Assembly: GCA_043800555.1 (NCBI GenBank)
Contig: JAZDMX010000026.1
Coordinates: 1-62,280, forward strand
DNA: 62,280 nucleotides
From: Candidatus Omnitrophota bacterium
Lineage (GTDB): Bacteria; Omnitrophota; Gorgyraeia; Gygaellales; Profunditerraquicolaceae
Reading direction: 5' to 3'
In this document: positions 1 through 62,280 of the stretch, one piece after another
Layout of the letters: every line of letters starts with the position of its first letter
Numbering within the stretch: the stretch's first letter is position 1
The notes under the pieces: generated by a model
Told to the model about the DNA's origin: nothing
The model's input: the letters and a program-made list of their open reading frames with translations, nothing else
Databases searched by the model: none
Program-made: the position numbers and the translations under genes

Positions 1-123
1 TTGGGGGCGTTAATTGGGGCGTTTTGGTCAAATTGGTGCGTTTTATATTTTTGTGGCTTTCCCAAAAACAAATTTAAAAACGCCCCATTTTACCCGCCCC
101 CATTTTCCCGCCCCTTTTCCGCG
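1..123. repeat. Iteron-like inverted repeat array: three direct copies of TTGG(G/T)GCGTT (1-11, 14-23, 33-42) face three opposite-strand copies (plus strand reads CGCCCC(C)ATTTT at about 81-91, 96-106, 110-118) across an AT-rich ~35-bp spacer
   Basis: Read directly from the sequence. Both arms share a GGGGCG core in opposite orientation. The array touches the window start, so it may be truncated. Confidence 0.6.
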
Positions 124-190
124 AAATCCTGGGCTACTGCCGAAAATCGGCGATATTTGAAGCAACCGGTATGTTTCTTTAGGTTTATCC

Positions 191-295
191 TTAAGCCGGC
201 ATGCCCAAATATAGCCTGATAGCCTGAATAAAGCTGACCGGCTTTCGGTGGTGCCTCTTTGTCTTACGCATAATTTTACGATGCATACGCCTCAT
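191..295 (-). CDS. Candidate 34-aa highly basic mini-protein (MRRMHRKIMRKTKRHHRKPVSFIQAIRLYLGMPA)
   Basis: Hand translation of the minus strand. The ATG is preceded by GGGGAGGT with a 4-nt spacing. The ORF is below the 60-aa cutoff of the ORF track. I recognise no homolog. Confidence 0.25.
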   Translation of the reverse strand: MRRMHRKIMRKTKRHHRKPVSFIQAIRLYLGMPA

Positions 296-361
296 TTTAC
301 CTCCCCGTCTGCCCATAAGGCAAACTTATCTTTTTCCCCTCCTCCAGGGACCCCTCTATAT

Positions 362-390
362 ATAATACCCCCTAGCCTAGATATAAACAA
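362..390 (-). promoter_or_regulatory. Possible sigma70-type promoter (TTGTTT, 17-nt spacer, TATTAT) upstream of the mini-ORF
   Basis: Hexamers and spacing were read on the minus strand. The -35 element is weak. Confidence 0.25.
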
Positions 391-444
391 AAAACCCGGC
401 ATACCTGTCGGAACACACAGGCAAACCAGGCTTAGGCGACAACC

Positions 445-478
445 AAATAAAAAACCCTAAAAGGCTTTTTTAGGGTTT
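445..478 (-). terminator. Intrinsic terminator (minus-strand reading: AAACCCTAAAA loop TTTTAGGGTTT followed by TTTTTTATTTGG)
   Basis: An 11-bp perfect stem with a 5-nt loop and a U-rich tail on the minus strand. Confidence 0.6.
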
Positions 479-480
479 AT

Positions 481-668
481 CCCTTTGGCAACCCCGCTAC
501 CCCGCTTTTGGCGGGGCCGGAAGCTTTGCCCCTGCTCGTTAAGCACTTAGGCGCTTAACTTCGCAGGGCCCGCCAAAACTAAGCGCCATAAGCGCTCAGA
601 AAAGACGGGGCCCCAGCATTGCTGCTAGTTTGCCCTTTAACCAGGTCAAGCTACAATTTGTCAAAAAT
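481..668 (-). ncRNA. Candidate structured non-coding RNA or leader, unclassified
   Basis: About 190 nt bracketed by two minus-strand terminators. It is dense in nested inverted repeats: TTTTGGCGGGCC...GGCCCCGCCAAAA encloses CCTGC/GCAGG and GTTAAGC/GCTTAAC. There is an AGCGC-TTATG-GCGCT hairpin, and CCCCGC can pair with either of two tandem GCGGGG copies. No convincing ORF. Confidence 0.25.
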
Positions 669-705
669 CCGGCTTGGCTCACCATCCTTACCGGGCCAAG
701 CCGAG
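660..705 (-). terminator. Intrinsic terminator downstream of the CHAT-TPR gene
   Basis: Minus strand: CGGCTTGGC ... GCCAAGCCG, a 9-bp stem, followed by GATTTTTG. It lies about 50 nt after the stop codon at 757. Confidence 0.6.
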
Positions 706-756
706 TATCTGTATATCCACTTACAAAATAAGTATAACATATTTTCTAAGGCCTTG

Positions 757-2958
757 TCAAGACGGGCTGGTTAAGGCATCGATGCTTAAAATTTCTTCCT
801 TTACTTGCCGATAAGCTGAAAAATCGATTGCGCAATAAATTTCCTGGGCAAGGCGAAGGTATTCCTTGGCCTTATTCTTCTTCCCCGATTTTCTATAAAA
901 TAACCCCAGGTTGCGGAAGGCCGCGGCCAGCTCGGGTTGCAGCTGGATTTGTTTTGACAAATCAACGGCTTTTTTAAAACTCGCTTCGGCCTCGGCGTTC
1001 TTCTCCATCTCCATATAAAGCTCGCCGAGCATATTATAATCCGAGGCAAGGCTGAAATTATTGCCTTGCGCCTCATCGATTTTAAACCCAACCAAGTAGT
1101 AATCCAGGGCCTTCTGGTATTGTTTTTCGAATAGATACGCCTCTCCCAGGTTAAAATAGTAATCGCTGATTTCCTGCTTGGCATTCAATTTTTCCATGAT
1201 TAAGAGGCTCTTGCGGTAGAAATAGCGCGCCGAGTCAAAATCATTCTTGTCGCTAAAAAGCAGGCCGATATCAAAATAATCGCAAGCCAGGTTGTAGCGG
1301 TGTTCCTGCGAATATTGCCGTTCACGGTTGATTTCGGAACTTTTGGTCAAGAGCTCAAGCGCCAAATCGTATTCTTCTTTATCGATGTGCCAAACTGCCA
1401 GCCTGCGTATTGCTATGGCCTCATTGACTTTATCCCCATTCTTACGGGCTAAATCAAGCGCTTTATTATAGAAATCAAAGGCTTTGGGGTATTGGCCATC
1501 CGCCTGATAAAACCAGCCTATTTCAGCGTAACCGCCGCTTAAGCGTTTAAAATCATGCTTTTTCTCCGCTAAAAACGCATACTCAAAATAATATTTCAAG
1601 GCATTGGCCTTGTCTCCCATCCTGCGGTAAGAGGCGGCCAGGATCCGGTAAATATCGATCAATTTCGGGTCCTGCTTAATGACCCGATTGGCCAGGCGGA
1701 TAACCTCCCGGTTATTGCCTTGGGAAAATAACCGCCGCGATTTCAGGTATAAACCATAGGCATTCGGGTTAAGGGTTGGTAAAACCATGCCCAGGGATAA
1801 ACACGCCCCAAGGATAACCAAAGCAACCAAAGAGGGGACCAGCCATTTCTTGAATAATTTTATCTTATTCTTATATTTTATTATTTTAGCTCTTGGCTTG
1901 AACAGGGTAAAACCGGGATCTCCGTAAAGCAGGTAATTTGCCCAGTGCAGGGCCGTTATCCCGTATTCCTTAACCAGCTTAATCCTGGAGAGGCGGACGC
2001 TTTCGCCTACGCTTTTACCCAGGATCAGTTGATGATAGAATTCTTTCGCAAAATACAGGCCTGCGGGATCCTCAATCCTGCGGATTGCGCCGATGTAATG
2101 CCTTACTCCGGAAAATAAGAAAGCCCCGGCTATGGAATAATTCTTCTTTTGATAATCGCGCTCGACTGCCCCGGATAAACTGCTTCCTGCCGAATAACAC
2201 GCATTAGAAAATACCAGCGTGGGTAAAGGCCCGGCCTCGCCCATGCTCAGGATATCATAGATAGTAAGCCTTCCATCATCAAGCGCCCAACCGCTATTTT
2301 TTTGGTTGTGGGGATCGAATTCGCAATGGCCGGCAAAATGTATGATGTCATAATCGCAAATGTTTTTCTTCACATAGAGCCTGTTTATGCGGGTGGACTT
2401 AAAATCGGCATGGATCCCCGAATGCTTACGGTCAAACTGATTTTTGATATTTAACCCTTCCTGATAGGCGCATTTTAAATCGTTGGTAGGATTAGCTAAA
2501 ATCAGCATTTTAAGGGTATGCGCGCAGGCGCGGTATTGGAGGCGGACGCCCGGGTTCTTTGTCCTCACTAACCTTCCCATATTATATTTCAGGCATAAGA
2601 AATTAATGCCGTCATAGAGAAGTTCCCAAGGCACATCGATAAGCTCTTCGTCGATAACAAGCGCCAGGTTGGCTGATGGCGATACCCTTAACTGTTCTTT
2701 AGCCGGACGGCTAAAAATATGCTCCCAAAGGGCTTGGCCGGATTTCTGCAGGCCCTTTAACGCGAAAGAATCCTGGAGCCCGGATTTATTTAATACTGAG
2801 GCGATTTCCTGGGATAGGTTCTCAATTTCTTTGAAATTAACCTTATGCTGGCTATATTGTTTCAGGGTAGAGGCGCTGTCTTGCGGCGTAAATACGCTCA
2901 TCTTGAATAAATCGAGCTGCCGCATAATCTCTAAAACCAGGGTTTTTTCTTCCGGCAT
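757..2958 (-). CDS. CHAT-domain (caspase-like) peptidase with one transmembrane helix and a C-terminal TPR array
   Basis: 733-aa ORF. The N-terminal ~350 aa carry the CHAT hallmarks IIHFAGHCEF (His211), LVFSNACYSAG (Cys254) and WANYLLYGDP. The hydrophobic helix WLVPSLVALVILGACLSLGMVLP spans about aa 372-395. The C-terminal ~330 aa hold repeated TPR-like units such as A..YY..AL. and Y.KAL. Confidence 0.85.
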   Translation of the reverse strand: MPEEKTLVLEIMRQLDLFKMSVFTPQDSASTLKQYSQHKVNFKEIENLSQEIASVLNKSGLQDSFALKGLQKSGQALWEHIFSRPAKEQLRVSPSANLALVIDEELIDVPWELLYDGINFLCLKYNMGRLVRTKNPGVRLQYRACAHTLKMLILANPTNDLKCAYQEGLNIKNQFDRKHSGIHADFKSTRINRLYVKKNICDYDIIHFAGHCEFDPHNQKNSGWALDDGRLTIYDILSMGEAGPLPTLVFSNACYSAGSSLSGAVERDYQKKNYSIAGAFLFSGVRHYIGAIRRIEDPAGLYFAKEFYHQLILGKSVGESVRLSRIKLVKEYGITALHWANYLLYGDPGFTLFKPRAKIIKYKNKIKLFKKWLVPSLVALVILGACLSLGMVLPTLNPNAYGLYLKSRRLFSQGNNREVIRLANRVIKQDPKLIDIYRILAASYRRMGDKANALKYYFEYAFLAEKKHDFKRLSGGYAEIGWFYQADGQYPKAFDFYNKALDLARKNGDKVNEAIAIRRLAVWHIDKEEYDLALELLTKSSEINRERQYSQEHRYNLACDYFDIGLLFSDKNDFDSARYFYRKSLLIMEKLNAKQEISDYYFNLGEAYLFEKQYQKALDYYLVGFKIDEAQGNNFSLASDYNMLGELYMEMEKNAEAEASFKKAVDLSKQIQLQPELAAAFRNLGLFYRKSGKKNKAKEYLRLAQEIYCAIDFSAYRQVKEEILSIDALTSPS

Positions 2959-2963
2959 ATGGA

Positions 2964-3665
2964 TTAAGCCATAATTTCTAGAAATACCAAAGCAAGCCTT
3001 CCCTCCTGGCTAGTGGCCTCCAAAGTATATTTACCCGGTAAAACACGCTCAAAAGTAACCAAACCGGACTCGCTTAAATAGGATTCTAATTCCAGGCCAT
3101 CCCTGCTCAAAACTACCCTTAATCCTTTTAAAGCCCCTAAGCCTTGTTTGCGCCAAAGCCTAACCCAAGCATTAAAACACCCTTCCTTCTTATTCTCAAC
3201 TTTTAATTCCAAGCCTATGTCCTTAAAATCTTTTAATATGGTGACTTCATCTTCAAAATCTTTAATGTTACGGCTGCGCGCTAGCGGAGCAGCGACCAAT
3301 TCCTGGCCTATGAGTATATCCCCCGTGGAATTGATTATTTCAAGCATATTTTCTTTTAGCCTCAGGACCACTTCGAGAACGGGAAAATCCCGTTTTAAAT
3401 TAAATATTCTCCTTACCCTGTCAATTAGGCTTCCGGGCACCTCTTTTTGGCCGGCTGATCCGGCATTCAGGCTTAACGCCAGCGACTCCGCGCAGACCCG
3501 GCAATTAACCAGATGGTCCCTTGCCGATTCCATTTCCTTGTCCCCGAGTTTTCCTTCCAGAAAACAAGCCAAATCCTGCTCGTCAAGATGCGCTCCTTTG
3601 GGCCTTAAGCGCTTCTTGCGCCGTCCGTAAACCAGCTTAATTAAAGCCTCTATTTTGCCTTCCAT
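2964..3665 (-). CDS. Anti-sigma factor, zf-HC2 (ZAS) type, apparently soluble
   Basis: 233 aa. The N-terminus LACFLEGKL...DHLVNCRVCAE carries an HxxxCxxC motif (His51, Cys55, Cys58). I see no hydrophobic transmembrane segment. The C-terminus GLVTFERVLPGKYTLEA looks like a carboxypeptidase-regulatory-like beta-sandwich. The gene sits 37 nt after the sigma gene and 5 nt before the CHAT gene. Confidence 0.7.
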   Translation of the reverse strand: MEGKIEALIKLVYGRRKKRLRPKGAHLDEQDLACFLEGKLGDKEMESARDHLVNCRVCAESLALSLNAGSAGQKEVPGSLIDRVRRIFNLKRDFPVLEVVLRLKENMLEIINSTGDILIGQELVAAPLARSRNIKDFEDEVTILKDFKDIGLELKVENKKEGCFNAWVRLWRKQGLGALKGLRVVLSRDGLELESYLSESGLVTFERVLPGKYTLEATSQEGRLALVFLEIMA

Positions 3666-3702
3666 AGGGCAGTCCTCTCCTAGTATAATAGACGTTCTAA
3701 TC

Positions 3703-4311
3703 CTAAAAATCTAACTTAAGATTCTTTGCCTCAAAACAATCCCTTAACCTCTGTATGATCCTGGCTTTCTGCATATCAATAGCGCCGCGCGAAACCTTAA
3801 ATAGATCTTTTAAGGTTTCCAGCTTTATGCCGTGGTTAATATTCAATTCTATAAGCAGCTTGCTCTGGTTATTCAAGGCGCCTATGCAATCTTCCAGGCC
3901 CTTGAGCATCTCCTCCTGGTTGAGCAACTCGGGGATAGAGATTGAACCGTCGGCTAACGCGCCGCCAAGGCTTAAACCTTCCTCGTCTTGGGCATCAAGC
4001 GAAATTGCGTGCCTGCCTTTGCGCAAATGATCCAAGGTAAAATTTATGGCAACTTGCCTTAACCAACTGGCAAGGCTGCAGCCGTTTTTTGCCTTGAAGC
4101 TTTTTAATTTCTTGCAGTTGTCCTGGATTAGAAATACGAAGAAATCATGGAACAAGTCATCGCTGGAGTCCCGGGCCAAAGCAGGCCCGGATTTTGAATT
4201 TAATACGCTGCAGATGTATTTATATATAAGGCGGGAATAACGCTTTAAGAATTCATCCCGGGATTGGCCCTGCCCCCTGATGCATTGCTGGACGAAATCC
4301 AAATCATTCAC
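3703..4311 (-). CDS. ECF (group 4) sigma-70 family RNA polymerase sigma factor
   Basis: 202 aa. The N-terminal region-2-like stretch is DEFLKRYSRLIYKYI...FHDFFVFL. The C-terminal region-4 helix-turn-helix is LETLKDLFKVSRGAIDMQKARIIQRLR. The start codon is GTG. Confidence 0.8.
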   Translation of the reverse strand: MNDLDFVQQCIRGQGQSRDEFLKRYSRLIYKYICSVLNSKSGPALARDSSDDLFHDFFVFLIQDNCKKLKSFKAKNGCSLASWLRQVAINFTLDHLRKGRHAISLDAQDEEGLSLGGALADGSISIPELLNQEEMLKGLEDCIGALNNQSKLLIELNINHGIKLETLKDLFKVSRGAIDMQKARIIQRLRDCFEAKNLKLDF

Positions 4312-4368
4312 GCACCCAGTATATCACCCTTGCCTGTAAAAACAATAAAAAAAGCGCAAAAATGTAGA

Positions 4369-4437
4369 AAATAAAAGGGGACGTTTCTACTTTTCCCGCA
4401 CCTAAAGCCAGAAAAGTAGAAACGTCCCCTTTTATTT
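4369..4437. terminator. 27-bp perfect inverted repeat with a 15-nt loop; probable intrinsic (bidirectional) terminator after the TonB-like gene
   Basis: AAATAAAAGGGGACGTTTCTACTTTTC (4369-4395) pairs perfectly with GAAAAGTAGAAACGTCCCCTTTTATTT (4411-4437). It is T-rich on both sides. Confidence 0.6.
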
Positions 4438-4467
4438 CGGAAGCGTTCCCGTTTTAGTCCTCATTTT

Positions 4468-5154
4468 TCACTCGACTTCAAAGGAAATAACCACGTTAAA
4501 GGAAAGCTGGGAATAATCCAGCTCTTTAGGGAACCTCGGGAAAGGAGCGGCATTTCTCACGCTGGCTAAAGCAATCTCCTTTAAGTAATCCGCTGCCCGG
4601 GATTTTTCTTCAACCAGGCGGTAATCGTTTAGGTAGCCGGAACTTGAAATTATAAAAGTTACATAAACCTCTCCGGTATCGCTGCGGTTATAGTTTTGAT
4701 AAGCAGACCTGCGGATCTTCTCGCGCACCACCTGGTAATAACTTATATAAGAAGGGTTGCCGATTTTAGCCAAATCAACCTCCGGTAGCGTAACTTTCTT
4801 CCTAATGGCGATTATGTCCGGCTTAGCCAGCAATGGTTTATCAAAAGTCATTTCTTTACGCATAGTTTGCGTATTAACCTTGGGGAGAGAAGCCCTGTCT
4901 ATAAAAGGCGGCGGGTTTCTTTTTTCCAGGTTGATCTTGCGCGATAAATCCAATAAAGGCTGGCTGCTGGCGGGGCTGACAGCCTTTTTTAAAACCGGGC
5001 TGCTGGCTTTAGGCGCCTTAATATAGTTTACCTCCATATTCCTGGCTTTGGCCTGTGGAGAAAAAAACAAATACCCCGGATTCTGGGTAACAACGGCTAT
5101 ATGCGCGGCAAAAGAAACAAAAAACGCTATTTGCAAGGTTCGGTTAGATAGCAT
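4468..5154 (-). CDS. TonB-family energy transducer (N-terminal anchor, Pro-rich linker, TonB C-terminal domain)
   Basis: 228 aa. The anchor is LQIAFFVSFAAHIAVV. The linker is rich in P, K and S. The C-terminus GEVYVTFIISSSGYL...AAPFPRFP is typical of the TonB_C fold. Confidence 0.75.
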   Translation of the reverse strand: MLSNRTLQIAFFVSFAAHIAVVTQNPGYLFFSPQAKARNMEVNYIKAPKASSPVLKKAVSPASSQPLLDLSRKINLEKRNPPPFIDRASLPKVNTQTMRKEMTFDKPLLAKPDIIAIRKKVTLPEVDLAKIGNPSYISYYQVVREKIRRSAYQNYNRSDTGEVYVTFIISSSGYLNDYRLVEEKSRAADYLKEIALASVRNAAPFPRFPKELDYSQLSFNVVISFEVE

Positions 5155-5225
5155 GGTCTTATATTAACATAAATTCCCGTTTTTGGAACCAAATTCCAAA
5201 CCCGCATTGGAATTGGCGGTAATTC

Positions 5226-7079
5226 TTAAAATTCGGCTTTCAGGCCTCCGGTAATCGAAAACCCGGGCATAGGATAACCCTGCATAACCTGGTATTTACG
5301 GTTTAAGAGGTTATCTATATAGGCAAAACAAGTTAAACCGTGCCTGAATTTCCTGGATACGCTAAGGCCTAAAACAAAGAAACTTTTAACTTTATTATAA
5401 TTAGCGGCATCGACAAATCTTACGCCTGTAAATTGGCTCTTCAGTTCAACTGTCAATCCGTTATAGTCATGGTATCTTAAGGCCGCGTCAATTTTATTTT
5501 TCGGCTGGTAGACGAGATATTTATGAGTATCATCGTCCCTGGCCATTAAGTACGTATAATTAATATCCAAATCAAGGGCTTCCAGAATAAAGAACTTATT
5601 TTTGAATTCTATCCCGTCGATTACCGCAGTACTGACATTCTCCGGCTGCGTCATCATGGTAACCGGATTGTAAGACCATTGGATAAGCTGCTTGTAATCG
5701 CTGCGGAAATACGTCAGTCCCGCCGTAAAATATTTATTGATTTTCGTTTCCAAGCCTAGCTCTCCCGATACCCCTTTTTCAGGCTTAAGGTTAGGATTTC
5801 CAATCATACCATCGGCGCTCGGCCAATATAGATCATTAAACGTAGGGACACGGTATGAGCGGCTAATTAAACCGTGGAATTTGACCGCGTCATTTAACTT
5901 ATAAAGAAAATCCAGACTAGGGTTAACTTGCGTATCGAAATTGGAGTAATCGTCAAGCCGTGCGCTCAAATTGACAATAAGTTTCTTATCGAATAAATCG
6001 AAACAGTTTTCCAGATATCCGGAGGTTACGCTATATTCATGCTTGGCGGTAGCCGTACTGTCATTCATATTTCTAACGTGATCAAGCCCCCCCACTAATC
6101 TGTAAACATCAAACAGCTGCTTATTGGCTTGCAGGCCGAACCCCCTTACAGTAGTAGCATGGATATCTTTTTGATTAGCCGGGTTCCAGCCATCAGAAGA
6201 ATTCTCCAGGAATTCAAGACGATCATAATTCTGGTAAGCTTTAACAGAAATGCCGTCTTGCGCATCCGGTTTAAAATTCCAGTTAAAATCAAAATACTGC
6301 TTAAGCATGTTTTGTTTATCGTCTGTATCGGGCCAGTTAGTTGAACCCGGCACGCCCTCTCTGCTTTTATAAAACCCGGAATTTAAACTTACCTTGTTTT
6401 CGTTATTAATATCATACCCTAATTTAAGGTTACAATCTTTAGCGTTAAACTCGGAATTCTGACGAAACCCTGCGGAACTCTGGTATTCTCCACTGGCAAG
6501 AAAACTAAATTTCGATACCTTTGCGCCATAAAGCATGCGCTCCACATAAGTCCGGGCAGTGCCGAAACTGGAATAAAGCTCAGCCTTCTGACCTTCTTTC
6601 GGAGGCTGTTTGGTAATAATATTAACTACGCCTCCCATTGCCGAACTGCCATAAAGGCTTGAGCCCGGTCCATGCACGACTTCTACCCTGGCTATATTAT
6701 CTAAAGGGATAGTGGATAGATCTACCGTTCCATCTCTTGGGCTATTTATTGGCCGGCCATCCATCAAAACCAAAACCTGGGCGGAAGTTGAGCCGCGCAT
6801 TCTAATATTTGTATTCGCCCCCGGACCCCCATAATTACTCATTTCAACCGATGTAAGGCTTGTCAAGGCATCGGCTAAATCCTGCGCTCCGCTACTTTGG
6901 ATTTCTCCAGAAGTAACTACATCTACTACTCGGCCGACATCTCCGGAAGACTCTTCTATTCTTGAGGGGGTGACTACGATTTTGTCCAGGTCAATATCTT
7001 CTGCGCGGGCAACACTTGAGAGGGCTACTAACAGTAGTGCGGGTATAAGCGATTTCCCAAAAATATTTTTCATTATCAA
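5226..7079 (-). CDS. btuB: TonB-dependent outer-membrane receptor, BtuB-like (cobalamin/corrinoid uptake inferred from the upstream riboswitch)
   Basis: 617 aa. It has a signal peptide ending ARA-ED, a TonB box DKIVVTPSR, a plug motif, and the terminal barrel strand GGLKAEF ending in Phe. A cobalamin riboswitch sits directly upstream. Confidence 0.75.
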   Translation of the reverse strand: MIMKNIFGKSLIPALLLVALSSVARAEDIDLDKIVVTPSRIEESSGDVGRVVDVVTSGEIQSSGAQDLADALTSLTSVEMSNYGGPGANTNIRMRGSTSAQVLVLMDGRPINSPRDGTVDLSTIPLDNIARVEVVHGPGSSLYGSSAMGGVVNIITKQPPKEGQKAELYSSFGTARTYVERMLYGAKVSKFSFLASGEYQSSAGFRQNSEFNAKDCNLKLGYDINNENKVSLNSGFYKSREGVPGSTNWPDTDDKQNMLKQYFDFNWNFKPDAQDGISVKAYQNYDRLEFLENSSDGWNPANQKDIHATTVRGFGLQANKQLFDVYRLVGGLDHVRNMNDSTATAKHEYSVTSGYLENCFDLFDKKLIVNLSARLDDYSNFDTQVNPSLDFLYKLNDAVKFHGLISRSYRVPTFNDLYWPSADGMIGNPNLKPEKGVSGELGLETKINKYFTAGLTYFRSDYKQLIQWSYNPVTMMTQPENVSTAVIDGIEFKNKFFILEALDLDINYTYLMARDDDTHKYLVYQPKNKIDAALRYHDYNGLTVELKSQFTGVRFVDAANYNKVKSFFVLGLSVSRKFRHGLTCFAYIDNLLNRKYQVMQGYPMPGFSITGGLKAEF

Positions 7080-7094
7080 TTCCTTTCCTCTTCT

Positions 7095-7240
7095 CCGAAA
7101 GTACTTTCCGTGCCTGCCGTAAGGCAGGGCTGATAAATGATCGTCCGGGCTCTCACTATAAGAAGCTTAGTGTATACCGTTGCGGGACAGCGCCTGGGCT
7201 TTCACCAGGCCTTCCTCCATTTATCCGGTTGCCAGTCTTT
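7095..7240 (-). promoter_or_regulatory. Cobalamin (B12) riboswitch upstream of the BtuB-like receptor
   Basis: Minus strand reads GGAGGAAGGCCTGGTGAAAGCCCAGGCGCTGTCCCGCAACGGTA, which matches the conserved core. A divergent B12-box-like GAGCCCGGACGATC...GCCCTGCC and the hairpin CCTGCCTTACGGCAGG follow. Confidence 0.7.
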
Positions 7241-7248
7241 AAGAAGTT

Positions 7249-7908
7249 TTAAGCGTATTTTTTAATATCTAAGAACCAATGTTTTCCAAACATTTCCCTT
7301 ACCGCGGATTCTGTCTCAATAATCTTGATCGGCTTGCTGAATATCGGCCCATCAACCACTAAGGTATGGAACTCTCCTTTCTCCCCGCAGGGGTCTATTC
7401 CAGGCGCTAACTCTTTTAAGAACTCTTTATCAATATTACGGCCCAGCCATTCTTCTCCAAGCAAGCCGGCTTTAGTGCTGACCACTATTGATTTAAAACC
7501 GGAGTTGATTATTTCCATGGCCAGTTCTTTTGAATCCCTTTCCCATAAAGGCAGTATGGCTTCTATCTTTAATTCCTTGCAGATTTTATCTATCCACTCT
7601 TTGTGCTCTTTAAGGTATATATCGCCAAAGACTACCCCCTGGATCCCCTCTTTTTCCTTCCATTCAGAGACCAGTTCTTTGAATTTCTCCGCGTAAGTTT
7701 CCTTGGGCATTGATCTTTGCACAAGAGGGATGCCGGTAAGCTCTGCCTGCCTGGCAATAAGTTCAGCAGGCAGGCCGTGGGACAATGAGTTTTTACCTTC
7801 AGTATCCGTGAAGTTAAATAAAGCCACAATATTATACCCGGAGTTTACGGCTTTGTAGCAGGCAAAGCAGCTGTCCTTGCCGCCGCTCCAGAGGCAGGCC
7901 ACTTTCAT
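7249..7908 (-). CDS. PP-loop ATP pyrophosphatase of the Dph6 / MJ0570 (diphthine-ammonia ligase-like) family
   Basis: 219 aa. The N-terminal PP-loop is CLWSGGKDSCFA and the family motif is GEKGEFHTLVVDGP. Its start overlaps the cobQ stop (ATGA at 7905-7908). Confidence 0.8.
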   Translation of the reverse strand: MKVACLWSGGKDSCFACYKAVNSGYNIVALFNFTDTEGKNSLSHGLPAELIARQAELTGIPLVQRSMPKETYAEKFKELVSEWKEKEGIQGVVFGDIYLKEHKEWIDKICKELKIEAILPLWERDSKELAMEIINSGFKSIVVSTKAGLLGEEWLGRNIDKEFLKELAPGIDPCGEKGEFHTLVVDGPIFSKPIKIIETESAVREMFGKHWFLDIKKYA

Positions 7909-9431
7909 CTAATCACCTCCTGTATATTTTTATCCAGTATCCTGTAAAGATAGGCAGTATCAATATTCTCCCGCGCCAGCTTTGCCAGTTTATCAATCTC
8001 TGCGTCAGGGTTAAAGGTTGTTTCTTGTGAGAGCGCCGGCCATCCTTTTTTAGCCCTTAACCTGTTTAAGAAATCCCTTCGGAAGGCAGCGGAGTCAAAT
8101 AACCCGTGAATATAGGTGCCTAATACGCGCCTTCCTTTACAGGCTATTCCGTCAGGGTATTTTACTTCTTTGCCGTTTCGTTGAAAAACTTCAAAAAACG
8201 GCTTGCAGTTGCCGGCACTTTTAGTAAGCCCATGATGGATCTCATATCCGCTTACCTCTTCTCCGGAGGCCGTATCTTTTGCTTTCAGGCGGTTCAGCTC
8301 CTTGTGCGGCATTAATCGCGTGCTTACAGGCAGAAGACCTAAGCCTTTGACCTTCCGGGAGCCTGATTCAATCGCGTGCTTGTCATAGATAATTTCACCC
8401 ATTATCTGGTAGCCGCCGCATATTCCCAGGATAACGGAATGCTTTTTTGAATTTGCATTTTCCAGTATTTTTCCGGCAAAACCGCTTTTATTCAGATAAG
8501 AAAGGTCCGTAATGGTGCTTTTTGTCCCGGGAATGATCAGCATATCCGGTTTTCCTAATCCTTCAGGCCTGTTAACATAGCGTAATTTAACGTCAGGCTC
8601 TGCTGCCAGGGGGTCAAAATCCGTAAAATTAGAAATATGCGGCAGGTAGATAACTGCGATGTCAAGTTTCCGGCGCTTCCTTTCAGAAGGGCGGGCAGTG
8701 AAGTTATCCAGGGGCACCGCGTCTTCCTCCGGGATTGATATGCCTCTGAAGTAAGGGATAACCCCCAGCACCTTGATCCCCGTTCGTTTTTCAAGCCATC
8801 TTAGCCCGGGGACTAGAAGGGTTTTGTCTCCCCGGAATTTATTAATGATAAAACCCTTGATCATCCTCCGCTCGCTATTATTGAGAAGCTCAAGCGTCCC
8901 CACCAGTGAGGCGAATACCCCTCCCTTGTCAATATCGCCAACCAAAATAACCGGCGCCTTGGCGTAGCGGGCCATTTTTATATTGACGATGTCGTGTGAC
9001 TTTAAATTTATTTCGGCGGGGCTGCCTGCGCCTTCGATGACCACGGCTTCGTATTTTTTGCTTAAGGCGTCAAAAGACCTTCTCACCACCGGGAGGAGTT
9101 TGGCTTTGTAACGCGTATAATTACGGGCATTCATATTCCCGAGCGGCGAGCCCCGGACTATGACTTGCGCGCCGGTGTCGCTAGCCGGCTTGAGTAAAAC
9201 CGGGTTCATATCCACGTGGGGCTCAATGCGGCAGGCCAACGCCTGGGTTGCCTGCGCGCGGCCGATTTCTCCCCCCTGCCTGGTGACAAAAGAATTCAAG
9301 GCCATGTTCTGCGCCTTAAACGGGCAAACCTTATAGCCATCCTGCAAAAATATCCTGCAGAGAGCGCTGACAATTACGCTTTTACCGACACCTGAACCGG
9401 TCCCGCAAATTTGTATGGCCCTGGCCTTCAT
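7905..9431 (-). CDS. cobQ: Cobyric acid synthase
   Basis: 508 aa. The N-terminal P-loop domain carries GTGSGVGKS. The C-terminal glutamine amidotransferase domain carries GICGGYQIMG and YEIHHG. Confidence 0.9.
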   Translation of the reverse strand: MKARAIQICGTGSGVGKSVIVSALCRIFLQDGYKVCPFKAQNMALNSFVTRQGGEIGRAQATQALACRIEPHVDMNPVLLKPASDTGAQVIVRGSPLGNMNARNYTRYKAKLLPVVRRSFDALSKKYEAVVIEGAGSPAEINLKSHDIVNIKMARYAKAPVILVGDIDKGGVFASLVGTLELLNNSERRMIKGFIINKFRGDKTLLVPGLRWLEKRTGIKVLGVIPYFRGISIPEEDAVPLDNFTARPSERKRRKLDIAVIYLPHISNFTDFDPLAAEPDVKLRYVNRPEGLGKPDMLIIPGTKSTITDLSYLNKSGFAGKILENANSKKHSVILGICGGYQIMGEIIYDKHAIESGSRKVKGLGLLPVSTRLMPHKELNRLKAKDTASGEEVSGYEIHHGLTKSAGNCKPFFEVFQRNGKEVKYPDGIACKGRRVLGTYIHGLFDSAAFRRDFLNRLRAKKGWPALSQETTFNPDAEIDKLAKLARENIDTAYLYRILDKNIQEVIR

Positions 9432-10162
9432 TGAATGGCAAAGCAGGAAAAAAGCACGAGCGTTTCGCTAATCTCGCTGGTTGCTCCGATAGTATCTCCG
9501 GTCAAACCGCCGATTTTCTTGCTTATGAACCGGTTGATTAAATAAGTTGCCGCCGCCACTATTGCCCAAATTAACAATCCCTTAAAAGGCAAGCTCAATA
9601 GCACTACCGCTAAGGTAATTGCCGTCGCCCGGAAGAATACCCCCGGGTTTGATTCCCGCATATAGGCCCTGGCTTTTCCCTCCTTCCTGGCATAGGCAAA
9701 ATTAGAGAGAGAAAATACCATTGACCAACGGCTTAAAACACACATCAAAATCAAAGCATCCGGCCTCAGGGCTTTGCCGATTGAATACAAAAGGCCGATT
9801 TTTAAAAGTATTACGCATACTAAACTCAATACGCCCAATGAACCTGCGCGCGGGTCGCGCATAATATCGAGCATCTCTTCTTTGGGTTTACCGCTTAAAA
9901 AGGCATCGGCACTGTCACAAAGGCCGTCTAAATGCATGCCGCCGGTAATAACAACCAAAGAAACTATCAAAATTATACTTGAGGCAAGAATAGGCGCATT
10001 CAAGGCCGATATGATAAAGTTTACTCCCAGAAGAAGCAAACCGATAAATAAGCCGGCAAGCGGGAAATACGCCGCTGAACCAGAGAGGCCCTTCTGGCCA
10101 ATATCTTTGATTTTAAGCGGGATAACGGTCAAAAACTGAACGGCCAATAAAAAACCCTTCAT
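9428..10162 (-). CDS. cobS: Adenosylcobinamide-GDP ribazoletransferase (cobalamin synthase)
   Basis: 244-aa polytopic membrane protein. It has FLTVIPLK at the N-terminus and the DGLCD and GGLTGD motifs. It overlaps cobT and cobQ by 4 nt each. Confidence 0.9.
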   Translation of the reverse strand: MKGFLLAVQFLTVIPLKIKDIGQKGLSGSAAYFPLAGLFIGLLLLGVNFIISALNAPILASSIILIVSLVVITGGMHLDGLCDSADAFLSGKPKEEMLDIMRDPRAGSLGVLSLVCVILLKIGLLYSIGKALRPDALILMCVLSRWSMVFSLSNFAYARKEGKARAYMRESNPGVFFRATAITLAVVLLSLPFKGLLIWAIVAAATYLINRFISKKIGGLTGDTIGATSEISETLVLFSCFAIQ

Positions 10163-11217
10163 TTATTCTTCTCCGAAACGTTGGCGCTCTGGAAAGTGGC
10201 CATTTGAGTAAGGATCTTTACCGCCGCATCGGCCAAAGCTATGGCTAAAGCCCCTCCTGTCCCTTCTCCTAATCTTAAATTCAAGTCTAAAAGCGGCCTT
10301 AAACCGATATGCTCCAAGATAAACTTATGCCCGCTCTCCACCGAGCAATGCGCGGCAATCATATATTCTTTGACCTTAGGCTCAAGGCGATAGGCGATTA
10401 AGGCGGCTGCGCCGGAAATAAAACCGTCAATGACCACAGGCACCTTTCTTGCCGCGGAAGCCAAAATTATTCCGGCTAACCCTCCGATTTCGAATCCACC
10501 CACTTTTGCCAATACATCGACCGGATCCAGCGGATCAGGATTATTCAAGGCTAAGGATTTCTTGATTACAGCTATTTTATTATTCAGGCCTTTATCGTCG
10601 AGCCCGGCGCCCCTGCCGGTTATCTCCTCGATTGACTTTTTAGTAAAACAGGCGGTTATGGCGCTAGCGGCTGTAGTATTACCTATGCCCATTTCTCCGG
10701 TCCCTGCGATATCGATGCCTTTTTCATATTCGTTTTCGAATATCTCAAAACCCGCGCAAATCGATCTTATCGCTTCTTCCCTGGCCATTGCCGGGCCCTT
10801 GGCCATATTCTTAGTTCCATAATTTATTTTCTTAACCAAAAGCTTCGGGTTTGGCTTAAGCTCAACGCAAACTCCCAAATCCGCCACTACCACTCTTGCG
10901 CCTGCATGCGCGGCTAGGACATTTATCCCCGCCCCGCCGCTCAAGAAATTATAAACCATCTGCGCGGTGACCTCCTTAGGATAGGCGCTCACCCCTTCTT
11001 CGGTAACTCCATGGTCGGCAGCCAGCGTAAAAATTACTTTGTTTTTTAATGCCGGCCCTAATTTAGCGGTTATCCCGCAGACCTGCCTGGCCAGCTCTTC
11101 CAACCTGCCCAGGCTTCCCAGGGGCTTAGTCAAATTATCCAGCCTCTTTTGGGCCTTTTGGATAATCACGGGGTCAATCTCGCAGATTCTTCCGGCAATC
11201 TCATCGATTCTTTTCAT
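10159..11217 (-). CDS. cobT: Nicotinate-nucleotide--dimethylbenzimidazole phosphoribosyltransferase
   Basis: 352 aa with the motifs GEMGIGNTTAASA and LRLGEGTGGA. Confidence 0.9.
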   Translation of the reverse strand: MKRIDEIAGRICEIDPVIIQKAQKRLDNLTKPLGSLGRLEELARQVCGITAKLGPALKNKVIFTLAADHGVTEEGVSAYPKEVTAQMVYNFLSGGAGINVLAAHAGARVVVADLGVCVELKPNPKLLVKKINYGTKNMAKGPAMAREEAIRSICAGFEIFENEYEKGIDIAGTGEMGIGNTTAASAITACFTKKSIEEITGRGAGLDDKGLNNKIAVIKKSLALNNPDPLDPVDVLAKVGGFEIGGLAGIILASAARKVPVVIDGFISGAAALIAYRLEPKVKEYMIAAHCSVESGHKFILEHIGLRPLLDLNLRLGEGTGGALAIALADAAVKILTQMATFQSANVSEKNK

Positions 11218-11754
11218 TTACTCTTCTCCTGGCCTGCTTTGCTTTAGCGTTAAGGGAATCCCTGAAGCGATAAATAGGACCTCATCGGATTCTTGCGCTA
11301 CAATCCGGTTTATTTTACCGGCGATGTCGCGAAAACGCCGCGCCAGCTTATTAGCCGGGACTATTCCCAAACCTACCTCATTGGAAACTATGATTGCTTT
11401 TGCTTTTCTCTTTCTAAGCTGAAGTAAAGACGCCTTGATTTTATCCGCGATCAGCTGGTCTTTACAACCCGACAAAAGAAGGTTAGAAACTAAAAGCGTA
11501 AGGCAATCAATAATGATGCAGTCAAATGGCCCATCCAGCTTAGCTAATAACCCGGCTAACTCCTTTGGCTCCTCAAAAGTTTTCCAGTTATCCGGCCGGG
11601 CTGCTTTGTGTTCCAGGATACGCTCCTCCATTTCCTGGTCTAAGCCTTCTCCGGTAGCGATAAACGCTACGCCTTTTGAGCCTTTTGCCAAATTCAAAGC
11701 CTGCGTGCTCTTTCCGCTCCTTGCTCCCCCCAGAATCAAAGTTATCTTACCCAC
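11218..11754 (-). CDS. cobU: Bifunctional adenosylcobinamide kinase / adenosylcobinamide-phosphate guanylyltransferase
   Basis: 178 aa with the P-loop GGARSGKS and a SNEVGLGIVP motif. It abuts the cobT start. Confidence 0.85.
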   Translation of the reverse strand: MGKITLILGGARSGKSTQALNLAKGSKGVAFIATGEGLDQEMEERILEHKAARPDNWKTFEEPKELAGLLAKLDGPFDCIIIDCLTLLVSNLLLSGCKDQLIADKIKASLLQLRKRKAKAIIVSNEVGLGIVPANKLARRFRDIAGKINRIVAQESDEVLFIASGIPLTLKQSRPGEE

Positions 11755-11806
11755 TGGCCTCCTTAGCCGAGAACGCTTTCAGATTAAAACAAAAGGCGCC
11801 CCCTGT

Positions 11807-12406
11807 TTATTTTAAATGTTTTGTTTCGTTAAATTCCCTTATTTTAGGCTGGTTATCCTTATATTCAATAACAGTCAAACTAGCCCCCTTAGGCACATAA
11901 CGCCAGAAATTTTTCCTTTTCAGGATGCTACAAACCAATGCGCTGATTACCCCCCCGTGGCAAACTATCGCCACTTCTCTGCCGGGGTTTTTCCGGACGA
12001 TCCCTTCGATCCCCCGGCTTACTCTCTTGTTAAACACATCCATTGATTCGGCCTTAGGGATACAACCCTGGTAGGGGTCCTTTATCCATCTCCTATAAAC
12101 GGTTGGATACTTTATCATAATCTCTTTATGGCGCAACCCTTCAAGGACCCCAAAATTGATCTCTCTTAATGAAGAGGCCCGGACAATTTCGGCTTTATTA
12201 AACACTATGCCGGCTGTCTGGAGGGCGCGTAACCTGTCGCTGGAATAAATTCTATCGAATTTGACGCCTTTTAAACGCTTAGCCAGAAGCTTTGCTTGCG
12301 CCCTTCCTTCCCGGCTTAAAGCCACATCCTTGCAGCCGCAATAACGGCCCGCTTTGTTCCAGCGGGTTATGCCATGGCGGATTAAAGTAAGGCGGGTAAT
12401 TTTCAT
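11807..12406 (-). CDS. cobC: Alpha-ribazole phosphatase (histidine phosphatase family)
   Basis: 199 aa with the catalytic motif LIRHGIT and a later HGG motif. It sits inside the cob operon. Confidence 0.75.
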   Translation of the reverse strand: MKITRLTLIRHGITRWNKAGRYCGCKDVALSREGRAQAKLLAKRLKGVKFDRIYSSDRLRALQTAGIVFNKAEIVRASSLREINFGVLEGLRHKEIMIKYPTVYRRWIKDPYQGCIPKAESMDVFNKRVSRGIEGIVRKNPGREVAIVCHGGVISALVCSILKRKNFWRYVPKGASLTVIEYKDNQPKIREFNETKHLK

Positions 12407-13191
12407 ATTTCTTTAGGCACTAAGACCACATTCGGCTTTCCCGTAACAGGATTATCGTTAACCAATACGATTGTTTTATATACCGACTCTATATTCTTAT
12501 AAGTAAGCACTTCTTCGGGGCTGCCTTCCTTGAATATCCTCCCGTTATCCAACAGGCAGATCCGGTTGCAATAGGCGCTGGCAAGGTTTAAATCATGTAA
12601 AACCATAACAACGGTCAGGTTATTCTCGCGGTTAAATTTTCTCAACAGGTCCATTACCTGTATCTGATGGCCTATATCAAGATGCGAAGTCGGCTCATCT
12701 AGCAGCAAAAGGACAGGCTCTTGCGCCAAGGCCCGGGCGATAAGCACCCTTTGGCGTTCGCCGGCGCTTAGCTCATCGACCATCTTGCCTTTTAAGCTTT
12801 GCGAGCCGGTTAACAAAAGCGAGTTCTCGGCAATCCCGATATCCTTTTTGGTTTCAAACTGCAGCCTTTTCAAATGCGGGATCCTCCCCATCAAAACCAG
12901 CTCCATCACGCTAAATGAAAAACCGGCGGATATATCTTGAGCGACAAAGGCCGCCTTACGGCAAAACTCCTTTAAGCTCATATCAAAGATATCCTTACCG
13001 TCAAAATAAACCCTGCCCTTGCGGGGGCATAAGGCCTTGGAGCATAACCTAAGCAGCGTGGTTTTACCCGAACCGTTCGGGCCGATAATCCCGATAAAAT
13101 CACCGGCGGAAACATTCAAAGAGACGCCCTTAATGATATCTTCCTTAGAGTAACCGGCGCTTAAACTATCAATTCTTAATAATGGTCTCAT
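12403..13191 (-). CDS. btuD: ABC transporter ATP-binding protein, BtuD/FepC type
   Basis: Walker A GPNGSGKTT, signature LSAGERQR, Walker B LLLLDEP. I moved the start to the Met at MRPLLRIDSL, which forms an ATGA overlap with the permease stop. The longer ORF to 13308 runs inside the permease gene. Confidence 0.8.
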   Translation of the reverse strand: MRPLLRIDSLSAGYSKEDIIKGVSLNVSAGDFIGIIGPNGSGKTTLLRLCSKALCPRKGRVYFDGKDIFDMSLKEFCRKAAFVAQDISAGFSFSVMELVLMGRIPHLKRLQFETKKDIGIAENSLLLTGSQSLKGKMVDELSAGERQRVLIARALAQEPVLLLLDEPTSHLDIGHQIQVMDLLRKFNRENNLTVVMVLHDLNLASAYCNRICLLDNGRIFKEGSPEEVLTYKNIESVYKTIVLVNDNPVTGKPNVVLVPKEI

Positions 13192-14150
13192 CAAGCCTTT
13201 TGGCCGCGTTTTAGTAAGATTATAAAGACCGGGGCCCCGATTATCGCGGTAATTACTCCTATGGGTATTTCTACGGGAGAAAACAGGGTCCGCGAGAACA
13301 CATCGCAAACTACCATAAAAATCGCTCCCGCTAAACAGGTCGCAGGAATCAGGGTTTTATGGTTTGGCCCTACCACCAGACGCATCATATGCGGCACAAC
13401 CAAACCCACAAACCCGATTATCCCGCAGATACAAATAATGCCGGCAGTAATCAAGGTGGTTATAATGATCAAAATATTCTTAACAACCTGGGTGTTTATA
13501 CCCAAATGCATGGCTTCTTCCTCTCCCAGCTGTATCGCGTTTAAATCCTGGGCAAAGACGTAAATAGCGCATAGCCCTAAGAGGACCGGGATTGAAACCA
13601 AAAGAACCAGCTTCCAGTCATAAACCTGCAGGCTTCCCCAAAGCCACCAATTCATCTCGTGCATGAGCTGATCCCCGAATAAAGAAACGAAAAAAACAAT
13701 TAAAGAAGAACTCGCTATGGATACGATTACTCCGGAAAGAATCAAGGACTTATCCGCGACTATCTTTCTATCGCTGGCAAGTGAATAAACCAGGATAATG
13801 CTGGCCAAAGCCCCCAGAAACGCCGCTATCGGCATATAAATCCGCGAAACGCCGAGGATAAGCGCAATTACGGCAGCCAGGCCTGCCCCGCTTGATGTGC
13901 CCAGTAAATAAGGCTCGGCCAAAGGGTTCCTCAAGATTGCCTGAAGGACTATCCCTGCGGCAGCCAGGCCGCTGCCGGCTAAGATCGCCGCCAATATCCT
14001 AAGCAGCCGCATATTGAATATGAGCTGGTTATCTTTAAGCAAAAGCCTGTTTAAAGGGATCGGCACAGAACCATTAATCAACCCGTAAACTACCGCCACG
14101 CAAAGCAATAAAAGCAATAACAATGTTATCTTCTTAAATCCCTTGATCAT
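13191..14150 (-). CDS. btuC: FecCD-family ABC permease (BtuC-like)
   Basis: 319-aa polytopic protein whose sequence is typical of the FecCD family. It overlaps btuF by 4 nt. Confidence 0.85.
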   Translation of the reverse strand: MIKGFKKITLLLLLLLCVAVVYGLINGSVPIPLNRLLLKDNQLIFNMRLLRILAAILAGSGLAAAGIVLQAILRNPLAEPYLLGTSSGAGLAAVIALILGVSRIYMPIAAFLGALASIILVYSLASDRKIVADKSLILSGVIVSIASSSLIVFFVSLFGDQLMHEMNWWLWGSLQVYDWKLVLLVSIPVLLGLCAIYVFAQDLNAIQLGEEEAMHLGINTQVVKNILIIITTLITAGIICICGIIGFVGLVVPHMMRLVVGPNHKTLIPATCLAGAIFMVVCDVFSRTLFSPVEIPIGVITAIIGAPVFIILLKRGQKA

Positions 14151-14977
14151 ATTTTGGGGTATAACTTCTTTTGCATCTTTTTCAAGCCTTCGGTAATTCT
14201 TGGCCCGGGGCGTAACAATTCATCCGGATCAATATCATTAAATACCTTGTTATTCTTTACCGCGTCGATATTGCTCCATCCAAAACGCGACTCAACCAGC
14301 TTTAACGGAGGCTGCTTATCCATATAAGTCATAATAATAACGGCAGGATTAAGATTTACCACTTGCTCGGCGCTAAAATAACAATACGGCCTGGGGACAT
14401 CCTGGGCAACGTTGATGCCTCCGGCTAAAGTAACCATTTCATCCACAAATGAACCCCTGCCGGCAGTCATAAGCGGGTCATGCCAGATCTCCACAAAAAC
14501 CTTCACTTTTTCTTCCTGCGGGATAAGTTTTGAATTCTGCTTGACCAACTCAATATCGGATCCCATTCTGTTGGCTAATATTCGGGCCTCCTCTTCCTTA
14601 TGGGTAATCATCCCGATATCCTGGATAGTCTTAAGCAGACCAGGGATCCCTCCCGGGTCAGCCGCGTAAACTTTGAATTTAAGGCAGCGCAGCTCTTCGA
14701 TAACCGGGGCTTGCTCAAGGCCGGTGCAGAAAATATAATCGGGCTTTAAGAAAATTATCTTTTCTATATTCGGATGGCTGAAATCCCCGATTTTCTCTTT
14801 GTCCTTTGCTTCAGGAGGGTAATTACAGTAAGAGCTTACCCCGACGATATTCTCGCCAAGGCCCAAAGCAAAGAGGATTTCAGTGGTCGAAGGCGCAAGC
14901 GAAATGTATCTTTCCGCTCCTTGGGCCTTAGAAAACACCAATAGCCCAAACAATAGGCTTAAGAATATCTTCTTCAT
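14147..14977 (-). CDS. btuF: Periplasmic corrinoid/siderophore-type ABC substrate-binding protein (BtuF-like)
   Basis: 276 aa with a signal peptide, followed by RYISLAPSTTEILFALGL, which is typical of class III binding proteins. It lies immediately downstream of a cobalamin riboswitch. Confidence 0.8.
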   Translation of the reverse strand: MKKIFLSLLFGLLVFSKAQGAERYISLAPSTTEILFALGLGENIVGVSSYCNYPPEAKDKEKIGDFSHPNIEKIIFLKPDYIFCTGLEQAPVIEELRCLKFKVYAADPGGIPGLLKTIQDIGMITHKEEEARILANRMGSDIELVKQNSKLIPQEEKVKVFVEIWHDPLMTAGRGSFVDEMVTLAGGINVAQDVPRPYCYFSAEQVVNLNPAVIIMTYMDKQPPLKLVESRFGWSNIDAVKNNKVFNDIDPDELLRPGPRITEGLKKMQKKLYPKI

Positions 14978-14984
14978 ATAAACA

Positions 14985-15198
14985 AAAGGCCCGAACCGGC
15001 ATTTCTGCCTAGGTCGGGCTTCACCCTGATAATATTATGGCCCATTCCACGAGGCGGTTCTTCTTATAGGCAGGTCTTCTGGCTTAGGGCTTATTCCTCT
15101 TACGGCCTTCCCGGTTTGTTAACCAGTGGCTTTGTAAGTATTGCTTGCCCATTACAGCGGCGGGACCGCATCAGCATCTAACTGATTTCCCTAACCTA
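14985..15198 (-). promoter_or_regulatory. Cobalamin (B12) riboswitch with a terminator-type expression platform
   Basis: Minus strand reads AGGGAAATCAG...GATGCGGTCCCGCCGCTGTAATGGG...AAGCCACTGG...CCGGGAAGGC...AGCCAGAAGACCTGCC, a canonical B12 box. The hairpin GCCCGACC...GGTTCGGGC plus CTTTTGTTT follows, just before the btuF ATG. Confidence 0.85.
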
Positions 15199-15218
15199 TA
15201 ATATATAATTTCTATTTT

Positions 15219-15246
15219 ACTTTAGCACCTTAATATTCTTTGTCAA
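15219..15246 (-). promoter_or_regulatory. Probable sigma70 promoter for the riboswitch-btuF operon (TTGACA, 16-nt spacer, TGcTAAAGT extended -10)
   Basis: Hexamers were read on the minus strand, about 20 nt upstream of the riboswitch core. Confidence 0.45.
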
Positions 15247-15253
15247 CTAAATT

Positions 15254-15757
15254 CTATAACTCAATTCCTTTTCTTGCCTTTTGGCCGGCTTTATAATAAT
15301 GCTTGACCTCATTTATCCGGCTGACCAAGTCAGCGCATTTGATTACTTGCGGATGGGCATTCCTGCCGGTAATAACCAATTCGATTTCTTTTGGCGCCCC
15401 ATTCATAATGCTTAAAAGGTCTTTTAAGCCTATAAGCTTGAGATTTAGCGCCACATTTACTTCGTCAAGGATAACCATCGAGTAACGCCGGCTTGCGATT
15501 GCTTTTCTTACCGCCTTTAATCCGGCATAAGCCAATTTCCTGTCTTTATCTTCGGGGGCATTGCGGATAAAAGAACTCCTGCCGTATTGCTCAACCTCTA
15601 TTTCCTTAAATCTTTTTAAAGAAATAAGCTCGCAATAATTCCCCGCCTTTAAAAACTGGCATAATAATACCCTTTTACCCGCCCCCAGCGCCCTCAAGGC
15701 CAGGCCCAGGGCTGCGGTAGTTTTTCCTTTTCCGTTACCGGTATATACTTGGATCAA
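15254..15757 (-). CDS. cobO: Cob(I)yrinic acid a,c-diamide / corrinoid adenosyltransferase
   Basis: 167 aa. The N-terminus VYTGNGKGKTTAALGLALRALG and the DEVN motif match the family. A TTG start overlaps the upstream GT2 stop (TTGA). Confidence 0.85.
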   Translation of the reverse strand: MIQVYTGNGKGKTTAALGLALRALGAGKRVLLCQFLKAGNYCELISLKRFKEIEVEQYGRSSFIRNAPEDKDRKLAYAGLKAVRKAIASRRYSMVILDEVNVALNLKLIGLKDLLSIMNGAPKEIELVITGRNAHPQVIKCADLVSRINEVKHYYKAGQKARKGIEL

Positions 15758-16431
15758 CTCTGCGGCCCCCCCTTGCGGCCCACAGCGATTATAAATTTAA
15801 TGAATCTAAAGGTGTCTACAATAGGGTTTATCTGGCTCTTTTGCCCCCGATAAACCGTTTTAATGGGGACCGAACCAATTTTAAAGCCAAGCCCAGAAGC
15901 CTTAATCAGGATCTCGGTCTCTGTCTCGAACTTAACGGTTTTTAAGTCAAGCTTCTCCAGCGCCCTCCTTTTAATGAGCCTGAACCCGCATTGCGTGTCC
16001 GGAATCTTCTGCTTACTCAAAATCGATATTATCCAGGACATGAACCGGTTAGTCGCAATGCGCACAATCGGCATCTCCTTTGTCTGATTCATACGGTTGC
16101 CCACAAGGATATCAACATCAGAATGAGCGGCTAAGCTTATAAAATTCGGCAGATCTTCCGGTAAATGCTGCCCATCCCCATCCATAATTATTACGGCATC
16201 GAAATCTTTTTCCAGGGCGTAGCGGAAAGCCTTCCTTAAACAAGCGCCCTTGCCTTGGTTAACGGGGTTACGTAAAACTACTGCCCCGGAGCTTAAAGCC
16301 AGTTCCCCGGTAGAATCAACCGATCCGTCATCTACCACCAACACATCGGGGTTATTTTCTTTAATCTCTTTTATGAGCCCGGCTATCTCCCTGGATTCAT
16401 TGAATGCCGGGATAATAACGCAAATCTTCAT
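15754..16431 (-). CDS. Family 2 glycosyltransferase (polyprenyl-phosphate sugar transferase-like)
   Basis: KICVIIPAFNES..., VVDDGSVDST and the IIMDGDGQH DxD-type motif. The start is set at the ATG preceded by GGGGAG. The track ORF extends 8 codons further to a TTG. Confidence 0.8.
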   Translation of the reverse strand: MKICVIIPAFNESREIAGLIKEIKENNPDVLVVDDGSVDSTGELALSSGAVVLRNPVNQGKGACLRKAFRYALEKDFDAVIIMDGDGQHLPEDLPNFISLAAHSDVDILVGNRMNQTKEMPIVRIATNRFMSWIISILSKQKIPDTQCGFRLIKRRALEKLDLKTVKFETETEILIKASGLGFKIGSVPIKTVYRGQKSQINPIVDTFRFIKFIIAVGRKGGPQS

Positions 16432-16494
16432 CGTTTGACTCCCCTGTGCTGGCAACGGCCCTGGAAAAACCTAGCGCGCCGAAATACCCAAAAG

Positions 16495-17355
16495 TCATTC
16501 TTTCCAGAACCTCCTGAACATATACCATTGCTCCGGGTAACGCCGGATATAATCCTCAAAAACCTCCTTGCACCTGGCAATAATCTCGCGTGAATCCTTT
16601 TCATTATCGCCGGTAGGAGTATATTCAATGGGTTTGTCCATCACTAAATCAAAGCTATCGTCTTTATTCCTAAGCATGAACCCCGGGATTATCCTTGCCT
16701 TGGTCTGCAATGACAAAGCTGCCGGGCCTAAAGGAAAAATAGTAGGCTTACCAAAGAAGTCTACAGTCATCCCTTTACCCACAAAATCGCGGTCTCCCAC
16801 TAACGCCAGCAATTCGTTATTCCTTAAGGCCTTTAGGCAACCTTTGGCGGCATTTCCCAAAGGAAGGACCCTTACGCCCCTGCTCTGCCTCTGCCCGTTG
16901 AAAAAAGCGTCTACTTCCTTTGATTTATGGCGCAGGGCAACGGTTATGAAAGGATACCCTAACATCGAAATTACCACTCCCCCTAATTCCCAATTTCCCA
17001 AATGCGCGGTTACTAAAATCACCCCCTGGCCAAAGGTCAGGGCGCTATCCACATAATGCATGTTCCTTAGGTGGATATTCTCTTTTATATACTTCATGTC
17101 CAGTTTATGGAAACGGAAAAAATCAACGAGGTATTTGGCAAAATTCCGGAATAGCTGTTTACGGATCACGGAGATTTCAGGGCCGGTTTTTTGCGGAAAG
17201 ATTATTTTGAGGTTCTCGGCTACCCGGCTCCGGTCGATAAAGGCAAACGCAGAATACAGGTCAGCCGCAAATACCGCTATACGGTAAGAAGACTTTATCG
17301 GCAACCTTAGGGCAAGCGACTGGGCCAGCCGGTAAAAAAAGTATTTAAGCATCAA
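16495..17355 (-). CDS. Lysophospholipid / lipid A biosynthesis acyltransferase family protein (LpxL/HtrB-like)
   Basis: 286 aa. The length and the motifs VTAHLGNWE and LVGDRD are typical of this family. It overlaps the upstream gene by 4 nt. Confidence 0.7.
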   Translation of the reverse strand: MMLKYFFYRLAQSLALRLPIKSSYRIAVFAADLYSAFAFIDRSRVAENLKIIFPQKTGPEISVIRKQLFRNFAKYLVDFFRFHKLDMKYIKENIHLRNMHYVDSALTFGQGVILVTAHLGNWELGGVVISMLGYPFITVALRHKSKEVDAFFNGQRQSRGVRVLPLGNAAKGCLKALRNNELLALVGDRDFVGKGMTVDFFGKPTIFPLGPAALSLQTKARIIPGFMLRNKDDSFDLVMDKPIEYTPTGDNEKDSREIIARCKEVFEDYIRRYPEQWYMFRRFWKE

Positions 17356-18470
17356 TTTATCTTAAGTAATAAACGGGCTATATCCATGCTGGAATTCGGC
17401 CTGCTGATTTGTTTAACGGATTCACGAAATTGATTTAGTTTATCGGGATTGCCTAAAAGTTCATCCATAACAAAATTAATCTTTCCTGGCTCCTCAACCT
17501 TAATCGCTGCCTTCTTTTGAATCAAATAAGCCGTATTGTTGGCCTCCTGGCCCGGCAAAGGCTTAACGATAATCATAGGCTTACCCTTAGCCAGGACTTC
17601 GGAAGTAGTTACCCCTCCCGGCTTACTTATCACGATATCCGCAATATACATTAATTCATTTATGCTTTGCGTATAACCAAAAACTATGATTTTCTTTTTA
17701 TATTTCTTTATCCTGCGTTTTAAGGAATTATAAAGTTTCTTATTGGTGCCGGTGACTACGATTTCCTGTACCTGCTTAACGGTTTTCTCTAAAGACTTGA
17801 CGATTGTTTTTATGGGGCCTAAGCCCTGGCCTCCCCCCATGATCAATACCGTGGGGACTCCGGGGGAAAGTTTGTATTTACGGAAAATGGCATTTCTATC
17901 CAGGGGCTCGTTGAATTTCGGGTCAAACGGGATGCCCAGCGACTTTACCTTTTCAACAGGCACGCCTTTATTAATCAAGCGCTGGCTTACGTCCTCGGTT
18001 GGAGTAATGTAGCAATCTACGGAGTCATAAACCCAGTAGGAATGCGGCACGTAATCAGTCAACACCGCTACCAGAGGAAGATCCAATCCGTATTTGTTCT
18101 TGTAATAGGCAACCATCCCGCAAGGAAACGCCTGGGTGCAAACAACCAAATCCGGCTTGAACCTTTCAAAAAGAATTTTTAGTTTTGGGGTATTTCTCTT
18201 ATGGACATCCTGCTTTGCCTTCTCAATGCGCTTTACGATTTTAGGGTTATCATAAAGGTAATCCCAAATACCCGGCGCAACTTTAATTATCCCCATATAA
18301 ATACTATTGACTATTTTCTCGGCTATCGGGTTCGTATAATTAAAAGCGTTGATGCTTAATATCTCCGTTTGCGGCTCAAGGATCCTAAGGGCTTTTTCAA
18401 TAGCCATGGCGGCGTTGCGATGCCCGGAAACCTCTGAAATATACATTAAGACTATGCGCTTAGGATACAT
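17352..18470 (-). CDS. MGDG-synthase-like (GT28) diacylglycerol glycosyltransferase
   Basis: 372 aa. The N-terminus ISEVSGHRNAAMAIEKAL and the C-terminal GG.GLG and KPGG.T.SE motifs are typical of UgtP/MGDG synthase family enzymes. Confidence 0.7.
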   Translation of the reverse strand: MYPKRIVLMYISEVSGHRNAAMAIEKALRILEPQTEILSINAFNYTNPIAEKIVNSIYMGIIKVAPGIWDYLYDNPKIVKRIEKAKQDVHKRNTPKLKILFERFKPDLVVCTQAFPCGMVAYYKNKYGLDLPLVAVLTDYVPHSYWVYDSVDCYITPTEDVSQRLINKGVPVEKVKSLGIPFDPKFNEPLDRNAIFRKYKLSPGVPTVLIMGGGQGLGPIKTIVKSLEKTVKQVQEIVVTGTNKKLYNSLKRRIKKYKKKIIVFGYTQSINELMYIADIVISKPGGVTTSEVLAKGKPMIIVKPLPGQEANNTAYLIQKKAAIKVEEPGKINFVMDELLGNPDKLNQFRESVKQISRPNSSMDIARLLLKIN

Positions 18471-18476
18471 ATATTT

Positions 18477-19643
18477 TCAGAATTTTCCTTCTTGGCATAA
18501 TTCCAGGAAGGCCTCGGTTACGCGGGAATTAAACTGCAGATCGCTCAACTTCCTGATCTCTTTTATAGCGTCATCCTTGTATAAGGCTTGCCGGTAGGGC
18601 CTGTCCGAAGTCATAGCATCGTAAGAGTCAGCCACCGATATTATGGAAGCAACCAAAGGAATCTCCTCGCCTTTTAAGCCATCGGGGTAACCCCGGCCAT
18701 CCGGCCTTTCGTGATGGCACTTTATGCCGGCCAAGGAATGCTCAAGCTCTTTAATCGGCTTAAGAATGGCCACTCCTATCATGGGATGCTCTTTAATCTT
18801 GTTCCTTTCGCCGATAGTTAAACTCCCCCTCTTATTCAGTATCTGTTCGGGGACGCCGATTTTCCCCACATCGTGGAGAAGGCTGGCTATGTGCAAATTC
18901 TCGATGAATTTCGCATCTACGGCTTTCTTGTCCTTCTGCGAAAGCCGCTTGGCGATTTCAATGCTTAAATTGGTAACCCGCGTTGTATGGCTATGCGTAT
19001 AATTATCTTTGGCTTCTATGGCAGCAACAAGCGCTATGGTAGTCCGTATAAAAAGCTGGTGCTTCTTATTCAACTCGGATTTTAACTCTTTAAAAAGATA
19101 GGCGTTCCTTATGGCCATAGACATATTCGAAGCCAAAGCCGTAAAGAAATCCAGTTCTCCGGAAGAAAATTTACTTCCGTCTTTCTTCCTGCCCAGCAAT
19201 AATACGCCCAACAGTTCGTCGCGGTAATAGCTAGGCACGCAGGTAACGGTCTCCAATAAGCCCATTTGGTATAAAACATCCCCCATAAGGAGTTTTAACC
19301 GTTCTTTGACATCCGCGCGCTTCATCGCGCCTTGAGCATTTTCTAAAGTCAGGGCTTCACCGTTAAACAAAAACCGGTTATTGCGCTCCCTGAAAAAACG
19401 GATAAGCGAATCATCCTTATCAAAACAAGCTAGGCCCACCGGGATCTTTTTCGCCAAAGAACCTCCGGAAACAGTAAGCACATACGCCTGCCTTTCAGGC
19501 TTAAAGAGTAAAATGCTCGCATGCGCCACTTTTACCTTATCGACTACCATACGCACGATCATCTTAATAAGCGAACCCGGATCGTGGGCAAAAATCATGT
19601 TTCGCGCAGCAGTTTCCAGCTCTTTTTTAAAGTCTATGGCCAT
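18477..19643 (-). CDS. GAF-domain HD-GYP phosphohydrolase (probable c-di-GMP phosphodiesterase)
   Basis: 388 aa with the HD motif LLHDVGKIGVP and HHERPDGRGYPDGL (GYP). The N-terminal ~180 aa are GAF-like. Confidence 0.85.
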   Translation of the reverse strand: MAIDFKKELETAARNMIFAHDPGSLIKMIVRMVVDKVKVAHASILLFKPERQAYVLTVSGGSLAKKIPVGLACFDKDDSLIRFFRERNNRFLFNGEALTLENAQGAMKRADVKERLKLLMGDVLYQMGLLETVTCVPSYYRDELLGVLLLGRKKDGSKFSSGELDFFTALASNMSMAIRNAYLFKELKSELNKKHQLFIRTTIALVAAIEAKDNYTHSHTTRVTNLSIEIAKRLSQKDKKAVDAKFIENLHIASLLHDVGKIGVPEQILNKRGSLTIGERNKIKEHPMIGVAILKPIKELEHSLAGIKCHHERPDGRGYPDGLKGEEIPLVASIISVADSYDAMTSDRPYRQALYKDDAIKEIRKLSDLQFNSRVTEAFLELCQEGKF

Positions 19644-19719
19644 TTATATAATCGGTTAATGCAAAAGGCTTAAAGGCTTGAATTTTACGCCAGCCTCTTT
19701 GCGCGTGGTTATTAAACCC

Positions 19720-19956
19720 CTAGCCCTCCTGAATTACGCCTAAAACTTCCCCTGCCTTAACCGCAACGCCCTCAGGGGCTAAAATCTCAACAAGGACCCC
19801 GGAACAAGGGCTCGGCAAATTAAACGTGGCCTTATCCGTAACAAATTCTATTAAATCGTCTTTTGCGCTTACTTTCTCTCCGGCCTTAAAATACCAATAA
19901 GAAACCGTTGCTTTCTCTATGCCTTCAGTTAATTCCGGTAAAACAATTTTTACCAT
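19720..19956 (-). CDS. Stand-alone lipoyl/biotinyl attachment domain protein (lipoyl type)
   Basis: 78 aa. The central motif EFVTDKATFNLPSP is E2-like, with DKA rather than the biotinyl MKM. It has the flattened beta-barrel pattern G..V..G..L at the C-terminus. Confidence 0.75.
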   Translation of the reverse strand: MVKIVLPELTEGIEKATVSYWYFKAGEKVSAKDDLIEFVTDKATFNLPSPCSGVLVEILAPEGVAVKAGEVLGVIQEG

Positions 19957-19971
19957 AAACAGCCCCTTTTC

Positions 19972-20388
19972 TTAGAATATAATTATGCCCTTGGAATCCA
20001 TCTCTTTAATCTCCGCCTTTGTCGGGTCTTTTTTTATGCTCACTCCAGGGTTCAAACCCGAAGCAGGGCGGCTTTGCTTTATTCCCGCAGAAACCCCTTC
20101 TTCCTGAGGCGCAAAAACAACTTTTTCCTTATTTAGCCCTGAAGACGGTTTAGTTATCCCGGAAGCAGCTTCCGTAACAATTAAAATTGCCGGTTTTTCC
20201 GCCGGGGAATCCTGCGCTTGAGGCGCTAAGACAGGAATGCTTCTTTTCATCCCGGGTTGTTTAGTGGTTTCAACAACTTCATTAACCGCATCAGAAGCTT
20301 CTTTAAGCTGCCTGTTGATAATAAAGAAAGTCAAAAATACAACAGACGCGGCAAAAAACCAGAAAATTATTTTCCCTTTAACTGCCAT
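19972..20388 (-). CDS. Hypothetical single-pass membrane protein with a low-complexity tail
   Basis: 138 aa. The N-terminal helix is IIFWFFAASVVFLTFFII and the rest is rich in P, S, A and K. It is tightly packed between the PilX-like gene and the lipoyl protein gene. Confidence 0.5.
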   Translation of the reverse strand: MAVKGKIIFWFFAASVVFLTFFIINRQLKEASDAVNEVVETTKQPGMKRSIPVLAPQAQDSPAEKPAILIVTEAASGITKPSSGLNKEKVVFAPQEEGVSAGIKQSRPASGLNPGVSIKKDPTKAEIKEMDSKGIIIF

Positions 20389-20391
20389 AAC

Positions 20392-21711
20392 TTAAGCCTC
20401 CTCCCACGACAAAGTTATATAATCTCCGGTAGTGGGATAAAACGGGGGCGGCGTAGTAAGCATCCTGGAATCATACTTATAATTTTTAGAGTAACCGGTT
20501 AATTTCTGGCCGGTAATCCCGTTAAAAGTCCCCACTGGCCCGCGCTGGTCCTGAATAATCCCCCCATAAACAGTTAAAGTCCCCTTTGCCGAGCCTGTCC
20601 ACCAATTCTCAAGCATAAAGGAAGTGCTTAAAGCCATTACCGAAGCATCAATCTCAAGGTTATAAGGAGCGCTGCCGGAAACAACTACATCGCTTTCAGA
20701 AATAAGCCCCAGCATATCCCCGGAAGAAGGATTCAGGCGGGGGTCATTGGCGTAAAGGAGATTGCCGGAGATTATTATATCCTGGCTTGAGCCGGCAGTA
20801 AGCCTTCCGCTTAGGGTCCCGGAAATAGTCAAATTTCCGCTATCTACAAAAAGCGCGCCGTTTGACGGAAGAGGCTGGCTTGTCAGGGTACAGCAACTAT
20901 TGCATTTTCCCGTGCAATGAGCGTTATAATAACCGGTATTAGTAATATTCATAGTGCCTTCGGAATTCAAGGCAATAGTTGTATTGCCGGTTAAGCTCAA
21001 CCCGCCGCTTAATGCAGAAGCGCTGCGCAAATAGGTTGCCTTCATAGGCATATTAATAGAATCAACCCCAAGATTCAGGCCGGCGTTAAAAGCCGGCGTA
21101 TCATACGGAGGATTGCTAGCGTTGCTGGATGTAATATTCCTGCCGTTGTTATAATAATTAATTTTGTCGCTGACGGATTCTACAACGCCGTCAAAAACCG
21201 GGCCCGGATTATTGCCGGCTATATTCAATTGGTCATTGGTATGCGTCGGCCCATCCAAATGGTCCTGGTTCCAAAACCAGACATTTGTATTAGCGTAGTT
21301 CTCCCCGTCGGTAAACCAAATATAGCGGGCATAATTATCAACCTGAAGCATATTAACCAGCGTTTGGGCCGTCAGGTTTGCGGTAGTGCCTACGGAAACG
21401 ACCTTATACCTGCGCATAGTCCCATACAAACCCAAGTCGGCGATCGTAACGCTATAAGTGCCGACCGGTGAAAGCCCCCCGGAAAAGTTGCCTGCCGAGC
21501 CACCCCTTAACCGGTCCAGGGCTTTATCAAGCCCTGCTTCAGCAAGGTTAAAAGCCTGCGTCTTGACCTTAAAAAGGCTGGCGGCCTTATTTTGGCCGAT
21601 ACTGGCATTGACAAAAGTAACCGCAAAAACAATCAACACCGCTATTACAAGATAGGCCGCGATAAGAGCGATTCCTTTCTGGCTATCCTTCAAACTAATC
21701 ACCCCTCTCAT
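20392..21711 (-). CDS. PilX/GspK-like minor (pseudo)pilin with a large Gly/Asn/Ser/Thr-rich C-terminal domain
   Basis: 439 aa. The N-terminus KGIALIAAYLVIAVLIVF lacks the G-F-T-x-x-E processing motif, as is typical of PilX/GspK. The C-terminus holds repetitive G/N/S/T-rich segments and a Cys cluster, HCTGKCNSCC. Confidence 0.6.
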   Translation of the reverse strand: MRGVISLKDSQKGIALIAAYLVIAVLIVFAVTFVNASIGQNKAASLFKVKTQAFNLAEAGLDKALDRLRGGSAGNFSGGLSPVGTYSVTIADLGLYGTMRRYKVVSVGTTANLTAQTLVNMLQVDNYARYIWFTDGENYANTNVWFWNQDHLDGPTHTNDQLNIAGNNPGPVFDGVVESVSDKINYYNNGRNITSSNASNPPYDTPAFNAGLNLGVDSINMPMKATYLRSASALSGGLSLTGNTTIALNSEGTMNITNTGYYNAHCTGKCNSCCTLTSQPLPSNGALFVDSGNLTISGTLSGRLTAGSSQDIIISGNLLYANDPRLNPSSGDMLGLISESDVVVSGSAPYNLEIDASVMALSTSFMLENWWTGSAKGTLTVYGGIIQDQRGPVGTFNGITGQKLTGYSKNYKYDSRMLTTPPPFYPTTGDYITLSWEEA

Positions 21712-21712
21712 A

Positions 21713-22279
21713 TTAATTCCTTAATTTGACTATGATCTGATCGGCATCCCGGAGCGTTACGCCGGTATTGGAAACCCTGCTGGCTGTAAGATCAATCTGG
21801 AGGACCTCGCTCAATATCCGGGTGAATGCCAAAGAGCTTATATTATTGGCGATTATGGAAGTTACGCCGCCATATTCACGTAAAACCTGGCCTGATGAAT
21901 TTAAAGAATAATTAATTTCCGGCGACCAGTCAATGTTGCCGGAGGCATCCACTACGTAACCGTCTCCATCTGGATCCTGGGGGATCCTGAAGCTAATTGA
22001 ACCGGCGGAGCTATTCAACGTCAAATCTATTTTTGCTGCGCTTGTCTGTTTGAGTTCTTGAGACATAAACATCAGCGCCCGGGCAATCTCCTGCCTAAGC
22101 TGTATGCCGGTATCGGCATTTGTCCAAGAACTTTGCCCCAAATTCAAAACAAGGAAAAGGGCCGTCACTAGGACCGCCAAGATGACGCTTGTGACCAAAA
22201 CTTCTACCAGGGTAAAGCCCGCCGCAGAATTTCTTTTGGCTGCCCTGGCGGCTTCCTGTAACCGGATAAAGCCACGCAT
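21713..22279 (-). CDS. Prepilin-type N-terminal cleavage/methylation domain protein (PilW/GspJ-like minor pilin)
   Basis: 188 aa with the class III signal ...NSAAG/FTLVEVLVTSVILAVL and Glu at +5. Confidence 0.7.
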   Translation of the reverse strand: MRGFIRLQEAARAAKRNSAAGFTLVEVLVTSVILAVLVTALFLVLNLGQSSWTNADTGIQLRQEIARALMFMSQELKQTSAAKIDLTLNSSAGSISFRIPQDPDGDGYVVDASGNIDWSPEINYSLNSSGQVLREYGGVTSIIANNISSLAFTRILSEVLQIDLTASRVSNTGVTLRDADQIIVKLRN

Positions 22280-22282
22280 AGT

Positions 22283-22807
22283 TTACCTGCTTGATACCAG
22301 AGTAATTAACTCCACCGGAGAATCTATTAAACCGTTTCCATTGGCGTCCTCCCCCGGGTCCAGTATGCCGTTTAAATCCGTATCTTCTCCGATTATCTTA
22401 CCGGCCTGTTTCCAGCATACGCTTACCGTAACTTTCAATAAATCCCCATCGGAGAAATCGATATATACGGCCATCTTGTTATCCGGAGGCATACTGGAGG
22501 TAGGAACGGTAAATTTCCAGCAATAGATATTGCTGCTTACCAAAGACGAGCTGTAATTAACCCCGTTTACCAAAAAAACCATGCCGGGAGTAACCTGCGT
22601 AAACGGCTTAGCCCGCAGCTGCTCAATGACCCCTTGAGCGCAGGAAGTGGCTATATTCATATTTTTCGATATCCCGGATAAATTAAAACAAGCCAAATAT
22701 GTGGCAAGGATACCGCAAAGAGCAAAGGCAAGGATGGCTACGGCAAGAAGCACCTCGGCTATGGTAAAACCCTTTTTGGATAAACGCTTTTTGGCTTGCG
22801 GTTTCAT
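22283..22807 (-). CDS. Prepilin-type N-terminal cleavage/methylation domain protein (PilV/GspI-like minor pilin)
   Basis: The class III signal is MKPQAKKRLSKKG/FTIAEVLLAVAILAF. The start is set at the ATG at 22807. The track ORF extends to a TTG at 22867, which would give an atypically long leader. Confidence 0.65.
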   Translation of the reverse strand: MKPQAKKRLSKKGFTIAEVLLAVAILAFALCGILATYLACFNLSGISKNMNIATSCAQGVIEQLRAKPFTQVTPGMVFLVNGVNYSSSLVSSNIYCWKFTVPTSSMPPDNKMAVYIDFSDGDLLKVTVSVCWKQAGKIIGEDTDLNGILDPGEDANGNGLIDSPVELITLVSSR

Positions 22808-22814
22808 AGGCACC

Positions 22815-22843
22815 ATTATATCCATACCGCAAGGCCTAATCAA
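22815..22843 (-). promoter_or_regulatory. Sigma70-type promoter TTGATT, 17-nt spacer, TATAAT, ending 7 nt before the pilV-like ATG (possible leaderless transcript)
   Basis: Hexamers and spacing were read on the minus strand. No Shine-Dalgarno fits between the -10 element and the ATG. Confidence 0.45.
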
Positions 22844-22878
22844 GGAAAAATTGTAAAAAAGGAGCAAGTAAACGCCGG

Positions 22879-24171
22879 TTAATTTAGCGCTTCGGATATG
22901 GATTCTGAAAGAGTTGGGTGGGCGAATAAGGTGCTGCGCAAATCATTAACATTAAGAGATCTGGATACGGCTAAAGTCAGGATACCGATTAATTCGGTCG
23001 CTTTTGGGCCGATGATAGAAGCCCCCAGGATTATGCCGGATTTTCTCTCCGCTACTATCTTTATAAAGCCATCTGTTTCCTCCAAGATCCGGGCCATGCC
23101 TGAACCAAGAAAATCAAATTTATGGATATCTACGGGCATGCCCCGGGCAATCGCTTTTTCTTCGCTTAATCCGATGGAGCCGATTTCGGGATCCGTAAAA
23201 ATACAGCTTGGGACAGGAACCGAAAATGCGTTTGTCCGGTTAGCGTATTCGCATAAATTCCTTACCGCGAGCCTGCCTTGATAACCGGCGAAATGGGCAA
23301 GCATAACCCCGGAAACGCAGTCGCCGGCGGCGTAAACATTATTCAAGTTTGTGCAAAGATAATCGTCGACGGCAATTTTACCATTTTCTACTTTTATCCC
23401 TATATTATCCAAACCCAAACCTTCTATCTGAAAGGCCCTTCCAACGCAAACCAATACGGTATCGAACGCATCGAGGCTGGCCCCTGAAGCGTCGGTATCA
23501 GTATTTACCTTGATACCTTTCTTCTTGAAATTATTTTCTATCTTTCTGGCCACTTCCGCGTCTTCTCCCGGCAAAAGCCGGGGCGCCTTCTCAACCAGGG
23601 TTACCTTTGAGCCAAGGGCAGAAAATAAACCGGCAAATTCGCACCCGATGACTCCGCCGCCAATAATTAAAAGCGAGGACGGGACACTTTTCAGGGAAAG
23701 AATTTCATTGCTGGAGAGTATTTTCTTGGCGTCAAACTTTAAATTCGGAAGTTCATAAGGCCGGGAGCCGGAAGCGATAAGAATATTCCTGGCTTGGATC
23801 GTATTATTGCCGGAAACCTTAAGCTCTTGGCTGGAGACCAGTTGCGCCTGGCCCGTCAAAAAATCAATGCCCTTTAACATGGCGCGCATACCAACCCTAA
23901 GCTGCCGGATTATTTTATCTTTCCTTTCCTGCATCGCTGGAAAGTCTATGGAAGGAACACAAGAATTGACGCCATAGGCAGATGACTTTTTTACCAGGTT
24001 AAAGGCTTTGGCGCCCTGGATGAGCGCCTTTGTGGGTATGCAACCTAAATTCAAGCAGGTGCCGCCGATCTCGGACTTATCAATGATAACCGCCTTAAGG
24101 CCCAATTTTCTTGCTTGGAGCCCCGCGTTAAAACCAGCCCAGCCTGCACCGATTATCGCTAAATCATACAT
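22879..24171 (-). CDS. lpd: Dihydrolipoyl dehydrogenase family flavoprotein disulfide reductase
   Basis: 430 aa. It has the FAD fold IIGAGWAGF, the redox disulfide GGTCLNLGCIPTK, and the C-terminal interface motif FAHPTLSES. Confidence 0.8.
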   Translation of the reverse strand: MYDLAIIGAGWAGFNAGLQARKLGLKAVIIDKSEIGGTCLNLGCIPTKALIQGAKAFNLVKKSSAYGVNSCVPSIDFPAMQERKDKIIRQLRVGMRAMLKGIDFLTGQAQLVSSQELKVSGNNTIQARNILIASGSRPYELPNLKFDAKKILSSNEILSLKSVPSSLLIIGGGVIGCEFAGLFSALGSKVTLVEKAPRLLPGEDAEVARKIENNFKKKGIKVNTDTDASGASLDAFDTVLVCVGRAFQIEGLGLDNIGIKVENGKIAVDDYLCTNLNNVYAAGDCVSGVMLAHFAGYQGRLAVRNLCEYANRTNAFSVPVPSCIFTDPEIGSIGLSEEKAIARGMPVDIHKFDFLGSGMARILEETDGFIKIVAERKSGIILGASIIGPKATELIGILTLAVSRSLNVNDLRSTLFAHPTLSESISEALN

Positions 24172-24225
24172 AATACTTTATGCCCTCGGATGCTTGCGGC
24201 ATCCAGAAAGGCGTAAGTCAGACAA

Positions 24226-25146
24226 TTAAAAAACAAACTGTTTCAATAAATTTTGGATGGCGCCGGCCGAATTCAGCAACTCTTGCATTTCGCTATCGCT
24301 TAATTCCAATTCAATTATCTCCTCAATTCCGTCCTTGCCTAAGCGAACCGGAACGCCTATACAAATGTCTTGAATCCCGTACTCTCCGCATAAGTAAACG
24401 CAAGCCCCTAGTATCTTTTTTTCATCCCGGGCTATGGCTTTAACCAATTCAGCTACCGCGGCGGAAGGGGCAAAAAACGCGCTTGCGCTTCCCAGGCATG
24501 AGACTATTTCGGCGCCGCGGTTAAGCGTCTTTTTTACGAGATTATCGATTTTATCCCGGCTTAAGAGCTCTCCGAGGCTTACCCCCTTTACCTTAGTGTG
24601 CCTTGGCAAAGGGATCATCCCCTGGCCATGGGCGCCGATTACAACCGGTTCTATATCCGCAGGGCTCAAATTCAACTCTTGCGAAATGAGATTAGCGAAC
24701 CTGGAGGCGTCTAAACTGACCCCCATTCCTATGATCTTATTCTTAGGGAAACCGGTAACCTTTAAAGCAAGATACGCCATAAGATCAAGCGGATTTGTAA
24801 CCACTACCACAATGGACTCCGGGGCCAATTTTTTGACACTCAAGCATATTTCTTTTAAGATCGAGGCGTTTTTTGCCAGAAGTTCTTCGCGGGACTGCCC
24901 GGGCCTGCGCGCAAGCCCGGCAGTAATGACCACAATGTCAGAGCTTTCAATGCAATTTATATCAGTAGAACCTTCTAAGGCGTAATTAATTTTCAAAATC
25001 GAGCGGGCATCATCTAAGTCTAAAGCCTTGCCTTGAGCAATGCCTTTGGCGATATCAACCAAAACAACATTGCCTAGCCTAAGCTCTGCTATGCGCATAG
25101 CGCTTAAGGCCCCGACATTTCCCGCTCCGATAATGCTTATTTTCAT
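24226..25146 (-). CDS. mdh: Malate dehydrogenase (LDH-like family)
   Basis: 306 aa with IIGAGNVG. AGLARRPGQSREEL has Arg at the substrate-discriminating position. GAHG is present. Confidence 0.8.
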   Translation of the reverse strand: MKISIIGAGNVGALSAMRIAELRLGNVVLVDIAKGIAQGKALDLDDARSILKINYALEGSTDINCIESSDIVVITAGLARRPGQSREELLAKNASILKEICLSVKKLAPESIVVVVTNPLDLMAYLALKVTGFPKNKIIGMGVSLDASRFANLISQELNLSPADIEPVVIGAHGQGMIPLPRHTKVKGVSLGELLSRDKIDNLVKKTLNRGAEIVSCLGSASAFFAPSAAVAELVKAIARDEKKILGACVYLCGEYGIQDICIGVPVRLGKDGIEEIIELELSDSEMQELLNSAGAIQNLLKQFVF

Positions 25147-25214
25147 CCGTATTATTCCTTTAGGAAGACGATTTGATCGCGCAGGTTAAAACTAAACCCG
25201 CTTGATCTATATAA

Positions 25215-26306
25215 TCATTTATTCATTTTCCTGATAACCGCATCGGCCATTTCCCGGGTACCGGCTATATCAGGGTCTTTGGGATCGGATTTAAAATCGT
25301 AGGTAACAGATTTGCCTTCGGCAATGACTTCTTTAACCGCGTTCTCTAAAGACTCCGCCGCTTTATTTTCGTTTAAATACTCCAGCATCAGCACGCCCGA
25401 CAAAATCATCGCGGTGGGGTTTACTTTATTTAGCCCTTTATACTTCGGGGCCGAGCCATGAACGGCCTCAAATACGGCTATATCATTGCCGACATTGGCC
25501 CCGGGGGCAATCCCTAATCCTCCGATAAGCCCGGCGCATAAATCCGAGAGTATGTCGCCATAAAGATTGGGTAAGAGCAAAACATCATAGCTATGCGGCT
25601 TCTGCACCAGCTGCATGCTCATATTATCGACTATTGCCTCATTAAATTCAATTCTTCCGGCGTAATCTTTAGCTACCTGCCGGCCTGTTTTCAAGAATAG
25701 CCCGTCGGTAAATTTCATAATATTTGCTTTATGCACGATAGTGACCTTTTTACGGCCATGGCTTAAGGCATATTCAAAAGCAAACCTGGATATTCTTTCC
25801 GAAGCGCTTATTGAAATAGGCTTAATCGAAATCCCCGAATCCGGCCGGATATGTTTTTTACCGGCCGCTTCAATCTCTTTAATCAATTTCCTGGTCTCGG
25901 GCCTGCCTTCTTCAAACTCTATACCCGCGTAAAGATCCTCGCTATTCTCGCGGATAATAACCAGGTCAATCTCCCTGAATAAGCTTCTTGCCCCGGGATA
26001 GGTCTTAGCCGGCCGGACGCAGGCGTATAAGTCCAAAGCCTGCCTTATCGCGACATTTACCGAACGAAAACCTTCGCCAATAGGAGTAATTATAGGCCCC
26101 TTTAACGCTACTTTATTCCTCTTTATGGAATCAATGGTAGCCTTAGGAAGCAACTCGCCTGTTTTCTCCAAAGCTTCGGCGCCGGCCAAAGCCTCTTCCC
26201 AATCTATTTTTACCCCCGTGGCCTCAATGCATCTTTTCGCGGCATCGCTTACTTCAGGGCCGATCCCGTCTCCGGGTATTAAAGTTATATTATAAGCCAT
26301 AGTCAA
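25215..26306 (-). CDS. Isocitrate/isopropylmalate dehydrogenase family enzyme, closest in pattern to NAD-type isocitrate (or homoisocitrate) dehydrogenases
   Basis: 363 aa with [36 protein letters not shown] and NLYGDILSD. Confidence 0.75.
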
Positions 26307-26334
26307 ATAATTTTCCGCGTAACCTTAAATTAGT

Positions 26335-26838
26335 TTATACTTCCGGCAGGCTGCCGTGATTCTTATAATAATTGATTATTCCGCCTTCCTTAAGTAATTC
26401 CTGCATAAAGCCGGGAAAGGGCTTCACCGGAATCTCGATGTTTTGAGTCAGGTTCCGGATAATCCCCTTATCCATATCTATGCTTATGGCGTCATTTTCT
26501 GCGATCTTGTCCGTATCTGCCTCTACCAAAGCCAGCCCTATATTAAAAGCGTTGCGGTAAAATATGCGGGCGAAACTTTTTGCCAAAACAGCCACGATAC
26601 CGGCCTCTTTAATTACCAGAGGGGCCTGCTCGCGCGAAGACCCCATCCCAAAATTCCTGCCGGCGATAATAACGGATTTACCCGGAGTTATCTTTCCGGG
26701 AAAATCAGGGTCAATATCTTCCATAATGTGCTTGGCCAGCTCTTTCATATCGGTAATGGCAAATTTATACCTTCCGGATATGATAAAATCCGTATTGATA
26801 TCATCGCCTAATTTTATGGCCTTGCCTTCTAATTTCAT
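26335..26838 (-). CDS. leuD: Aconitase-family hydro-lyase small subunit (LeuD type, 3-isopropylmalate/homoaconitate dehydratase-like)
   Basis: 167 aa with GDDINTDFIISGRY and NFGMGSSREQAP. Confidence 0.75.
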   Translation of the reverse strand: MKLEGKAIKLGDDINTDFIISGRYKFAITDMKELAKHIMEDIDPDFPGKITPGKSVIIAGRNFGMGSSREQAPLVIKEAGIVAVLAKSFARIFYRNAFNIGLALVEADTDKIAENDAISIDMDKGIIRNLTQNIEIPVKPFPGFMQELLKEGGIINYYKNHGSLPEV

Positions 26839-26867
26839 AAATCACCTTTATGTTTTCCAGCGGCTCT

Positions 26868-27914
26868 TTACAACTGCCGGAATTCATCCGGATTTCTTAC
26901 CTTGGAAAGCGCGGTATCTAAAGTAATCGAGCCTTTTTGGACTAGTTCTTTCAGGCTCTTATCCATCGTCCTCATCCCGTATTGAGAGCCGGTCTGCATA
27001 AGAGTGGGAATCTGTTCGATTTCCTGCTCGCGGATAAGGTTCCTTATGCCTGAGGTGCCGATCATAACTTCGGTTGCCAACACCCTTCCTTTTCCGCAAG
27101 CATGCGGAAGCAATAATTGCGAAACCACCCCCTGCAAGCAATCCGCTAACTGCAATTTAACCTGCTGCTGTTGATGGGAAGGGAATACGTCAATAATCCT
27201 CTCGATTGTTTGCGGGGCATCCGGAGTATGCAAGGTCGCTAAAACCAAGTGCCCTGTTTCAGCCGCAGTCAAAGCCGTTGAAATAGTCTCTAAATCGCGC
27301 ATTTCGCCGACAACGATTACATTAGGGTCCTGGCGCAAAGCATGCTTTAGGGCGTCGGCAAAAGAACGCGTGTCCTGGTAAACCTCTCTTTGCTTTATAA
27401 CGCTTTTTTCGTTCTTGAAAATAAACTCGATGGGATCTTCTATGCAGATAACAAGGCACTCTCTTTCCTTATTAATAAGGTCAATCATCGTAGCCAGGGT
27501 AGTGGTCTTGCCCATGCCGGTAGGGCCGGTAACTAAAACTAAACCGTTTGGCCTGCGGGCCAAATCAGGGATAATACTCGGAAGCCCGAGCTTTTCAACC
27601 GTGGGGATTTCCAGCGGGACGCGCCTGAAGGCGGCTTCCGGAGAACCTTTCTGCAAATGCGTATTAACGCGAAACCGGTCCAGGCCCGCAAGGGCCAGCG
27701 AAAAATCGAGCTCCAGGTCCCTCTCAAATACCTCTTTCTGGGAGTTGCTTAAGACCTCATAAATCATTCTCTTTAAATCTTGCTTGCTTAAGTGGGGTAG
27801 TTTTGTGCGCTGGAGAAGCCCGTCAATGCGTAAAATCGGAGGCTCATTCTCGGTTATGTGTAAATCAGAAGCGCCTTTCTCGATACACATCACAAGCAAT
27901 TCCCTTATTTCCAT
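26868..27914 (-). CDS. pilT: Type IV pilus retraction ATPase PilT
   Basis: 348 aa with GASDLHI, Walker A GPTGMGKTT, Asp box, Walker B VVGEMRD, and the His box ATLHT. Confidence 0.9.
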   Translation of the reverse strand: MEIRELLVMCIEKGASDLHITENEPPILRIDGLLQRTKLPHLSKQDLKRMIYEVLSNSQKEVFERDLELDFSLALAGLDRFRVNTHLQKGSPEAAFRRVPLEIPTVEKLGLPSIIPDLARRPNGLVLVTGPTGMGKTTTLATMIDLINKERECLVICIEDPIEFIFKNEKSVIKQREVYQDTRSFADALKHALRQDPNVIVVGEMRDLETISTALTAAETGHLVLATLHTPDAPQTIERIIDVFPSHQQQQVKLQLADCLQGVVSQLLLPHACGKGRVLATEVMIGTSGIRNLIREQEIEQIPTLMQTGSQYGMRTMDKSLKELVQKGSITLDTALSKVRNPDEFRQL

Positions 27915-27943
27915 TTATCGCCTCCATTCTATATAACAGAATC

Positions 27944-29197
27944 TTATAAATAAGGCCCTGGGTCAGCGATATGGCCCTTAATCGCCGAAGCAGATACGGT
28001 TGCCGGAGAAGCCAAATATATAAAAGCTTTCGGGTTCCCCATCCTGCCCTTAAAGTTCCTGTTTGCGGTAGATACGACTACTTCCCCGTCAGCCGGTACC
28101 CCGTTATGCGTGCCTACGCAAGGCCCGCATCCGGGAGTTAGGACAACGCATCCGGATTTAACGAATATATCCACTAGTTTCAGCTTCATCGCTTCCAGCA
28201 ATACGCTGCGGGAGCTGGGGGCGATAATGAACCTTACCCCTGGCGCGACTCTCCTGCCTTTTAATATTTTAGCAGCTATTTTTAAATCTTGCAACCTGCC
28301 ATTTGTGCAAGTCCCTAAGAAGGCCTCATTAATCTTTACCCCGGATAAATCTTGCGCGGCCCTGGCGTTATCCACAACATGAGGCAAAGACACTTGAGGC
28401 TTCAGGCCTGATATATCAAATTCGAGAACCCGCTCATAACCGGCGTCAATATCGGCGCGGATCTGCTTGATTTCAGGCTTACGCACCCCCTGCGAGCTTA
28501 GCCAATCAATAGTAATATTATCAACCGGCATAAACCCGGCTTTAGCCCCCATCTCCACCGCCATATTACTCATAGTAAAACGCCCGTCCATGTCTAATCT
28601 ATCGATTACCGGGCCGCAAAACTCCAGCGCCTTATAAGTCGCTCCATCGGCTTTTATTTCTTTAATAATGTGCAAAATTATATCTTTTGCGAATACAGCC
28701 TTGGGGAGCCTTCCCTTAACGATAACCTTGATTGTCTCCGGGACCTTAAACCAATTCTTTCCGGTGGCTAAAGCGACAGCCAAATCCGTAGAGCCTACCC
28801 CTGTCGAAAAAACAGACAATGCCCCGTAAGTGCAGGTATGCGAATCAGCTCCCAGGACCAAATCCCCCGGCAAAACCTTTCCGGATTCAGGGATTACTTG
28901 ATGGCAAACACCGCATCCTACATCAAAAATAGTTTGTTGGAAACTCTGGGCAAAACCGCGCATCTTTTTATGCACGGCTGATACGCCTTCGCTAGGAGAT
29001 GGCGCGCTATGGTCAATTACCAGGCAAAACCCTGTCTTCAGGCTTTTCACTCCGAGCTCTTTGATTCTATCGATAATGATTGAGCTTGTCCCGTCCTGGC
29101 CGAAAGTAAAATCAACTTTGCAAACCGCAAAATCCCCCGCCTTCAGGTCTTTACCGGCATGATTACTTAATATTTTTTCCGCTAATGTTTTTCCCAT
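27944..29197 (-). CDS. leuC: Aconitase-family hydro-lyase large subunit (LeuC type, archaeal-like 3-isopropylmalate/homoaconitate dehydratase)
   Basis: 417 aa with TLAEKIL, DHSAPSP, GADSHTCTYGA and the cluster cysteines GTCTNGR and PGCGPCVG. Confidence 0.8.
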   Translation of the reverse strand: MGKTLAEKILSNHAGKDLKAGDFAVCKVDFTFGQDGTSSIIIDRIKELGVKSLKTGFCLVIDHSAPSPSEGVSAVHKKMRGFAQSFQQTIFDVGCGVCHQVIPESGKVLPGDLVLGADSHTCTYGALSVFSTGVGSTDLAVALATGKNWFKVPETIKVIVKGRLPKAVFAKDIILHIIKEIKADGATYKALEFCGPVIDRLDMDGRFTMSNMAVEMGAKAGFMPVDNITIDWLSSQGVRKPEIKQIRADIDAGYERVLEFDISGLKPQVSLPHVVDNARAAQDLSGVKINEAFLGTCTNGRLQDLKIAAKILKGRRVAPGVRFIIAPSSRSVLLEAMKLKLVDIFVKSGCVVLTPGCGPCVGTHNGVPADGEVVVSTANRNFKGRMGNPKAFIYLASPATVSASAIKGHIADPGPYL

Positions 29198-29215
29198 TCT
29201 TAAGATTTTTTCCTG

Positions 29216-30394
29216 TTAGCTAATATTCTTTAGCCATTCCCCCAGCCTATCCATCCCTTTCTCAAGGTTATCTAGGCTGGCGGCAAAACTTATGCGTATA
29301 TAATTGTCTTCTCCAAATCCGCCTCCCGGGATTATGCTTAAATATTTTTCCTCCAGAAGCCGGTTGGCGACTTCTGCTGATTTAAGCTTTGTCCCGGATA
29401 TGTCGCAAAAAATATAAAAAGCGCCTTTTGGCACAACCGCGGTAATCTTAGGCATTGCCCTGATACGGCCGATGCAATAATCCCTTCTTTCCTGGAATTG
29501 AACGCAGTTAGCCATATAGAAATCTTCCGGCGCCTTTAACGCCGCAATAGCCGCCTTCTGGGTAATGGAGTTAGGGTTGGAGGTAGAATGGTCCTGCAAG
29601 CGCGAAATCGCTTCCGCGACATCGGCTGGCGCGCCTAGATACCCAAGCCTCCAGCCTGTCATCGAGAAACTCTTGGAGAAACCGTTAACAGTAACGGCCA
29701 AATTATAAATATCCTTATTGAGGCTTGCTATAGAAACGTGCCTAAGGCCGTCGTAAATCAACTTTTCGTAAATCTCGTCGCTAATGATAAATATATCATT
29801 CTCTAGGCATACCGCGGCGATATCCTGGAGCTCTTCTTTTGTATATACGCTGCCGGCAGGATTAGAAGGGCTGTTTAGAATCAAAACCTTGGATTTTACG
29901 CTGGCGGCTTTCTTAAGATCCCGCGCGCTAACCTTGAAACCGTTACCGGCTTGGGTCTGGATGTAACGGATTGAGCCATCGCAAAGATTTACCATCTCAG
30001 GGTAGCTTACCCAATAAGGAACGGGGATTAAAACCTCATCCTGCGGGTCAACCAGGGCCAGGAGGGCATTGAATATGCTATGCTTTGCTCCGCAGGAAGC
30101 GATAATCTGTTCAGGCTCGTATTCTAAGTAATTGTCTTTTTTAAACTTGGCTGAAATTAGCTGCTTTAATTCGGGGATGCCGGTGGTAGGCGTATATTTG
30201 GTAAAGCCGCTTTTGATAGCCTCGATTGCCGCAGTTTTTACAAAATCAGGGGTATCAAAATCAGGTTCGCCGGCAGCAAGATTTACGATGTCTTGGCCTT
30301 GGGCTTTTAGCTTTTTAGCCTTTGCGGTAATAGCCAGGGTTGACGATGGCCTTACATTCTTTAAGCGCTTGGCTAGCCTTGTATCTATATGCAT
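29216..30394 (-). CDS. Pyridoxal-phosphate-dependent aspartate/aromatic aminotransferase (class I)
   Basis: 392 aa with LAAGEPDFDTP, NSPSNPAG and the PLP lysine context FSKSFSMTGWR. Confidence 0.8.
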   Translation of the reverse strand: MHIDTRLAKRLKNVRPSSTLAITAKAKKLKAQGQDIVNLAAGEPDFDTPDFVKTAAIEAIKSGFTKYTPTTGIPELKQLISAKFKKDNYLEYEPEQIIASCGAKHSIFNALLALVDPQDEVLIPVPYWVSYPEMVNLCDGSIRYIQTQAGNGFKVSARDLKKAASVKSKVLILNSPSNPAGSVYTKEELQDIAAVCLENDIFIISDEIYEKLIYDGLRHVSIASLNKDIYNLAVTVNGFSKSFSMTGWRLGYLGAPADVAEAISRLQDHSTSNPNSITQKAAIAALKAPEDFYMANCVQFQERRDYCIGRIRAMPKITAVVPKGAFYIFCDISGTKLKSAEVANRLLEEKYLSIIPGGGFGEDNYIRISFAASLDNLEKGMDRLGEWLKNIS

Positions 30395-30409
30395 AGGAAA
30401 AGAATAGCT

Positions 30410-30973
30410 TTATAGCGCATCCCTTTCTTTCTTGAATATACTCCTTATGCCGCCTAAGAATTTCTTAGAAGGTTTTTTAGAAACCGGCCTCTCTTTAGTC
30501 GCATCATGCGTTTCGGCCTTCTTTTCTTCACGGGCCTCTCCGGGGGCTGCCTCTACCGGTTCCCCAACGCCGCTTTCTTTGCCTTTCTTGGCTTTCTTTA
30601 TTTTCTTAATCTTGGGCTTTAACTCCGTAAGCTCGAAAATAACTATGCTTGCGTCATCTCCGCGGCGCTTGCCCAAATTGATAATCCGGGTAAACCCGCT
30701 GGCCCTCTTAGAGAAACGCGGGCCAATCTCGTTAAAAAGATTGGAAACCAGCTTATGGTCGCCTAAGATGCTAAAAGCCATTCTCCTGGCGGTTAAGGTA
30801 TTGGTTTTGGCTAAAGACAGAAGCCTTTCCGCTAACGGCCTAACCGCCTTTGCCCTTTGCAGGGTGGTCTTCATGCTCTCATAAATAAGCAAATTCCTGG
30901 CCAGGCTCTTTATAGTGGCCTCCTGCCAACCGGTAAAACGATTTAACTGCAGCCTTTTCTTTTTATGTCGCAT
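30410..30973 (-). CDS. rplQ: 50S ribosomal protein L17 with a Lys/Glu-rich C-terminal extension
   Basis: The N-terminal ~117 aa are typical of bL17 (MRHKKKRLQLNR...). The gene follows rpoA. A tail of about 70 extra residues follows the core. Confidence 0.9.
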   Translation of the reverse strand: MRHKKKRLQLNRFTGWQEATIKSLARNLLIYESMKTTLQRAKAVRPLAERLLSLAKTNTLTARRMAFSILGDHKLVSNLFNEIGPRFSKRASGFTRIINLGKRRGDDASIVIFELTELKPKIKKIKKAKKGKESGVGEPVEAAPGEAREEKKAETHDATKERPVSKKPSKKFLGGIRSIFKKERDAL

Positions 30974-30977
30974 ATTC

Positions 30978-31970
30978 TTAAGCCTTCTTTATTTTTTTAG
31001 GATCAACTTGCATACCTAAGGTCAAACCCATGCCCATAAGAAGTTCTTTAATTTCAGTTAACGACTTTTTCCCGAAATTCTTGAAGCCAAGCATCTCGTC
31101 TTCGGCCTTACGCACCAGGTCCGCGATGATCTTGATGCCTGCCTCTCTTAAGCAATTTGAGCTGCGCACCGATAATTCCAATTCGGAAATAGGCAGCCTC
31201 AATTTCTCATAGAGAGTTACTTCTTCTTTAGTCATCTCCAGCTCTTCTTCGGCGATATCTTCGGGCAATTGCCCAAAATTAACGAAAATATCCAAATGCC
31301 TCTGGAGAATATTTGACGCGTATAAAAGGGCGTCTTTGGGGCTGATGGCCCCGTTAGTAAAAATTTCCAGGATCAGCTTATCATAATCAGTGCGCTGGCC
31401 CACGCGGGTATTCTCGACAAAGAAATTAACTTTCTTTATCGGAGTAAATACTGCATCTACCGGGATAACGCCTATTGCCTTATCTTCCTTTTTGTTAAGT
31501 TCAGCCGGGACATACCCCCTGCCGCGCGCTACTTCCATTTCAATGTTCAATTTTGTGTCTTTGGTCAGGGTAGCGATATGTAAATCAGGATTGATAATCT
31601 CAATAGTCTCATCCACCTCGATGTCTTTAGCCTTGATTTCGCCTTTGGAGCCGGCCTTAATCGTTATGGTCTTGGGTATCTTGGAATGCGAATTTAAAAC
31701 CAAGGTTTTAATGTTAAGGATGAGCTCCGGGATATCTTCCAAAACACCCGGGATAGTTGAAAATTCATGCTGGGCCCCGGAGATCTTTACGCTTGTGACC
31801 GCGCTTCCTTCGATAGAAGAGAACAAAACCCTCCTTAAGGAATTGCCTAAAGTAACGCCGTATCCCCTTTCAAAAGGAGCAGCTGAAAACTTTCCGTAGG
31901 TATCGGTATATGTAGCCTCGTCGCACTCAAGCCTTTTTGGTAGCTGAAAATCTCTCCATTTTATACCCAT
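30978..31970 (-). CDS. rpoA: DNA-directed RNA polymerase alpha subunit
   Basis: 330 aa. The N-terminal and C-terminal domain pattern and the position between rpsD and rplQ fit rpoA. Confidence 0.95.
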   Translation of the reverse strand: MGIKWRDFQLPKRLECDEATYTDTYGKFSAAPFERGYGVTLGNSLRRVLFSSIEGSAVTSVKISGAQHEFSTIPGVLEDIPELILNIKTLVLNSHSKIPKTITIKAGSKGEIKAKDIEVDETIEIINPDLHIATLTKDTKLNIEMEVARGRGYVPAELNKKEDKAIGVIPVDAVFTPIKKVNFFVENTRVGQRTDYDKLILEIFTNGAISPKDALLYASNILQRHLDIFVNFGQLPEDIAEEELEMTKEEVTLYEKLRLPISELELSVRSSNCLREAGIKIIADLVRKAEDEMLGFKNFGKKSLTEIKELLMGMGLTLGMQVDPKKIKKA

Positions 31971-32053
31971 TATATTGCCTCCTATTATGATTACAATTAA
32001 CTACTGGATTAGAATTACCGATTAACCGGTAAACTAATTTTAGTTATTCGTTA

Positions 32054-32689
32054 TTATTTAGAGTACAATTCTACTATCAGCTGCTCTTGTATGACCTGCT
32101 GGATATCATCTTTACCCGGAAGCCTCACAACTTTAGCGCTCAATTGCGCCGGGGTAAATTCAAGCCAGGTTGGGACTGTCCGGTCTTTCGATAACTCCAG
32201 GTTTTCTTTTATTTTGCTCAACGCTTTCTCTTTTGCCTTGACCTGGACTATATCTCCCGGCGCAACCAGGTAAGACGGTATATTGACCCTGCAGGAATTT
32301 ACATGGATGAAGTTATGCTTTACGATCTGACGGGACTGTGAACGGGATAAGCCCAAACCCAAACGAAAGACTGTATTATCCAGGCGCCTTTCCAGCAATT
32401 GCAATAAAACCTTTCCGGTAACGCCTTTAGTCTTAGAGGCAACCTTAAAATAACGGCGGAATTGCTTCTCCAGGACGCCGTAAATACGCTTTACCTTTTG
32501 TTTTTCCCTTAGCTGCAGGCCATAGTTAGAAAGTTTGCTTCTGCGCTTACCGCCCTGGCCATGCTGTCCGGGCGCATAAGCCCTTTTATTAGCGGCGCAT
32601 TTCTCCGTATTGCACCGGGAGCCTTTCAGGAACAATTTCTCTCCTTGCCGGCGGCACAACTTGCAAACTGCATCAGTATAACGTGCCAT
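32054..32689 (-). CDS. rpsD: 30S ribosomal protein S4
   Basis: 211 aa starting MARYTDAVCKLCRR, with four N-terminal cysteines in Zn-knuckle form. Confidence 0.95.
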   Translation of the reverse strand: MARYTDAVCKLCRRQGEKLFLKGSRCNTEKCAANKRAYAPGQHGQGGKRRSKLSNYGLQLREKQKVKRIYGVLEKQFRRYFKVASKTKGVTGKVLLQLLERRLDNTVFRLGLGLSRSQSRQIVKHNFIHVNSCRVNIPSYLVAPGDIVQVKAKEKALSKIKENLELSKDRTVPTWLEFTPAQLSAKVVRLPGKDDIQQVIQEQLIVELYSK

Positions 32690-32692
32690 AAA

Positions 32693-33082
32693 TTACACTC
32701 TCCTTTTCTTCTTCGGACGACATCCGTTATGCGGTATAGGAGTAACATCCTTTATTAAAGTAATTATCAAGCCTGAGGCCTGGAGCGCCCGAATTGCGCT
32801 TTCCCGGCCAAAACCCGGGCCCTTGACGCGCACTTCCAAATCTTTGATGCCGACTTCCTTGGCCTTCCTGGCCGCGTCAGAAGCAGCTATCTGGGCCGCA
32901 AAAGGCGTAGATTTCTTTGATCCGCTATAACCTACAATTCCCGGAGCAGACCAGGCCAGTACATTACCCTGCTTATCGGTTATGGTGATTATCGTATTAT
33001 TGAAGCTAGCCTGAATGTGGGCGATGCCGGAACTAACCCCTCTAGCTATTTTCTTCTTCTTTGCTCGTTCTTTTGTCGCCAT
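32693..33082 (-). CDS. rpsK: 30S ribosomal protein S11
   Basis: 129 aa with [18 protein letters not shown]. Confidence 0.95.
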
Positions 33083-33141
33083 TTTTATCTCCTAAGTATA
33101 AGCAGCGGTCAGCTAAAAAATACGGATTATGCCATTAAAAA

Positions 33142-33552
33142 TCATTTACCCGCCGGCTTTGCCTTGGCTGGTTCAGCTTTCTTGATTATCGCCATATTCC
33201 CTCCCCTACGCGGGCCTTTTCTAGTCCGGGAATTGGTGCGCGTGCGCTGGCCTCTTGCCGGAAGGCCTTTTTTATGCCTTGAGCCGCGGTAAGAACCTAT
33301 ATCCATTAAACGCTTAATATTCTGGGAAATGTCCCTGCGCAAATCCCCTTCCAGGCGCAGGCCCCCTTTTTGCAAGGTGTTGGTTATGCGGGCAACTTCT
33401 TCTTCGCTTAGGTCTTTGGCGCGCTTGGCAGGATCGATATTTATTTCTTTAAGCACCTTATTGGATAAGGCCCTACCCATACCGTATAAATAAGTCAATG
33501 AGATTTCGATCCTCTTTTCTTTAGGTATATCAACACCCAATATTCTCGGCAT
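33142..33552 (-). CDS. rpsM: 30S ribosomal protein S13
   Basis: 136 aa starting [14 protein letters not shown]. Confidence 0.95.
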
Positions 33553-33644
33553 TTATCATCTCCTAGGTAACTTTCGGTAAAGGTACAGATACCGGGGAAG
33601 AAAAACATTTCCCCTCTACCCCCACCTTCTATATAATTAAATAC

Positions 33645-33758
33645 TTATCCCTGCCTTTGCTTATGCTTAGGGTTAGAACAGATTACCCTGATCACCCTGG
33701 CTCTTTTTACGATCTTGCATTTATCGCAAATCTTTCTTACGGACGCTTTTACTTTCAT
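33645..33758 (-). CDS. rpmJ: 50S ribosomal protein L36 (missed by the 60-aa ORF track)
   Basis: Hand translation gives [37 protein letters not shown], 37 aa with a CxxC...C...H zinc motif. The gene sits between infA and rpsM as expected. Confidence 0.9.
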
Positions 33759-33829
33759 ATTTTATCCTTTTGGAAATCCAAGCGGATTAAGCCTGCGCAA
33801 TCATCGCCGGAACCCGCGAAGGCATATGT

Positions 33830-34048
33830 TTATCTGACCCGGAAGGTAATCCTTCCCCTGCTCAAATCGTAAGGAGAAAGCTCCAGCTTAACTTTGTCCC
33901 CGGGCAAAATCCTTATGAAATTCATGCGCATCTTCCCCGATACATGCGCAAGCACCATATGCCCGTTCTCAAGCTCCACCTTAAACATCGCGTTGGGTAA
34001 AGCTTCGGTGATCTTTCCTTCCGTCTCAATCAATTCTTCTTTAGGCAT
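33830..34048 (-). CDS. infA: Translation initiation factor IF-1
   Basis: 72 aa. The S1-like fold sequence is [21 protein letters not shown]. Confidence 0.95.
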
Positions 34049-34099
34049 AAAACCCTTCTTGGCCAGGGAGGCTTACCCCGGTCAAAGCCCGGATGCATT

Positions 34100-34843
34100 C
34101 TATTTGGTCAAAATCTCCGGGCCTTTATCAGTTATGGCTACAGTGTGCTCGAAATGCGCTGAAGGCAACCTATCTTTAGTCACTGCGGTCCAGCCGTTAT
34201 CCAGGATTTCGGCTTCCCAACCTCCCATATTCACCATGGGTTCAATCGCCAAGACCATTCCTTCTGCAAGCCGCGGGCCTTGATTGGGCCGGCCAAAATT
34301 AGGTATTTCCGGTTCCTCGTGTAAATTTAACCCTATGCCGTGCCCGACGAATTGCCGCACAACCGAAAAACCGTTGTTTTCGACGTATCTCTGAATCCGG
34401 GCGGATATATCCAATAGGTGGTTGCCCGCTACCGCTTCCTTTATGCCTTCGGCTAAAGAAGCCCGCGTAACATCGACAAGCTTTTTCACCTCCGAAGGGA
34501 TCTTTCCTATCGGTATGGTTATGGCCGCGTCTGAGAAATAGCCTTTATAGTTTACTCCTAAATCCAAGCCTAAAATATCCCCTTCTTCCAAAACCCTGCC
34601 TGAAGGAATACCGTGCACGATCTCTTCGTTAATCGAAGTGCAAACTGCCGCAGGATATCCTCTGTAACCTTTAAACGCGGGAAGGCCGCCCTGGGCCAAT
34701 ACCAGCTTTTCCGCTAAAGCGTCGATATCGGAAGTCAAAACACCTGCCTTTGTATTCTTCTCCAATTCCCGCATCACCTTAGCCAGAATCGCTCCTGAAC
34801 ATTTAAGCATCCGCAGTTGGTCTTTAGTCTTTAAAGGAATCAT
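34100..34843 (-). CDS. map: Type I methionine aminopeptidase
   Basis: 247 aa. The metal ligands are in the DLG, GHGIG and EPM contexts. Confidence 0.9.
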   Translation of the reverse strand: MIPLKTKDQLRMLKCSGAILAKVMRELEKNTKAGVLTSDIDALAEKLVLAQGGLPAFKGYRGYPAAVCTSINEEIVHGIPSGRVLEEGDILGLDLGVNYKGYFSDAAITIPIGKIPSEVKKLVDVTRASLAEGIKEAVAGNHLLDISARIQRYVENNGFSVVRQFVGHGIGLNLHEEPEIPNFGRPNQGPRLAEGMVLAIEPMVNMGGWEAEILDNGWTAVTKDRLPSAHFEHTVAITDKGPEILTK

Positions 34844-34920
34844 GCAATTTTATCCCTCTTTTTGCGGCTTAAAGCCTCAATATCGGGGCTTACCCGAAAC
34901 TTCCTGCCAAGCCAACCCAG

Positions 34921-35580
34921 TTAAGGCTTATTTAACGGAATATTAGTAAGAGCGATTATTTCTTCCAGGACCACACCCGCCTCCCCGTCTGCCGCAAGGG
35001 GGTATAACTTATTTTTATCCTGATAATATTTTATGAGCCCGGAAACCTCTTTTTTATAGACCTCCAGGCGCTTTCTAATGGTCTCTTCTTTGTCGTCGCT
35101 CCTTTGAAAAAGCGAACCGCCGCATTTATCGCAAATCCCCTTGTTTAGAGGCGGCATATTTGTAACGTGGAAATTCGCCCCGCAAACGCTGCAAACCAGC
35201 CTTCCCGACAATCTCTGGATAATCACGCTATCGCTTGAATCCAGGTATACGACCATATCCACATCCAAACCCTTAAGCTTGAATATTTCTTCGAGTTTTC
35301 CGGCTTGAGCAATATTACGCGGATAACCATCAAGAATAAACCCGTTCTTTATATCGGGCTGAGAGAACCTCTCCAGGAGCATCTTGCTCATTAATTCATC
35401 CGGGACCAAGAGTCCGCGCTCCATGAAATCCTTGGCTTCTTTCCCCAAAGCAGTCCCTTCTTTAACGTTTTGCCTTAATATGTCCCCGGTAGATATGTGC
35501 GGCAATCCCAGCCTTTCAGCCAATCTTTTGGCCTGTGTCCCTTTGCCAGCCCCCGGAGGGCCTAATAGTATTATTCTCAT
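34921..35580 (-). CDS. adk: Adenylate kinase (Cys4 zinc lid)
   Basis: 219 aa with the P-loop GPPGAGKGTQ and the lid CSVCG...CDKCGG. Confidence 0.95.
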   Translation of the reverse strand: MRIILLGPPGAGKGTQAKRLAERLGLPHISTGDILRQNVKEGTALGKEAKDFMERGLLVPDELMSKMLLERFSQPDIKNGFILDGYPRNIAQAGKLEEIFKLKGLDVDMVVYLDSSDSVIIQRLSGRLVCSVCGANFHVTNMPPLNKGICDKCGGSLFQRSDDKEETIRKRLEVYKKEVSGLIKYYQDKNKLYPLAADGEAGVVLEEIIALTNIPLNKP

Positions 35581-35606
35581 ATTTTTAAAGCCATTGGATT
35601 AATTTG

Positions 35607-36953
35607 CTATCTTCTGCCCTTGATATGGCTTCCTTTTATAAAACCTTCGTAATGATGCGTCAATAAATGCGATTCTACCTGCTTTAGGGTATCCAGCATA
35701 ACTCCTACTATGATCAAGATGCCTGTGCCGCCGAAAAATGAAGCAACCAGATAGGGGACCTTTAACCAAGCCATAATAAAATCGGGGAATATGGCAATGA
35801 CCACTATAAAAAGAGCCCCGGCCAGGGTGATCCGGGTCATTACATAATCCAAATATTCCGCCGTGGGGGCTCCCGGGCGGATACCCGGAATAAAACCTCC
35901 GTATTTTTTCATGTTCTCGGAGAGATCCTGGGGATTGAATACGATAGCCGTGTAAAAATAACAAAAGAACATAATCAAAAGCCCGTAAACAACCGTATAA
36001 AGCACGTGCCCCCGGATTAAACTCTGCGCCAATCCCTGAAACCCCGGGTTCGGGATAAACGAGGCTATTGTCGCCGGGAAGAGAATAATCGACTGGGCAA
36101 ATATGATCGCGATAACTCCGGAGGTATCTACCTTTAAAGGAATATAAGTGGATTGGCCTCCGTAAATCTTTCTGCCTACTATCCTGCGGGCGTATTGGAC
36201 CGGTATCTTTCTTTGGCCCTGGGTTATCATAATTACCGCAAAAACAACACCTACCAGGAAAACGGCCATAATTAACAAAGTAAAAGGCTGGATCTGCCTG
36301 CGGCTGGAGGCAAAAGGCGAAACCAAAACATATAACTGATGCATTGCCGCCGGTATCCTGGAAATGATACCCGCGGTGATTATCAGCGATATACCGTTAC
36401 CTATGCCTCGTTCCTGAATTTGTTCTCCCAGCCACATAATGAAAATAGTGCCGGTAGTAAGGGTCAAAACAGTAACCAGGCGAAACCCCCAACCCGGGGA
36501 CATAACAATCTTCAGGCCCTCGAAACGAGCGGGGTTCTCAAGCCATAAAGCGATAAAATATGACTGGATCAAAGCCAGCCCTACGGTGCCGTAACGGGTA
36601 AACTGGTTAATCTTTTCATAACCGGCTTTTCCCTCCTTGGCTATTTTCTCCAAAGCCGGGATGACCGCAGTCAATAGCTGCAGAATAATTGATGAGGATA
36701 TATAAGGCATGATTCCAAGGGCAAATATGGTCAGCTTTTCCATAGCGCCGCCTGAAAACATGTTGATTATGCCAAAGATCGTGCCGCCTTGCGTCCGGGA
36801 TATCCGGTTAAAAAATTCCGCCAAAGCAGCCCCGTCAATACCGGGAGTCGGGATGTAACAACCTATTCTATATACCGCAATCAAAGCTCCGGTTACAAGC
36901 AAACGCCTTTTTAAATCCGGAATCTTGAAAGCGTTAACCAGAGCGCTAAACAT
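35607..36953 (-). CDS. secY: Preprotein translocase subunit SecY
   Basis: 448-aa polytopic protein. It sits between rplO and adk. Confidence 0.95.
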   Translation of the reverse strand: MFSALVNAFKIPDLKRRLLVTGALIAVYRIGCYIPTPGIDGAALAEFFNRISRTQGGTIFGIINMFSGGAMEKLTIFALGIMPYISSSIILQLLTAVIPALEKIAKEGKAGYEKINQFTRYGTVGLALIQSYFIALWLENPARFEGLKIVMSPGWGFRLVTVLTLTTGTIFIMWLGEQIQERGIGNGISLIITAGIISRIPAAMHQLYVLVSPFASSRRQIQPFTLLIMAVFLVGVVFAVIMITQGQRKIPVQYARRIVGRKIYGGQSTYIPLKVDTSGVIAIIFAQSIILFPATIASFIPNPGFQGLAQSLIRGHVLYTVVYGLLIMFFCYFYTAIVFNPQDLSENMKKYGGFIPGIRPGAPTAEYLDYVMTRITLAGALFIVVIAIFPDFIMAWLKVPYLVASFFGGTGILIIVGVMLDTLKQVESHLLTHHYEGFIKGSHIKGRR

Positions 36954-37473
36954 TGATAATTTCCGCTACTCCGCCTGCTTTCTTAATCTCTTCCGAGGCC
37001 TTTTTAGAGAATGCATGGGCCTGCACCGTTACGGAGTTCTTAATCAAGCCTTCTCCGAGAATTTTAACCAGCTTGAATTTATCTTTGATCAAACCTTTGG
37101 CCAGTAAAAGCTCCGGGGTAATGACGCTTTCTTTCATTTTAGCCAGGCTTTCCAAGTTTACAATCTGGTATTCTTTCCTGGATATACTGTTAAACCCGCG
37201 CTTGGGCATCTTGCGCACCAAAGGAGACTGCCCTCCTTCAAAGCCTAAATAAAAATGCCTGCCGGCGCGTGAAGTCTGCCCCTTACTGCCACGGGTAGAA
37301 GTTTTACCATGGCCTGAGCTGGAACCTCTACCCAAATATTTTCTTTCTTTATGCGCCCCGTAAGGAGTTTTCAGGTTGAATAGACCCACTAACTGCGCGG
37401 AATCCGGCTTCTTGGTTTTTTTAACGGCGGAATCCGGCTTCTTAGTTTTTTTAACGGATGTTTTTTTCTGCAC
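36946..37473 (-). CDS. rplO: 50S ribosomal protein L15 with an unusual ~29-aa Lys-rich N-terminal extension
   Basis: The core FNLKTPYGAHKERKYLGRGSSSGHGKTSTRGSKGQ matches the uL15 N-terminus. The upstream GTG at 37473 has an AAGGTG Shine-Dalgarno. An internal GTG at about 37386 would give a canonical-length protein. Confidence 0.85.
   Translation of the reverse strand: MQKKTSVKKTKKPDSAVKKTKKPDSAQLVGLFNLKTPYGAHKERKYLGRGSSSGHGKTSTRGSKGQTSRAGRHFYLGFEGGQSPLVRKMPKRGFNSISRKEYQIVNLESLAKMKESVITPELLLAKGLIKDKFKLVKILGEGLIKNSVTVQAHAFSKKASEEIKKAGGVAEIINV
37397..37456. repeat. Two tandem 30-bp units with one mismatch, encoding VKKTKKPDSA twice in the rplO 5' extension
   Basis: GCGGAATCCGGCTTCTT(G/A)GTTTTTTTAACG x2, read directly from the sequence. 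Confidence 0.9.
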
Positions 37474-37558
37474 CCCGCACCTTCTTTCTATTTGCTATAC
37501 CCCAAACCTCCCAGCTTTCCAACAAAGAATAACCGGGAGGCGAAAAGAAACTTCATTC

Positions 37559-38011
37559 TTAAATCTTAAGGCTTTTTAACCCCTCAACAGTAGCTTTAAT
37601 AACATTAACCGGATTATTAGACCTGAGGCACTTAGTCAATATATCCCTGATACCCGCGGCTTCGCATATCGCCCGCACAGGCCCGGCCGCGATTACTCCG
37701 GTCCCTTCCGAAGCCGGTTTAAGCATTACTTTGGCGGCACCAAATTCACCGATAACTTCATGGGGGATCGTAGAACCTTCAAGGTTAACCTTAAAAAGGT
37801 TTTTCTTGGCTTTAGTCAGGGACTTACGGATAGCGTCGGCTACTTCATTGGCTTTATCAAGCGCAAAACCAACCCTGCCTTTGGTGTCCCCTACCACTAC
37901 AAGGGCGCTAAAATGCAATTTCTTTCCGCCCTTGGTAACCTTGGTTACCCGATTAATGGTAATTACTTTCTCGATTAACTCCGGCTGCTGCTCAATATTT
38001 AACTCACGCAT
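37559..38011 (-). CDS. rpsE: 30S ribosomal protein S5
   Basis: 150 aa with [27 protein letters not shown]. Confidence 0.95.
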
Positions 38012-38014
38012 AAG

Positions 38015-38374
38015 TTAAAACTCCAATCCGCCTTTTCGTAAATGTTCGGCAAATGCCTTTATCCTTCCATGATACAGGTATCCTGCCCTGTCAAATATGA
38101 TTTTATTGATCTTTTTTTCCTTAGCCATTCTTGAAAAGGCTTCCCCGAAGGCGCAGGCCGCATTTACATTGCCGCAAGAGCCGGTTTTCTTCTTAAATTC
38201 CTTGCTCGCCGTAGAAAAAGAAAATAATACTTTATTTTCCGTATCGTCGATAACCTGGGCCGAAAGATTATTCAGCGAACGCTTGACAACCAAACGCGGC
38301 TTGGCTTGGGTCCCTTGCATTTTCATCCTGATCCTACGGTGCCTTTTTAACCTGGAAAGCTCTTTTTTATTCAT
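38015..38374 (-). CDS. rplR: 50S ribosomal protein L18
   Basis: 119 aa with the RLKRHRRIR and DRAGYLYHGRIKA motifs. Confidence 0.95.
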   Translation of the reverse strand: MNKKELSRLKRHRRIRMKMQGTQAKPRLVVKRSLNNLSAQVIDDTENKVLFSFSTASKEFKKKTGSCGNVNAACAFGEAFSRMAKEKKINKIIFDRAGYLYHGRIKAFAEHLRKGGLEF

Positions 38375-38423
38375 TTTATAATTACCCTCTGGATAGTATT
38401 TTCGGATCCTGCGTAAACATTTC

Positions 38424-38975
38424 CTATTTTCCTCCGCCAGTTGCCTGGGCTTTGCCTATTTTCTTCTTTATGTGTTCTCCGGCAAAACGAACGCCTTTGC
38501 CCTTGTAGGGCTCGGGAGGATATATGGAGCGTATTTCGGTCGATACTTTACCAACCAATGCCTTGTCAATACCCCTTACTACTATTTGAGTCGGCTTAGG
38601 GGTCTCGATTTTTATGCCTTCCGGGATCGAAAAGTTGACCGGGTGGGAAAAACCTAAGCTCATATTCAAATTATTGCCCTGCACAGCCGCCTTAAACCCT
38701 ACTCCGATTATTTCAAGTTCTTTTACATAACCTTCGGTGACCCCCTTAATCATATTTACGATCAAAGAGCGGTATAATCCATGCAAAGACTTGTCTATCT
38801 TCGTATCTGCCGCGCGCTTAACAAAAATCTGCCCGTCCTTGATTTCAAGGTTAATCCGGGGAGAGAAAGACAGTTTCAGCTTCCCTTTTGAGCCCTCAAC
38901 CGAAACAACATTATCCTTAACTTCAACCTTGACATCGTTCGGCACGGCTACAGGTTTCTTTCCTATTCTAGACAT
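38424..38975 (-). CDS. rplF: 50S ribosomal protein L6
   Basis: 183 aa starting MSRIGKKPV. Confidence 0.95.
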   Translation of the reverse strand: MSRIGKKPVAVPNDVKVEVKDNVVSVEGSKGKLKLSFSPRINLEIKDGQIFVKRAADTKIDKSLHGLYRSLIVNMIKGVTEGYVKELEIIGVGFKAAVQGNNLNMSLGFSHPVNFSIPEGIKIETPKPTQIVVRGIDKALVGKVSTEIRSIYPPEPYKGKGVRFAGEHIKKKIGKAQATGGGK

Positions 38976-39073
38976 TAATATACCCTCATTAATTTTGCTT
39001 GCGTATTAATCCGGAACTTACAGTTAACTCCTGGCTATTTCAAATCAGGCGCCGGCTAAACTTAAAGCCTGGC

Positions 39074-39469
39074 CTACCAAACATAACCAATAACCTCTCC
39101 TCCCAGGCTATTCTGGCGGGCGTCCTTATCGGTCATAATTCCTTGAGAAGTCGAAATAATCGCCAGCCCTTTGCCTCTTAGGACTACCGGCACATTTTTG
39201 TGTTTTACGTACAAACGCAAACCCGGACGGGAGATGCGTTTAATGTTCCTGATCGCGCTTTTCCCGGCGGCATATTTCAAATATATGCGGACCTGCCCCT
39301 GCTTCTTGTCCTCGATTAATTTAAAATTATCTACGTAACCTTCCCTTTTTAGGATATCCAGGATGGATTTTATAGTTTTAGAGGCCGGAACATCCGCGCT
39401 ATCCTTTTTGGCCATTATCGCGTTGCGTATTATCGTAAATACATCGGCTACCAAATCTGTTCTCGACAT
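39074..39469 (-). CDS. rpsH: 30S ribosomal protein S8
   Basis: 131 aa with DLVADVFTIIRNA and a C-terminal GGEVIGYVW. Confidence 0.95.
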   Translation of the reverse strand: MSRTDLVADVFTIIRNAIMAKKDSADVPASKTIKSILDILKREGYVDNFKLIEDKKQGQVRIYLKYAAGKSAIRNIKRISRPGLRLYVKHKNVPVVLRGKGLAIISTSQGIMTDKDARQNSLGGEVIGYVW

Positions 39470-39485
39470 TTTACCCTCGATTTTC

Positions 39486-39671
39486 TTACCAGCTTGCTTT
39501 TTTTACTCCCGGTATTAAACCCTGCCAGGCTAATTCCCTGAAACATATACGGCACAATTGAAACCTGCGCAAGTAACCGCCGCTTCTGCCGCAGATAGCG
39601 CAACGGTTATGTTTGCGCGTAGAGAATTTTGCCTGCCTCTTCCATCTAGCTATTTGTGAATTCTTGGCCAT
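39486..39671 (-). CDS. rpsN: 30S ribosomal protein S14, type Z (zinc form)
   Basis: 61 aa with CAICGR...CRICFRE. Confidence 0.95.
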
Positions 39672-39736
39672 TTTATTTTATTCCTTATTTTTCCCGCCCG
39701 CCTATTTTAACGAAAGCGGGGATTTCGCCTTAGCTT

Positions 39737-40300
39737 TTATTCATCCTGGCGACAAAAAGGTACCCCGAATAATTTCAATATAAGACGGGCGTCTTCCTTG
39801 CTTCGGACCCTCTTGATTACGATAGTTATATCCATACCCTGGGTCCGGCTCAATTTATCATATTCCATTTCCGGGAAAATGCCCTGCTCGCTTAAGCCTA
39901 AGGTATAATTTCCCGCTTTGTCAAACGCATCCAAAGAAACTCCCCGGAAATCCCGGATACGCGGGAGGGCAATATTCACCAAACGATCCAAAAACTCATA
40001 CATCATGGCTCGGCGTAAAGTGACCTTACAGCCTACAGGAGAACCTTCTTTAACCTTGAAATTAGAAATGGCTTTCTTGGCCCTGCGCATAATCGGTTTC
40101 TGCCCGGTAATCAAAGCCAGCTCCTCCATTGCCTTCTCTAAAATCTTTACGTCTTGCAAAGCCTCGCCTACGCCCATGTTCACCACTATTTTTTCAAGGC
40201 GCGGAACAGCCATTTTATTCTTAATCTTTAATTCCTGCATCAACTGCGGGACTATTTCTTTTCTGTACTTCTCTAATAACCTTGGAGTATTTTTTTCCAT
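39737..40300 (-). CDS. rplE: 50S ribosomal protein L5
   Basis: 187 aa. The PRLEKIVVNMGVGEA motif and the operon position fit rplE. Confidence 0.95.
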   Translation of the reverse strand: MEKNTPRLLEKYRKEIVPQLMQELKIKNKMAVPRLEKIVVNMGVGEALQDVKILEKAMEELALITGQKPIMRRAKKAISNFKVKEGSPVGCKVTLRRAMMYEFLDRLVNIALPRIRDFRGVSLDAFDKAGNYTLGLSEQGIFPEMEYDKLSRTQGMDITIVIKRVRSKEDARLILKLFGVPFCRQDE

Positions 40301-40330
40301 TTTTTCCCTATATACTATATGCTAGCTAGC

Positions 40331-40642
40331 TTATATTGCCTCTTTACAGGCCTTACAGGCTCTCGATTTTGTCCCGTCTTTAAGCAGCACAAAACCTACC
40401 CTGGCTGGCCGGTCGCAATGTTTACAAACCAACATAATATTACTTAGGGCAATCGGCATCTCGATTGAAACAATGCCGCCCTTCTGGCCCTGCTGCGTTT
40501 GACGTTTATGTTTCTTGGCTAAATTCACCCCTTCCACAAGGGCGCGCCCATTTTCAGGGAACAAGCGGATAACTTTCCCCTTTTTGCCTTTATCTTTTCC
40601 TTTTACCACCTGAATAATATCGCCCTTCTTTACTTTTTGCAT
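40331..40642 (-). CDS. rplX: 50S ribosomal protein L24 (Cys4 form)
   Basis: 103 aa with the KOW motif KKGDIIQVVKGKDKGKKG, plus CKHC...CKAC. Confidence 0.95.
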   Translation of the reverse strand: MQKVKKGDIIQVVKGKDKGKKGKVIRLFPENGRALVEGVNLAKKHKRQTQQGQKGGIVSIEMPIALSNIMLVCKHCDRPARVGFVLLKDGTKSRACKACKEAI

Positions 40643-40690
40643 ATTTTTCCGCCTATTGATTGTTACCCGGTTAAGCCGCTTGACAACCGG

Positions 40691-41059
40691 CTAGATTACC
40701 TCCGGCGCTAAAGATATAATCTTGGAGAATGTTTTCCCCCTTAACTCGCGGGCAACCGGCCCGAACACGCGTGTGCCGCGGGGATTAAATTGGTTATCGA
40801 TAAAAACAACGGCATTACGGTCAAACCTTAAGACTGAACCATCGGAACGCCTGATTGCCTGGCGGGTCCTGACGATAACCGCCTTGGCTTTTTCGCCTTT
40901 TTTAATAGTGGCATCCGGAGATGATTCTTTGATATTCACGTTAACGACATCTCCGATCTCGGCGTTAGGGCAGTTCTTTTTCCCTAAAACCCCGATTAAA
41001 GACGCCCGCTTTGCTCCGGTATTGTCCGCTACATCCAATATAGTCCGCAACTGAATCAT
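40691..41059 (-). CDS. rplN: 50S ribosomal protein L14
   Basis: 122 aa starting [17 protein letters not shown]. Confidence 0.95.
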
Positions 41060-41060
41060 C

Positions 41061-41363
41061 TTAAATCTCCCCGCCTTCCGATACCACAGGCTCTTTAATT
41101 CCCAATTGGGCCGAATCGTTTACTTTCTTAATAACTTTAACTACCCGGAAACGCTTATCCTTGGAGACAGGCCGGGTCTCTTCGATCATCACGGTATCCC
41201 CGGATTTAGCCATCCCGTTTTCATCATGGGCCTTGAATTTATTAAAGGTTTTCGCAATACGCGAATATTTAGGGTGTTTTTTCATCTGCGTAACGCGCAC
41301 GACCACCGTCTTTTGCATTTTGTCGCTTACTACCACGCCAATAAACTCTTTTCTCTTTCCCAT
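41061..41363 (-). CDS. rpsQ: 30S ribosomal protein S17
   Basis: 100 aa with [16 protein letters not shown]. Confidence 0.95.
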
Positions 41364-41366
41364 TTT

Positions 41367-41567
41367 TTATTCTTTCTTTGAGCTTAGGATAGTCTCCAGC
41401 GCCGCAATTCCCCTTTTTACCAAAGAAAATAAATGCGGTTTCTCCACTCTCCCGGAGTAACGCTGGGCATTCAATTTGAAAAGCTCCTCTTTCAAAGACT
41501 TTTCCTTATCCAGTAATTCCCCTTTTGATAAATTAATTAAATCTTTTGCTTTTAATTTTTTTTCCAT
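41367..41567 (-). CDS. rpmC: 50S ribosomal protein L29
   Basis: 66 aa from MEKKLKAKDL. The longer track ORF (to 41591) would overlap rplP. Confidence 0.9.
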   Translation of the reverse strand: MEKKLKAKDLINLSKGELLDKEKSLKEELFKLNAQRYSGRVEKPHLFSLVKRGIAALETILSSKKE

Positions 41568-41568
41568 A

Positions 41569-41985
41569 TTATTTATGTAGGCGCGATACAAACTTTGTCC
41601 GCAGCGGTAACTTATAGGCTACGAGCCTAAAGCACTGACGGGCGTAGCCTTCGGGAACTCCGCCTAACTCAAACATTATCTTTCCTCTTTTGACCACCGC
41701 TACCCAATGATCAAGGTCGCCCTTGCCTTTGCCCATGCGGACTTCTGCCGGCTTCTTGGTTATGGATTTATCCGGAAACACCCTGATCCAAAGCTTGCCC
41801 CCCTTATGCAGCTGCCTGGCGATGATAACGCGGGCCGCTTCAATTTGAGTATTCTTCAACCAACCGTTATCCAGGCTCTTTATCCCAAATTCCCCAAAGG
41901 CCAGATCCGCGCCGCTGGTGGCTATGCCTCTACGTTGCCCTTTTTGTAATTTACGGTATTTTACTCTTTTGGGCATTAAAGGCAT
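41569..41985 (-). CDS. rplP: 50S ribosomal protein L16
   Basis: 138 aa starting [12 protein letters not shown]. Confidence 0.95.
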
Positions 41986-41986
41986 T

Positions 41987-42679
41987 TTAGTTAATCTCCT
42001 TAGCGGACTTTTCTTCGGCTTTAACTTCAGGCGTGTCCTTGATTACTTTCTTCTCCAAAACGTCCCCTTTATATATCCAAACCTTGACGCCTATGAGGCC
42101 ATAGGTAGTAAGGCTCTCGGCAAAACCATAATCTATATCCGCGCGCAAAGTCTGCAGCGGGACTTTCCCGATCTTATAAGTTTCGGTCCTGGACATTTCT
42201 GCCCCGTTAAGCCTGCCCGCGCAACAAATACGTATCCCTTTTACTCCGGAATTAATTGACTGTTCCATAGCGCGCTTTACGGCCCTGCGAAACGCAACGC
42301 GCTTTTCCATCTGAAAAGCGACATTTTCAGCGACTAGTTGCGCATCCCAGGCGGGTTGCTTAACCTCTTCGATATCAATAGCTATTTCCTGCTTCGCTAA
42401 ACTGTTCAAATCCTCCCTTAAGCGTTCGATATCGGCGCCGTGGCGGCCGATAATAAGCCCGGGGCGGGCGCTAAATATCCTGATCCTGATCTTATTGGCC
42501 AATCTGTCAATTACGATTTTAGATACCGCGGCCTGCTTAAATCTTTTCTTGATGAATTTACGGATATTATAATCCTGGTATATAAACTTAGGGAATTCTT
42601 TATGCCCGGCAAACCAACGGGAATGCCACCCCTTTATAAAACCAATTCTTAAAAGTAACGGACTGACTTTTTGCCCCAT
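41987..42679 (-). CDS. rpsC: 30S ribosomal protein S3
   Basis: 230 aa starting MGQKVSPLLLRIG, with a KH domain. Confidence 0.95.
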   Translation of the reverse strand: MGQKVSPLLLRIGFIKGWHSRWFAGHKEFPKFIYQDYNIRKFIKKRFKQAAVSKIVIDRLANKIRIRIFSARPGLIIGRHGADIERLREDLNSLAKQEIAIDIEEVKQPAWDAQLVAENVAFQMEKRVAFRRAVKRAMEQSINSGVKGIRICCAGRLNGAEMSRTETYKIGKVPLQTLRADIDYGFAESLTTYGLIGVKVWIYKGDVLEKKVIKDTPEVKAEEKSAKEIN

Positions 42680-42770
42680 ATTTTACTTAGTATTTTAGTA
42701 TATAGGCTGCCTGCTCAAGCAAGCAGTATGCAAGTATTTGGGGCTACCCCCGCATACTCCAAACTACATA

Positions 42771-43112
42771 CTACATACCCTCTCCTTTCAAGTCTAATTC
42801 TATCTTAATATGCGAGGTTCTCTTTAATATCGGTTGCGCTCGGCCAAAAGCTGCGGCCTTAAACCTTTTCCAGCTCGGCCCCGCGTTACAGACTGCTTTT
42901 GAAACATAAAGTTGTTCGATATTAAAACCTTTGACTTTGGCATTGGCAACAGCCGATTTCAATATCTTAATCATATACTCTTTGGGGCGCTTATTGATAT
43001 TCAGAAGCGTTGCTTGCGCGCTAGACGCGTCTTTCCCGCGGATAAGGTCCATTACCTGCCTTACCTTTGGCGGTGAAACCCTTAAGAATTTTCCTTCTGC
43101 TTTTGCTATCAT
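42771..43112 (-). CDS. rplV: 50S ribosomal protein L22
   Basis: 113 aa from MIAKAEGKFLRVSPPKVRQV. The 32-codon upstream extension in the track ORF overlaps rpsS and I reject it. Confidence 0.9.
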   Translation of the reverse strand: MIAKAEGKFLRVSPPKVRQVMDLIRGKDASSAQATLLNINKRPKEYMIKILKSAVANAKVKGFNIEQLYVSKAVCNAGPSWKRFKAAAFGRAQPILKRTSHIKIELDLKGEGM

Positions 43113-43140
43113 TTTTTTATCCTGATATAACCAGCCCTTT

Positions 43141-43428
43141 TTAAGTCTTCTCCAGCGCTTTCTTCGCCTTAACTCCGCCGTGTTTCCTGAACATGCGGGT
43201 AGGGGCAAATTCGCCTAACTTATGCCCCACCATATTCTCGGTTACAAAAACAGGGGCATGTTTTCTACCGTCGTGGACGGCAAAAGTCAAACCTACGAAA
43301 TCCGGAATAATAGTGGAACTCCTCGACCAAGTTTTAATGGCCTGTCGAGTGCCGCTCTTACGCAGCTGGTCAACTTTCCTTAATAATCTTTCCTCAACAA
43401 AAGGTCCCTTTTTTAATGAACGTGGCAT
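43141..43428 (-). CDS. rpsS: 30S ribosomal protein S19
   Basis: 95 aa from [10 protein letters not shown], with a GAGGAG Shine-Dalgarno. I reject the 15-codon upstream extension. Confidence 0.9.
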
Positions 43429-43550
43429 TACTCCTCGCTTTCGCCGGCCGTCAATCCAAATATCAAAGCGCAAATCTCCAAATCTATAGTTTTGATATTT
43501 GCCATCCGGTCTTTGGATCTATCTTGAATCTTAAATTTTGCCATTTACGG

Positions 43551-44384
43551 TTATTTTCGCCTCTTAACTATGAATTTATTGGAATACCGGTTGTGCTTCC
43601 TGGTCTTATATCCTTTAGTAGGCTTACCCCACGGAGTGACGGGATGCGGGTTACCCTGCCCCGATTTTCCTTCTCCGCCGCCATGCGGATGATCAACCGG
43701 ATTCATGGCTAAGCCTCTTGACTGCGGTTTAACGCCAAGCCACCTGTTCCTGCCTGCTTTCCCTAAATAAAGCGCTTCGTGTTCGACATTACCTACCTGG
43801 CCGACTGTAGCGCGGCAATCAAGGCTGATTAATCTCACTTCCCCGGAAGGAAGCTTGATGTGGGCAAAATCGCCCTCCTTGGCCATAATCTGGGCGCTTG
43901 AACCGGCGGAACGGACAATCTGGCCGCCCTTGCCCCTACTTAATTCCAGATTATGGATAAGCGTCCCCGAAGGGATATTTCTTAAAATCAAACAGTTTCC
44001 CGGATGGATTTCCACATCTTTTTGATTGGTCGAAATAATGGTCTGCCCGACAGATAAACCCACGGCAGCCAATATATACCTTTTCTCATTATTGGGGTAC
44101 TCAACCAGGGCAATCCGGCAAGAACGGTTTGGATCGTATTCGATAGCGATAATTTTTCCCGCAACGTCGATAATGTCCCTCTTGAAATCAATAATCCTCA
44201 ACATCCTCTTATGGCCGCCCCCGCGGTGCCGGGAAGTGATCCTTCCATGGCAGTTCCTGCCGCCGGACTTCTTTAGGGGCAGTAAGAGGGACTTTTCCGG
44301 GGTATCCTTGGTAATTTCCGCGAAATCCGGCCCTGTCATATGCCTGCGGGATGGCGTCGTCGGTTTAAAATATTTGATTCCCAT
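43551..44384 (-). CDS. rplB: 50S ribosomal protein L2
   Basis: 277 aa with [19 protein letters not shown] and [12 protein letters not shown]. Confidence 0.95.
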
Positions 44385-44388
44385 AATA

Positions 44389-44667
44389 TTAAGCTACCTC
44401 AATTTTCTGCCCCGCTTTTAAGGTCACAACCGCCTTCTTCAGCTCAGTGGTCTTACCTAACTGATGGCGCACCCTTTTCAGCTTCCCTGCAGAAATAAAT
44501 GTATTTACGCCTTTTACCTTCACTTTATAAAGCTGCTCTACGGCATGCTTGATCTGGATCTTGTTGGCCTTTATCCCTACGATAAAAAGATATTTGGAGT
44601 CCGGCTCATACACCGTTGATTTTTCCGTGCGAATCAAAGACTTAATTATATCTTGCGAATAGTTCAT
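44389..44667 (-). CDS. rplW: 50S ribosomal protein L23
   Basis: 92 aa. The operon position and the [11 protein letters not shown] motif fit rplW. Confidence 0.9.
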
Positions 44668-45317
44668 TTTTTTAGCCTGTTAGTAAGCTGAGCCAAGCCA
44701 TCTTTAGTAATAACTAATTTCTTATGGGCTAAGACTTCGTAAACATTAGTATCTGAAGCTAAATTAAACCTCAAGAAATCAATATTCCTTAAAGCGAGCT
44801 TAACGTTACCGGCAGCCTTATCCAATAATAAGAGCACCCGCGATGATTTTCTATCTTTCAAGCAGTTTAATTTAAGGTTGAAGAACAACTTCGCCGCCTC
44901 TTTGGTCTTGGAGTTTTCTAACTTAAGCTCATCCAGGACTATCAAGTTTAACTCTTTTACCTTGGCATTAAGGCTGGATTTCAAAGCCAGGTTCTTGATC
45001 TTATCCGGCAAGGTGTAAGAAAAATCCCTGGGATGCGGGCCGAATACTACGCCGCCATGGCGCCATAGCGGAGAACGGGTTGAGCCTACGCGAGCCCGGC
45101 CAGTCCCTTTTTGCTTCCAAGGCTTCCTGCCGCCGCCGGATACCTCTCCCCTGGTCTTTGTCGCAGCTAACCCTTTACGCTGATTAGCCCGGTAAGCGGT
45201 AACCGCCTGATAAATAGCTTCGGAATTTATTATACCGTCAAATACGGAAGTATTCAGCTTTACGCTGTCCACTTCTTTGCCCTGCGCATTATATATAGGT
45301 AAGGTTATAGGTTCCAT
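44664..45317 (-). CDS. rplD: 50S ribosomal protein L4
   Basis: 217 aa with KGTGRARVGSTRSPLWRHGG. Confidence 0.95.
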   Translation of the reverse strand: MEPITLPIYNAQGKEVDSVKLNTSVFDGIINSEAIYQAVTAYRANQRKGLAATKTRGEVSGGGRKPWKQKGTGRARVGSTRSPLWRHGGVVFGPHPRDFSYTLPDKIKNLALKSSLNAKVKELNLIVLDELKLENSKTKEAAKLFFNLKLNCLKDRKSSRVLLLLDKAAGNVKLALRNIDFLRFNLASDTNVYEVLAHKKLVITKDGLAQLTNRLKK

Positions 45318-45319
45318 TT

Positions 45320-45976
45320 TTATTTTTTAGCCCCTTTAGCCTTAACCGGTTCTTTTTTAGGGGCGGCTTTCTTCTTTAAAGCCGTTTTAACGATAATATA
45401 GCCATTTTTAAACCCCGGTACCGCCCCCTTAATCAAGAGTATATTGTTCTCCGCGTCAATCTTTATGATCTTTAGGTTCTGGGTAGTTGCCTGTTGGGCC
45501 CCCATATGCCCGGCCATATGATGGCCTCTCCAGACTCTTCCGGGAGTCGTTGTCGAGCCGATGGAGCCAACTCGCCGGTGCGACGTTGAGCCATGGGTCA
45601 TCGGCCCGCCATGCCAATGCCAGCGCTTCATGCCCCCTTGAAAGCCCTTACCGATGGAAGTGCCCGTAACATCCACAAAATCACCTTCGGCAAATATATC
45701 CACCTTAAGGTCTTCGCCTACTTTATATTCCCTGACAGCGTCCTTTGGCAATTCTCTGATGATCTTACGGCCGGCAATGTTCAATTTCTTGAAATAACCT
45801 GCCTGCGGCTTCTTCAGGCCATTTTCCTTCGCCAGGTCAAAACCGACCTGAATGCTCTTTGCATTAACAGCCAGCACCGGGCATGGCCCGGCCTCAATAG
45901 CGGTAACATTCACTAAAGATCCGTCTTCAGCAAAAATCTGCGTCATGCCAATTTTTTTGCCTAATATCGCGTTCAT
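45320..45976 (-). CDS. rplC: 50S ribosomal protein L3
   Basis: 218 aa with [12 protein letters not shown] and [11 protein letters not shown]. Confidence 0.95.
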
Positions 45977-46281
45977 TTTATCTCAACATCCACCCCTGCG
46001 GGCAGGTTTAACTTCCTTAATGAGTCAATCGTCTTAGCTGTTGGTTCGAATATATCGATAAGCCTTTTATGCGTAGACAAATCGAACTGCTCGCGGGACT
46101 TTTTGTCAATAACCGGAGAACGCAAAACCGTATAGATCTCGCGTTTGGTCGGAAGCGGAACCGGGCCGGCGATTTTTGCGCCGGTCCGTTTCACTGTTTC
46201 AACAATCTCCAGGACCGCCTGGTCCAAGAGGCGATGGTCATAAGCTTTGAGTTTTATGCGTATCTTTTGTGCGACTGACAT
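45973..46281 (-). CDS. rpsJ: 30S ribosomal protein S10
   Basis: 102 aa with [15 protein letters not shown]. Confidence 0.95.
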
Positions 46282-46285
46282 ATTC

Positions 46286-47491
46286 TTAAGCGATAATCTC
46301 CGTAACGACTCCTGCGCCTACGGTGTGGCCGCCTTCGCGGATAGCGAAACGCGATTCCTTTTCCATGGCGATAGGAGTAATCAAATCTACCTCTAGGTTA
46401 ACGTTGTCACCGGGCATAACCATTTCCACGCCGGTAGGAAGGGTAACATTCCCCGTAACATCGGTTGTGCGGAAATAGAACTGCGGCCTGTAACCTTTAA
46501 AGAACGGCGTATGCCTTCCGCCTTCTTCTTTAGTCAAGATATACACTTGGGCCTTAAATTTGGTGTGAGGGGTGATTGACTTAGGCGCAGCAATAACCAT
46601 ACCGCGTTCAATGTCGCTCTTTTCTACGCCCCTTAATAACAGCCCGACGTTATCTCCGGCTTGCCCTTCATCAAGAAGCTTACGGAACATTTCTATTCCG
46701 GTAACTACCGATTTCTTTACCTCCGGCCTCAAGCCTATTATTTCAACTTCTTCGCTAAGCTTAACCTTGCCGCGTTCGATTCTTCCGGTGGCAACCGTTC
46801 CTCTACCTTCAATACTGAATACGTCTTCAACCGCCATCAAAAACGGTTTATCCAGGTCTCTTACGGGTAAAGGGATAAAATCATCGCAAGCCTTGACCAA
46901 ATCTAAAATCGGCTTGCAATCAGCGCTGGCAGGGTCATTTGAGGCAGCCATAGCTTTTGAAGCGCTGCCGCGGATAATGGGAGTCTTGTCACCGGGGTAT
47001 CCGTATTTGGTAAGCAATTCCCTGACTTCCATTTCCACTAAATCCAAGAGTTCATTGTCCGTAACTAAATCTACTTTGTTTAAAAACACTACCATGGAAG
47101 GCACGTTAACCTGCCTTGCCAAAAGAATATGCTCCCTTGTCTGAGGCATAGGGCCGTCAGAGGCTGAAACTACCAGGATTGCGCCGTCCATCTGGGCTGC
47201 TCCGGTAATCATATTTTTGATGTAGTCGGCATGGCCGGGGCAGTCGATATGCGCGTAATGACGGGCATCCGACTCATACTCAACGTGAGCTACCGAAATC
47301 GTAACAACCTTTGTCTCATCTCTTACCGTGCCGCCCTTGGCGATGTCGGCATATTCCCTTGCTGTTGCCTTACCCAACTTTGCCAAGACGTTAGTGATTG
47401 CGGCGGTCAATGTTGTTTTACCGTGATCAATATGCCCGATGGTCCCGATATTTACGTGTGGCTTGCTCCTTACAAATTTCTCTTTAGCCAT
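46286..47491 (-). CDS. tuf: Elongation factor Tu
   Basis: 401 aa with [21 protein letters not shown] and NKVD. Confidence 0.97.
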
Positions 47492-47573
47492 ATCTCCTCC
47501 TTCGATTCGCTTGGCTTGCTTATTGAGTGTTTCGAAACGAAACGCTCAAGCGTAAACCAAAGCGCCATTGTTT

Positions 47574-49679
47574 TTAACGCAAGCTTCTTCTCGTTGAACC
47601 GCCGCTAGCTGCAAAACCAGTAACAATCTTTTCCGCTATATGAGCAGGCACTTCGCTGTAAAACGAAGGCTCCATTGTATAGGATGCGCGGCCTTGTGTC
47701 AAGGATCTTATTATGGTAGCGTAATTAAAAACTTCGGCCAACGGAATGTTTGCCCTGATGGTGCGCAAGTTAAGCCGCTGGGCTAACGAAATTATTTTTG
47801 CCCGACGGGAACTTAGGTCCCCAATAACCTGCCCCATGAATTCTTCCGGGACGATTACCTCCATGTCCATAATCGGCTCCAACAAAACCGGGCGCCCATT
47901 TTTTAATCCGTCATTAAACGCCAGGGAGCCCGCCATCTGAAACGCCAATTCCGAAGAATCAACCTCATGGAAAGACCCGTCAACCAAAACTACGTGCACG
48001 TCGGTAACCGGATATCCCGCCAAAACCCCTGACTTGGCTGCGCCAAATACTCCTTGCTTGACCGCAGGTATATATTCCCGCGGGATAGCTCCGCTTTTAA
48101 TTTTATCTTCAAAGGTAACGCCGGTCCCGGGGGTTTCCTGGGGAGACATTTCAATGACACAGTGGCCGTATTGGCCGCGGCCGCCGGATTGAGATATGAA
48201 TTTCCCGACAGACCTGACTTTCTTAGTTAAAGTCTCCCGGTAGGCAACCTGAGGCTGGCCTACCTGGGCCGCCACATTAAACTCGCGTAAAATCCTATCG
48301 ATTATAATTTCCAAATGCAATTGCCCCATGCCGGCAATAAGGGTCTGTCCGGTTTCTTGATTATAGGTGACGCGGAAAGACGGGTCTTCATCTTCAAGTT
48401 TATGCAAAGCCAAACCCAATTTTTCCTGGGCGTCTTTCGACGTAGGCTCAATTGCCTGCTGGATAACCGGTTCAGGAAAACGCATTGCTTCGATAAGTAT
48501 CTGGTTATTCTCGGTGCAAAGCGTGTCCCCGGTCTTGGTGTCCTTTAACCCCACCGCGGCGGCAATCTCCCCGCAAGTAACAGTATCCACAACTTCCTGG
48601 CGGTTAGCGTGCATCTTGACAATCTTAGTAACCCTCTCGCGCTCCCTTTTGGAAGCGTTATATATATAGGAACCGGAAGCCAAAACCCCGGAATAGACCC
48701 GGATGTAATTAATCTTACCGACATAAGGATCGGTAGCTACTTTGAAACATAGCGCGCAAAAAGGGGATTTTTCCGAAGCCTTTATCTCTTCAAATTCTCC
48801 CGTCTCGGGGTTTGTGCCTTTAATCGGGGGTAAATCAACCGGCGAAGGCAAGTAGTCTTTAACCGCATCCAATACCAGCTGCACGCCCTTATTCTTAAAG
48901 GAAGAACCGCAGAAAACCGGGACAAATTTATTGGCAATGACGCTTTTCCTGATCGCCGCCTTTAACCCGGCGACAGGGATTTCTTTGCCGTGTAAATAAT
49001 CTTCCATAATCGAATCGTCTACCTCGGCGATCCTCTCCAGCATGATTGTCCGGTATTTTTCTGCTTCCGGCATTACTTCCGCGGGGATCTGGCGGGTCTC
49101 AATATCTTTGCCCAAATCATCTTTGTAGTAAATTAGTTTTTTCTCGACCAAATCAATAATGCCTTTAAAATCCGCGTCCTTGCCATAAGGCAGCTGAACG
49201 GCAGCGGCGTTAGCCCCTAACCTCTTATGCATCTGGTCTATGGTCTCAATGAAATTAGACCCGACCCTGTCCATCTTATTTACAAAGGCAATCCTCGGGA
49301 CGCCATAGCGGTCTGCCTGGCGCCAAACCGTTTCGGATTGCGGCTCAACTCCGCCTACGCCGCAGAAAACTACTACTGCGCCATCCAAAACTTTTAGAGA
49401 CCTCTCTACTTCAATCGTAAAATCAACATGCCCGGGAGTATCGATCAAGTTAATATGTATGTCTTTCCAAATGCAGGTGGTCGCAGCCGAAGTAATGGTA
49501 ATGCCTCTTTCCTGCTCCTGCACCATCCAATCCATGGTCGCTGTGCCATCATGGACCTCGCCAAGCTTATAATTTCTACCGGTATAGAAAAGCACACGCT
49601 CACTGGTAGTGGTCTTGCCGGCGTCAATGTGCGCGATGATCCCGATGTTCCTTATTTTATCTAAAGGTATCTTTTCCAT
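47574..49679 (-). CDS. fusA: Elongation factor G
   Basis: 701 aa with [23 protein letters not shown] and NKMDR. Confidence 0.97.
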
Positions 49680-49750
49680 ATTTTTCCTGCGTAATTACCT
49701 GCTCAAGCAAAAAGGCTTACATAACCCCAAGCCCTAGCTTAACCGCTTGC

Positions 49751-50221
49751 TTACCACCTAAAGTGGGCGAACGCTTTATTCGACTCAGCCATCTTGTGCG
49801 TATCGTCCCTCTTTTTTATAACCGAGCCTTCTCCCTTATAAACCGCGATAATCTCCTCCGCCAGTTTCTGGTCCATGGGCTTGCCTTTTTTATTCTGGGC
49901 GAAATCCCTTATCCAGCGAAGGGCGATTGAAGTGCCTCTTTCCTGGCGCACTTCGATTGGGACCTGATAAGTAGCGCCCCCGACTCTCCGCGGCTTTACC
50001 TCTAAGCGGGGCCGGGCATTATCCAATGCCTTGTAAAAGACTTTCAGGATATCCTGTTCATTAAGGTTCTTTTTGACGATCTCAAAAGCGCCATAAACTA
50101 TCTTTTCGGCAGTTGCTTTTTTCCCTTTGAGCATAACCATGTTTACGAATTTCGCCACGATCTTACTGTTAAGTTTCGGGTCTGCCAACACTACTTTTTC
50201 CTGGGCTTTTCTTCTTCTCAT
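49751..50221 (-). CDS. rpsG: 30S ribosomal protein S7
   Basis: 156 aa with a C-terminal AFAHFRW. Confidence 0.95.
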   Translation of the reverse strand: MRRRKAQEKVVLADPKLNSKIVAKFVNMVMLKGKKATAEKIVYGAFEIVKKNLNEQDILKVFYKALDNARPRLEVKPRRVGGATYQVPIEVRQERGTSIALRWIRDFAQNKKGKPMDQKLAEEIIAVYKGEGSVIKKRDDTHKMAESNKAFAHFRW

Positions 50222-50266
50222 TTTTCTATCCTTTATTTACCATGAGCTATGGCGCTAAAAACTAAC

Positions 50267-50638
50267 TTACTTCGGCTTTTTTGCCCCGTATTTTGAACGC
50301 CCTCTCCTTCTCTGATTAACCCCGGCGGAATCCAATGTGCCTCTCACAATATGATACCTTACTCCGGGCAGATCCTTAACGCGGCCCCCCCTGACTAAAA
50401 CTATTGAATGCTCCTGCAGGTTATGCCCTTCCCCGGGAATATAAGCAGTTACTTCGATGCCGGTGGTAAGCCTGACCCTGGCTACTTTACGCAAGGCAGA
50501 ATTAGGTTTCTTGGGAGTCATGGTACGCACCTGCAAACAAACCCCGCGGCGTTGAGGGCAGCCCTTTAAAGCGGGCGACTTACTCTTTTTATTTTTCGAT
50601 ACTCTGCTAAGCCTGATTAACTGCGAAATTGTTGGCAT
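50267..50638 (-). CDS. rpsL: 30S ribosomal protein S12
   Basis: 123 aa starting MPTISQLIR, with [10 protein letters not shown]. Confidence 0.95.
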
Positions 50639-50642
50639 ATGC

Positions 50643-53600
50643 TTACTCTTTCTCCTCTTTGGGCGTCTTTACAACTTCTATATCGCGATGGTCGCGAAAA
50701 CCTGTTCCGGCCGGGATAAGATGCCCCACGATGACATTTTCTTTTAAACCGAATAACTCGTCATGCTTGCCGCTTGTAGCGGCTTCCGTAAGCACGCGGG
50801 TTGTTTCTTGAAAGCTAGCCGCCGAAATAAAACTCTCGGTAGTTAAAGATGCCTTGGTAATACCCAATAAAAGCGGGGTAGCCACCGCGGGTTTCCCGCC
50901 CTTTTTAATTACCTTGGAATTCTCTTTCTGGAATACCCATTTGTCTACCTGTTGTGTCGCCAGGAATTCGGTATCGCCAGAATCTTCCACGCGCACCTTC
51001 TTGAGCATCTGGCGGATAATCAATTCAATATGCTTGTCATTTATGCGCACTCCCTGAAGGCGGTAAACTTCCTGCACTTCATTAACCAAATATTCCTGCA
51101 GGACTTTATCCCCGCAAACGCGCAAAATATCCTGCAAGACCACCGGGCCGTCGGTTAACTGCTGCCCGGCCTCCACCCTGTCCCCTTTATAAACATTAGG
51201 ATGTTTTCCGTGCGGGATGACATATTCTCTCTGCATCCCGGTCGTTGACTTAACGATAATGACGCGCTGCCCTTTTTTAGTTTCGCCGAACTCGACAAAA
51301 CCGTCAATTTCGCTGATAATAGCCGGGTCCTTAGGCCGCCTGGCCTCGAACAATTCGGCCACCCGCGGAAGCCCGCCGGTGATATCCCTGGTCTTGACTA
51401 CCATGCGGGGTATCTTTGCCAAAAGATCTCCGCCGTCAATACGCTGCCCGTCCTTAACCATGATATGCGCCCCGATAGGAATAGGATAAATCCCGGAGAT
51501 CTCTTTGGCCTCATCCAAAATAACAATCTGGGGATGATATTCCTGCTTGTGCTCAACCACAACACGTTCGGTAAGTTTAGTTACGGGGTTAAGCTCTTCT
51601 TTGACCGAAACATCTTCTTTCAAATCTTCGTATTTTACGGTCCCGGAAACTTCGGTTAAAACCGGCAAGGTATAAGGGTCCCAATGGATAAAAGCCACAT
51701 CCTTGGCCACTTCTCCTGCGTCGGCGATATTGATAAATGCGCCCTGGGGGACAGAAAAACGCTCTAATTCCCTGCCCTGCTTATCATTAATGCTCAAGAA
51801 ACCGTTCCTGTTCAAAACAATGAATTCTTTATTCTTGGAAACTACCCTTAAATTATGGTATTTTAATACGCCCTTATTTTTGGACTTGATAAACGACTGT
51901 TCTACCTTCCTGGACGCGGTCCCGCCTATGTGGAAAGTCCTCATGGTAAGCTGCGTGCCGGGTTCACCGATGCTCTGGGCGGCTACCACTCCTACCGCCT
52001 CACCCAGCTCAGCCATCCTTCCGGTAGCCAAGTTTCTTCCGTAGCACTTAGTGCAAACTCCCCTTCCGGATTCACAAGTCAAAACACTGCGGATACGGAT
52101 CTTTTCAATCCCTAATCTTTCGATCATATCGGCTTTTTCTTCCGGAATATCTTCTCCGGCCGCTACAATTACCTCATCCGTAATGATATCGACGATATTA
52201 TCTAAGGCAACCCGGCCCACTATACGGTCCTTGAGCGAAACAACCTCTTCATCTCCTTCGATAATCGCAGAAACCGTAATACCGTTAAGCGTCCCGCAGT
52301 CATTTTCGGCGACGATTACTTCCTGGGCCACATCAACCAGCCGGCGCGTCAGGTAACCTGCATCCGCTGTCTTAAGCGCGGTATCCGCCAAACCCTTGCG
52401 GGCGCCGTGGGTAGAGATAAAATACTCCAAAACATTCAAGCCTTCCCTAAAATTGGCCGTAATAGGGCTCTCAATGATTTCACCTGAGGGCTTAGCCATA
52501 AGCCCGCGCATGCCGGCCAACTGCCGGATCTGCAAACGCGAACCCCTTGCCCCCGAATCCGCCATCATAAATATTGGGTTAAAGGCATCCATGCCTTTAA
52601 ACAATAAATCTGAAACTTCATCAGTAGTGTGGGTCCAGATATCGATAATCTTGGATTTACGTTCGCTGTCGGTAATTACGCCGCGGCGATACTGCTCTTC
52701 CACCTTGGCAACCTTCTCCCTGGAATCTTTCAAAACTCCCTGTTTCTCCTGGGGGACCTGGAGATCATCTATCCCGATAGAGATACCGCCAAGCGTTCCA
52801 TTCTCAAAACCCAGCTTTTTAATATCATCAAGAAGGTTGATTAACGCGGCGTGGCCGAACCTCTTATAACAATCAACCACGATATCTCCAACCTTGCTTT
52901 TATTTAATTCCTCGTTTACAAAACCAAACCCCTTAGGAAGGATTTGGTTAAACAAAGCCCTGCCGGCGGTCGTTTCAATAATCCGCCTTCCGTCCATAAA
53001 TTTCTTTTCATCAAAATCGAAGGCGTTATCGACCCTTAATTTGATCTTGGCGTGTAAGTCAACAACTTTGTCTTCATTAGCGATAATAACTTCATCGCTA
53101 TTGGCAAAGCTCATACCCTCGCCTTTTGCGCCGGGCTTTTCTTTAGTCAAATAATAAACTCCCAAGATTATATCCTGGGTAGGAGTTATGATCGGCCGGC
53201 CGTCAGCGGGAGAAAATACGTTATTGATGGCCAACATCAGGATCTTGGCCTCTAATTGCGATTCCAAAGAAAGCGGGACATGAACAGCCATCTGGTCGCC
53301 GTCAAAATCGGCGTTAAAAGCAGTGCAAACCAATGGGTGAATTTTTATGGATTTGCCTTCGATTAGAAGAGGCTGGAACGCCTGGATACCCAAACGGTGC
53401 AGGGTAGGAGCGCGATTCAATAATACCGGATGGTCTTTAATAACTTCATCTAATATGTCCCAAACTTCGATTTTCCCGCGTTCGACCATGCGCCGGGCGC
53501 CTTTAATGGTATGGACAAAACCCTTTTCCCTCAGCTTCTTGATTATAAAAGGCTCAAATAATTCCAGGGCCATCTGCTTAGGCAAACCGCACTCATGGAG

Positions 53601-54656
53601 CCTTAATTCGGGCCCGACAACGATAACTGAACGTCCGGAATAATCTACGCGCTTACCCAAAAGATTCTGCCTGAAACGCCCCTGCTTGCCTTTGAGCATA
53701 TCGGAAAGGCTCTTTAACGGACGGTTATTGGCCCCCATCACAGCCTTGCCATGCCTTCCGTTATCTAAAAGCGCGTCCACCGCCTCCTGAAGCATGCGTT
53801 TTTCGTTACGTATGATAATTTCAGGAGCATTTAACTCCATCAACTTCTTTAACCGGTTGTTCCTGTTGATGACCCTCCGGTATAAGTCGTTAAGGTCGGA
53901 GGTTGCGAACCTGCCGCCATCTAGCGGGACCAACGGCCTTAAATCCGGAGGAATAACGGGGAGAATCTCTAAAATCATCCAATCCGGGCTATTCCCGGAT
54001 TTCTTAAAGTCCTCGACAATCCTTAAACTCTTTAACCCTTTACGGTTGTTTAAGGCGTCTTTTGATTTATCCAGGTCGCGGCGTAATTTACGGCATTGAG
54101 CGTCCAAATCAAGTTCTTTCAAAAGGTCTTTAACCGCCTCGGCCCCGATTTTTGCCTTGAAATTAGCGCCGTATTTAGCTAAAGCTTCCCGGTACTTCTC
54201 TTCGCTTAAAAGTTCTTTCTTTTTTAAAGGAGTAGTGCCCGGGTCAATAACCACATACTCCTCATAATAAATTATTTTCTCCAGGTCCCTTAAGCCTATG
54301 TCCAATAACGCGGACATACGGGAGGGGACTGCCTTAAAAAACCAAATATGGGTAACCGGGGCAGCTAATTCAATATGCCCCATACGCTCCCGCCGGACGC
54401 TGGAGCGCTCAACCGTAACCTGGCAACGGTCGCAGGTTATGCCTTTAAACTTAATGCCTTTATATTTACCGCAGTTACATTCCCAGTCGCGCACCGGGCC
54501 AAAAATCTTTTCGCAGAACAAACCGTCTTTTTCCGGCTTCAGCGTGCGGTAATTAATAGTCTCGGCTTTCTTGACCTCGCCCTTGGACCATGATTTTATT
54601 ATCTGAGGAGAAGCTATTTTAATCGAAATATTATCAAAAGAAACTATCTCTTCCAT
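50643..54656 (-). CDS. rpoC: DNA-directed RNA polymerase beta' subunit
   Basis: 1337 aa with the zinc site CNCGKY...CDRC and the catalytic NADFDGDQM. Confidence 0.97.
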
Positions 54657-57600
54657 TATTTCGCCTTTTCTGTCCGGATGTCCAGACCTAAACCCTGAAG
54701 CTCCTTAATCAAAACATTAAATGACTCCGGCGTGCCATGAGTCAAACGTTGTTCTCCCTTAACAATGGCCTCGTAAATCCTGGTCCTGCCTGAAACATCG
54801 TCGCTTTTTACGGTAAGCATTTCTTGCAAGGTGAAAGCCGCGCCATAGGCCTCCAAGGCCCAAACTTCCATTTCTCCCAGCCTCTGGCCTCCAAATTGGG
54901 CTTTACCTCCCAATGGCTGTTGGGTAACCAAGGAATAGGGGCCGATTGAACGCGCGTGGATTTTTTCATCAACCAAATGTATAAGTTTCATCACATACAT
55001 ATAGCCTATTGTAACCCTATGGTCAAAAGGTTCCCCGCTGTAACCATCATATAGTTGGATCTTCCCGTCTTCGGGAAGGCCGGCCTTTTTAAGCATATCT
55101 TTAATTTCTTTTTCGGTAGCGCCGTCAAAAACCGGGGTGCCAACATAAAGGCCCAGGCTCTTAGCCGCCCAACCTAAGTGGCATTCCAGGATCTGTCCGA
55201 CGTTCATACGGCTAGGCACGCCTAAGGGATTTAAAACCACTTCCACGGGAGTGCCATCAGGTAAATACGGCATGTCTTCTTCCGGCATGATCCTGGCAAC
55301 CACGCCCTTATTCCCGTGACGGCCGGCTAACTTATCCCCTTCGGCAAGCCTGCGTTTTGTAGCTATATAAACCACGACCCTCTTGAGGACTCCGGCGGGA
55401 AGCTCATCGCCGCGCCTTACCTTTTCAATCTCCTGTTCCTGCTCAGAAAGCAACTCCTGAATCTGTTCATCAAAAGAAGCGGCCAAAATCTTTGCCTCTT
55501 CATTATCGTTAAAATCGCATTTCTCCACTTTCTTTTTGTCTATGCCTAAAAGCTGGGCTAAACGGGCGGCCCTTTCGGTTTCCACAAACTCAATTTCCTG
55601 CTTGTAATAAGCTTTTAATTCCCGGATCTTGGCCAATTCTTTGGATTTTTCTTCTTTGGATTTCCTGCCGCGGTCCTTCCGGGAGAAAACATGCACGTCG
55701 ATAACTACGCCCTGCACGCCCGGAGGGACGATTAAAGAAGTATCGCGCACATCTCCGGCTTTTTCGCCGAATATCGCCCTTAAAAGCCTTTCTTCCGGAG
55801 AAGGTTCGGAATCGGTCTTGGGGGTAATCTTTCCGACTAATATATCTCCGGGAGCAACTTCTGCCCCGATGCGGATAATGCCATCCTCGTCCAAATTAGC
55901 CAAAGCCTCTTCGCTAACATTGGGAATATCACGGGTGACTTCCTCGTTTCCCAGGCGGGTTTCGGTAGCTTCGATTTCAAACTCTTCGATATGTATAGAG
56001 GTAAACGCGTCTTCCTTAACCAGCTTCTCGCTGATTAGAATGGCGTCTTCAAAGTTAAACCCGCGCCACGGCATAAACGCGACCAGGACATTCTTGCCTA
56101 AGGCAAGCTCTGCGCCTTTGGTGGCAATACCGTCGGCAATCACATCTCCCTGCTCAACTTTATCGCCAAGGTTGACGATCGGCCGCTGGTTTAAACAAGT
56201 ATCGTTATTGGTGCGTAAGAATTTCTTTAAATGATAAATTTTCTTTCCCACGGTGATAGAAGAGGCGTCGATGCTGGTGACCTTACCCGACTCCTCCGAC
56301 ACAAGCACCGTGCCGGAATCGCGCGCAACTTTTTCCTCCATCATGGTCCCGACTAAAGGCGGTTCCGTAATCATCAAAGGCACGCCCTGCCTCTGCATAT
56401 TTGACCCCATAAGCGCCCTGTTTGCGTCATCATGCTCCAAGAAAGGGATCAAAGACGCGGCGACAGAGACCAATTGCTTGGGAGAAACATCCATATATTG
56501 GACCTGTTTTGCCGCCACCTTGGGAAAATCATTTTTATAACGGCAGGAGACTTCTTTTTCGACAAAATAGCCGTTTTCGTCCAACGGGACGTTTGCCTGC
56601 GCGATGATCATATCTTCTTCGATATCGGCAGTTAAGTAATCTATCTTCTTGCTGACCCTGCCATCATCAACCTTGCGGTAAGGCGTTTCGATCAACCCCA
56701 GATAATTTATCCGGGCAAACGTGCTTAGAGAAGCAATCAAGCCGATGTTAGGGCCTTCGGGAGTTTCAATCGGGCAGACCCGGCCATAGTGAGAAGGGTG
56801 TATGTCTCTTACTTCAAATCCTGCGCGCTCACGGGAGAGCCCACCCGGGCCTAAAGCGCTCAAGCGCCTCTTATGAGTCATCTCCGCCAAAGGATTGATC
56901 TGGTCCATAAACTGGGATAGCTGGCTGCGCCCGAAGAAATCGCGGATCTGGTTGGACAATAATTTGGAGTTAATCAGGTAATGCACGTTGATATTGTCAA
57001 ACTCGCTCAATATACTTAATCTTTCGCGGATGGACCGCTCCACGCGCGATAACCCTATGCGCAGTTGGTTCTGCACTAATTCTCCTACGGTCTTAACCCT
57101 GCGGTTGCCTAAATGATCGATATCGTCGATTTTGCCGATCCCGCTTTTTAAATTAATCAAATACTCTATGACCTTGACTACGGTATCGGAATCGAGTATC
57201 CGCTTATCAAGGGAAACATCCATTCCCAATTTTCTATTCAAGATAAATCTTCCCGCCCTCTCCAGGTCATAGCGGGCCGGGTCAAAAAACAGCCTGTAGA
57301 ATAAAGCCTCTGCCGCCTCTTTGGTCACCGGCTCGGTCGGCCTCATTTTACGGTAAAAATCCATATAGGCTTCTTCTTTATTCTTAGTGTAATCTTTTTT
57401 TAACGTATTGACGATTTCCGGGTAATCTTTGCCAAAGCTGGCGATTATGTCTTTATCTTCGGAGAAACCGAGAATCCTTAAAATCTGGGTTGCGGGGAAA
57501 TTCCTGCGGCGGTCAACATAGGCTAAGATTGTTTCGGTCAGGTCGTATTTAAATTCAAGCCAGGCGCCTCTATAAGGAATGATCCGGCCGTGGAATATCT

Positions 57601-58060
57601 TTTTGCCGGTGGGATGTAATTCTTCTTCAAACGAAACTCCCGGAGAACGCTGCAATTGGCTCACCACTACGCGCTCGTCTCCGTTAATAATAAAAGTGCC
57701 GGTTTCGGTCATTAAAGGTATTTCGCCGAAATAAGCATCCTTTTCTTTGGTTTCTTTGGGAGTAGTCAGGCGGAACTTTACCTTTAAGGGGAGGGCGTAT
57801 GAAAGGCTCCTTGTTTTAGATTCAGCCAGATTGTATTTTGGCTTACCCAATGAATAGCTTATAAATTCCAGCTTTACGGAGCGGTTCGGGCTTTCAATGG
57901 GAAAAATCTCTTCAAAAACCTCTTGCAGCCCCTGATGCTTTCTCTCGTTTTGCTTGGCGCCAAGCTGTAAAAACTCGTTATACGCCTCAAGCTGAACGTC
58001 CAAAAGATTAGGTATGTTATATACTTCTTTAATCTTAGCAAAGCTTTTTCTTTTAATCAT
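54656..58060 (-). CDS. rpoB: DNA-directed RNA polymerase beta subunit
   Basis: 1134 aa from [23 protein letters not shown], a canonical N-terminus. I reject the 29-codon upstream extension in the track ORF. Confidence 0.95.
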
Positions 58061-58183
58061 TTTCTCTCGCGTTCTAAGAGCCCCATTTTGCAGGAGCCCC
58101 CGTTTCCAACACTTAATTTGCGGCGGGAGAACTCCCCCAAGGGGCAAGCCCCCCCTTTTTTTGCTGGATTGGATAGGGATTTA

Positions 58184-58570
58184 TTATTTAAGCTCGACGG
58201 TGGCGCCGGCAGCTTCAAGCTTCTTCTTTATTTCTTCGGCTTCTTCTTTGGTCGCGCCTTCTTTAACCGGTTTAGGGGCGCCATCAACTAAATCTTTGGC
58301 TTCTTTTAAACCAAGATTGGTAATAGTACGGACCTCTTTAATAACCGCGATTTTGTTTGCGCCTGTGCTTGCCAAAACTACCGTAAAGCTAGACTTCTCT
58401 TCTGCTTGCGGCGCACCTGCGCCTGCTCCAGCCGCAGCGGGGCCAGCTGATACCGGCATATTTGCCTTGACCCCGAATTTTTCCTCAAGGGCCTTTACTA
58501 AATCCGATAACTCCAGCACCGTCATGGACTCTATCGATTTAATCATCTCGTCTAAATTTGCGTTTGCCAT
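58184..58570 (-). CDS. rplL: 50S ribosomal protein L7/L12
   Basis: 128 aa with an Ala/Gly hinge and a C-terminal GATVELK. Confidence 0.95.
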
Positions 58571-58616
58571 TTCATTCCTCCTTTTAATCGTCTAATAGGG
58601 GCGCTTTTGTCCCAAC

Positions 58617-59138
58617 CTATTTTTTCTGCCTTATCTGATCCAAACAAATAACAAATTTCGCCAATACCTGATTCAACGTTATCACTAAACCCGATATTGG
58701 CGAATTCAACGCACAAACCACCTGAGCGCGTAAAACTTCCTTTGACGGAAGCTTAGACATATGCTCTATATCTTTTTTCTCGATTATTTTATCGTTTAAG
58801 ATGCCGCCTTCAACCTTCAGTTGTTCATGTTCCTTGGTAAAATTAAATATGGCCTGCGATGCTGCTACGGGCTCATCTTTAACGAAAACCAACCCGCAGG
58901 CTCCGTCGATATTATTAACCAATGGGGCCAATGTTGAATCTTTAAACGCGCGGCGGGCAACGCTGTTCTTAACCACGAACAAACTCGCCCTTGCCCCTTT
59001 TAAAGCCTGCCTTAATGAACAAAGGTCGGGGCTGGATACCCCGGAATGCTTAATAACGAAAACCGCCCCCGAATCCTTTAAAGTATTTTTAATACGGTTT
59101 TCAGAGGCTTCCTTAAATATTAATCCGATTTTCTTCAT
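58617..59138 (-). CDS. rplJ: 50S ribosomal protein L10
   Basis: 173 aa. It sits between rplA and rplL. Confidence 0.9.
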   Translation of the reverse strand: MKKIGLIFKEASENRIKNTLKDSGAVFVIKHSGVSSPDLCSLRQALKGARASLFVVKNSVARRAFKDSTLAPLVNNIDGACGLVFVKDEPVAASQAIFNFTKEHEQLKVEGGILNDKIIEKKDIEHMSKLPSKEVLRAQVVCALNSPISGLVITLNQVLAKFVICLDQIRQKK

Positions 59139-59197
59139 AGTTCGGCTCGTTTTACTGGCTCGCTATAACCTCTGATTCATCAAAGGGTTTATAGTAT

Positions 59198-59878
59198 TTA
59201 TACCGCTAAGGTTAATCCGGGGTTCATCGACGTAGCGATAGAAAGGCTCTTGACGAATTTACCTTTCACCGAACCCGGTTTTGCCTCATTCAAGGCTTCA
59301 ATTACCCTGGAAGCGTTATCGTATAATTTATCTTCGCTAAATGACGCTTTTCCTACCGACAGATGCACGCCTCCCTGCTTGTCAACGCGGAATTCCACTT
59401 TTCCCTTCCTCACATCATCAATCGCCTTCAATATATCGTTGGTAACAGTCCCGGTCTTAGGGCTGGGCATCAGGCCGCGGGGCCCTAAAACTTTGCCCAA
59501 TTTACTTAGATCTTTCATCATCTCGGGGGTGGAAATCGCGCAATCAAAATCCAGGAAACCGCCCGCCACTTTGTCTATAAGCTCTAGCCCTCCTACATAG
59601 TCGGCATTGGCAGAACGGGCAACCTTTTCATGCTCCCCCTTGCAGAAAACCGCGACCCGGACTTTTTTGCCCGTTCCATGAGGCAAAATCACCGTTCCGC
59701 GGACCATCTGATCGCTCTTTTTTGTATCAACGCTTAAATTAAAATGCAAATCCACCGAACCGTCGAATTTCGTCGGGGCCATCCGCTTCAAAGCGGTTAT
59801 GGCTTCCTTGAGCTGGTATGCCTTGTCCTTATCCAGGTTTTTTTCAGATTCATTATACCTTTTACTGCGAAATTTCAT
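59198..59878 (-). CDS. rplA: 50S ribosomal protein L1
   Basis: 226 aa. [11 protein letters not shown] and [15 protein letters not shown] are typical of uL1. Confidence 0.95.
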
Positions 59879-59908
59879 TTATCTATCTCCCGTTTCTATC
59901 CCTAAAAG

Positions 59909-60337
59909 TCAACCCTCAACAACGATGCCCATACTGCGGGCTGTTCCCTCAATAGTCTTGATTGCCTGGGCTTCATCGGAGGTATTCAAATCCGACATTT
60001 TCTGTTTGGCGATCTCCTCAACTTGCTTTTTAGTTACCTTGCCGATAATTTCCTTGCCGCTTATGCCGCTGGCCTTGGCCAGGTTAGCCGCGCGTTTTAA
60101 AAGGACCGAGGATGGCGGGCTCTTAATAATAAAGGTAAAGCTCCTGTCATCGTAAACGCTTATAACAACCGGCAGGATCAAACCGTCCCTGCCCTTGGTT
60201 TGATCGTTAAATTGCTTGCAAAACTGCATGATATTTACGCCATGCTGGCCCAATGCCGGGCCAACCGGAGGCGCCGGATTTGCCTGGGCCGCCGGAACAT
60301 GCAACTTAATTTGCGCCTTAATATTCTTCTTTGCCAT
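59909..60337 (-). CDS. rplK: 50S ribosomal protein L11
   Basis: 142 aa with [24 protein letters not shown]. Confidence 0.95.
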
Positions 60338-60383
60338 TTTTCCTTGTCCTGCCCGTAAGCTTAAAGCTATTTATAAATTTATT

Positions 60384-60911
60384 TTATATCTTTTCAACCT
60401 GCCAATATTCCAATTCCACCGGGGTAGCGCGGCCAAAAATGGAGACGCTCACCTTGATCTTGCCTTTTTCCGGATGGATCTCGTCGATTGTGCCGTTAAA
60501 ATTTTGAAATGGGCCCTCGGTAACCCTTACCTGCTCGCCTTTTTCAAAAACGATTTTAGGGCTGGGTTTAACCTGGGTGTCTTTTGTCTTCTTTAAGATA
60601 TTATCTACTTCGCTTTGAGGCAGGGGCATTGGTTTTTTACCCAAACCGATGAAACCGGTTACTCCGGGAGCGGTCTTGACGAATAAATACGTCTTTTCAT
60701 TAAGCTCCATCTCCACCAACAGATAACCCGGAAAGAATTTTCTTTGAGATATCTTCTTTTTTCCGGAGCGGACCTCGGAAACCTGTTCGGTCGGGATAAT
60801 TACGCTTGAGATCTCTTCCTGTAATCCGGAAGCAGCGATCTTATTTTCTAAAGACGACTTTACCTTGTCCTCTAAACCCGTTTGCGTATGGACTACATAC
60901 CAGTTTTTCAT
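60384..60911 (-). CDS. nusG: Transcription termination/antitermination factor NusG
   Basis: 175 aa with the NGN start MKNWYVVHT and a C-terminal KOW motif ([18 protein letters not shown]). Confidence 0.95.
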
Positions 60912-61102
60912 TATTTGAATAGTAGGCTTAATAGTTTAGAAAGAAAAATATCCACCACTCCGATAAAAACTCCCAATATTACGGTAACCACGATTACCAC
61001 CGTTGTAGAAGAGAATAATTCCTCCCGCGAACTCCAGGCAACCTTTCCCAGTTCCGCCTTTACTTCTTTTACAAAATTTACAGGTTTTGCTAATATATTC
61101 AT
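60911..61102 (-). CDS. secE: Preprotein translocase subunit SecE
   Basis: 63 aa with a single C-terminal transmembrane helix. FVKEVKAELGKVAWSSREE is typical of SecE. It lies upstream of nusG. Confidence 0.9.
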   Translation of the reverse strand: MNILAKPVNFVKEVKAELGKVAWSSREELFSSTTVVIVVTVILGVFIGVVDIFLSKLLSLLFK

Positions 61103-61238
61103 CCCGTTACGGTTATTCCTTAATCCCGTTTATATCCTTCTAGCGGGACTAACCTCTTTTTCTGCGCTTGTTCCTTAAGGCCAGCGCAAGCCTAGCTGCG
61201 TATCATTTTTTACGGCCGCTCTTTTTCTTTCAAAACCA

Positions 61239-61309
61239 CAGGAGCGGCAGGACTTGAACCTGCAGTCACGGTTTTGGAGACCGTTGGTTTGCCATTAACC
61301 GACGCCCCT
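61239..61309 (-). tRNA. tRNA-Trp (anticodon CCA)
   Basis: Hand-folded cloverleaf. The acceptor is AGGGGCG/CGCTCCT with one G-U pair. The anticodon arm is ACGGT-CTCCAAA-ACCGT. The T arm is GCAGG-TTCAAGT-CCTGC. It sits in the classical position between rpmG and secE. Confidence 0.85.
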
Positions 61310-61392
61310 ATTAAGATCCTTCGCTTCCCTAAAGGATGAGCTTGGCTGCTGCGGTTTACGCTCAAACATCCCATAAACCGCCTCCGGCCTGC

Positions 61393-61542
61393 TCATTTTG
61401 TTTCTTTATGCGGGGTATGTTTATGACAGCGCTGACAAAACTTATTTATTTCTAAACGGTCCTGATGCAGTTTTTTGTTCTTTGTCGTCGTATAATTTCT
61501 ATTTTTGCAAACGGTGCATTCTAATGTAATTATTTCGCGCAT
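61393..61542 (-). CDS. rpmG: 50S ribosomal protein L33 (Cys4 zinc form)
   Basis: 49 aa from [24 protein letters not shown]...[15 protein letters not shown] reject the 11-codon upstream extension. Confidence 0.9.
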
Positions 61543-61599
61543 TTTCAATGGGCACATGGCTTGCCAATGCCGCATACAAGTAAGCCTATGTGCAAATTA

Positions 61600-61672
61600 A
61601 GCTGGAGAAGGGAATTGAACCCTTGACCCCGTCCTTACCAAGGACGTGCTCTACCGACTGAGCTACTCCAGC
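61600..61672 (-). tRNA. tRNA-Thr (anticodon GGU)
   Basis: Hand-folded cloverleaf. The acceptor is GCTGGAG/CTCCAGC. The D arm is GCTC-AGTCGGTA-GAGC. The anticodon arm is CGTCC-TTGGTAA-GGACG. The T arm is AAGGG-TTCAATT-CCCTT. Confidence 0.9.
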
Positions 61673-61821
61673 ATTATTCTGGATTAACTTAATTTCTCGT
61701 CGGCTTCGCTCATTTATTGCTTGCAGAAAATAAAAAAACTCCACCCCAAGAATGTAAAGACAATTCTATTTGTTTTGCTCCTCAAGCCTTTAAGTGAATA
61801 AATACTTAAGGAAGATTATAA

Positions 61822-61850
61822 AGTATATATTAAAAATATAATTTTGTCAA
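61822..61850 (-). promoter_or_regulatory. Strong sigma70-type promoter (TTGACA, 17-nt spacer, TATACT) with an A-rich UP-like tract, upstream of tRNA-Thr/rpmG
   Basis: Hexamers and spacing were read on the minus strand in an AT-rich intergenic region. Confidence 0.5.
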
Positions 61851-61918
61851 TTATTTTTTTTAGATTTTCGGATTTTTAAAAGGCCGGATTTAAATGCGCC
61901 TCCCTCGCGCAATTAGCT

Positions 61919-62280
61919 TTAATCCTTATCCCAGCCCGTGCGATGCCTCTTGCCTGCTATAATTAAGGCTGCAATGATTCCAAATGTAATAAAGGCCTGG
62001 GAGAGGCTTAAAAAAGCTTCGTAGGCCTTATCGTTACTAACCATGACCGCACTTATCCCTAAAGAAAAAGTAATGGAATATATAAAAAGTACTGCCCCCC
62101 GAGAACCTAAACCCAAATCCACAAGATAATGATGAAAGTGATCCCTACCTCCGTACTTCAACCATTCAAAAACGTTTTTAACCTTTCCTTCTTTTATGCG
62201 TATTACGGTAGTAAATACCATGTCAAAAATTGGGACTCCTAAAATTAAAATCGGGATAGAAATCTTGACGATATTGTCGC
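61919..62280 (-). CDS. C-terminal part of a polyprenyl-phosphate N-acetylhexosamine-1-phosphate transferase family protein (WecA/MraY-like); 5' end lies outside the window
   Basis: The reading frame stays open to the window edge (...GVPIFDMVFTTVIRI...). GGRDHFHHYLVDLG and terminal transmembrane helices are typical of this family. Confidence 0.65.
   Translation of the reverse strand, partial: DNIVKISIPILILGVPIFDMVFTTVIRIKEGKVKNVFEWLKYGGRDHFHHYLVDLGLGSRGAVLFIYSITFSLGISAVMVSNDKAYEAFLSLSQAFITFGIIAALIIAGKRHRTGWDKD

Follow-up and report, generated by a model that had tools for sequence, protein, structure and literature searches.

A conserved three-gene module of Omnitrophota combining an ECF sigma factor, a soluble anti-sigma factor and a transmembrane CHAT-TPR protease

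Computational analysis of a 62,280-nucleotide stretch of DNA from a Candidatus Omnitrophota bacterium (hereafter, the window) identified a three-gene signalling module, conserved in Omnitrophota and with relatives in other phyla, in which, as we are on balance inclined to think, a CHAT protease cuts an anti-sigma factor and so frees its sigma factor. Briefly, the ECF sigma factor would be expressed constitutively, its leaderless mRNA starting at a housekeeping-type promoter, and would be kept inactive by a soluble two-domain anti-sigma factor (zinc anti-sigma domain, linker and beta-sandwich), while the CHAT-TPR protein would serve as a one-component transmembrane sensor-protease with a periplasmic TPR ectodomain and a cytoplasmic CHAT domain. 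A signal from the envelope or a protein ligand, received by the ectodomain, would most likely switch on the CHAT domain, which would then cut the anti-sigma factor (candidate site after an invariant Arg130 in a beta-domain loop), and the freed sigma factor would read GTTAGATT-N13-(A/G)CGTCTATT promoters, one of which would drive the anti-sigma and protease genes as feedback and another a neighbouring secreted Sortilin/BNR-like protein. This wiring of a sigma factor, a soluble inhibitor and a membrane caspase-like protease has no earlier description that we know of.

The trio lies on the minus strand of a core chromosomal region (rpoBC, tuf, secY and cobalamin genes), and checking the ORF coordinates in the window reproduced the original prediction of three same-strand genes separated by gaps of 37 nt (sigma/anti-sigma) and 5 nt (anti-sigma/CHAT-TPR). 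Neither cas genes nor a CRISPR array was found in the region, as had also been claimed. The 27-bp hairpin described upstream is real, with arms at 4437..4411 and 4395..4369; it ends transcription of the preceding TonB-like gene and bounds the module on its upstream side, and GGGGACG(T/G)TTC hairpins of like kind precede the sigma gene in loci L005, L010 and L053. The genes and the elements preceding them are:

4369..4437, minus strand: 27-bp perfect hairpin with a 15-nt loop, then a T-rich run (sequence read)
4318..4345, minus strand: sigma-70-type promoter of the sigma gene, TTGTTT (4345..4340), 16 nt, TGaTATACT (4326..4318)
4311..3703, minus strand: ECF (group 4) sigma gene, 202 aa, GTG start (ORF, TIGR02937, Sigma70_r2)
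3687..3715, minus strand: ECF-type bipartite promoter GTTAGATT-N13-CGTCTATT, a perfect match in the window
3665..2964, minus strand: soluble two-domain anti-sigma gene, 233 aa (ORF, zf-HC2 in homologues)
2958..757, minus strand: CHAT-transmembrane-TPR gene, 733 aa (ORF, Pfam CHAT and TPR)

The first gene encodes an ECF sigma factor, as originally assigned: its product matches TIGR02937 (sigma70-ECF) over residues 17–192 with 56.4 bits against a cut-off of 42.9, and profile search also returned Pfam Sigma70_r2. The extended −10 element (TG) ends only 6 nt before the GTG start, and the sigma mRNA is therefore predicted, from sequence, to be leaderless. Across loci, a −10 hexamer precedes the sigma gene in 53 of 60, at 6–9 nt from the start codon in all but two; the TG extension is present in 45, and an SD-like sequence in only 4. 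This putative housekeeping extended −10 promoter with its apparent leaderless start is among the new findings, as is a putative ECF-type promoter before both the anti-sigma/CHAT genes and the BNR-like gene. The −35 half of the latter sits in the final sigma codons (L-D-F-stop), and its −10 half is followed by the SD sequence AGGAGAGG and then the anti-sigma start. In 52 loci the motif lies 43–58 nt ahead of the anti-sigma start, and in 35 it precedes the BNR-like gene; at a spacing of exactly 15 it gave 97 matches, at two conserved positions, compared to 1.08 in shuffles. Judging from this position and its ECF-like architecture, we predict that the trio's sigma factor reads GTTAGATT-N13-CGTCTATT as its cognate promoter, which would drive the anti-sigma and CHAT-TPR genes, and that its regulon includes the neighbouring secreted Sortilin/BNR-like protein.

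The anti-sigma factor opens with a zinc anti-sigma (ZAS) helical domain carrying H51-x3-C55-x2-C58 together with H26 and C34; in 117 orthologues, H26, H51, C55 and C58 are invariant and C34 nearly so (at least 90%). The zf-HC2 motif (HxxxCxxC) read from gene 2 is thus present, and PF13490 matches are precomputed for many orthologues. The window's own protein had no Pfam match at E <= 0.1, and the suggested profile searches matched Sigma70_r2, CHAT and TPR in the window proteins but zf-HC2 in homologues only. No transmembrane segment was found in the anti-sigma factor (best 19-residue hydropathy 1.0), again as described, and its best PDB sequence matches were the DdvA N-terminus (E 0.031) and RsiW. 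An AF2 model places a disordered linker (about 68–92) between the ZAS helices and a C-terminal beta-sandwich (96–232; pLDDT 85–92), and this beta domain, outside the sigma-binding part, is the most conserved portion of the anti-sigma factor. The family comprises 495 clusters at E <= 1e-10. Arg130 alone is 100% invariant (zinc ligands, 99%) across 122 full-length representatives that share 19–55% identity with the window protein; it is also invariant in a cross-phylum alignment and coincides with a local dip in model confidence:

3276..3278, minus strand: Arg130 codon of the anti-sigma gene, loop ...A-P-L-A-R/S-R..., candidate P1 residue before the slash

We infer from this pattern that Arg130 is a candidate cleavage site, although its invariance may be structural instead of marking the scissile site.

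The third gene carries everything originally attributed to it, namely an intact CHAT dyad, one transmembrane helix and a long TPR array:

1918..2748, minus strand: CHAT (caspase-fold, clan CD) protease domain, residues 71–347 (PF12770, E 5.8e-29)
2328..2326, minus strand: catalytic His211 codon, within FAGH211
2199..2197, minus strand: catalytic Cys254 codon, within NAC254
1771..1839, minus strand: single transmembrane helix, residues 374–396 (hydropathy), with a Lys/Arg-rich stretch before it
760..1746, minus strand: TPR array, residues 405–733, predicted periplasmic (many Pfam TPR families, TPR_12 at E 4.6e-31)

Both dyad motifs are intact in the window, and the dyad is invariant across a family diverging to 24% identity, which argues that catalysis is under selection. 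In profile alignments to solved CHAT structures, which are weak (E 7.5e-5 to 0.1) yet mutually consistent, His211 aligns with H585 of Sb-Csx29 and Cys254 with C627 of Csx29 and C907 of DdvA, so that the dyad proposed originally falls on the catalytic residues of these proteases (PMC9729208, PMC11506125). The AF2 model (mean pLDDT 91.8) resolves the TPR part into 17 helices at pLDDT >90, and Csx29 (8eey_B, E 2.6e-8) was its best non-TPR structural match in Foldseek. Segment 374–396 (Kyte-Doolittle 2.33) is the sole hydrophobic segment of its kind, no signal peptide was found, and 51 of 53 orthologues have exactly one transmembrane segment, preceded by a median of 7 K+R residues and followed by 3. 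By the positive-inside rule, the sole basis of this topology call, the CHAT domain is predicted to be cytoplasmic and the TPR domain periplasmic (N-in). In line with this topology, distant CHAT homologues carry discoidin, DUF4384 or CsgG/LpoB-like ectodomains in place of TPR, all of them typical extracytoplasmic domains. The TPR array is a putative sensor or partner-binding domain, and the predicted arrangement is compatible with a protease that works in the cytoplasm on a soluble anti-sigma factor.

Co-conservation, whose lack would have counted against the original idea, was found: the order sigma, anti-sigma, CHAT is the same in all 64 species-level Omnitrophota genomes where the contig allows, except L051, which retains the sigma and anti-sigma genes with no adjacent CHAT gene. 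There is one locus per genome, with synteny kept across the phylum; sigma orthologues (36–68% identity) occupy the matching position in 63 loci, and CHAT-TPR orthologues (46–74% identity) lie directly 3′ of the anti-sigma gene wherever there is room, L051 again excepted. A thioredoxin gene also lies near the trio in many loci. Beyond this set, all nine distant loci with a transmembrane-type CHAT, including a Nitrospirota MAG and a Desulfobacteraceae MAG, have an anti-sigma homologue directly upstream (E 1e-12 to 1e-41), full-length in eight of the nine (the L075 match is shortened by the contig end) and often with overlapping stop and start; the one soluble cyclase-CHAT locus examined had no anti-sigma homologue upstream. 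Helicase-like, Schlafen-like or AAA-type neighbours occur at some distant loci. Ectodomain and flanking genes thus vary across phyla while the pairing of anti-sigma factor and transmembrane CHAT stays, which indicates a direct functional partnership.

The L051 genome counts against the proposed mechanism, and it suits a more doubtful account in which the CHAT-TPR protein does not regulate the sigma factor but is one of its outputs, a HetF-like membrane protease acting on other substrates (envelope, division or surface), with the anti-sigma factor controlled otherwise. The anti-sigma and CHAT genes stand behind the ECF-type promoter, making the CHAT protein at least a regulon member, and a role as regulon member alone would equally predict co-transcription from a sigma-dependent promoter; a weak NCBIfam similarity to HetF (E 0.0074) points the same way. 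HetF of Anabaena is a membrane-associated CHAT protease with an N-terminal cytoplasmic CHAT domain, as in the trio's protein, and its substrates concern cell division and differentiation; we know of no link between HetF and a sigma/anti-sigma pair. An output role fits poorly with a pairing that persists across phyla despite changing ectodomains and flanks, and with an anti-sigma factor conserved most in its beta domain and not in its sigma-binding part. That conserved C-terminal domain, which has no known function, and its co-conservation with the CHAT protein could also reflect a partner-switch-like mechanism, in which the beta-sandwich docks on CHAT and a TPR signal alters binding to free the sigma factor without cleavage; we consider this unlikely, as the His/Cys dyad and its surrounding motifs are invariant down to 24% identity.

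It is less probable still that the anti-sigma factor senses redox state or zinc in the manner of RsrA/ChrR, freeing the sigma factor upon cysteine oxidation with CHAT incidental. The invariance of HxxxCxxC in the 117 Omnitrophota orthologues, a weak similarity to TIGR03988 RsrA (E 0.031) and the nearby thioredoxin gene would agree with such a role, but three distant family members (L070, L071 and L073) lack the zinc ligands while retaining the beta domain, Arg130 and a CHAT partner, so zinc/redox sensing cannot be the shared trigger; many ZAS anti-sigma factors, furthermore, are not redox sensors. The phage-alarm idea raised originally, a membrane-triggered equivalent of Craspase-Csx30-RpoE for phage defence or abortive infection, is very improbable, because its appeal to component logic shared with type III-E loci and with DdvA, controller of a defence island (PMC9729208, PMC11506125), and to the helicase-like, Schlafen-like or AAA-type neighbours is outweighed by the core location among rpoBC, tuf, secY and cobalamin genes, the conserved synteny and single locus per genome, the missing CRISPR array, a PADLOC search without matches for the three proteins beyond generic TPR, and a conserved envelope-type regulon predicted to comprise the secreted BNR-like protein.

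Release of the sigma factor by CHAT cleavage of the anti-sigma factor, the reading we favour, has precedents in CHAT or Lon proteases that cut sigma-binding proteins encoded alongside, as when Craspase cleaves RpoE-bound Csx30 (PMC9729208). The closest known systems are DdvS/DdvA and Craspase-Csx30-RpoE, and the locus belongs to neither. Co-conservation, dyad and topology partly support the original suggestion of Craspase-like logic without CRISPR, but the nearest precedent is not Craspase; it is DdvS/DdvA of Myxococcus xanthus, an ECF sigma factor and a transmembrane anti-sigma factor with a periplasmic TPR-CHAT (PMC11506125). Like the trio, this pair has an ECF sigma factor, an anti-sigma factor whose N-terminal domain is of the zinc type, one transmembrane helix, a TPR array and a CHAT domain whose His/Cys dyad is intact, and in both the CHAT protease is proposed to start sigma release. 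DdvA, however, is a single polypeptide (ZAS-TM-TPR-CHAT) with TPR-CHAT in the periplasm, whereas the trio's anti-sigma factor is separate, soluble and equipped with an extra beta-sandwich, and its membrane protein has the opposite domain order (CHAT-TM-TPR), the CHAT domain being predicted on the cytoplasmic side and the TPR array on the periplasmic side. DdvA is proposed to cleave itself and then to undergo intramembrane proteolysis by RseP, whereas the trio would need no site-2 protease step; a CBASS/CRISPR island is under the control of DdvA, whose distribution is narrow, whereas the trio occupies a core region phylum-wide.

Type III-E loci encode Craspase (Cas7-11/gRAMP-Csx29) with Csx30, Csx31 and RpoE (PMC9729208, PMC10028731), and they share with the trio a TPR-CHAT caspase-fold protease, a soluble sigma-binding protein (the protease substrate in the Craspase system and putatively so in the trio) and an ECF-like sigma factor. 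Unlike them, the trio is without Cas7-11 and CRISPR array, the type III-E RpoE model gives its sigma factor only 23.5 bits (cut-off 100), and no Csx30 similarity was found in its anti-sigma factor. Activation is by RNA in Craspase and, as proposed, through a transmembrane ectodomain in the trio, and Csx29 cuts after Leu or Met whereas the trio's candidate is an invariant Arg. In DegS/RseP-RseA-sigmaE and PrsW/RasP-RsiW-sigmaW, an envelope signal leads through anti-sigma proteolysis to ECF sigma release, and the sigma factor feeds back on its own anti-sigma gene, as proposed for the trio. Those systems use a membrane-spanning anti-sigma factor and two or more separate proteases in sequence, whereas in the trio the protease would span the membrane, the anti-sigma factor is soluble and the enzyme is caspase-fold, not a serine or metallo protease. 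The type III CRISPR system CalpL-CalpT-CalpS (cited in bioRxiv 10.1101/2024.05.08.593092) likewise has a dedicated signal-activated protease that cuts a soluble anti-sigma factor to free an ECF-like sigma factor, but that protease is a SAVED-Lon enzyme switched on by cA4, a cyclic oligoadenylate, and acts within a CRISPR-linked system.

Downstream of the CHAT gene, a further promoter starts the next transcription unit, a c-di-GMP riboswitch leader:

731..760, minus strand: sigma-70-type promoter TTGACA-18-TATACT with TG (11 of 12 matches); it overlaps the stop codon of the CHAT gene
661..704, minus strand: hairpin (704..669) and U-run (U5), −22.2 kcal/mol, z −3.3
452..644, minus strand: c-di-GMP-I-type riboswitch aptamer (RF01051), a weak match in the window at 37 bits (gathering score 35)
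478..452, minus strand: riboswitch terminator (sequence)

TTGACA-18-TATACT also follows the CHAT gene in L001, L003–L007, L009, L010, L013, L018, L019, L028, L032 and L044. The hairpin reported downstream of the trio does exist, inside the riboswitch leader, where comparison with the close relatives L005 and L007 shows it to be an insertion. The description of the trio as a self-contained operon is only partly right, because this hairpin follows a conserved promoter and is missing in L005 and L007; both hairpins are real, but the next unit's promoter overlaps the CHAT stop and the ECF-type promoter is internal, before the anti-sigma gene. The riboswitch belongs to the neighbouring unit, outside the trio. 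In L001, L003, L005, L007 and L028 a strong copy (59–66 bits) immediately follows the CHAT gene and shares its strand; L008 has a sixth (71 bits), farther downstream and on the other strand.

The three minus-strand genes at window positions 4311..757 constitute a real, strongly conserved module that encodes a sigma factor, an anti-sigma factor and a CHAT-TM-TPR protein. ORF reading bore out the co-directional arrangement claimed in the original prediction, with intergenic gaps of 37 nt (sigma/anti-sigma) and 5 nt (anti-sigma/CHAT), and the coding features are as follows:

4311..3703, minus strand: sigma ORF, 202 aa, GTG start (ORF reading)
3665..2964, minus strand: anti-sigma ORF, 233 aa (ORF reading)
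2958..757, minus strand: CHAT-TPR ORF, 733 aa (ORF reading)
Residue 405 to C-terminus of the CHAT protein, minus-strand gene: TPR array (profile matches)

An anti-sigma orthologue was recovered in 64 loci upon scanning one genome per GTDB species, and all close homologues belong to Candidatus Omnitrophota MAGs. Wherever the contig reaches, the sigma gene lies directly 5′ and the CHAT-TM-TPR gene directly 3′ of the anti-sigma gene on the same strand; the exception is locus L051, in which the gene for a secreted Sortilin/BNR-like protein (hereafter BNR-like) takes the place 3′ of the anti-sigma gene and the adjacent CHAT-TPR gene and a riboswitch found in other loci are absent (6294-9405). The following identity ranges therefore mark the protease as the best conserved of the three proteins.

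Identity of each protein or domain to its window counterpart across the 64-locus set
Sigma: 36-68%
Anti-sigma: 36-54%
CHAT domain: 46-70%
TPR domain: 48-74%

Contigs carrying more distant CHAT homologues (~30-43% identity) were also inspected. A homologue of the two-domain anti-sigma lies immediately 5′ in nine of nine distant loci of the "CHAT plus one TM" type (L065 from Nitrospirota, L068 from Desulfobacteraceae, and L069-L075), with hmmsearch E-values of 1e-12 to 1e-41 and frequent stop/start overlap with the CHAT gene. This match spans the whole protein in eight of the nine (a contig end truncates L075), and a sigma gene is found 5′ of the anti-sigma gene wherever the contig allows. Co-conservation of the trio, which the original prediction had left to a neighbourhood survey, thus extends, as far as the contigs reach, over the 64 loci except L051, plus these nine. 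Locus L067 encodes a soluble fusion of CHAT to a nucleotide cyclase, with neither a sigma nor an anti-sigma gene beside it. As a separate observation, the L067 gene at 6001-7749 (protein P0180) and protein P0207 both join a close relative of the window's CHAT domain to an adenylate/guanylate cyclase domain, lack a TM helix and are encoded away from any sigma or anti-sigma gene. Their neighbours are TPR, CsgG-like, Toluene_X and Glucodextran_B-like genes, of which the latter three types also flank the L068 trio, and CsgG-like and Glucodextran_B-like genes flank that of L072.

Matches to the ECF superfamily model TIGR02937 (56.4 bits versus a cut-off of 42.9, residues 17-192) and to Pfam Sigma70_r2 (24.2 bits, cut-off 24) identify the first protein as an ECF (group 4) member of the sigma-70 family, as had been proposed. 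None of the specific ECF subfamily models reached its cut-off with the window sigma, and the type III-E RpoE model (NF041236) gave 23.5 bits versus a cut-off of 100. Group ECF54 was considered as a known home and dropped: it is actinobacterial, and thus of a different phylum, and although CHAT proteins occur in its neighbourhood, it has no anti-sigma (PMC8999054, PMC7826278). The ECF54 gene context also holds subtilase and carboxypeptidase proteins.

Just 5′ of the start codon of the sigma gene, 53 of 60 loci have a TATAAT-like hexamer, which ends 6-9 nt ahead of that codon in 51 of the 53; this -10 element bears a TG extension in 45 loci, and a Shine-Dalgarno-like sequence precedes the gene in only four. 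Because the -10 element lies so near the start, is TG-extended and is rarely accompanied by a Shine-Dalgarno sequence, the housekeeping sigma is predicted to direct transcription of the sigma gene as a leaderless mRNA. A GTG start is unusual for such an mRNA. The corresponding element in the window is:

Within 4311..4350, minus strand: putative sigma-gene promoter TTGTTT-16-TGaTATACT, its end 6 nt away from the GTG start (sequence reading)

The second protein displays the predicted HxxxCxxC zinc motif as H51-x3-C55-x2-C58, invariant among 117 orthologues, plus H26 and C34. A Pfam scan of the window's anti-sigma gave no match at E ≤ 0.1; its homologues are annotated as zf-HC2 or anti-sigma factor, many with precomputed PF13490, and by motif and small helical fold its N-terminus is a zinc anti-sigma (ZAS, zf-HC2, class I) domain. 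Its maximum 19-residue hydropathy is 1.0 and it is therefore without a membrane segment, again as anticipated. The top PDB sequence matches of the anti-sigma profile, both weak, were the N-terminal domain of DdvA, a Myxococcus anti-sigma with TPR-CHAT (E 0.031), and RsiW (E 0.2), both class I anti-sigma domains; no Csx30 chain appeared among PDB sequences at E ≤ 10. Sequestration of the sigma by this protein is predicted from gene adjacency and these weak similarities. An AlphaFold model (117 sequences, mean pLDDT 74.7) comprises helices to residue 68 (29-68 predicted), a disordered linker (68-92) and a confident C-terminal beta-sandwich (96-232, pLDDT 85-92), with which Foldseek returned only generic Ig/FnIII-like beta-sandwich matches at E > 2e-3.

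Conservation of the anti-sigma peaks in this beta domain rather than in the portion that binds sigma. Across 122 full-length representative sequences, which are 19-55% identical to the window anti-sigma, Arg130 is the sole residue conserved at 100%, in the surroundings [hydrophobic]-[L/F/M]-R-[S/G/A]-[R], with the zinc ligands at 99%; in a cross-phylum alignment, three members without the zinc ligands retain both Arg130 and the beta domain. An exhaustive profile search (E ≤ 1e-10) sized the family at 495 clusters (50% identity), nearly all full-length members among the matches listed being 220-250 aa long.

In the third protein, Pfam CHAT (PF12770) matches along its full model length at residues 71-347 (101.9 bits versus a cut-off of 24, E 5.8e-29). 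An alignment of 71 members, down to 24% identity, shows no variation at H207, G210, H211, C254 and a few further positions. Comparison with PDB sequences was made with a CHAT-only profile, since TPR matches swamped the full-length profile; the lone CHAT-domain sequence gave no useful match. In the CHAT-only alignment, His211 corresponds to H585 of Scalindua Csx29 (Sb-Csx29, the type III-E Craspase TPR-CHAT protease), and Cys254 to Csx29 C627 and DdvA C907, all named as catalytic (PMC9729208, PMC11506125). The E-values of this profile to solved structures are modest (7.5e-5 to 0.1, those supporting the dyad 0.03-0.1), and the alignments to CHAT structures are mutually consistent and in line with the Pfam match. 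On this alignment evidence, the catalytic His and Cys are at the dyad positions of the CHAT family, and the dyad named in the original prediction stands. Asp297 was tried as the equivalent of separase D2151, the residue recognizing P1 Arg and represented by K670 in Sb-Csx29, and was rejected upon a motif-based alignment that puts it four residues off. The AlphaFold model of the full-length protein is confident (mean pLDDT 91.8); TPR proteins dominate its Foldseek matches, with Csx29 at ranks 42 and 49, and the best non-TPR match is Csx29 of the Craspase-Csx30 complex (8eey_B, E 2.6e-8).

The claimed single membrane helix is found as one strongly hydrophobic segment at residues 374-396, ahead of the TPR array, and exactly one such segment is present in 51 of 53 full-length CHAT orthologues. 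Because an N-terminal signal peptide is lacking and this one segment is present, and because a median of 7 Lys/Arg occupy the 20 residues before it versus 3 after, the CHAT domain is predicted to be cytoplasmic and the C-terminal part periplasmic. Distant homologues swap the TPR array for two discoidin (F5/8 type C) domains, DUF4384 or a CsgG/LpoB-like domain, each a typical cell-envelope domain. A constant enzyme domain, one helix and a variable ectodomain together suggest the layout of a transmembrane sensor.

A bipartite motif, GTTAGATT-N13-(A/G)CGTCTATT, occurs at two conserved sites: 43-58 nt 5′ of the anti-sigma start in 52 loci, with its -35 half within the last sigma codons (L-D-F-stop), and, in 35 loci, 44-250 nt 5′ of the BNR-like gene that lies downstream of CHAT. 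Within 729,527 bp of loci, the motif was counted 97 times at a spacing of exactly 15 versus 1.08 in shuffles, and any other spacing gave 0-1 matches each. The motif looks like an ECF promoter because of the conserved CGTC in its -10 half and its fixed spacing, and its position makes it most likely the cognate promoter of the trio's sigma; anti-sigma and protease would then be under feedback and the BNR-like protein would belong to the regulon. The distant locus L074 has three copies, one before the anti-sigma gene and one before each of two genes located after the CHAT gene, and the 62-kb window, searched with up to 3 mismatches, holds none beyond the one below.

3715..3687, minus strand: perfect motif copy, GTTAGATT-N13-CGTCTATT, before the anti-sigma gene

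At least 41 loci encode the BNR-like secreted protein (~516 aa, its C-terminal region coiled-coil-like) downstream of the trio, a position past the left edge of the window, and a thioredoxin gene comes next in ~30 of those; in L003 the two genes lie at 11545-13095 and 13163-13501. In some genomes a c-di-GMP riboswitch also precedes the BNR-like gene, which may integrate ECF and c-di-GMP signals. Separately, GTTAGA-N15-CGTC is also present on the opposite strand 5′ of the sigma gene in L020, L036, L041 and L055; the L041 copy (7177-7201, minus) fronts a 163-aa ORF (6672-7163, minus) resembling, by eye, an IS200/RAYT-like transposase.

We propose that the trio works like a protease-gated ECF switch, the central biochemical step of which is a proposal. 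The sigma would be made constitutively and held by the putative soluble anti-sigma until the periplasmic TPR domain senses a signal and switches on the cytoplasmic CHAT domain; CHAT would then cut the anti-sigma, with a candidate site between R130 and S131, and the released sigma would drive transcription of the BNR-like gene and of the genes for anti-sigma and protease. We give cleavage of the anti-sigma by CHAT slightly better than an even chance. Arg130 is a candidate P1 residue because it is 100% conserved, clan CD proteases have strict P1 specificity and separase cleaves after Arg (PMC9729208). More broadly, and with confidence falling just short of even, the trio may exemplify a new class, a "one-component caspase-like sensor-protease", whose variable periplasmic ectodomain would activate a cytoplasmic CHAT domain to cut a dedicated soluble anti-sigma after an invariant Arg and thereby free an ECF sigma. 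Such a class would span several phyla and ~500 anti-sigma clusters, and in Omnitrophota would form a core circuit for envelope sensing, present throughout the phylum, with a defined promoter and the secreted BNR-like protein as a target. That circuit might be linked to the way these ultra-small bacteria live in contact with hosts.

Several alternatives bear on the protease step. The CHAT protein could be an output of the regulon with other substrates. Alternatively, the anti-sigma could be controlled non-proteolytically by docking on the CHAT domain; invariance of the dyad speaks against a non-catalytic role of CHAT. The zinc domain could act as an RsrA-like redox sensor, yet some members have lost the zinc ligands, which counts against redox as the common trigger. 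A phage-defence alarm, as raised in the original prediction, is disfavoured by the location in the core genome, the occurrence as one conserved locus in each genome, the envelope-type regulon and the lack of PADLOC matches beyond generic TPR (PADLOC-DB 2.0 with the three trio proteins gave only the generic TPR model, E 2.1e-7, and two marginal matches, E ~0.004). The window is core chromosome, with rpoB/rpoC, fusA, tuf, secY, cobT, cobQ and a cobalamin riboswitch, and genes for a TonB-like protein and a TonB-dependent receptor adjoin the trio. The CRISPR independence claimed for the trio agrees with the window's content: no CRISPR array was found in it, and rpoB and rpoC are its only ORFs above 1100 aa, so that Cas7-11/gRAMP is absent.

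The protease-gated switch proposed here lies outside the Craspase, DdvA and regulated intramembrane proteolysis (RIP) families. Its nearest precedent is DdvS/DdvA of Myxococcus (PMC11506125), which has the same domain set; in DdvA, however, the domains are fused in one protein and in the opposite order, TPR-CHAT is periplasmic and an RseP step is proposed. The DdvA-like class needs a ZAS-TM-periplasmic TPR-CHAT polypeptide, whereas the trio has ZAS and CHAT on separate proteins and the order CHAT-TM-TPR. With Craspase-Csx30-RpoE (PMC9729208) the trio has in common the logic of a protease, a sigma-binding substrate and a sigma, but Craspase depends on Cas7-11 and RNA, and the trio is without matches to its RpoE and Csx30 families. 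RIP anti-sigma factors of the RseA/RsiW type span the membrane, unlike that of the trio. In the literature searched for CHAT with anti-sigma/ECF, this split and inverted arrangement is nowhere described; the matches were work on DdvA, Craspase and type III CRISPR, an ECF review that underlies the ECF54 comparison, and an unrelated paper.

Bacterial signalling has ECF sigma factors as its "third pillar", and for many of their groups the mode of activation is obscure. If the proposed switch is true, it would provide regulatory wiring in which the protease, not the anti-sigma, crosses the membrane, and a single caspase-fold enzyme stands in place of the classical multi-protease RIP cascade; Craspase/Csx30/RpoE and DdvA would then belong to a wider family of sigma switches under CHAT control that is independent of CRISPR. 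It also makes concrete, heterologously testable predictions for an uncultured phylum, namely His211/Cys254, Arg130, GTTAGATT-N13-CGTCTATT and a BNR/Sortilin-like regulon member.

The original prediction had further described the trio as a self-contained operon bounded by hairpins. Both hairpins are real, but the downstream one sits inside the leader of the next unit, and an apparent ECF-type promoter precedes the anti-sigma gene. That next unit, a c-di-GMP-I riboswitch (window 452..760, minus), comes after CHAT in many loci; its aptamer in the window has insertions and scores 37 bits versus the Rfam threshold of 35. The downstream hairpin is absent from the close relatives L005 and L007. The flanking features, with c-di-GMP-I copies from an Rfam scan of nine related loci, are:

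4437..4369, minus strand: upstream 27-bp hairpin (sequence reading)
760..731, minus strand: conserved sigma-70-type promoter TTGACA-18-TATACT, overlapping the CHAT stop codon and starting the c-di-GMP-I riboswitch leader
704..661, minus strand: downstream hairpin and U-run (-22.2 kcal/mol, z -3.3)
478..452, minus strand: riboswitch terminator
L001 11087-11175, L003 10982-11062, L005 10989-11090: c-di-GMP-I copies
L007 6900-6978, L028 11070-11164: c-di-GMP-I copies

In L005, the riboswitch and the BNR-like gene are separated by a 394-aa ORF (11770-12954) with a C-terminus resembling, by eye, a domain of the tail-fibre or intramolecular-chaperone type. An ORF of 439 aa in the window (20392..21711, minus) gave no Pfam match at E ≤ 1e-5. 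A cobalamin riboswitch (15052..15214, minus, 103 bits) is located 5′ of a minus-strand block, of which 4468..11217 holds cobT-like, cobQ, diphthamide-synthase-like, TonB-dependent receptor and TonB-like genes and ends just before the trio. Furthermore, closely similar long hairpins of the form GGGGACG(T/G)TTCTA...TAGAA(A/C)CGTCCCC or GGGACACCC...GGGTGTCCC recur intergenically across Omnitrophota genomes, among them the one at window 4369..4437 and those preceding the sigma gene in L005, L010, L053 and others; these recurrent hairpins may be a common terminator type or a REP-like element.
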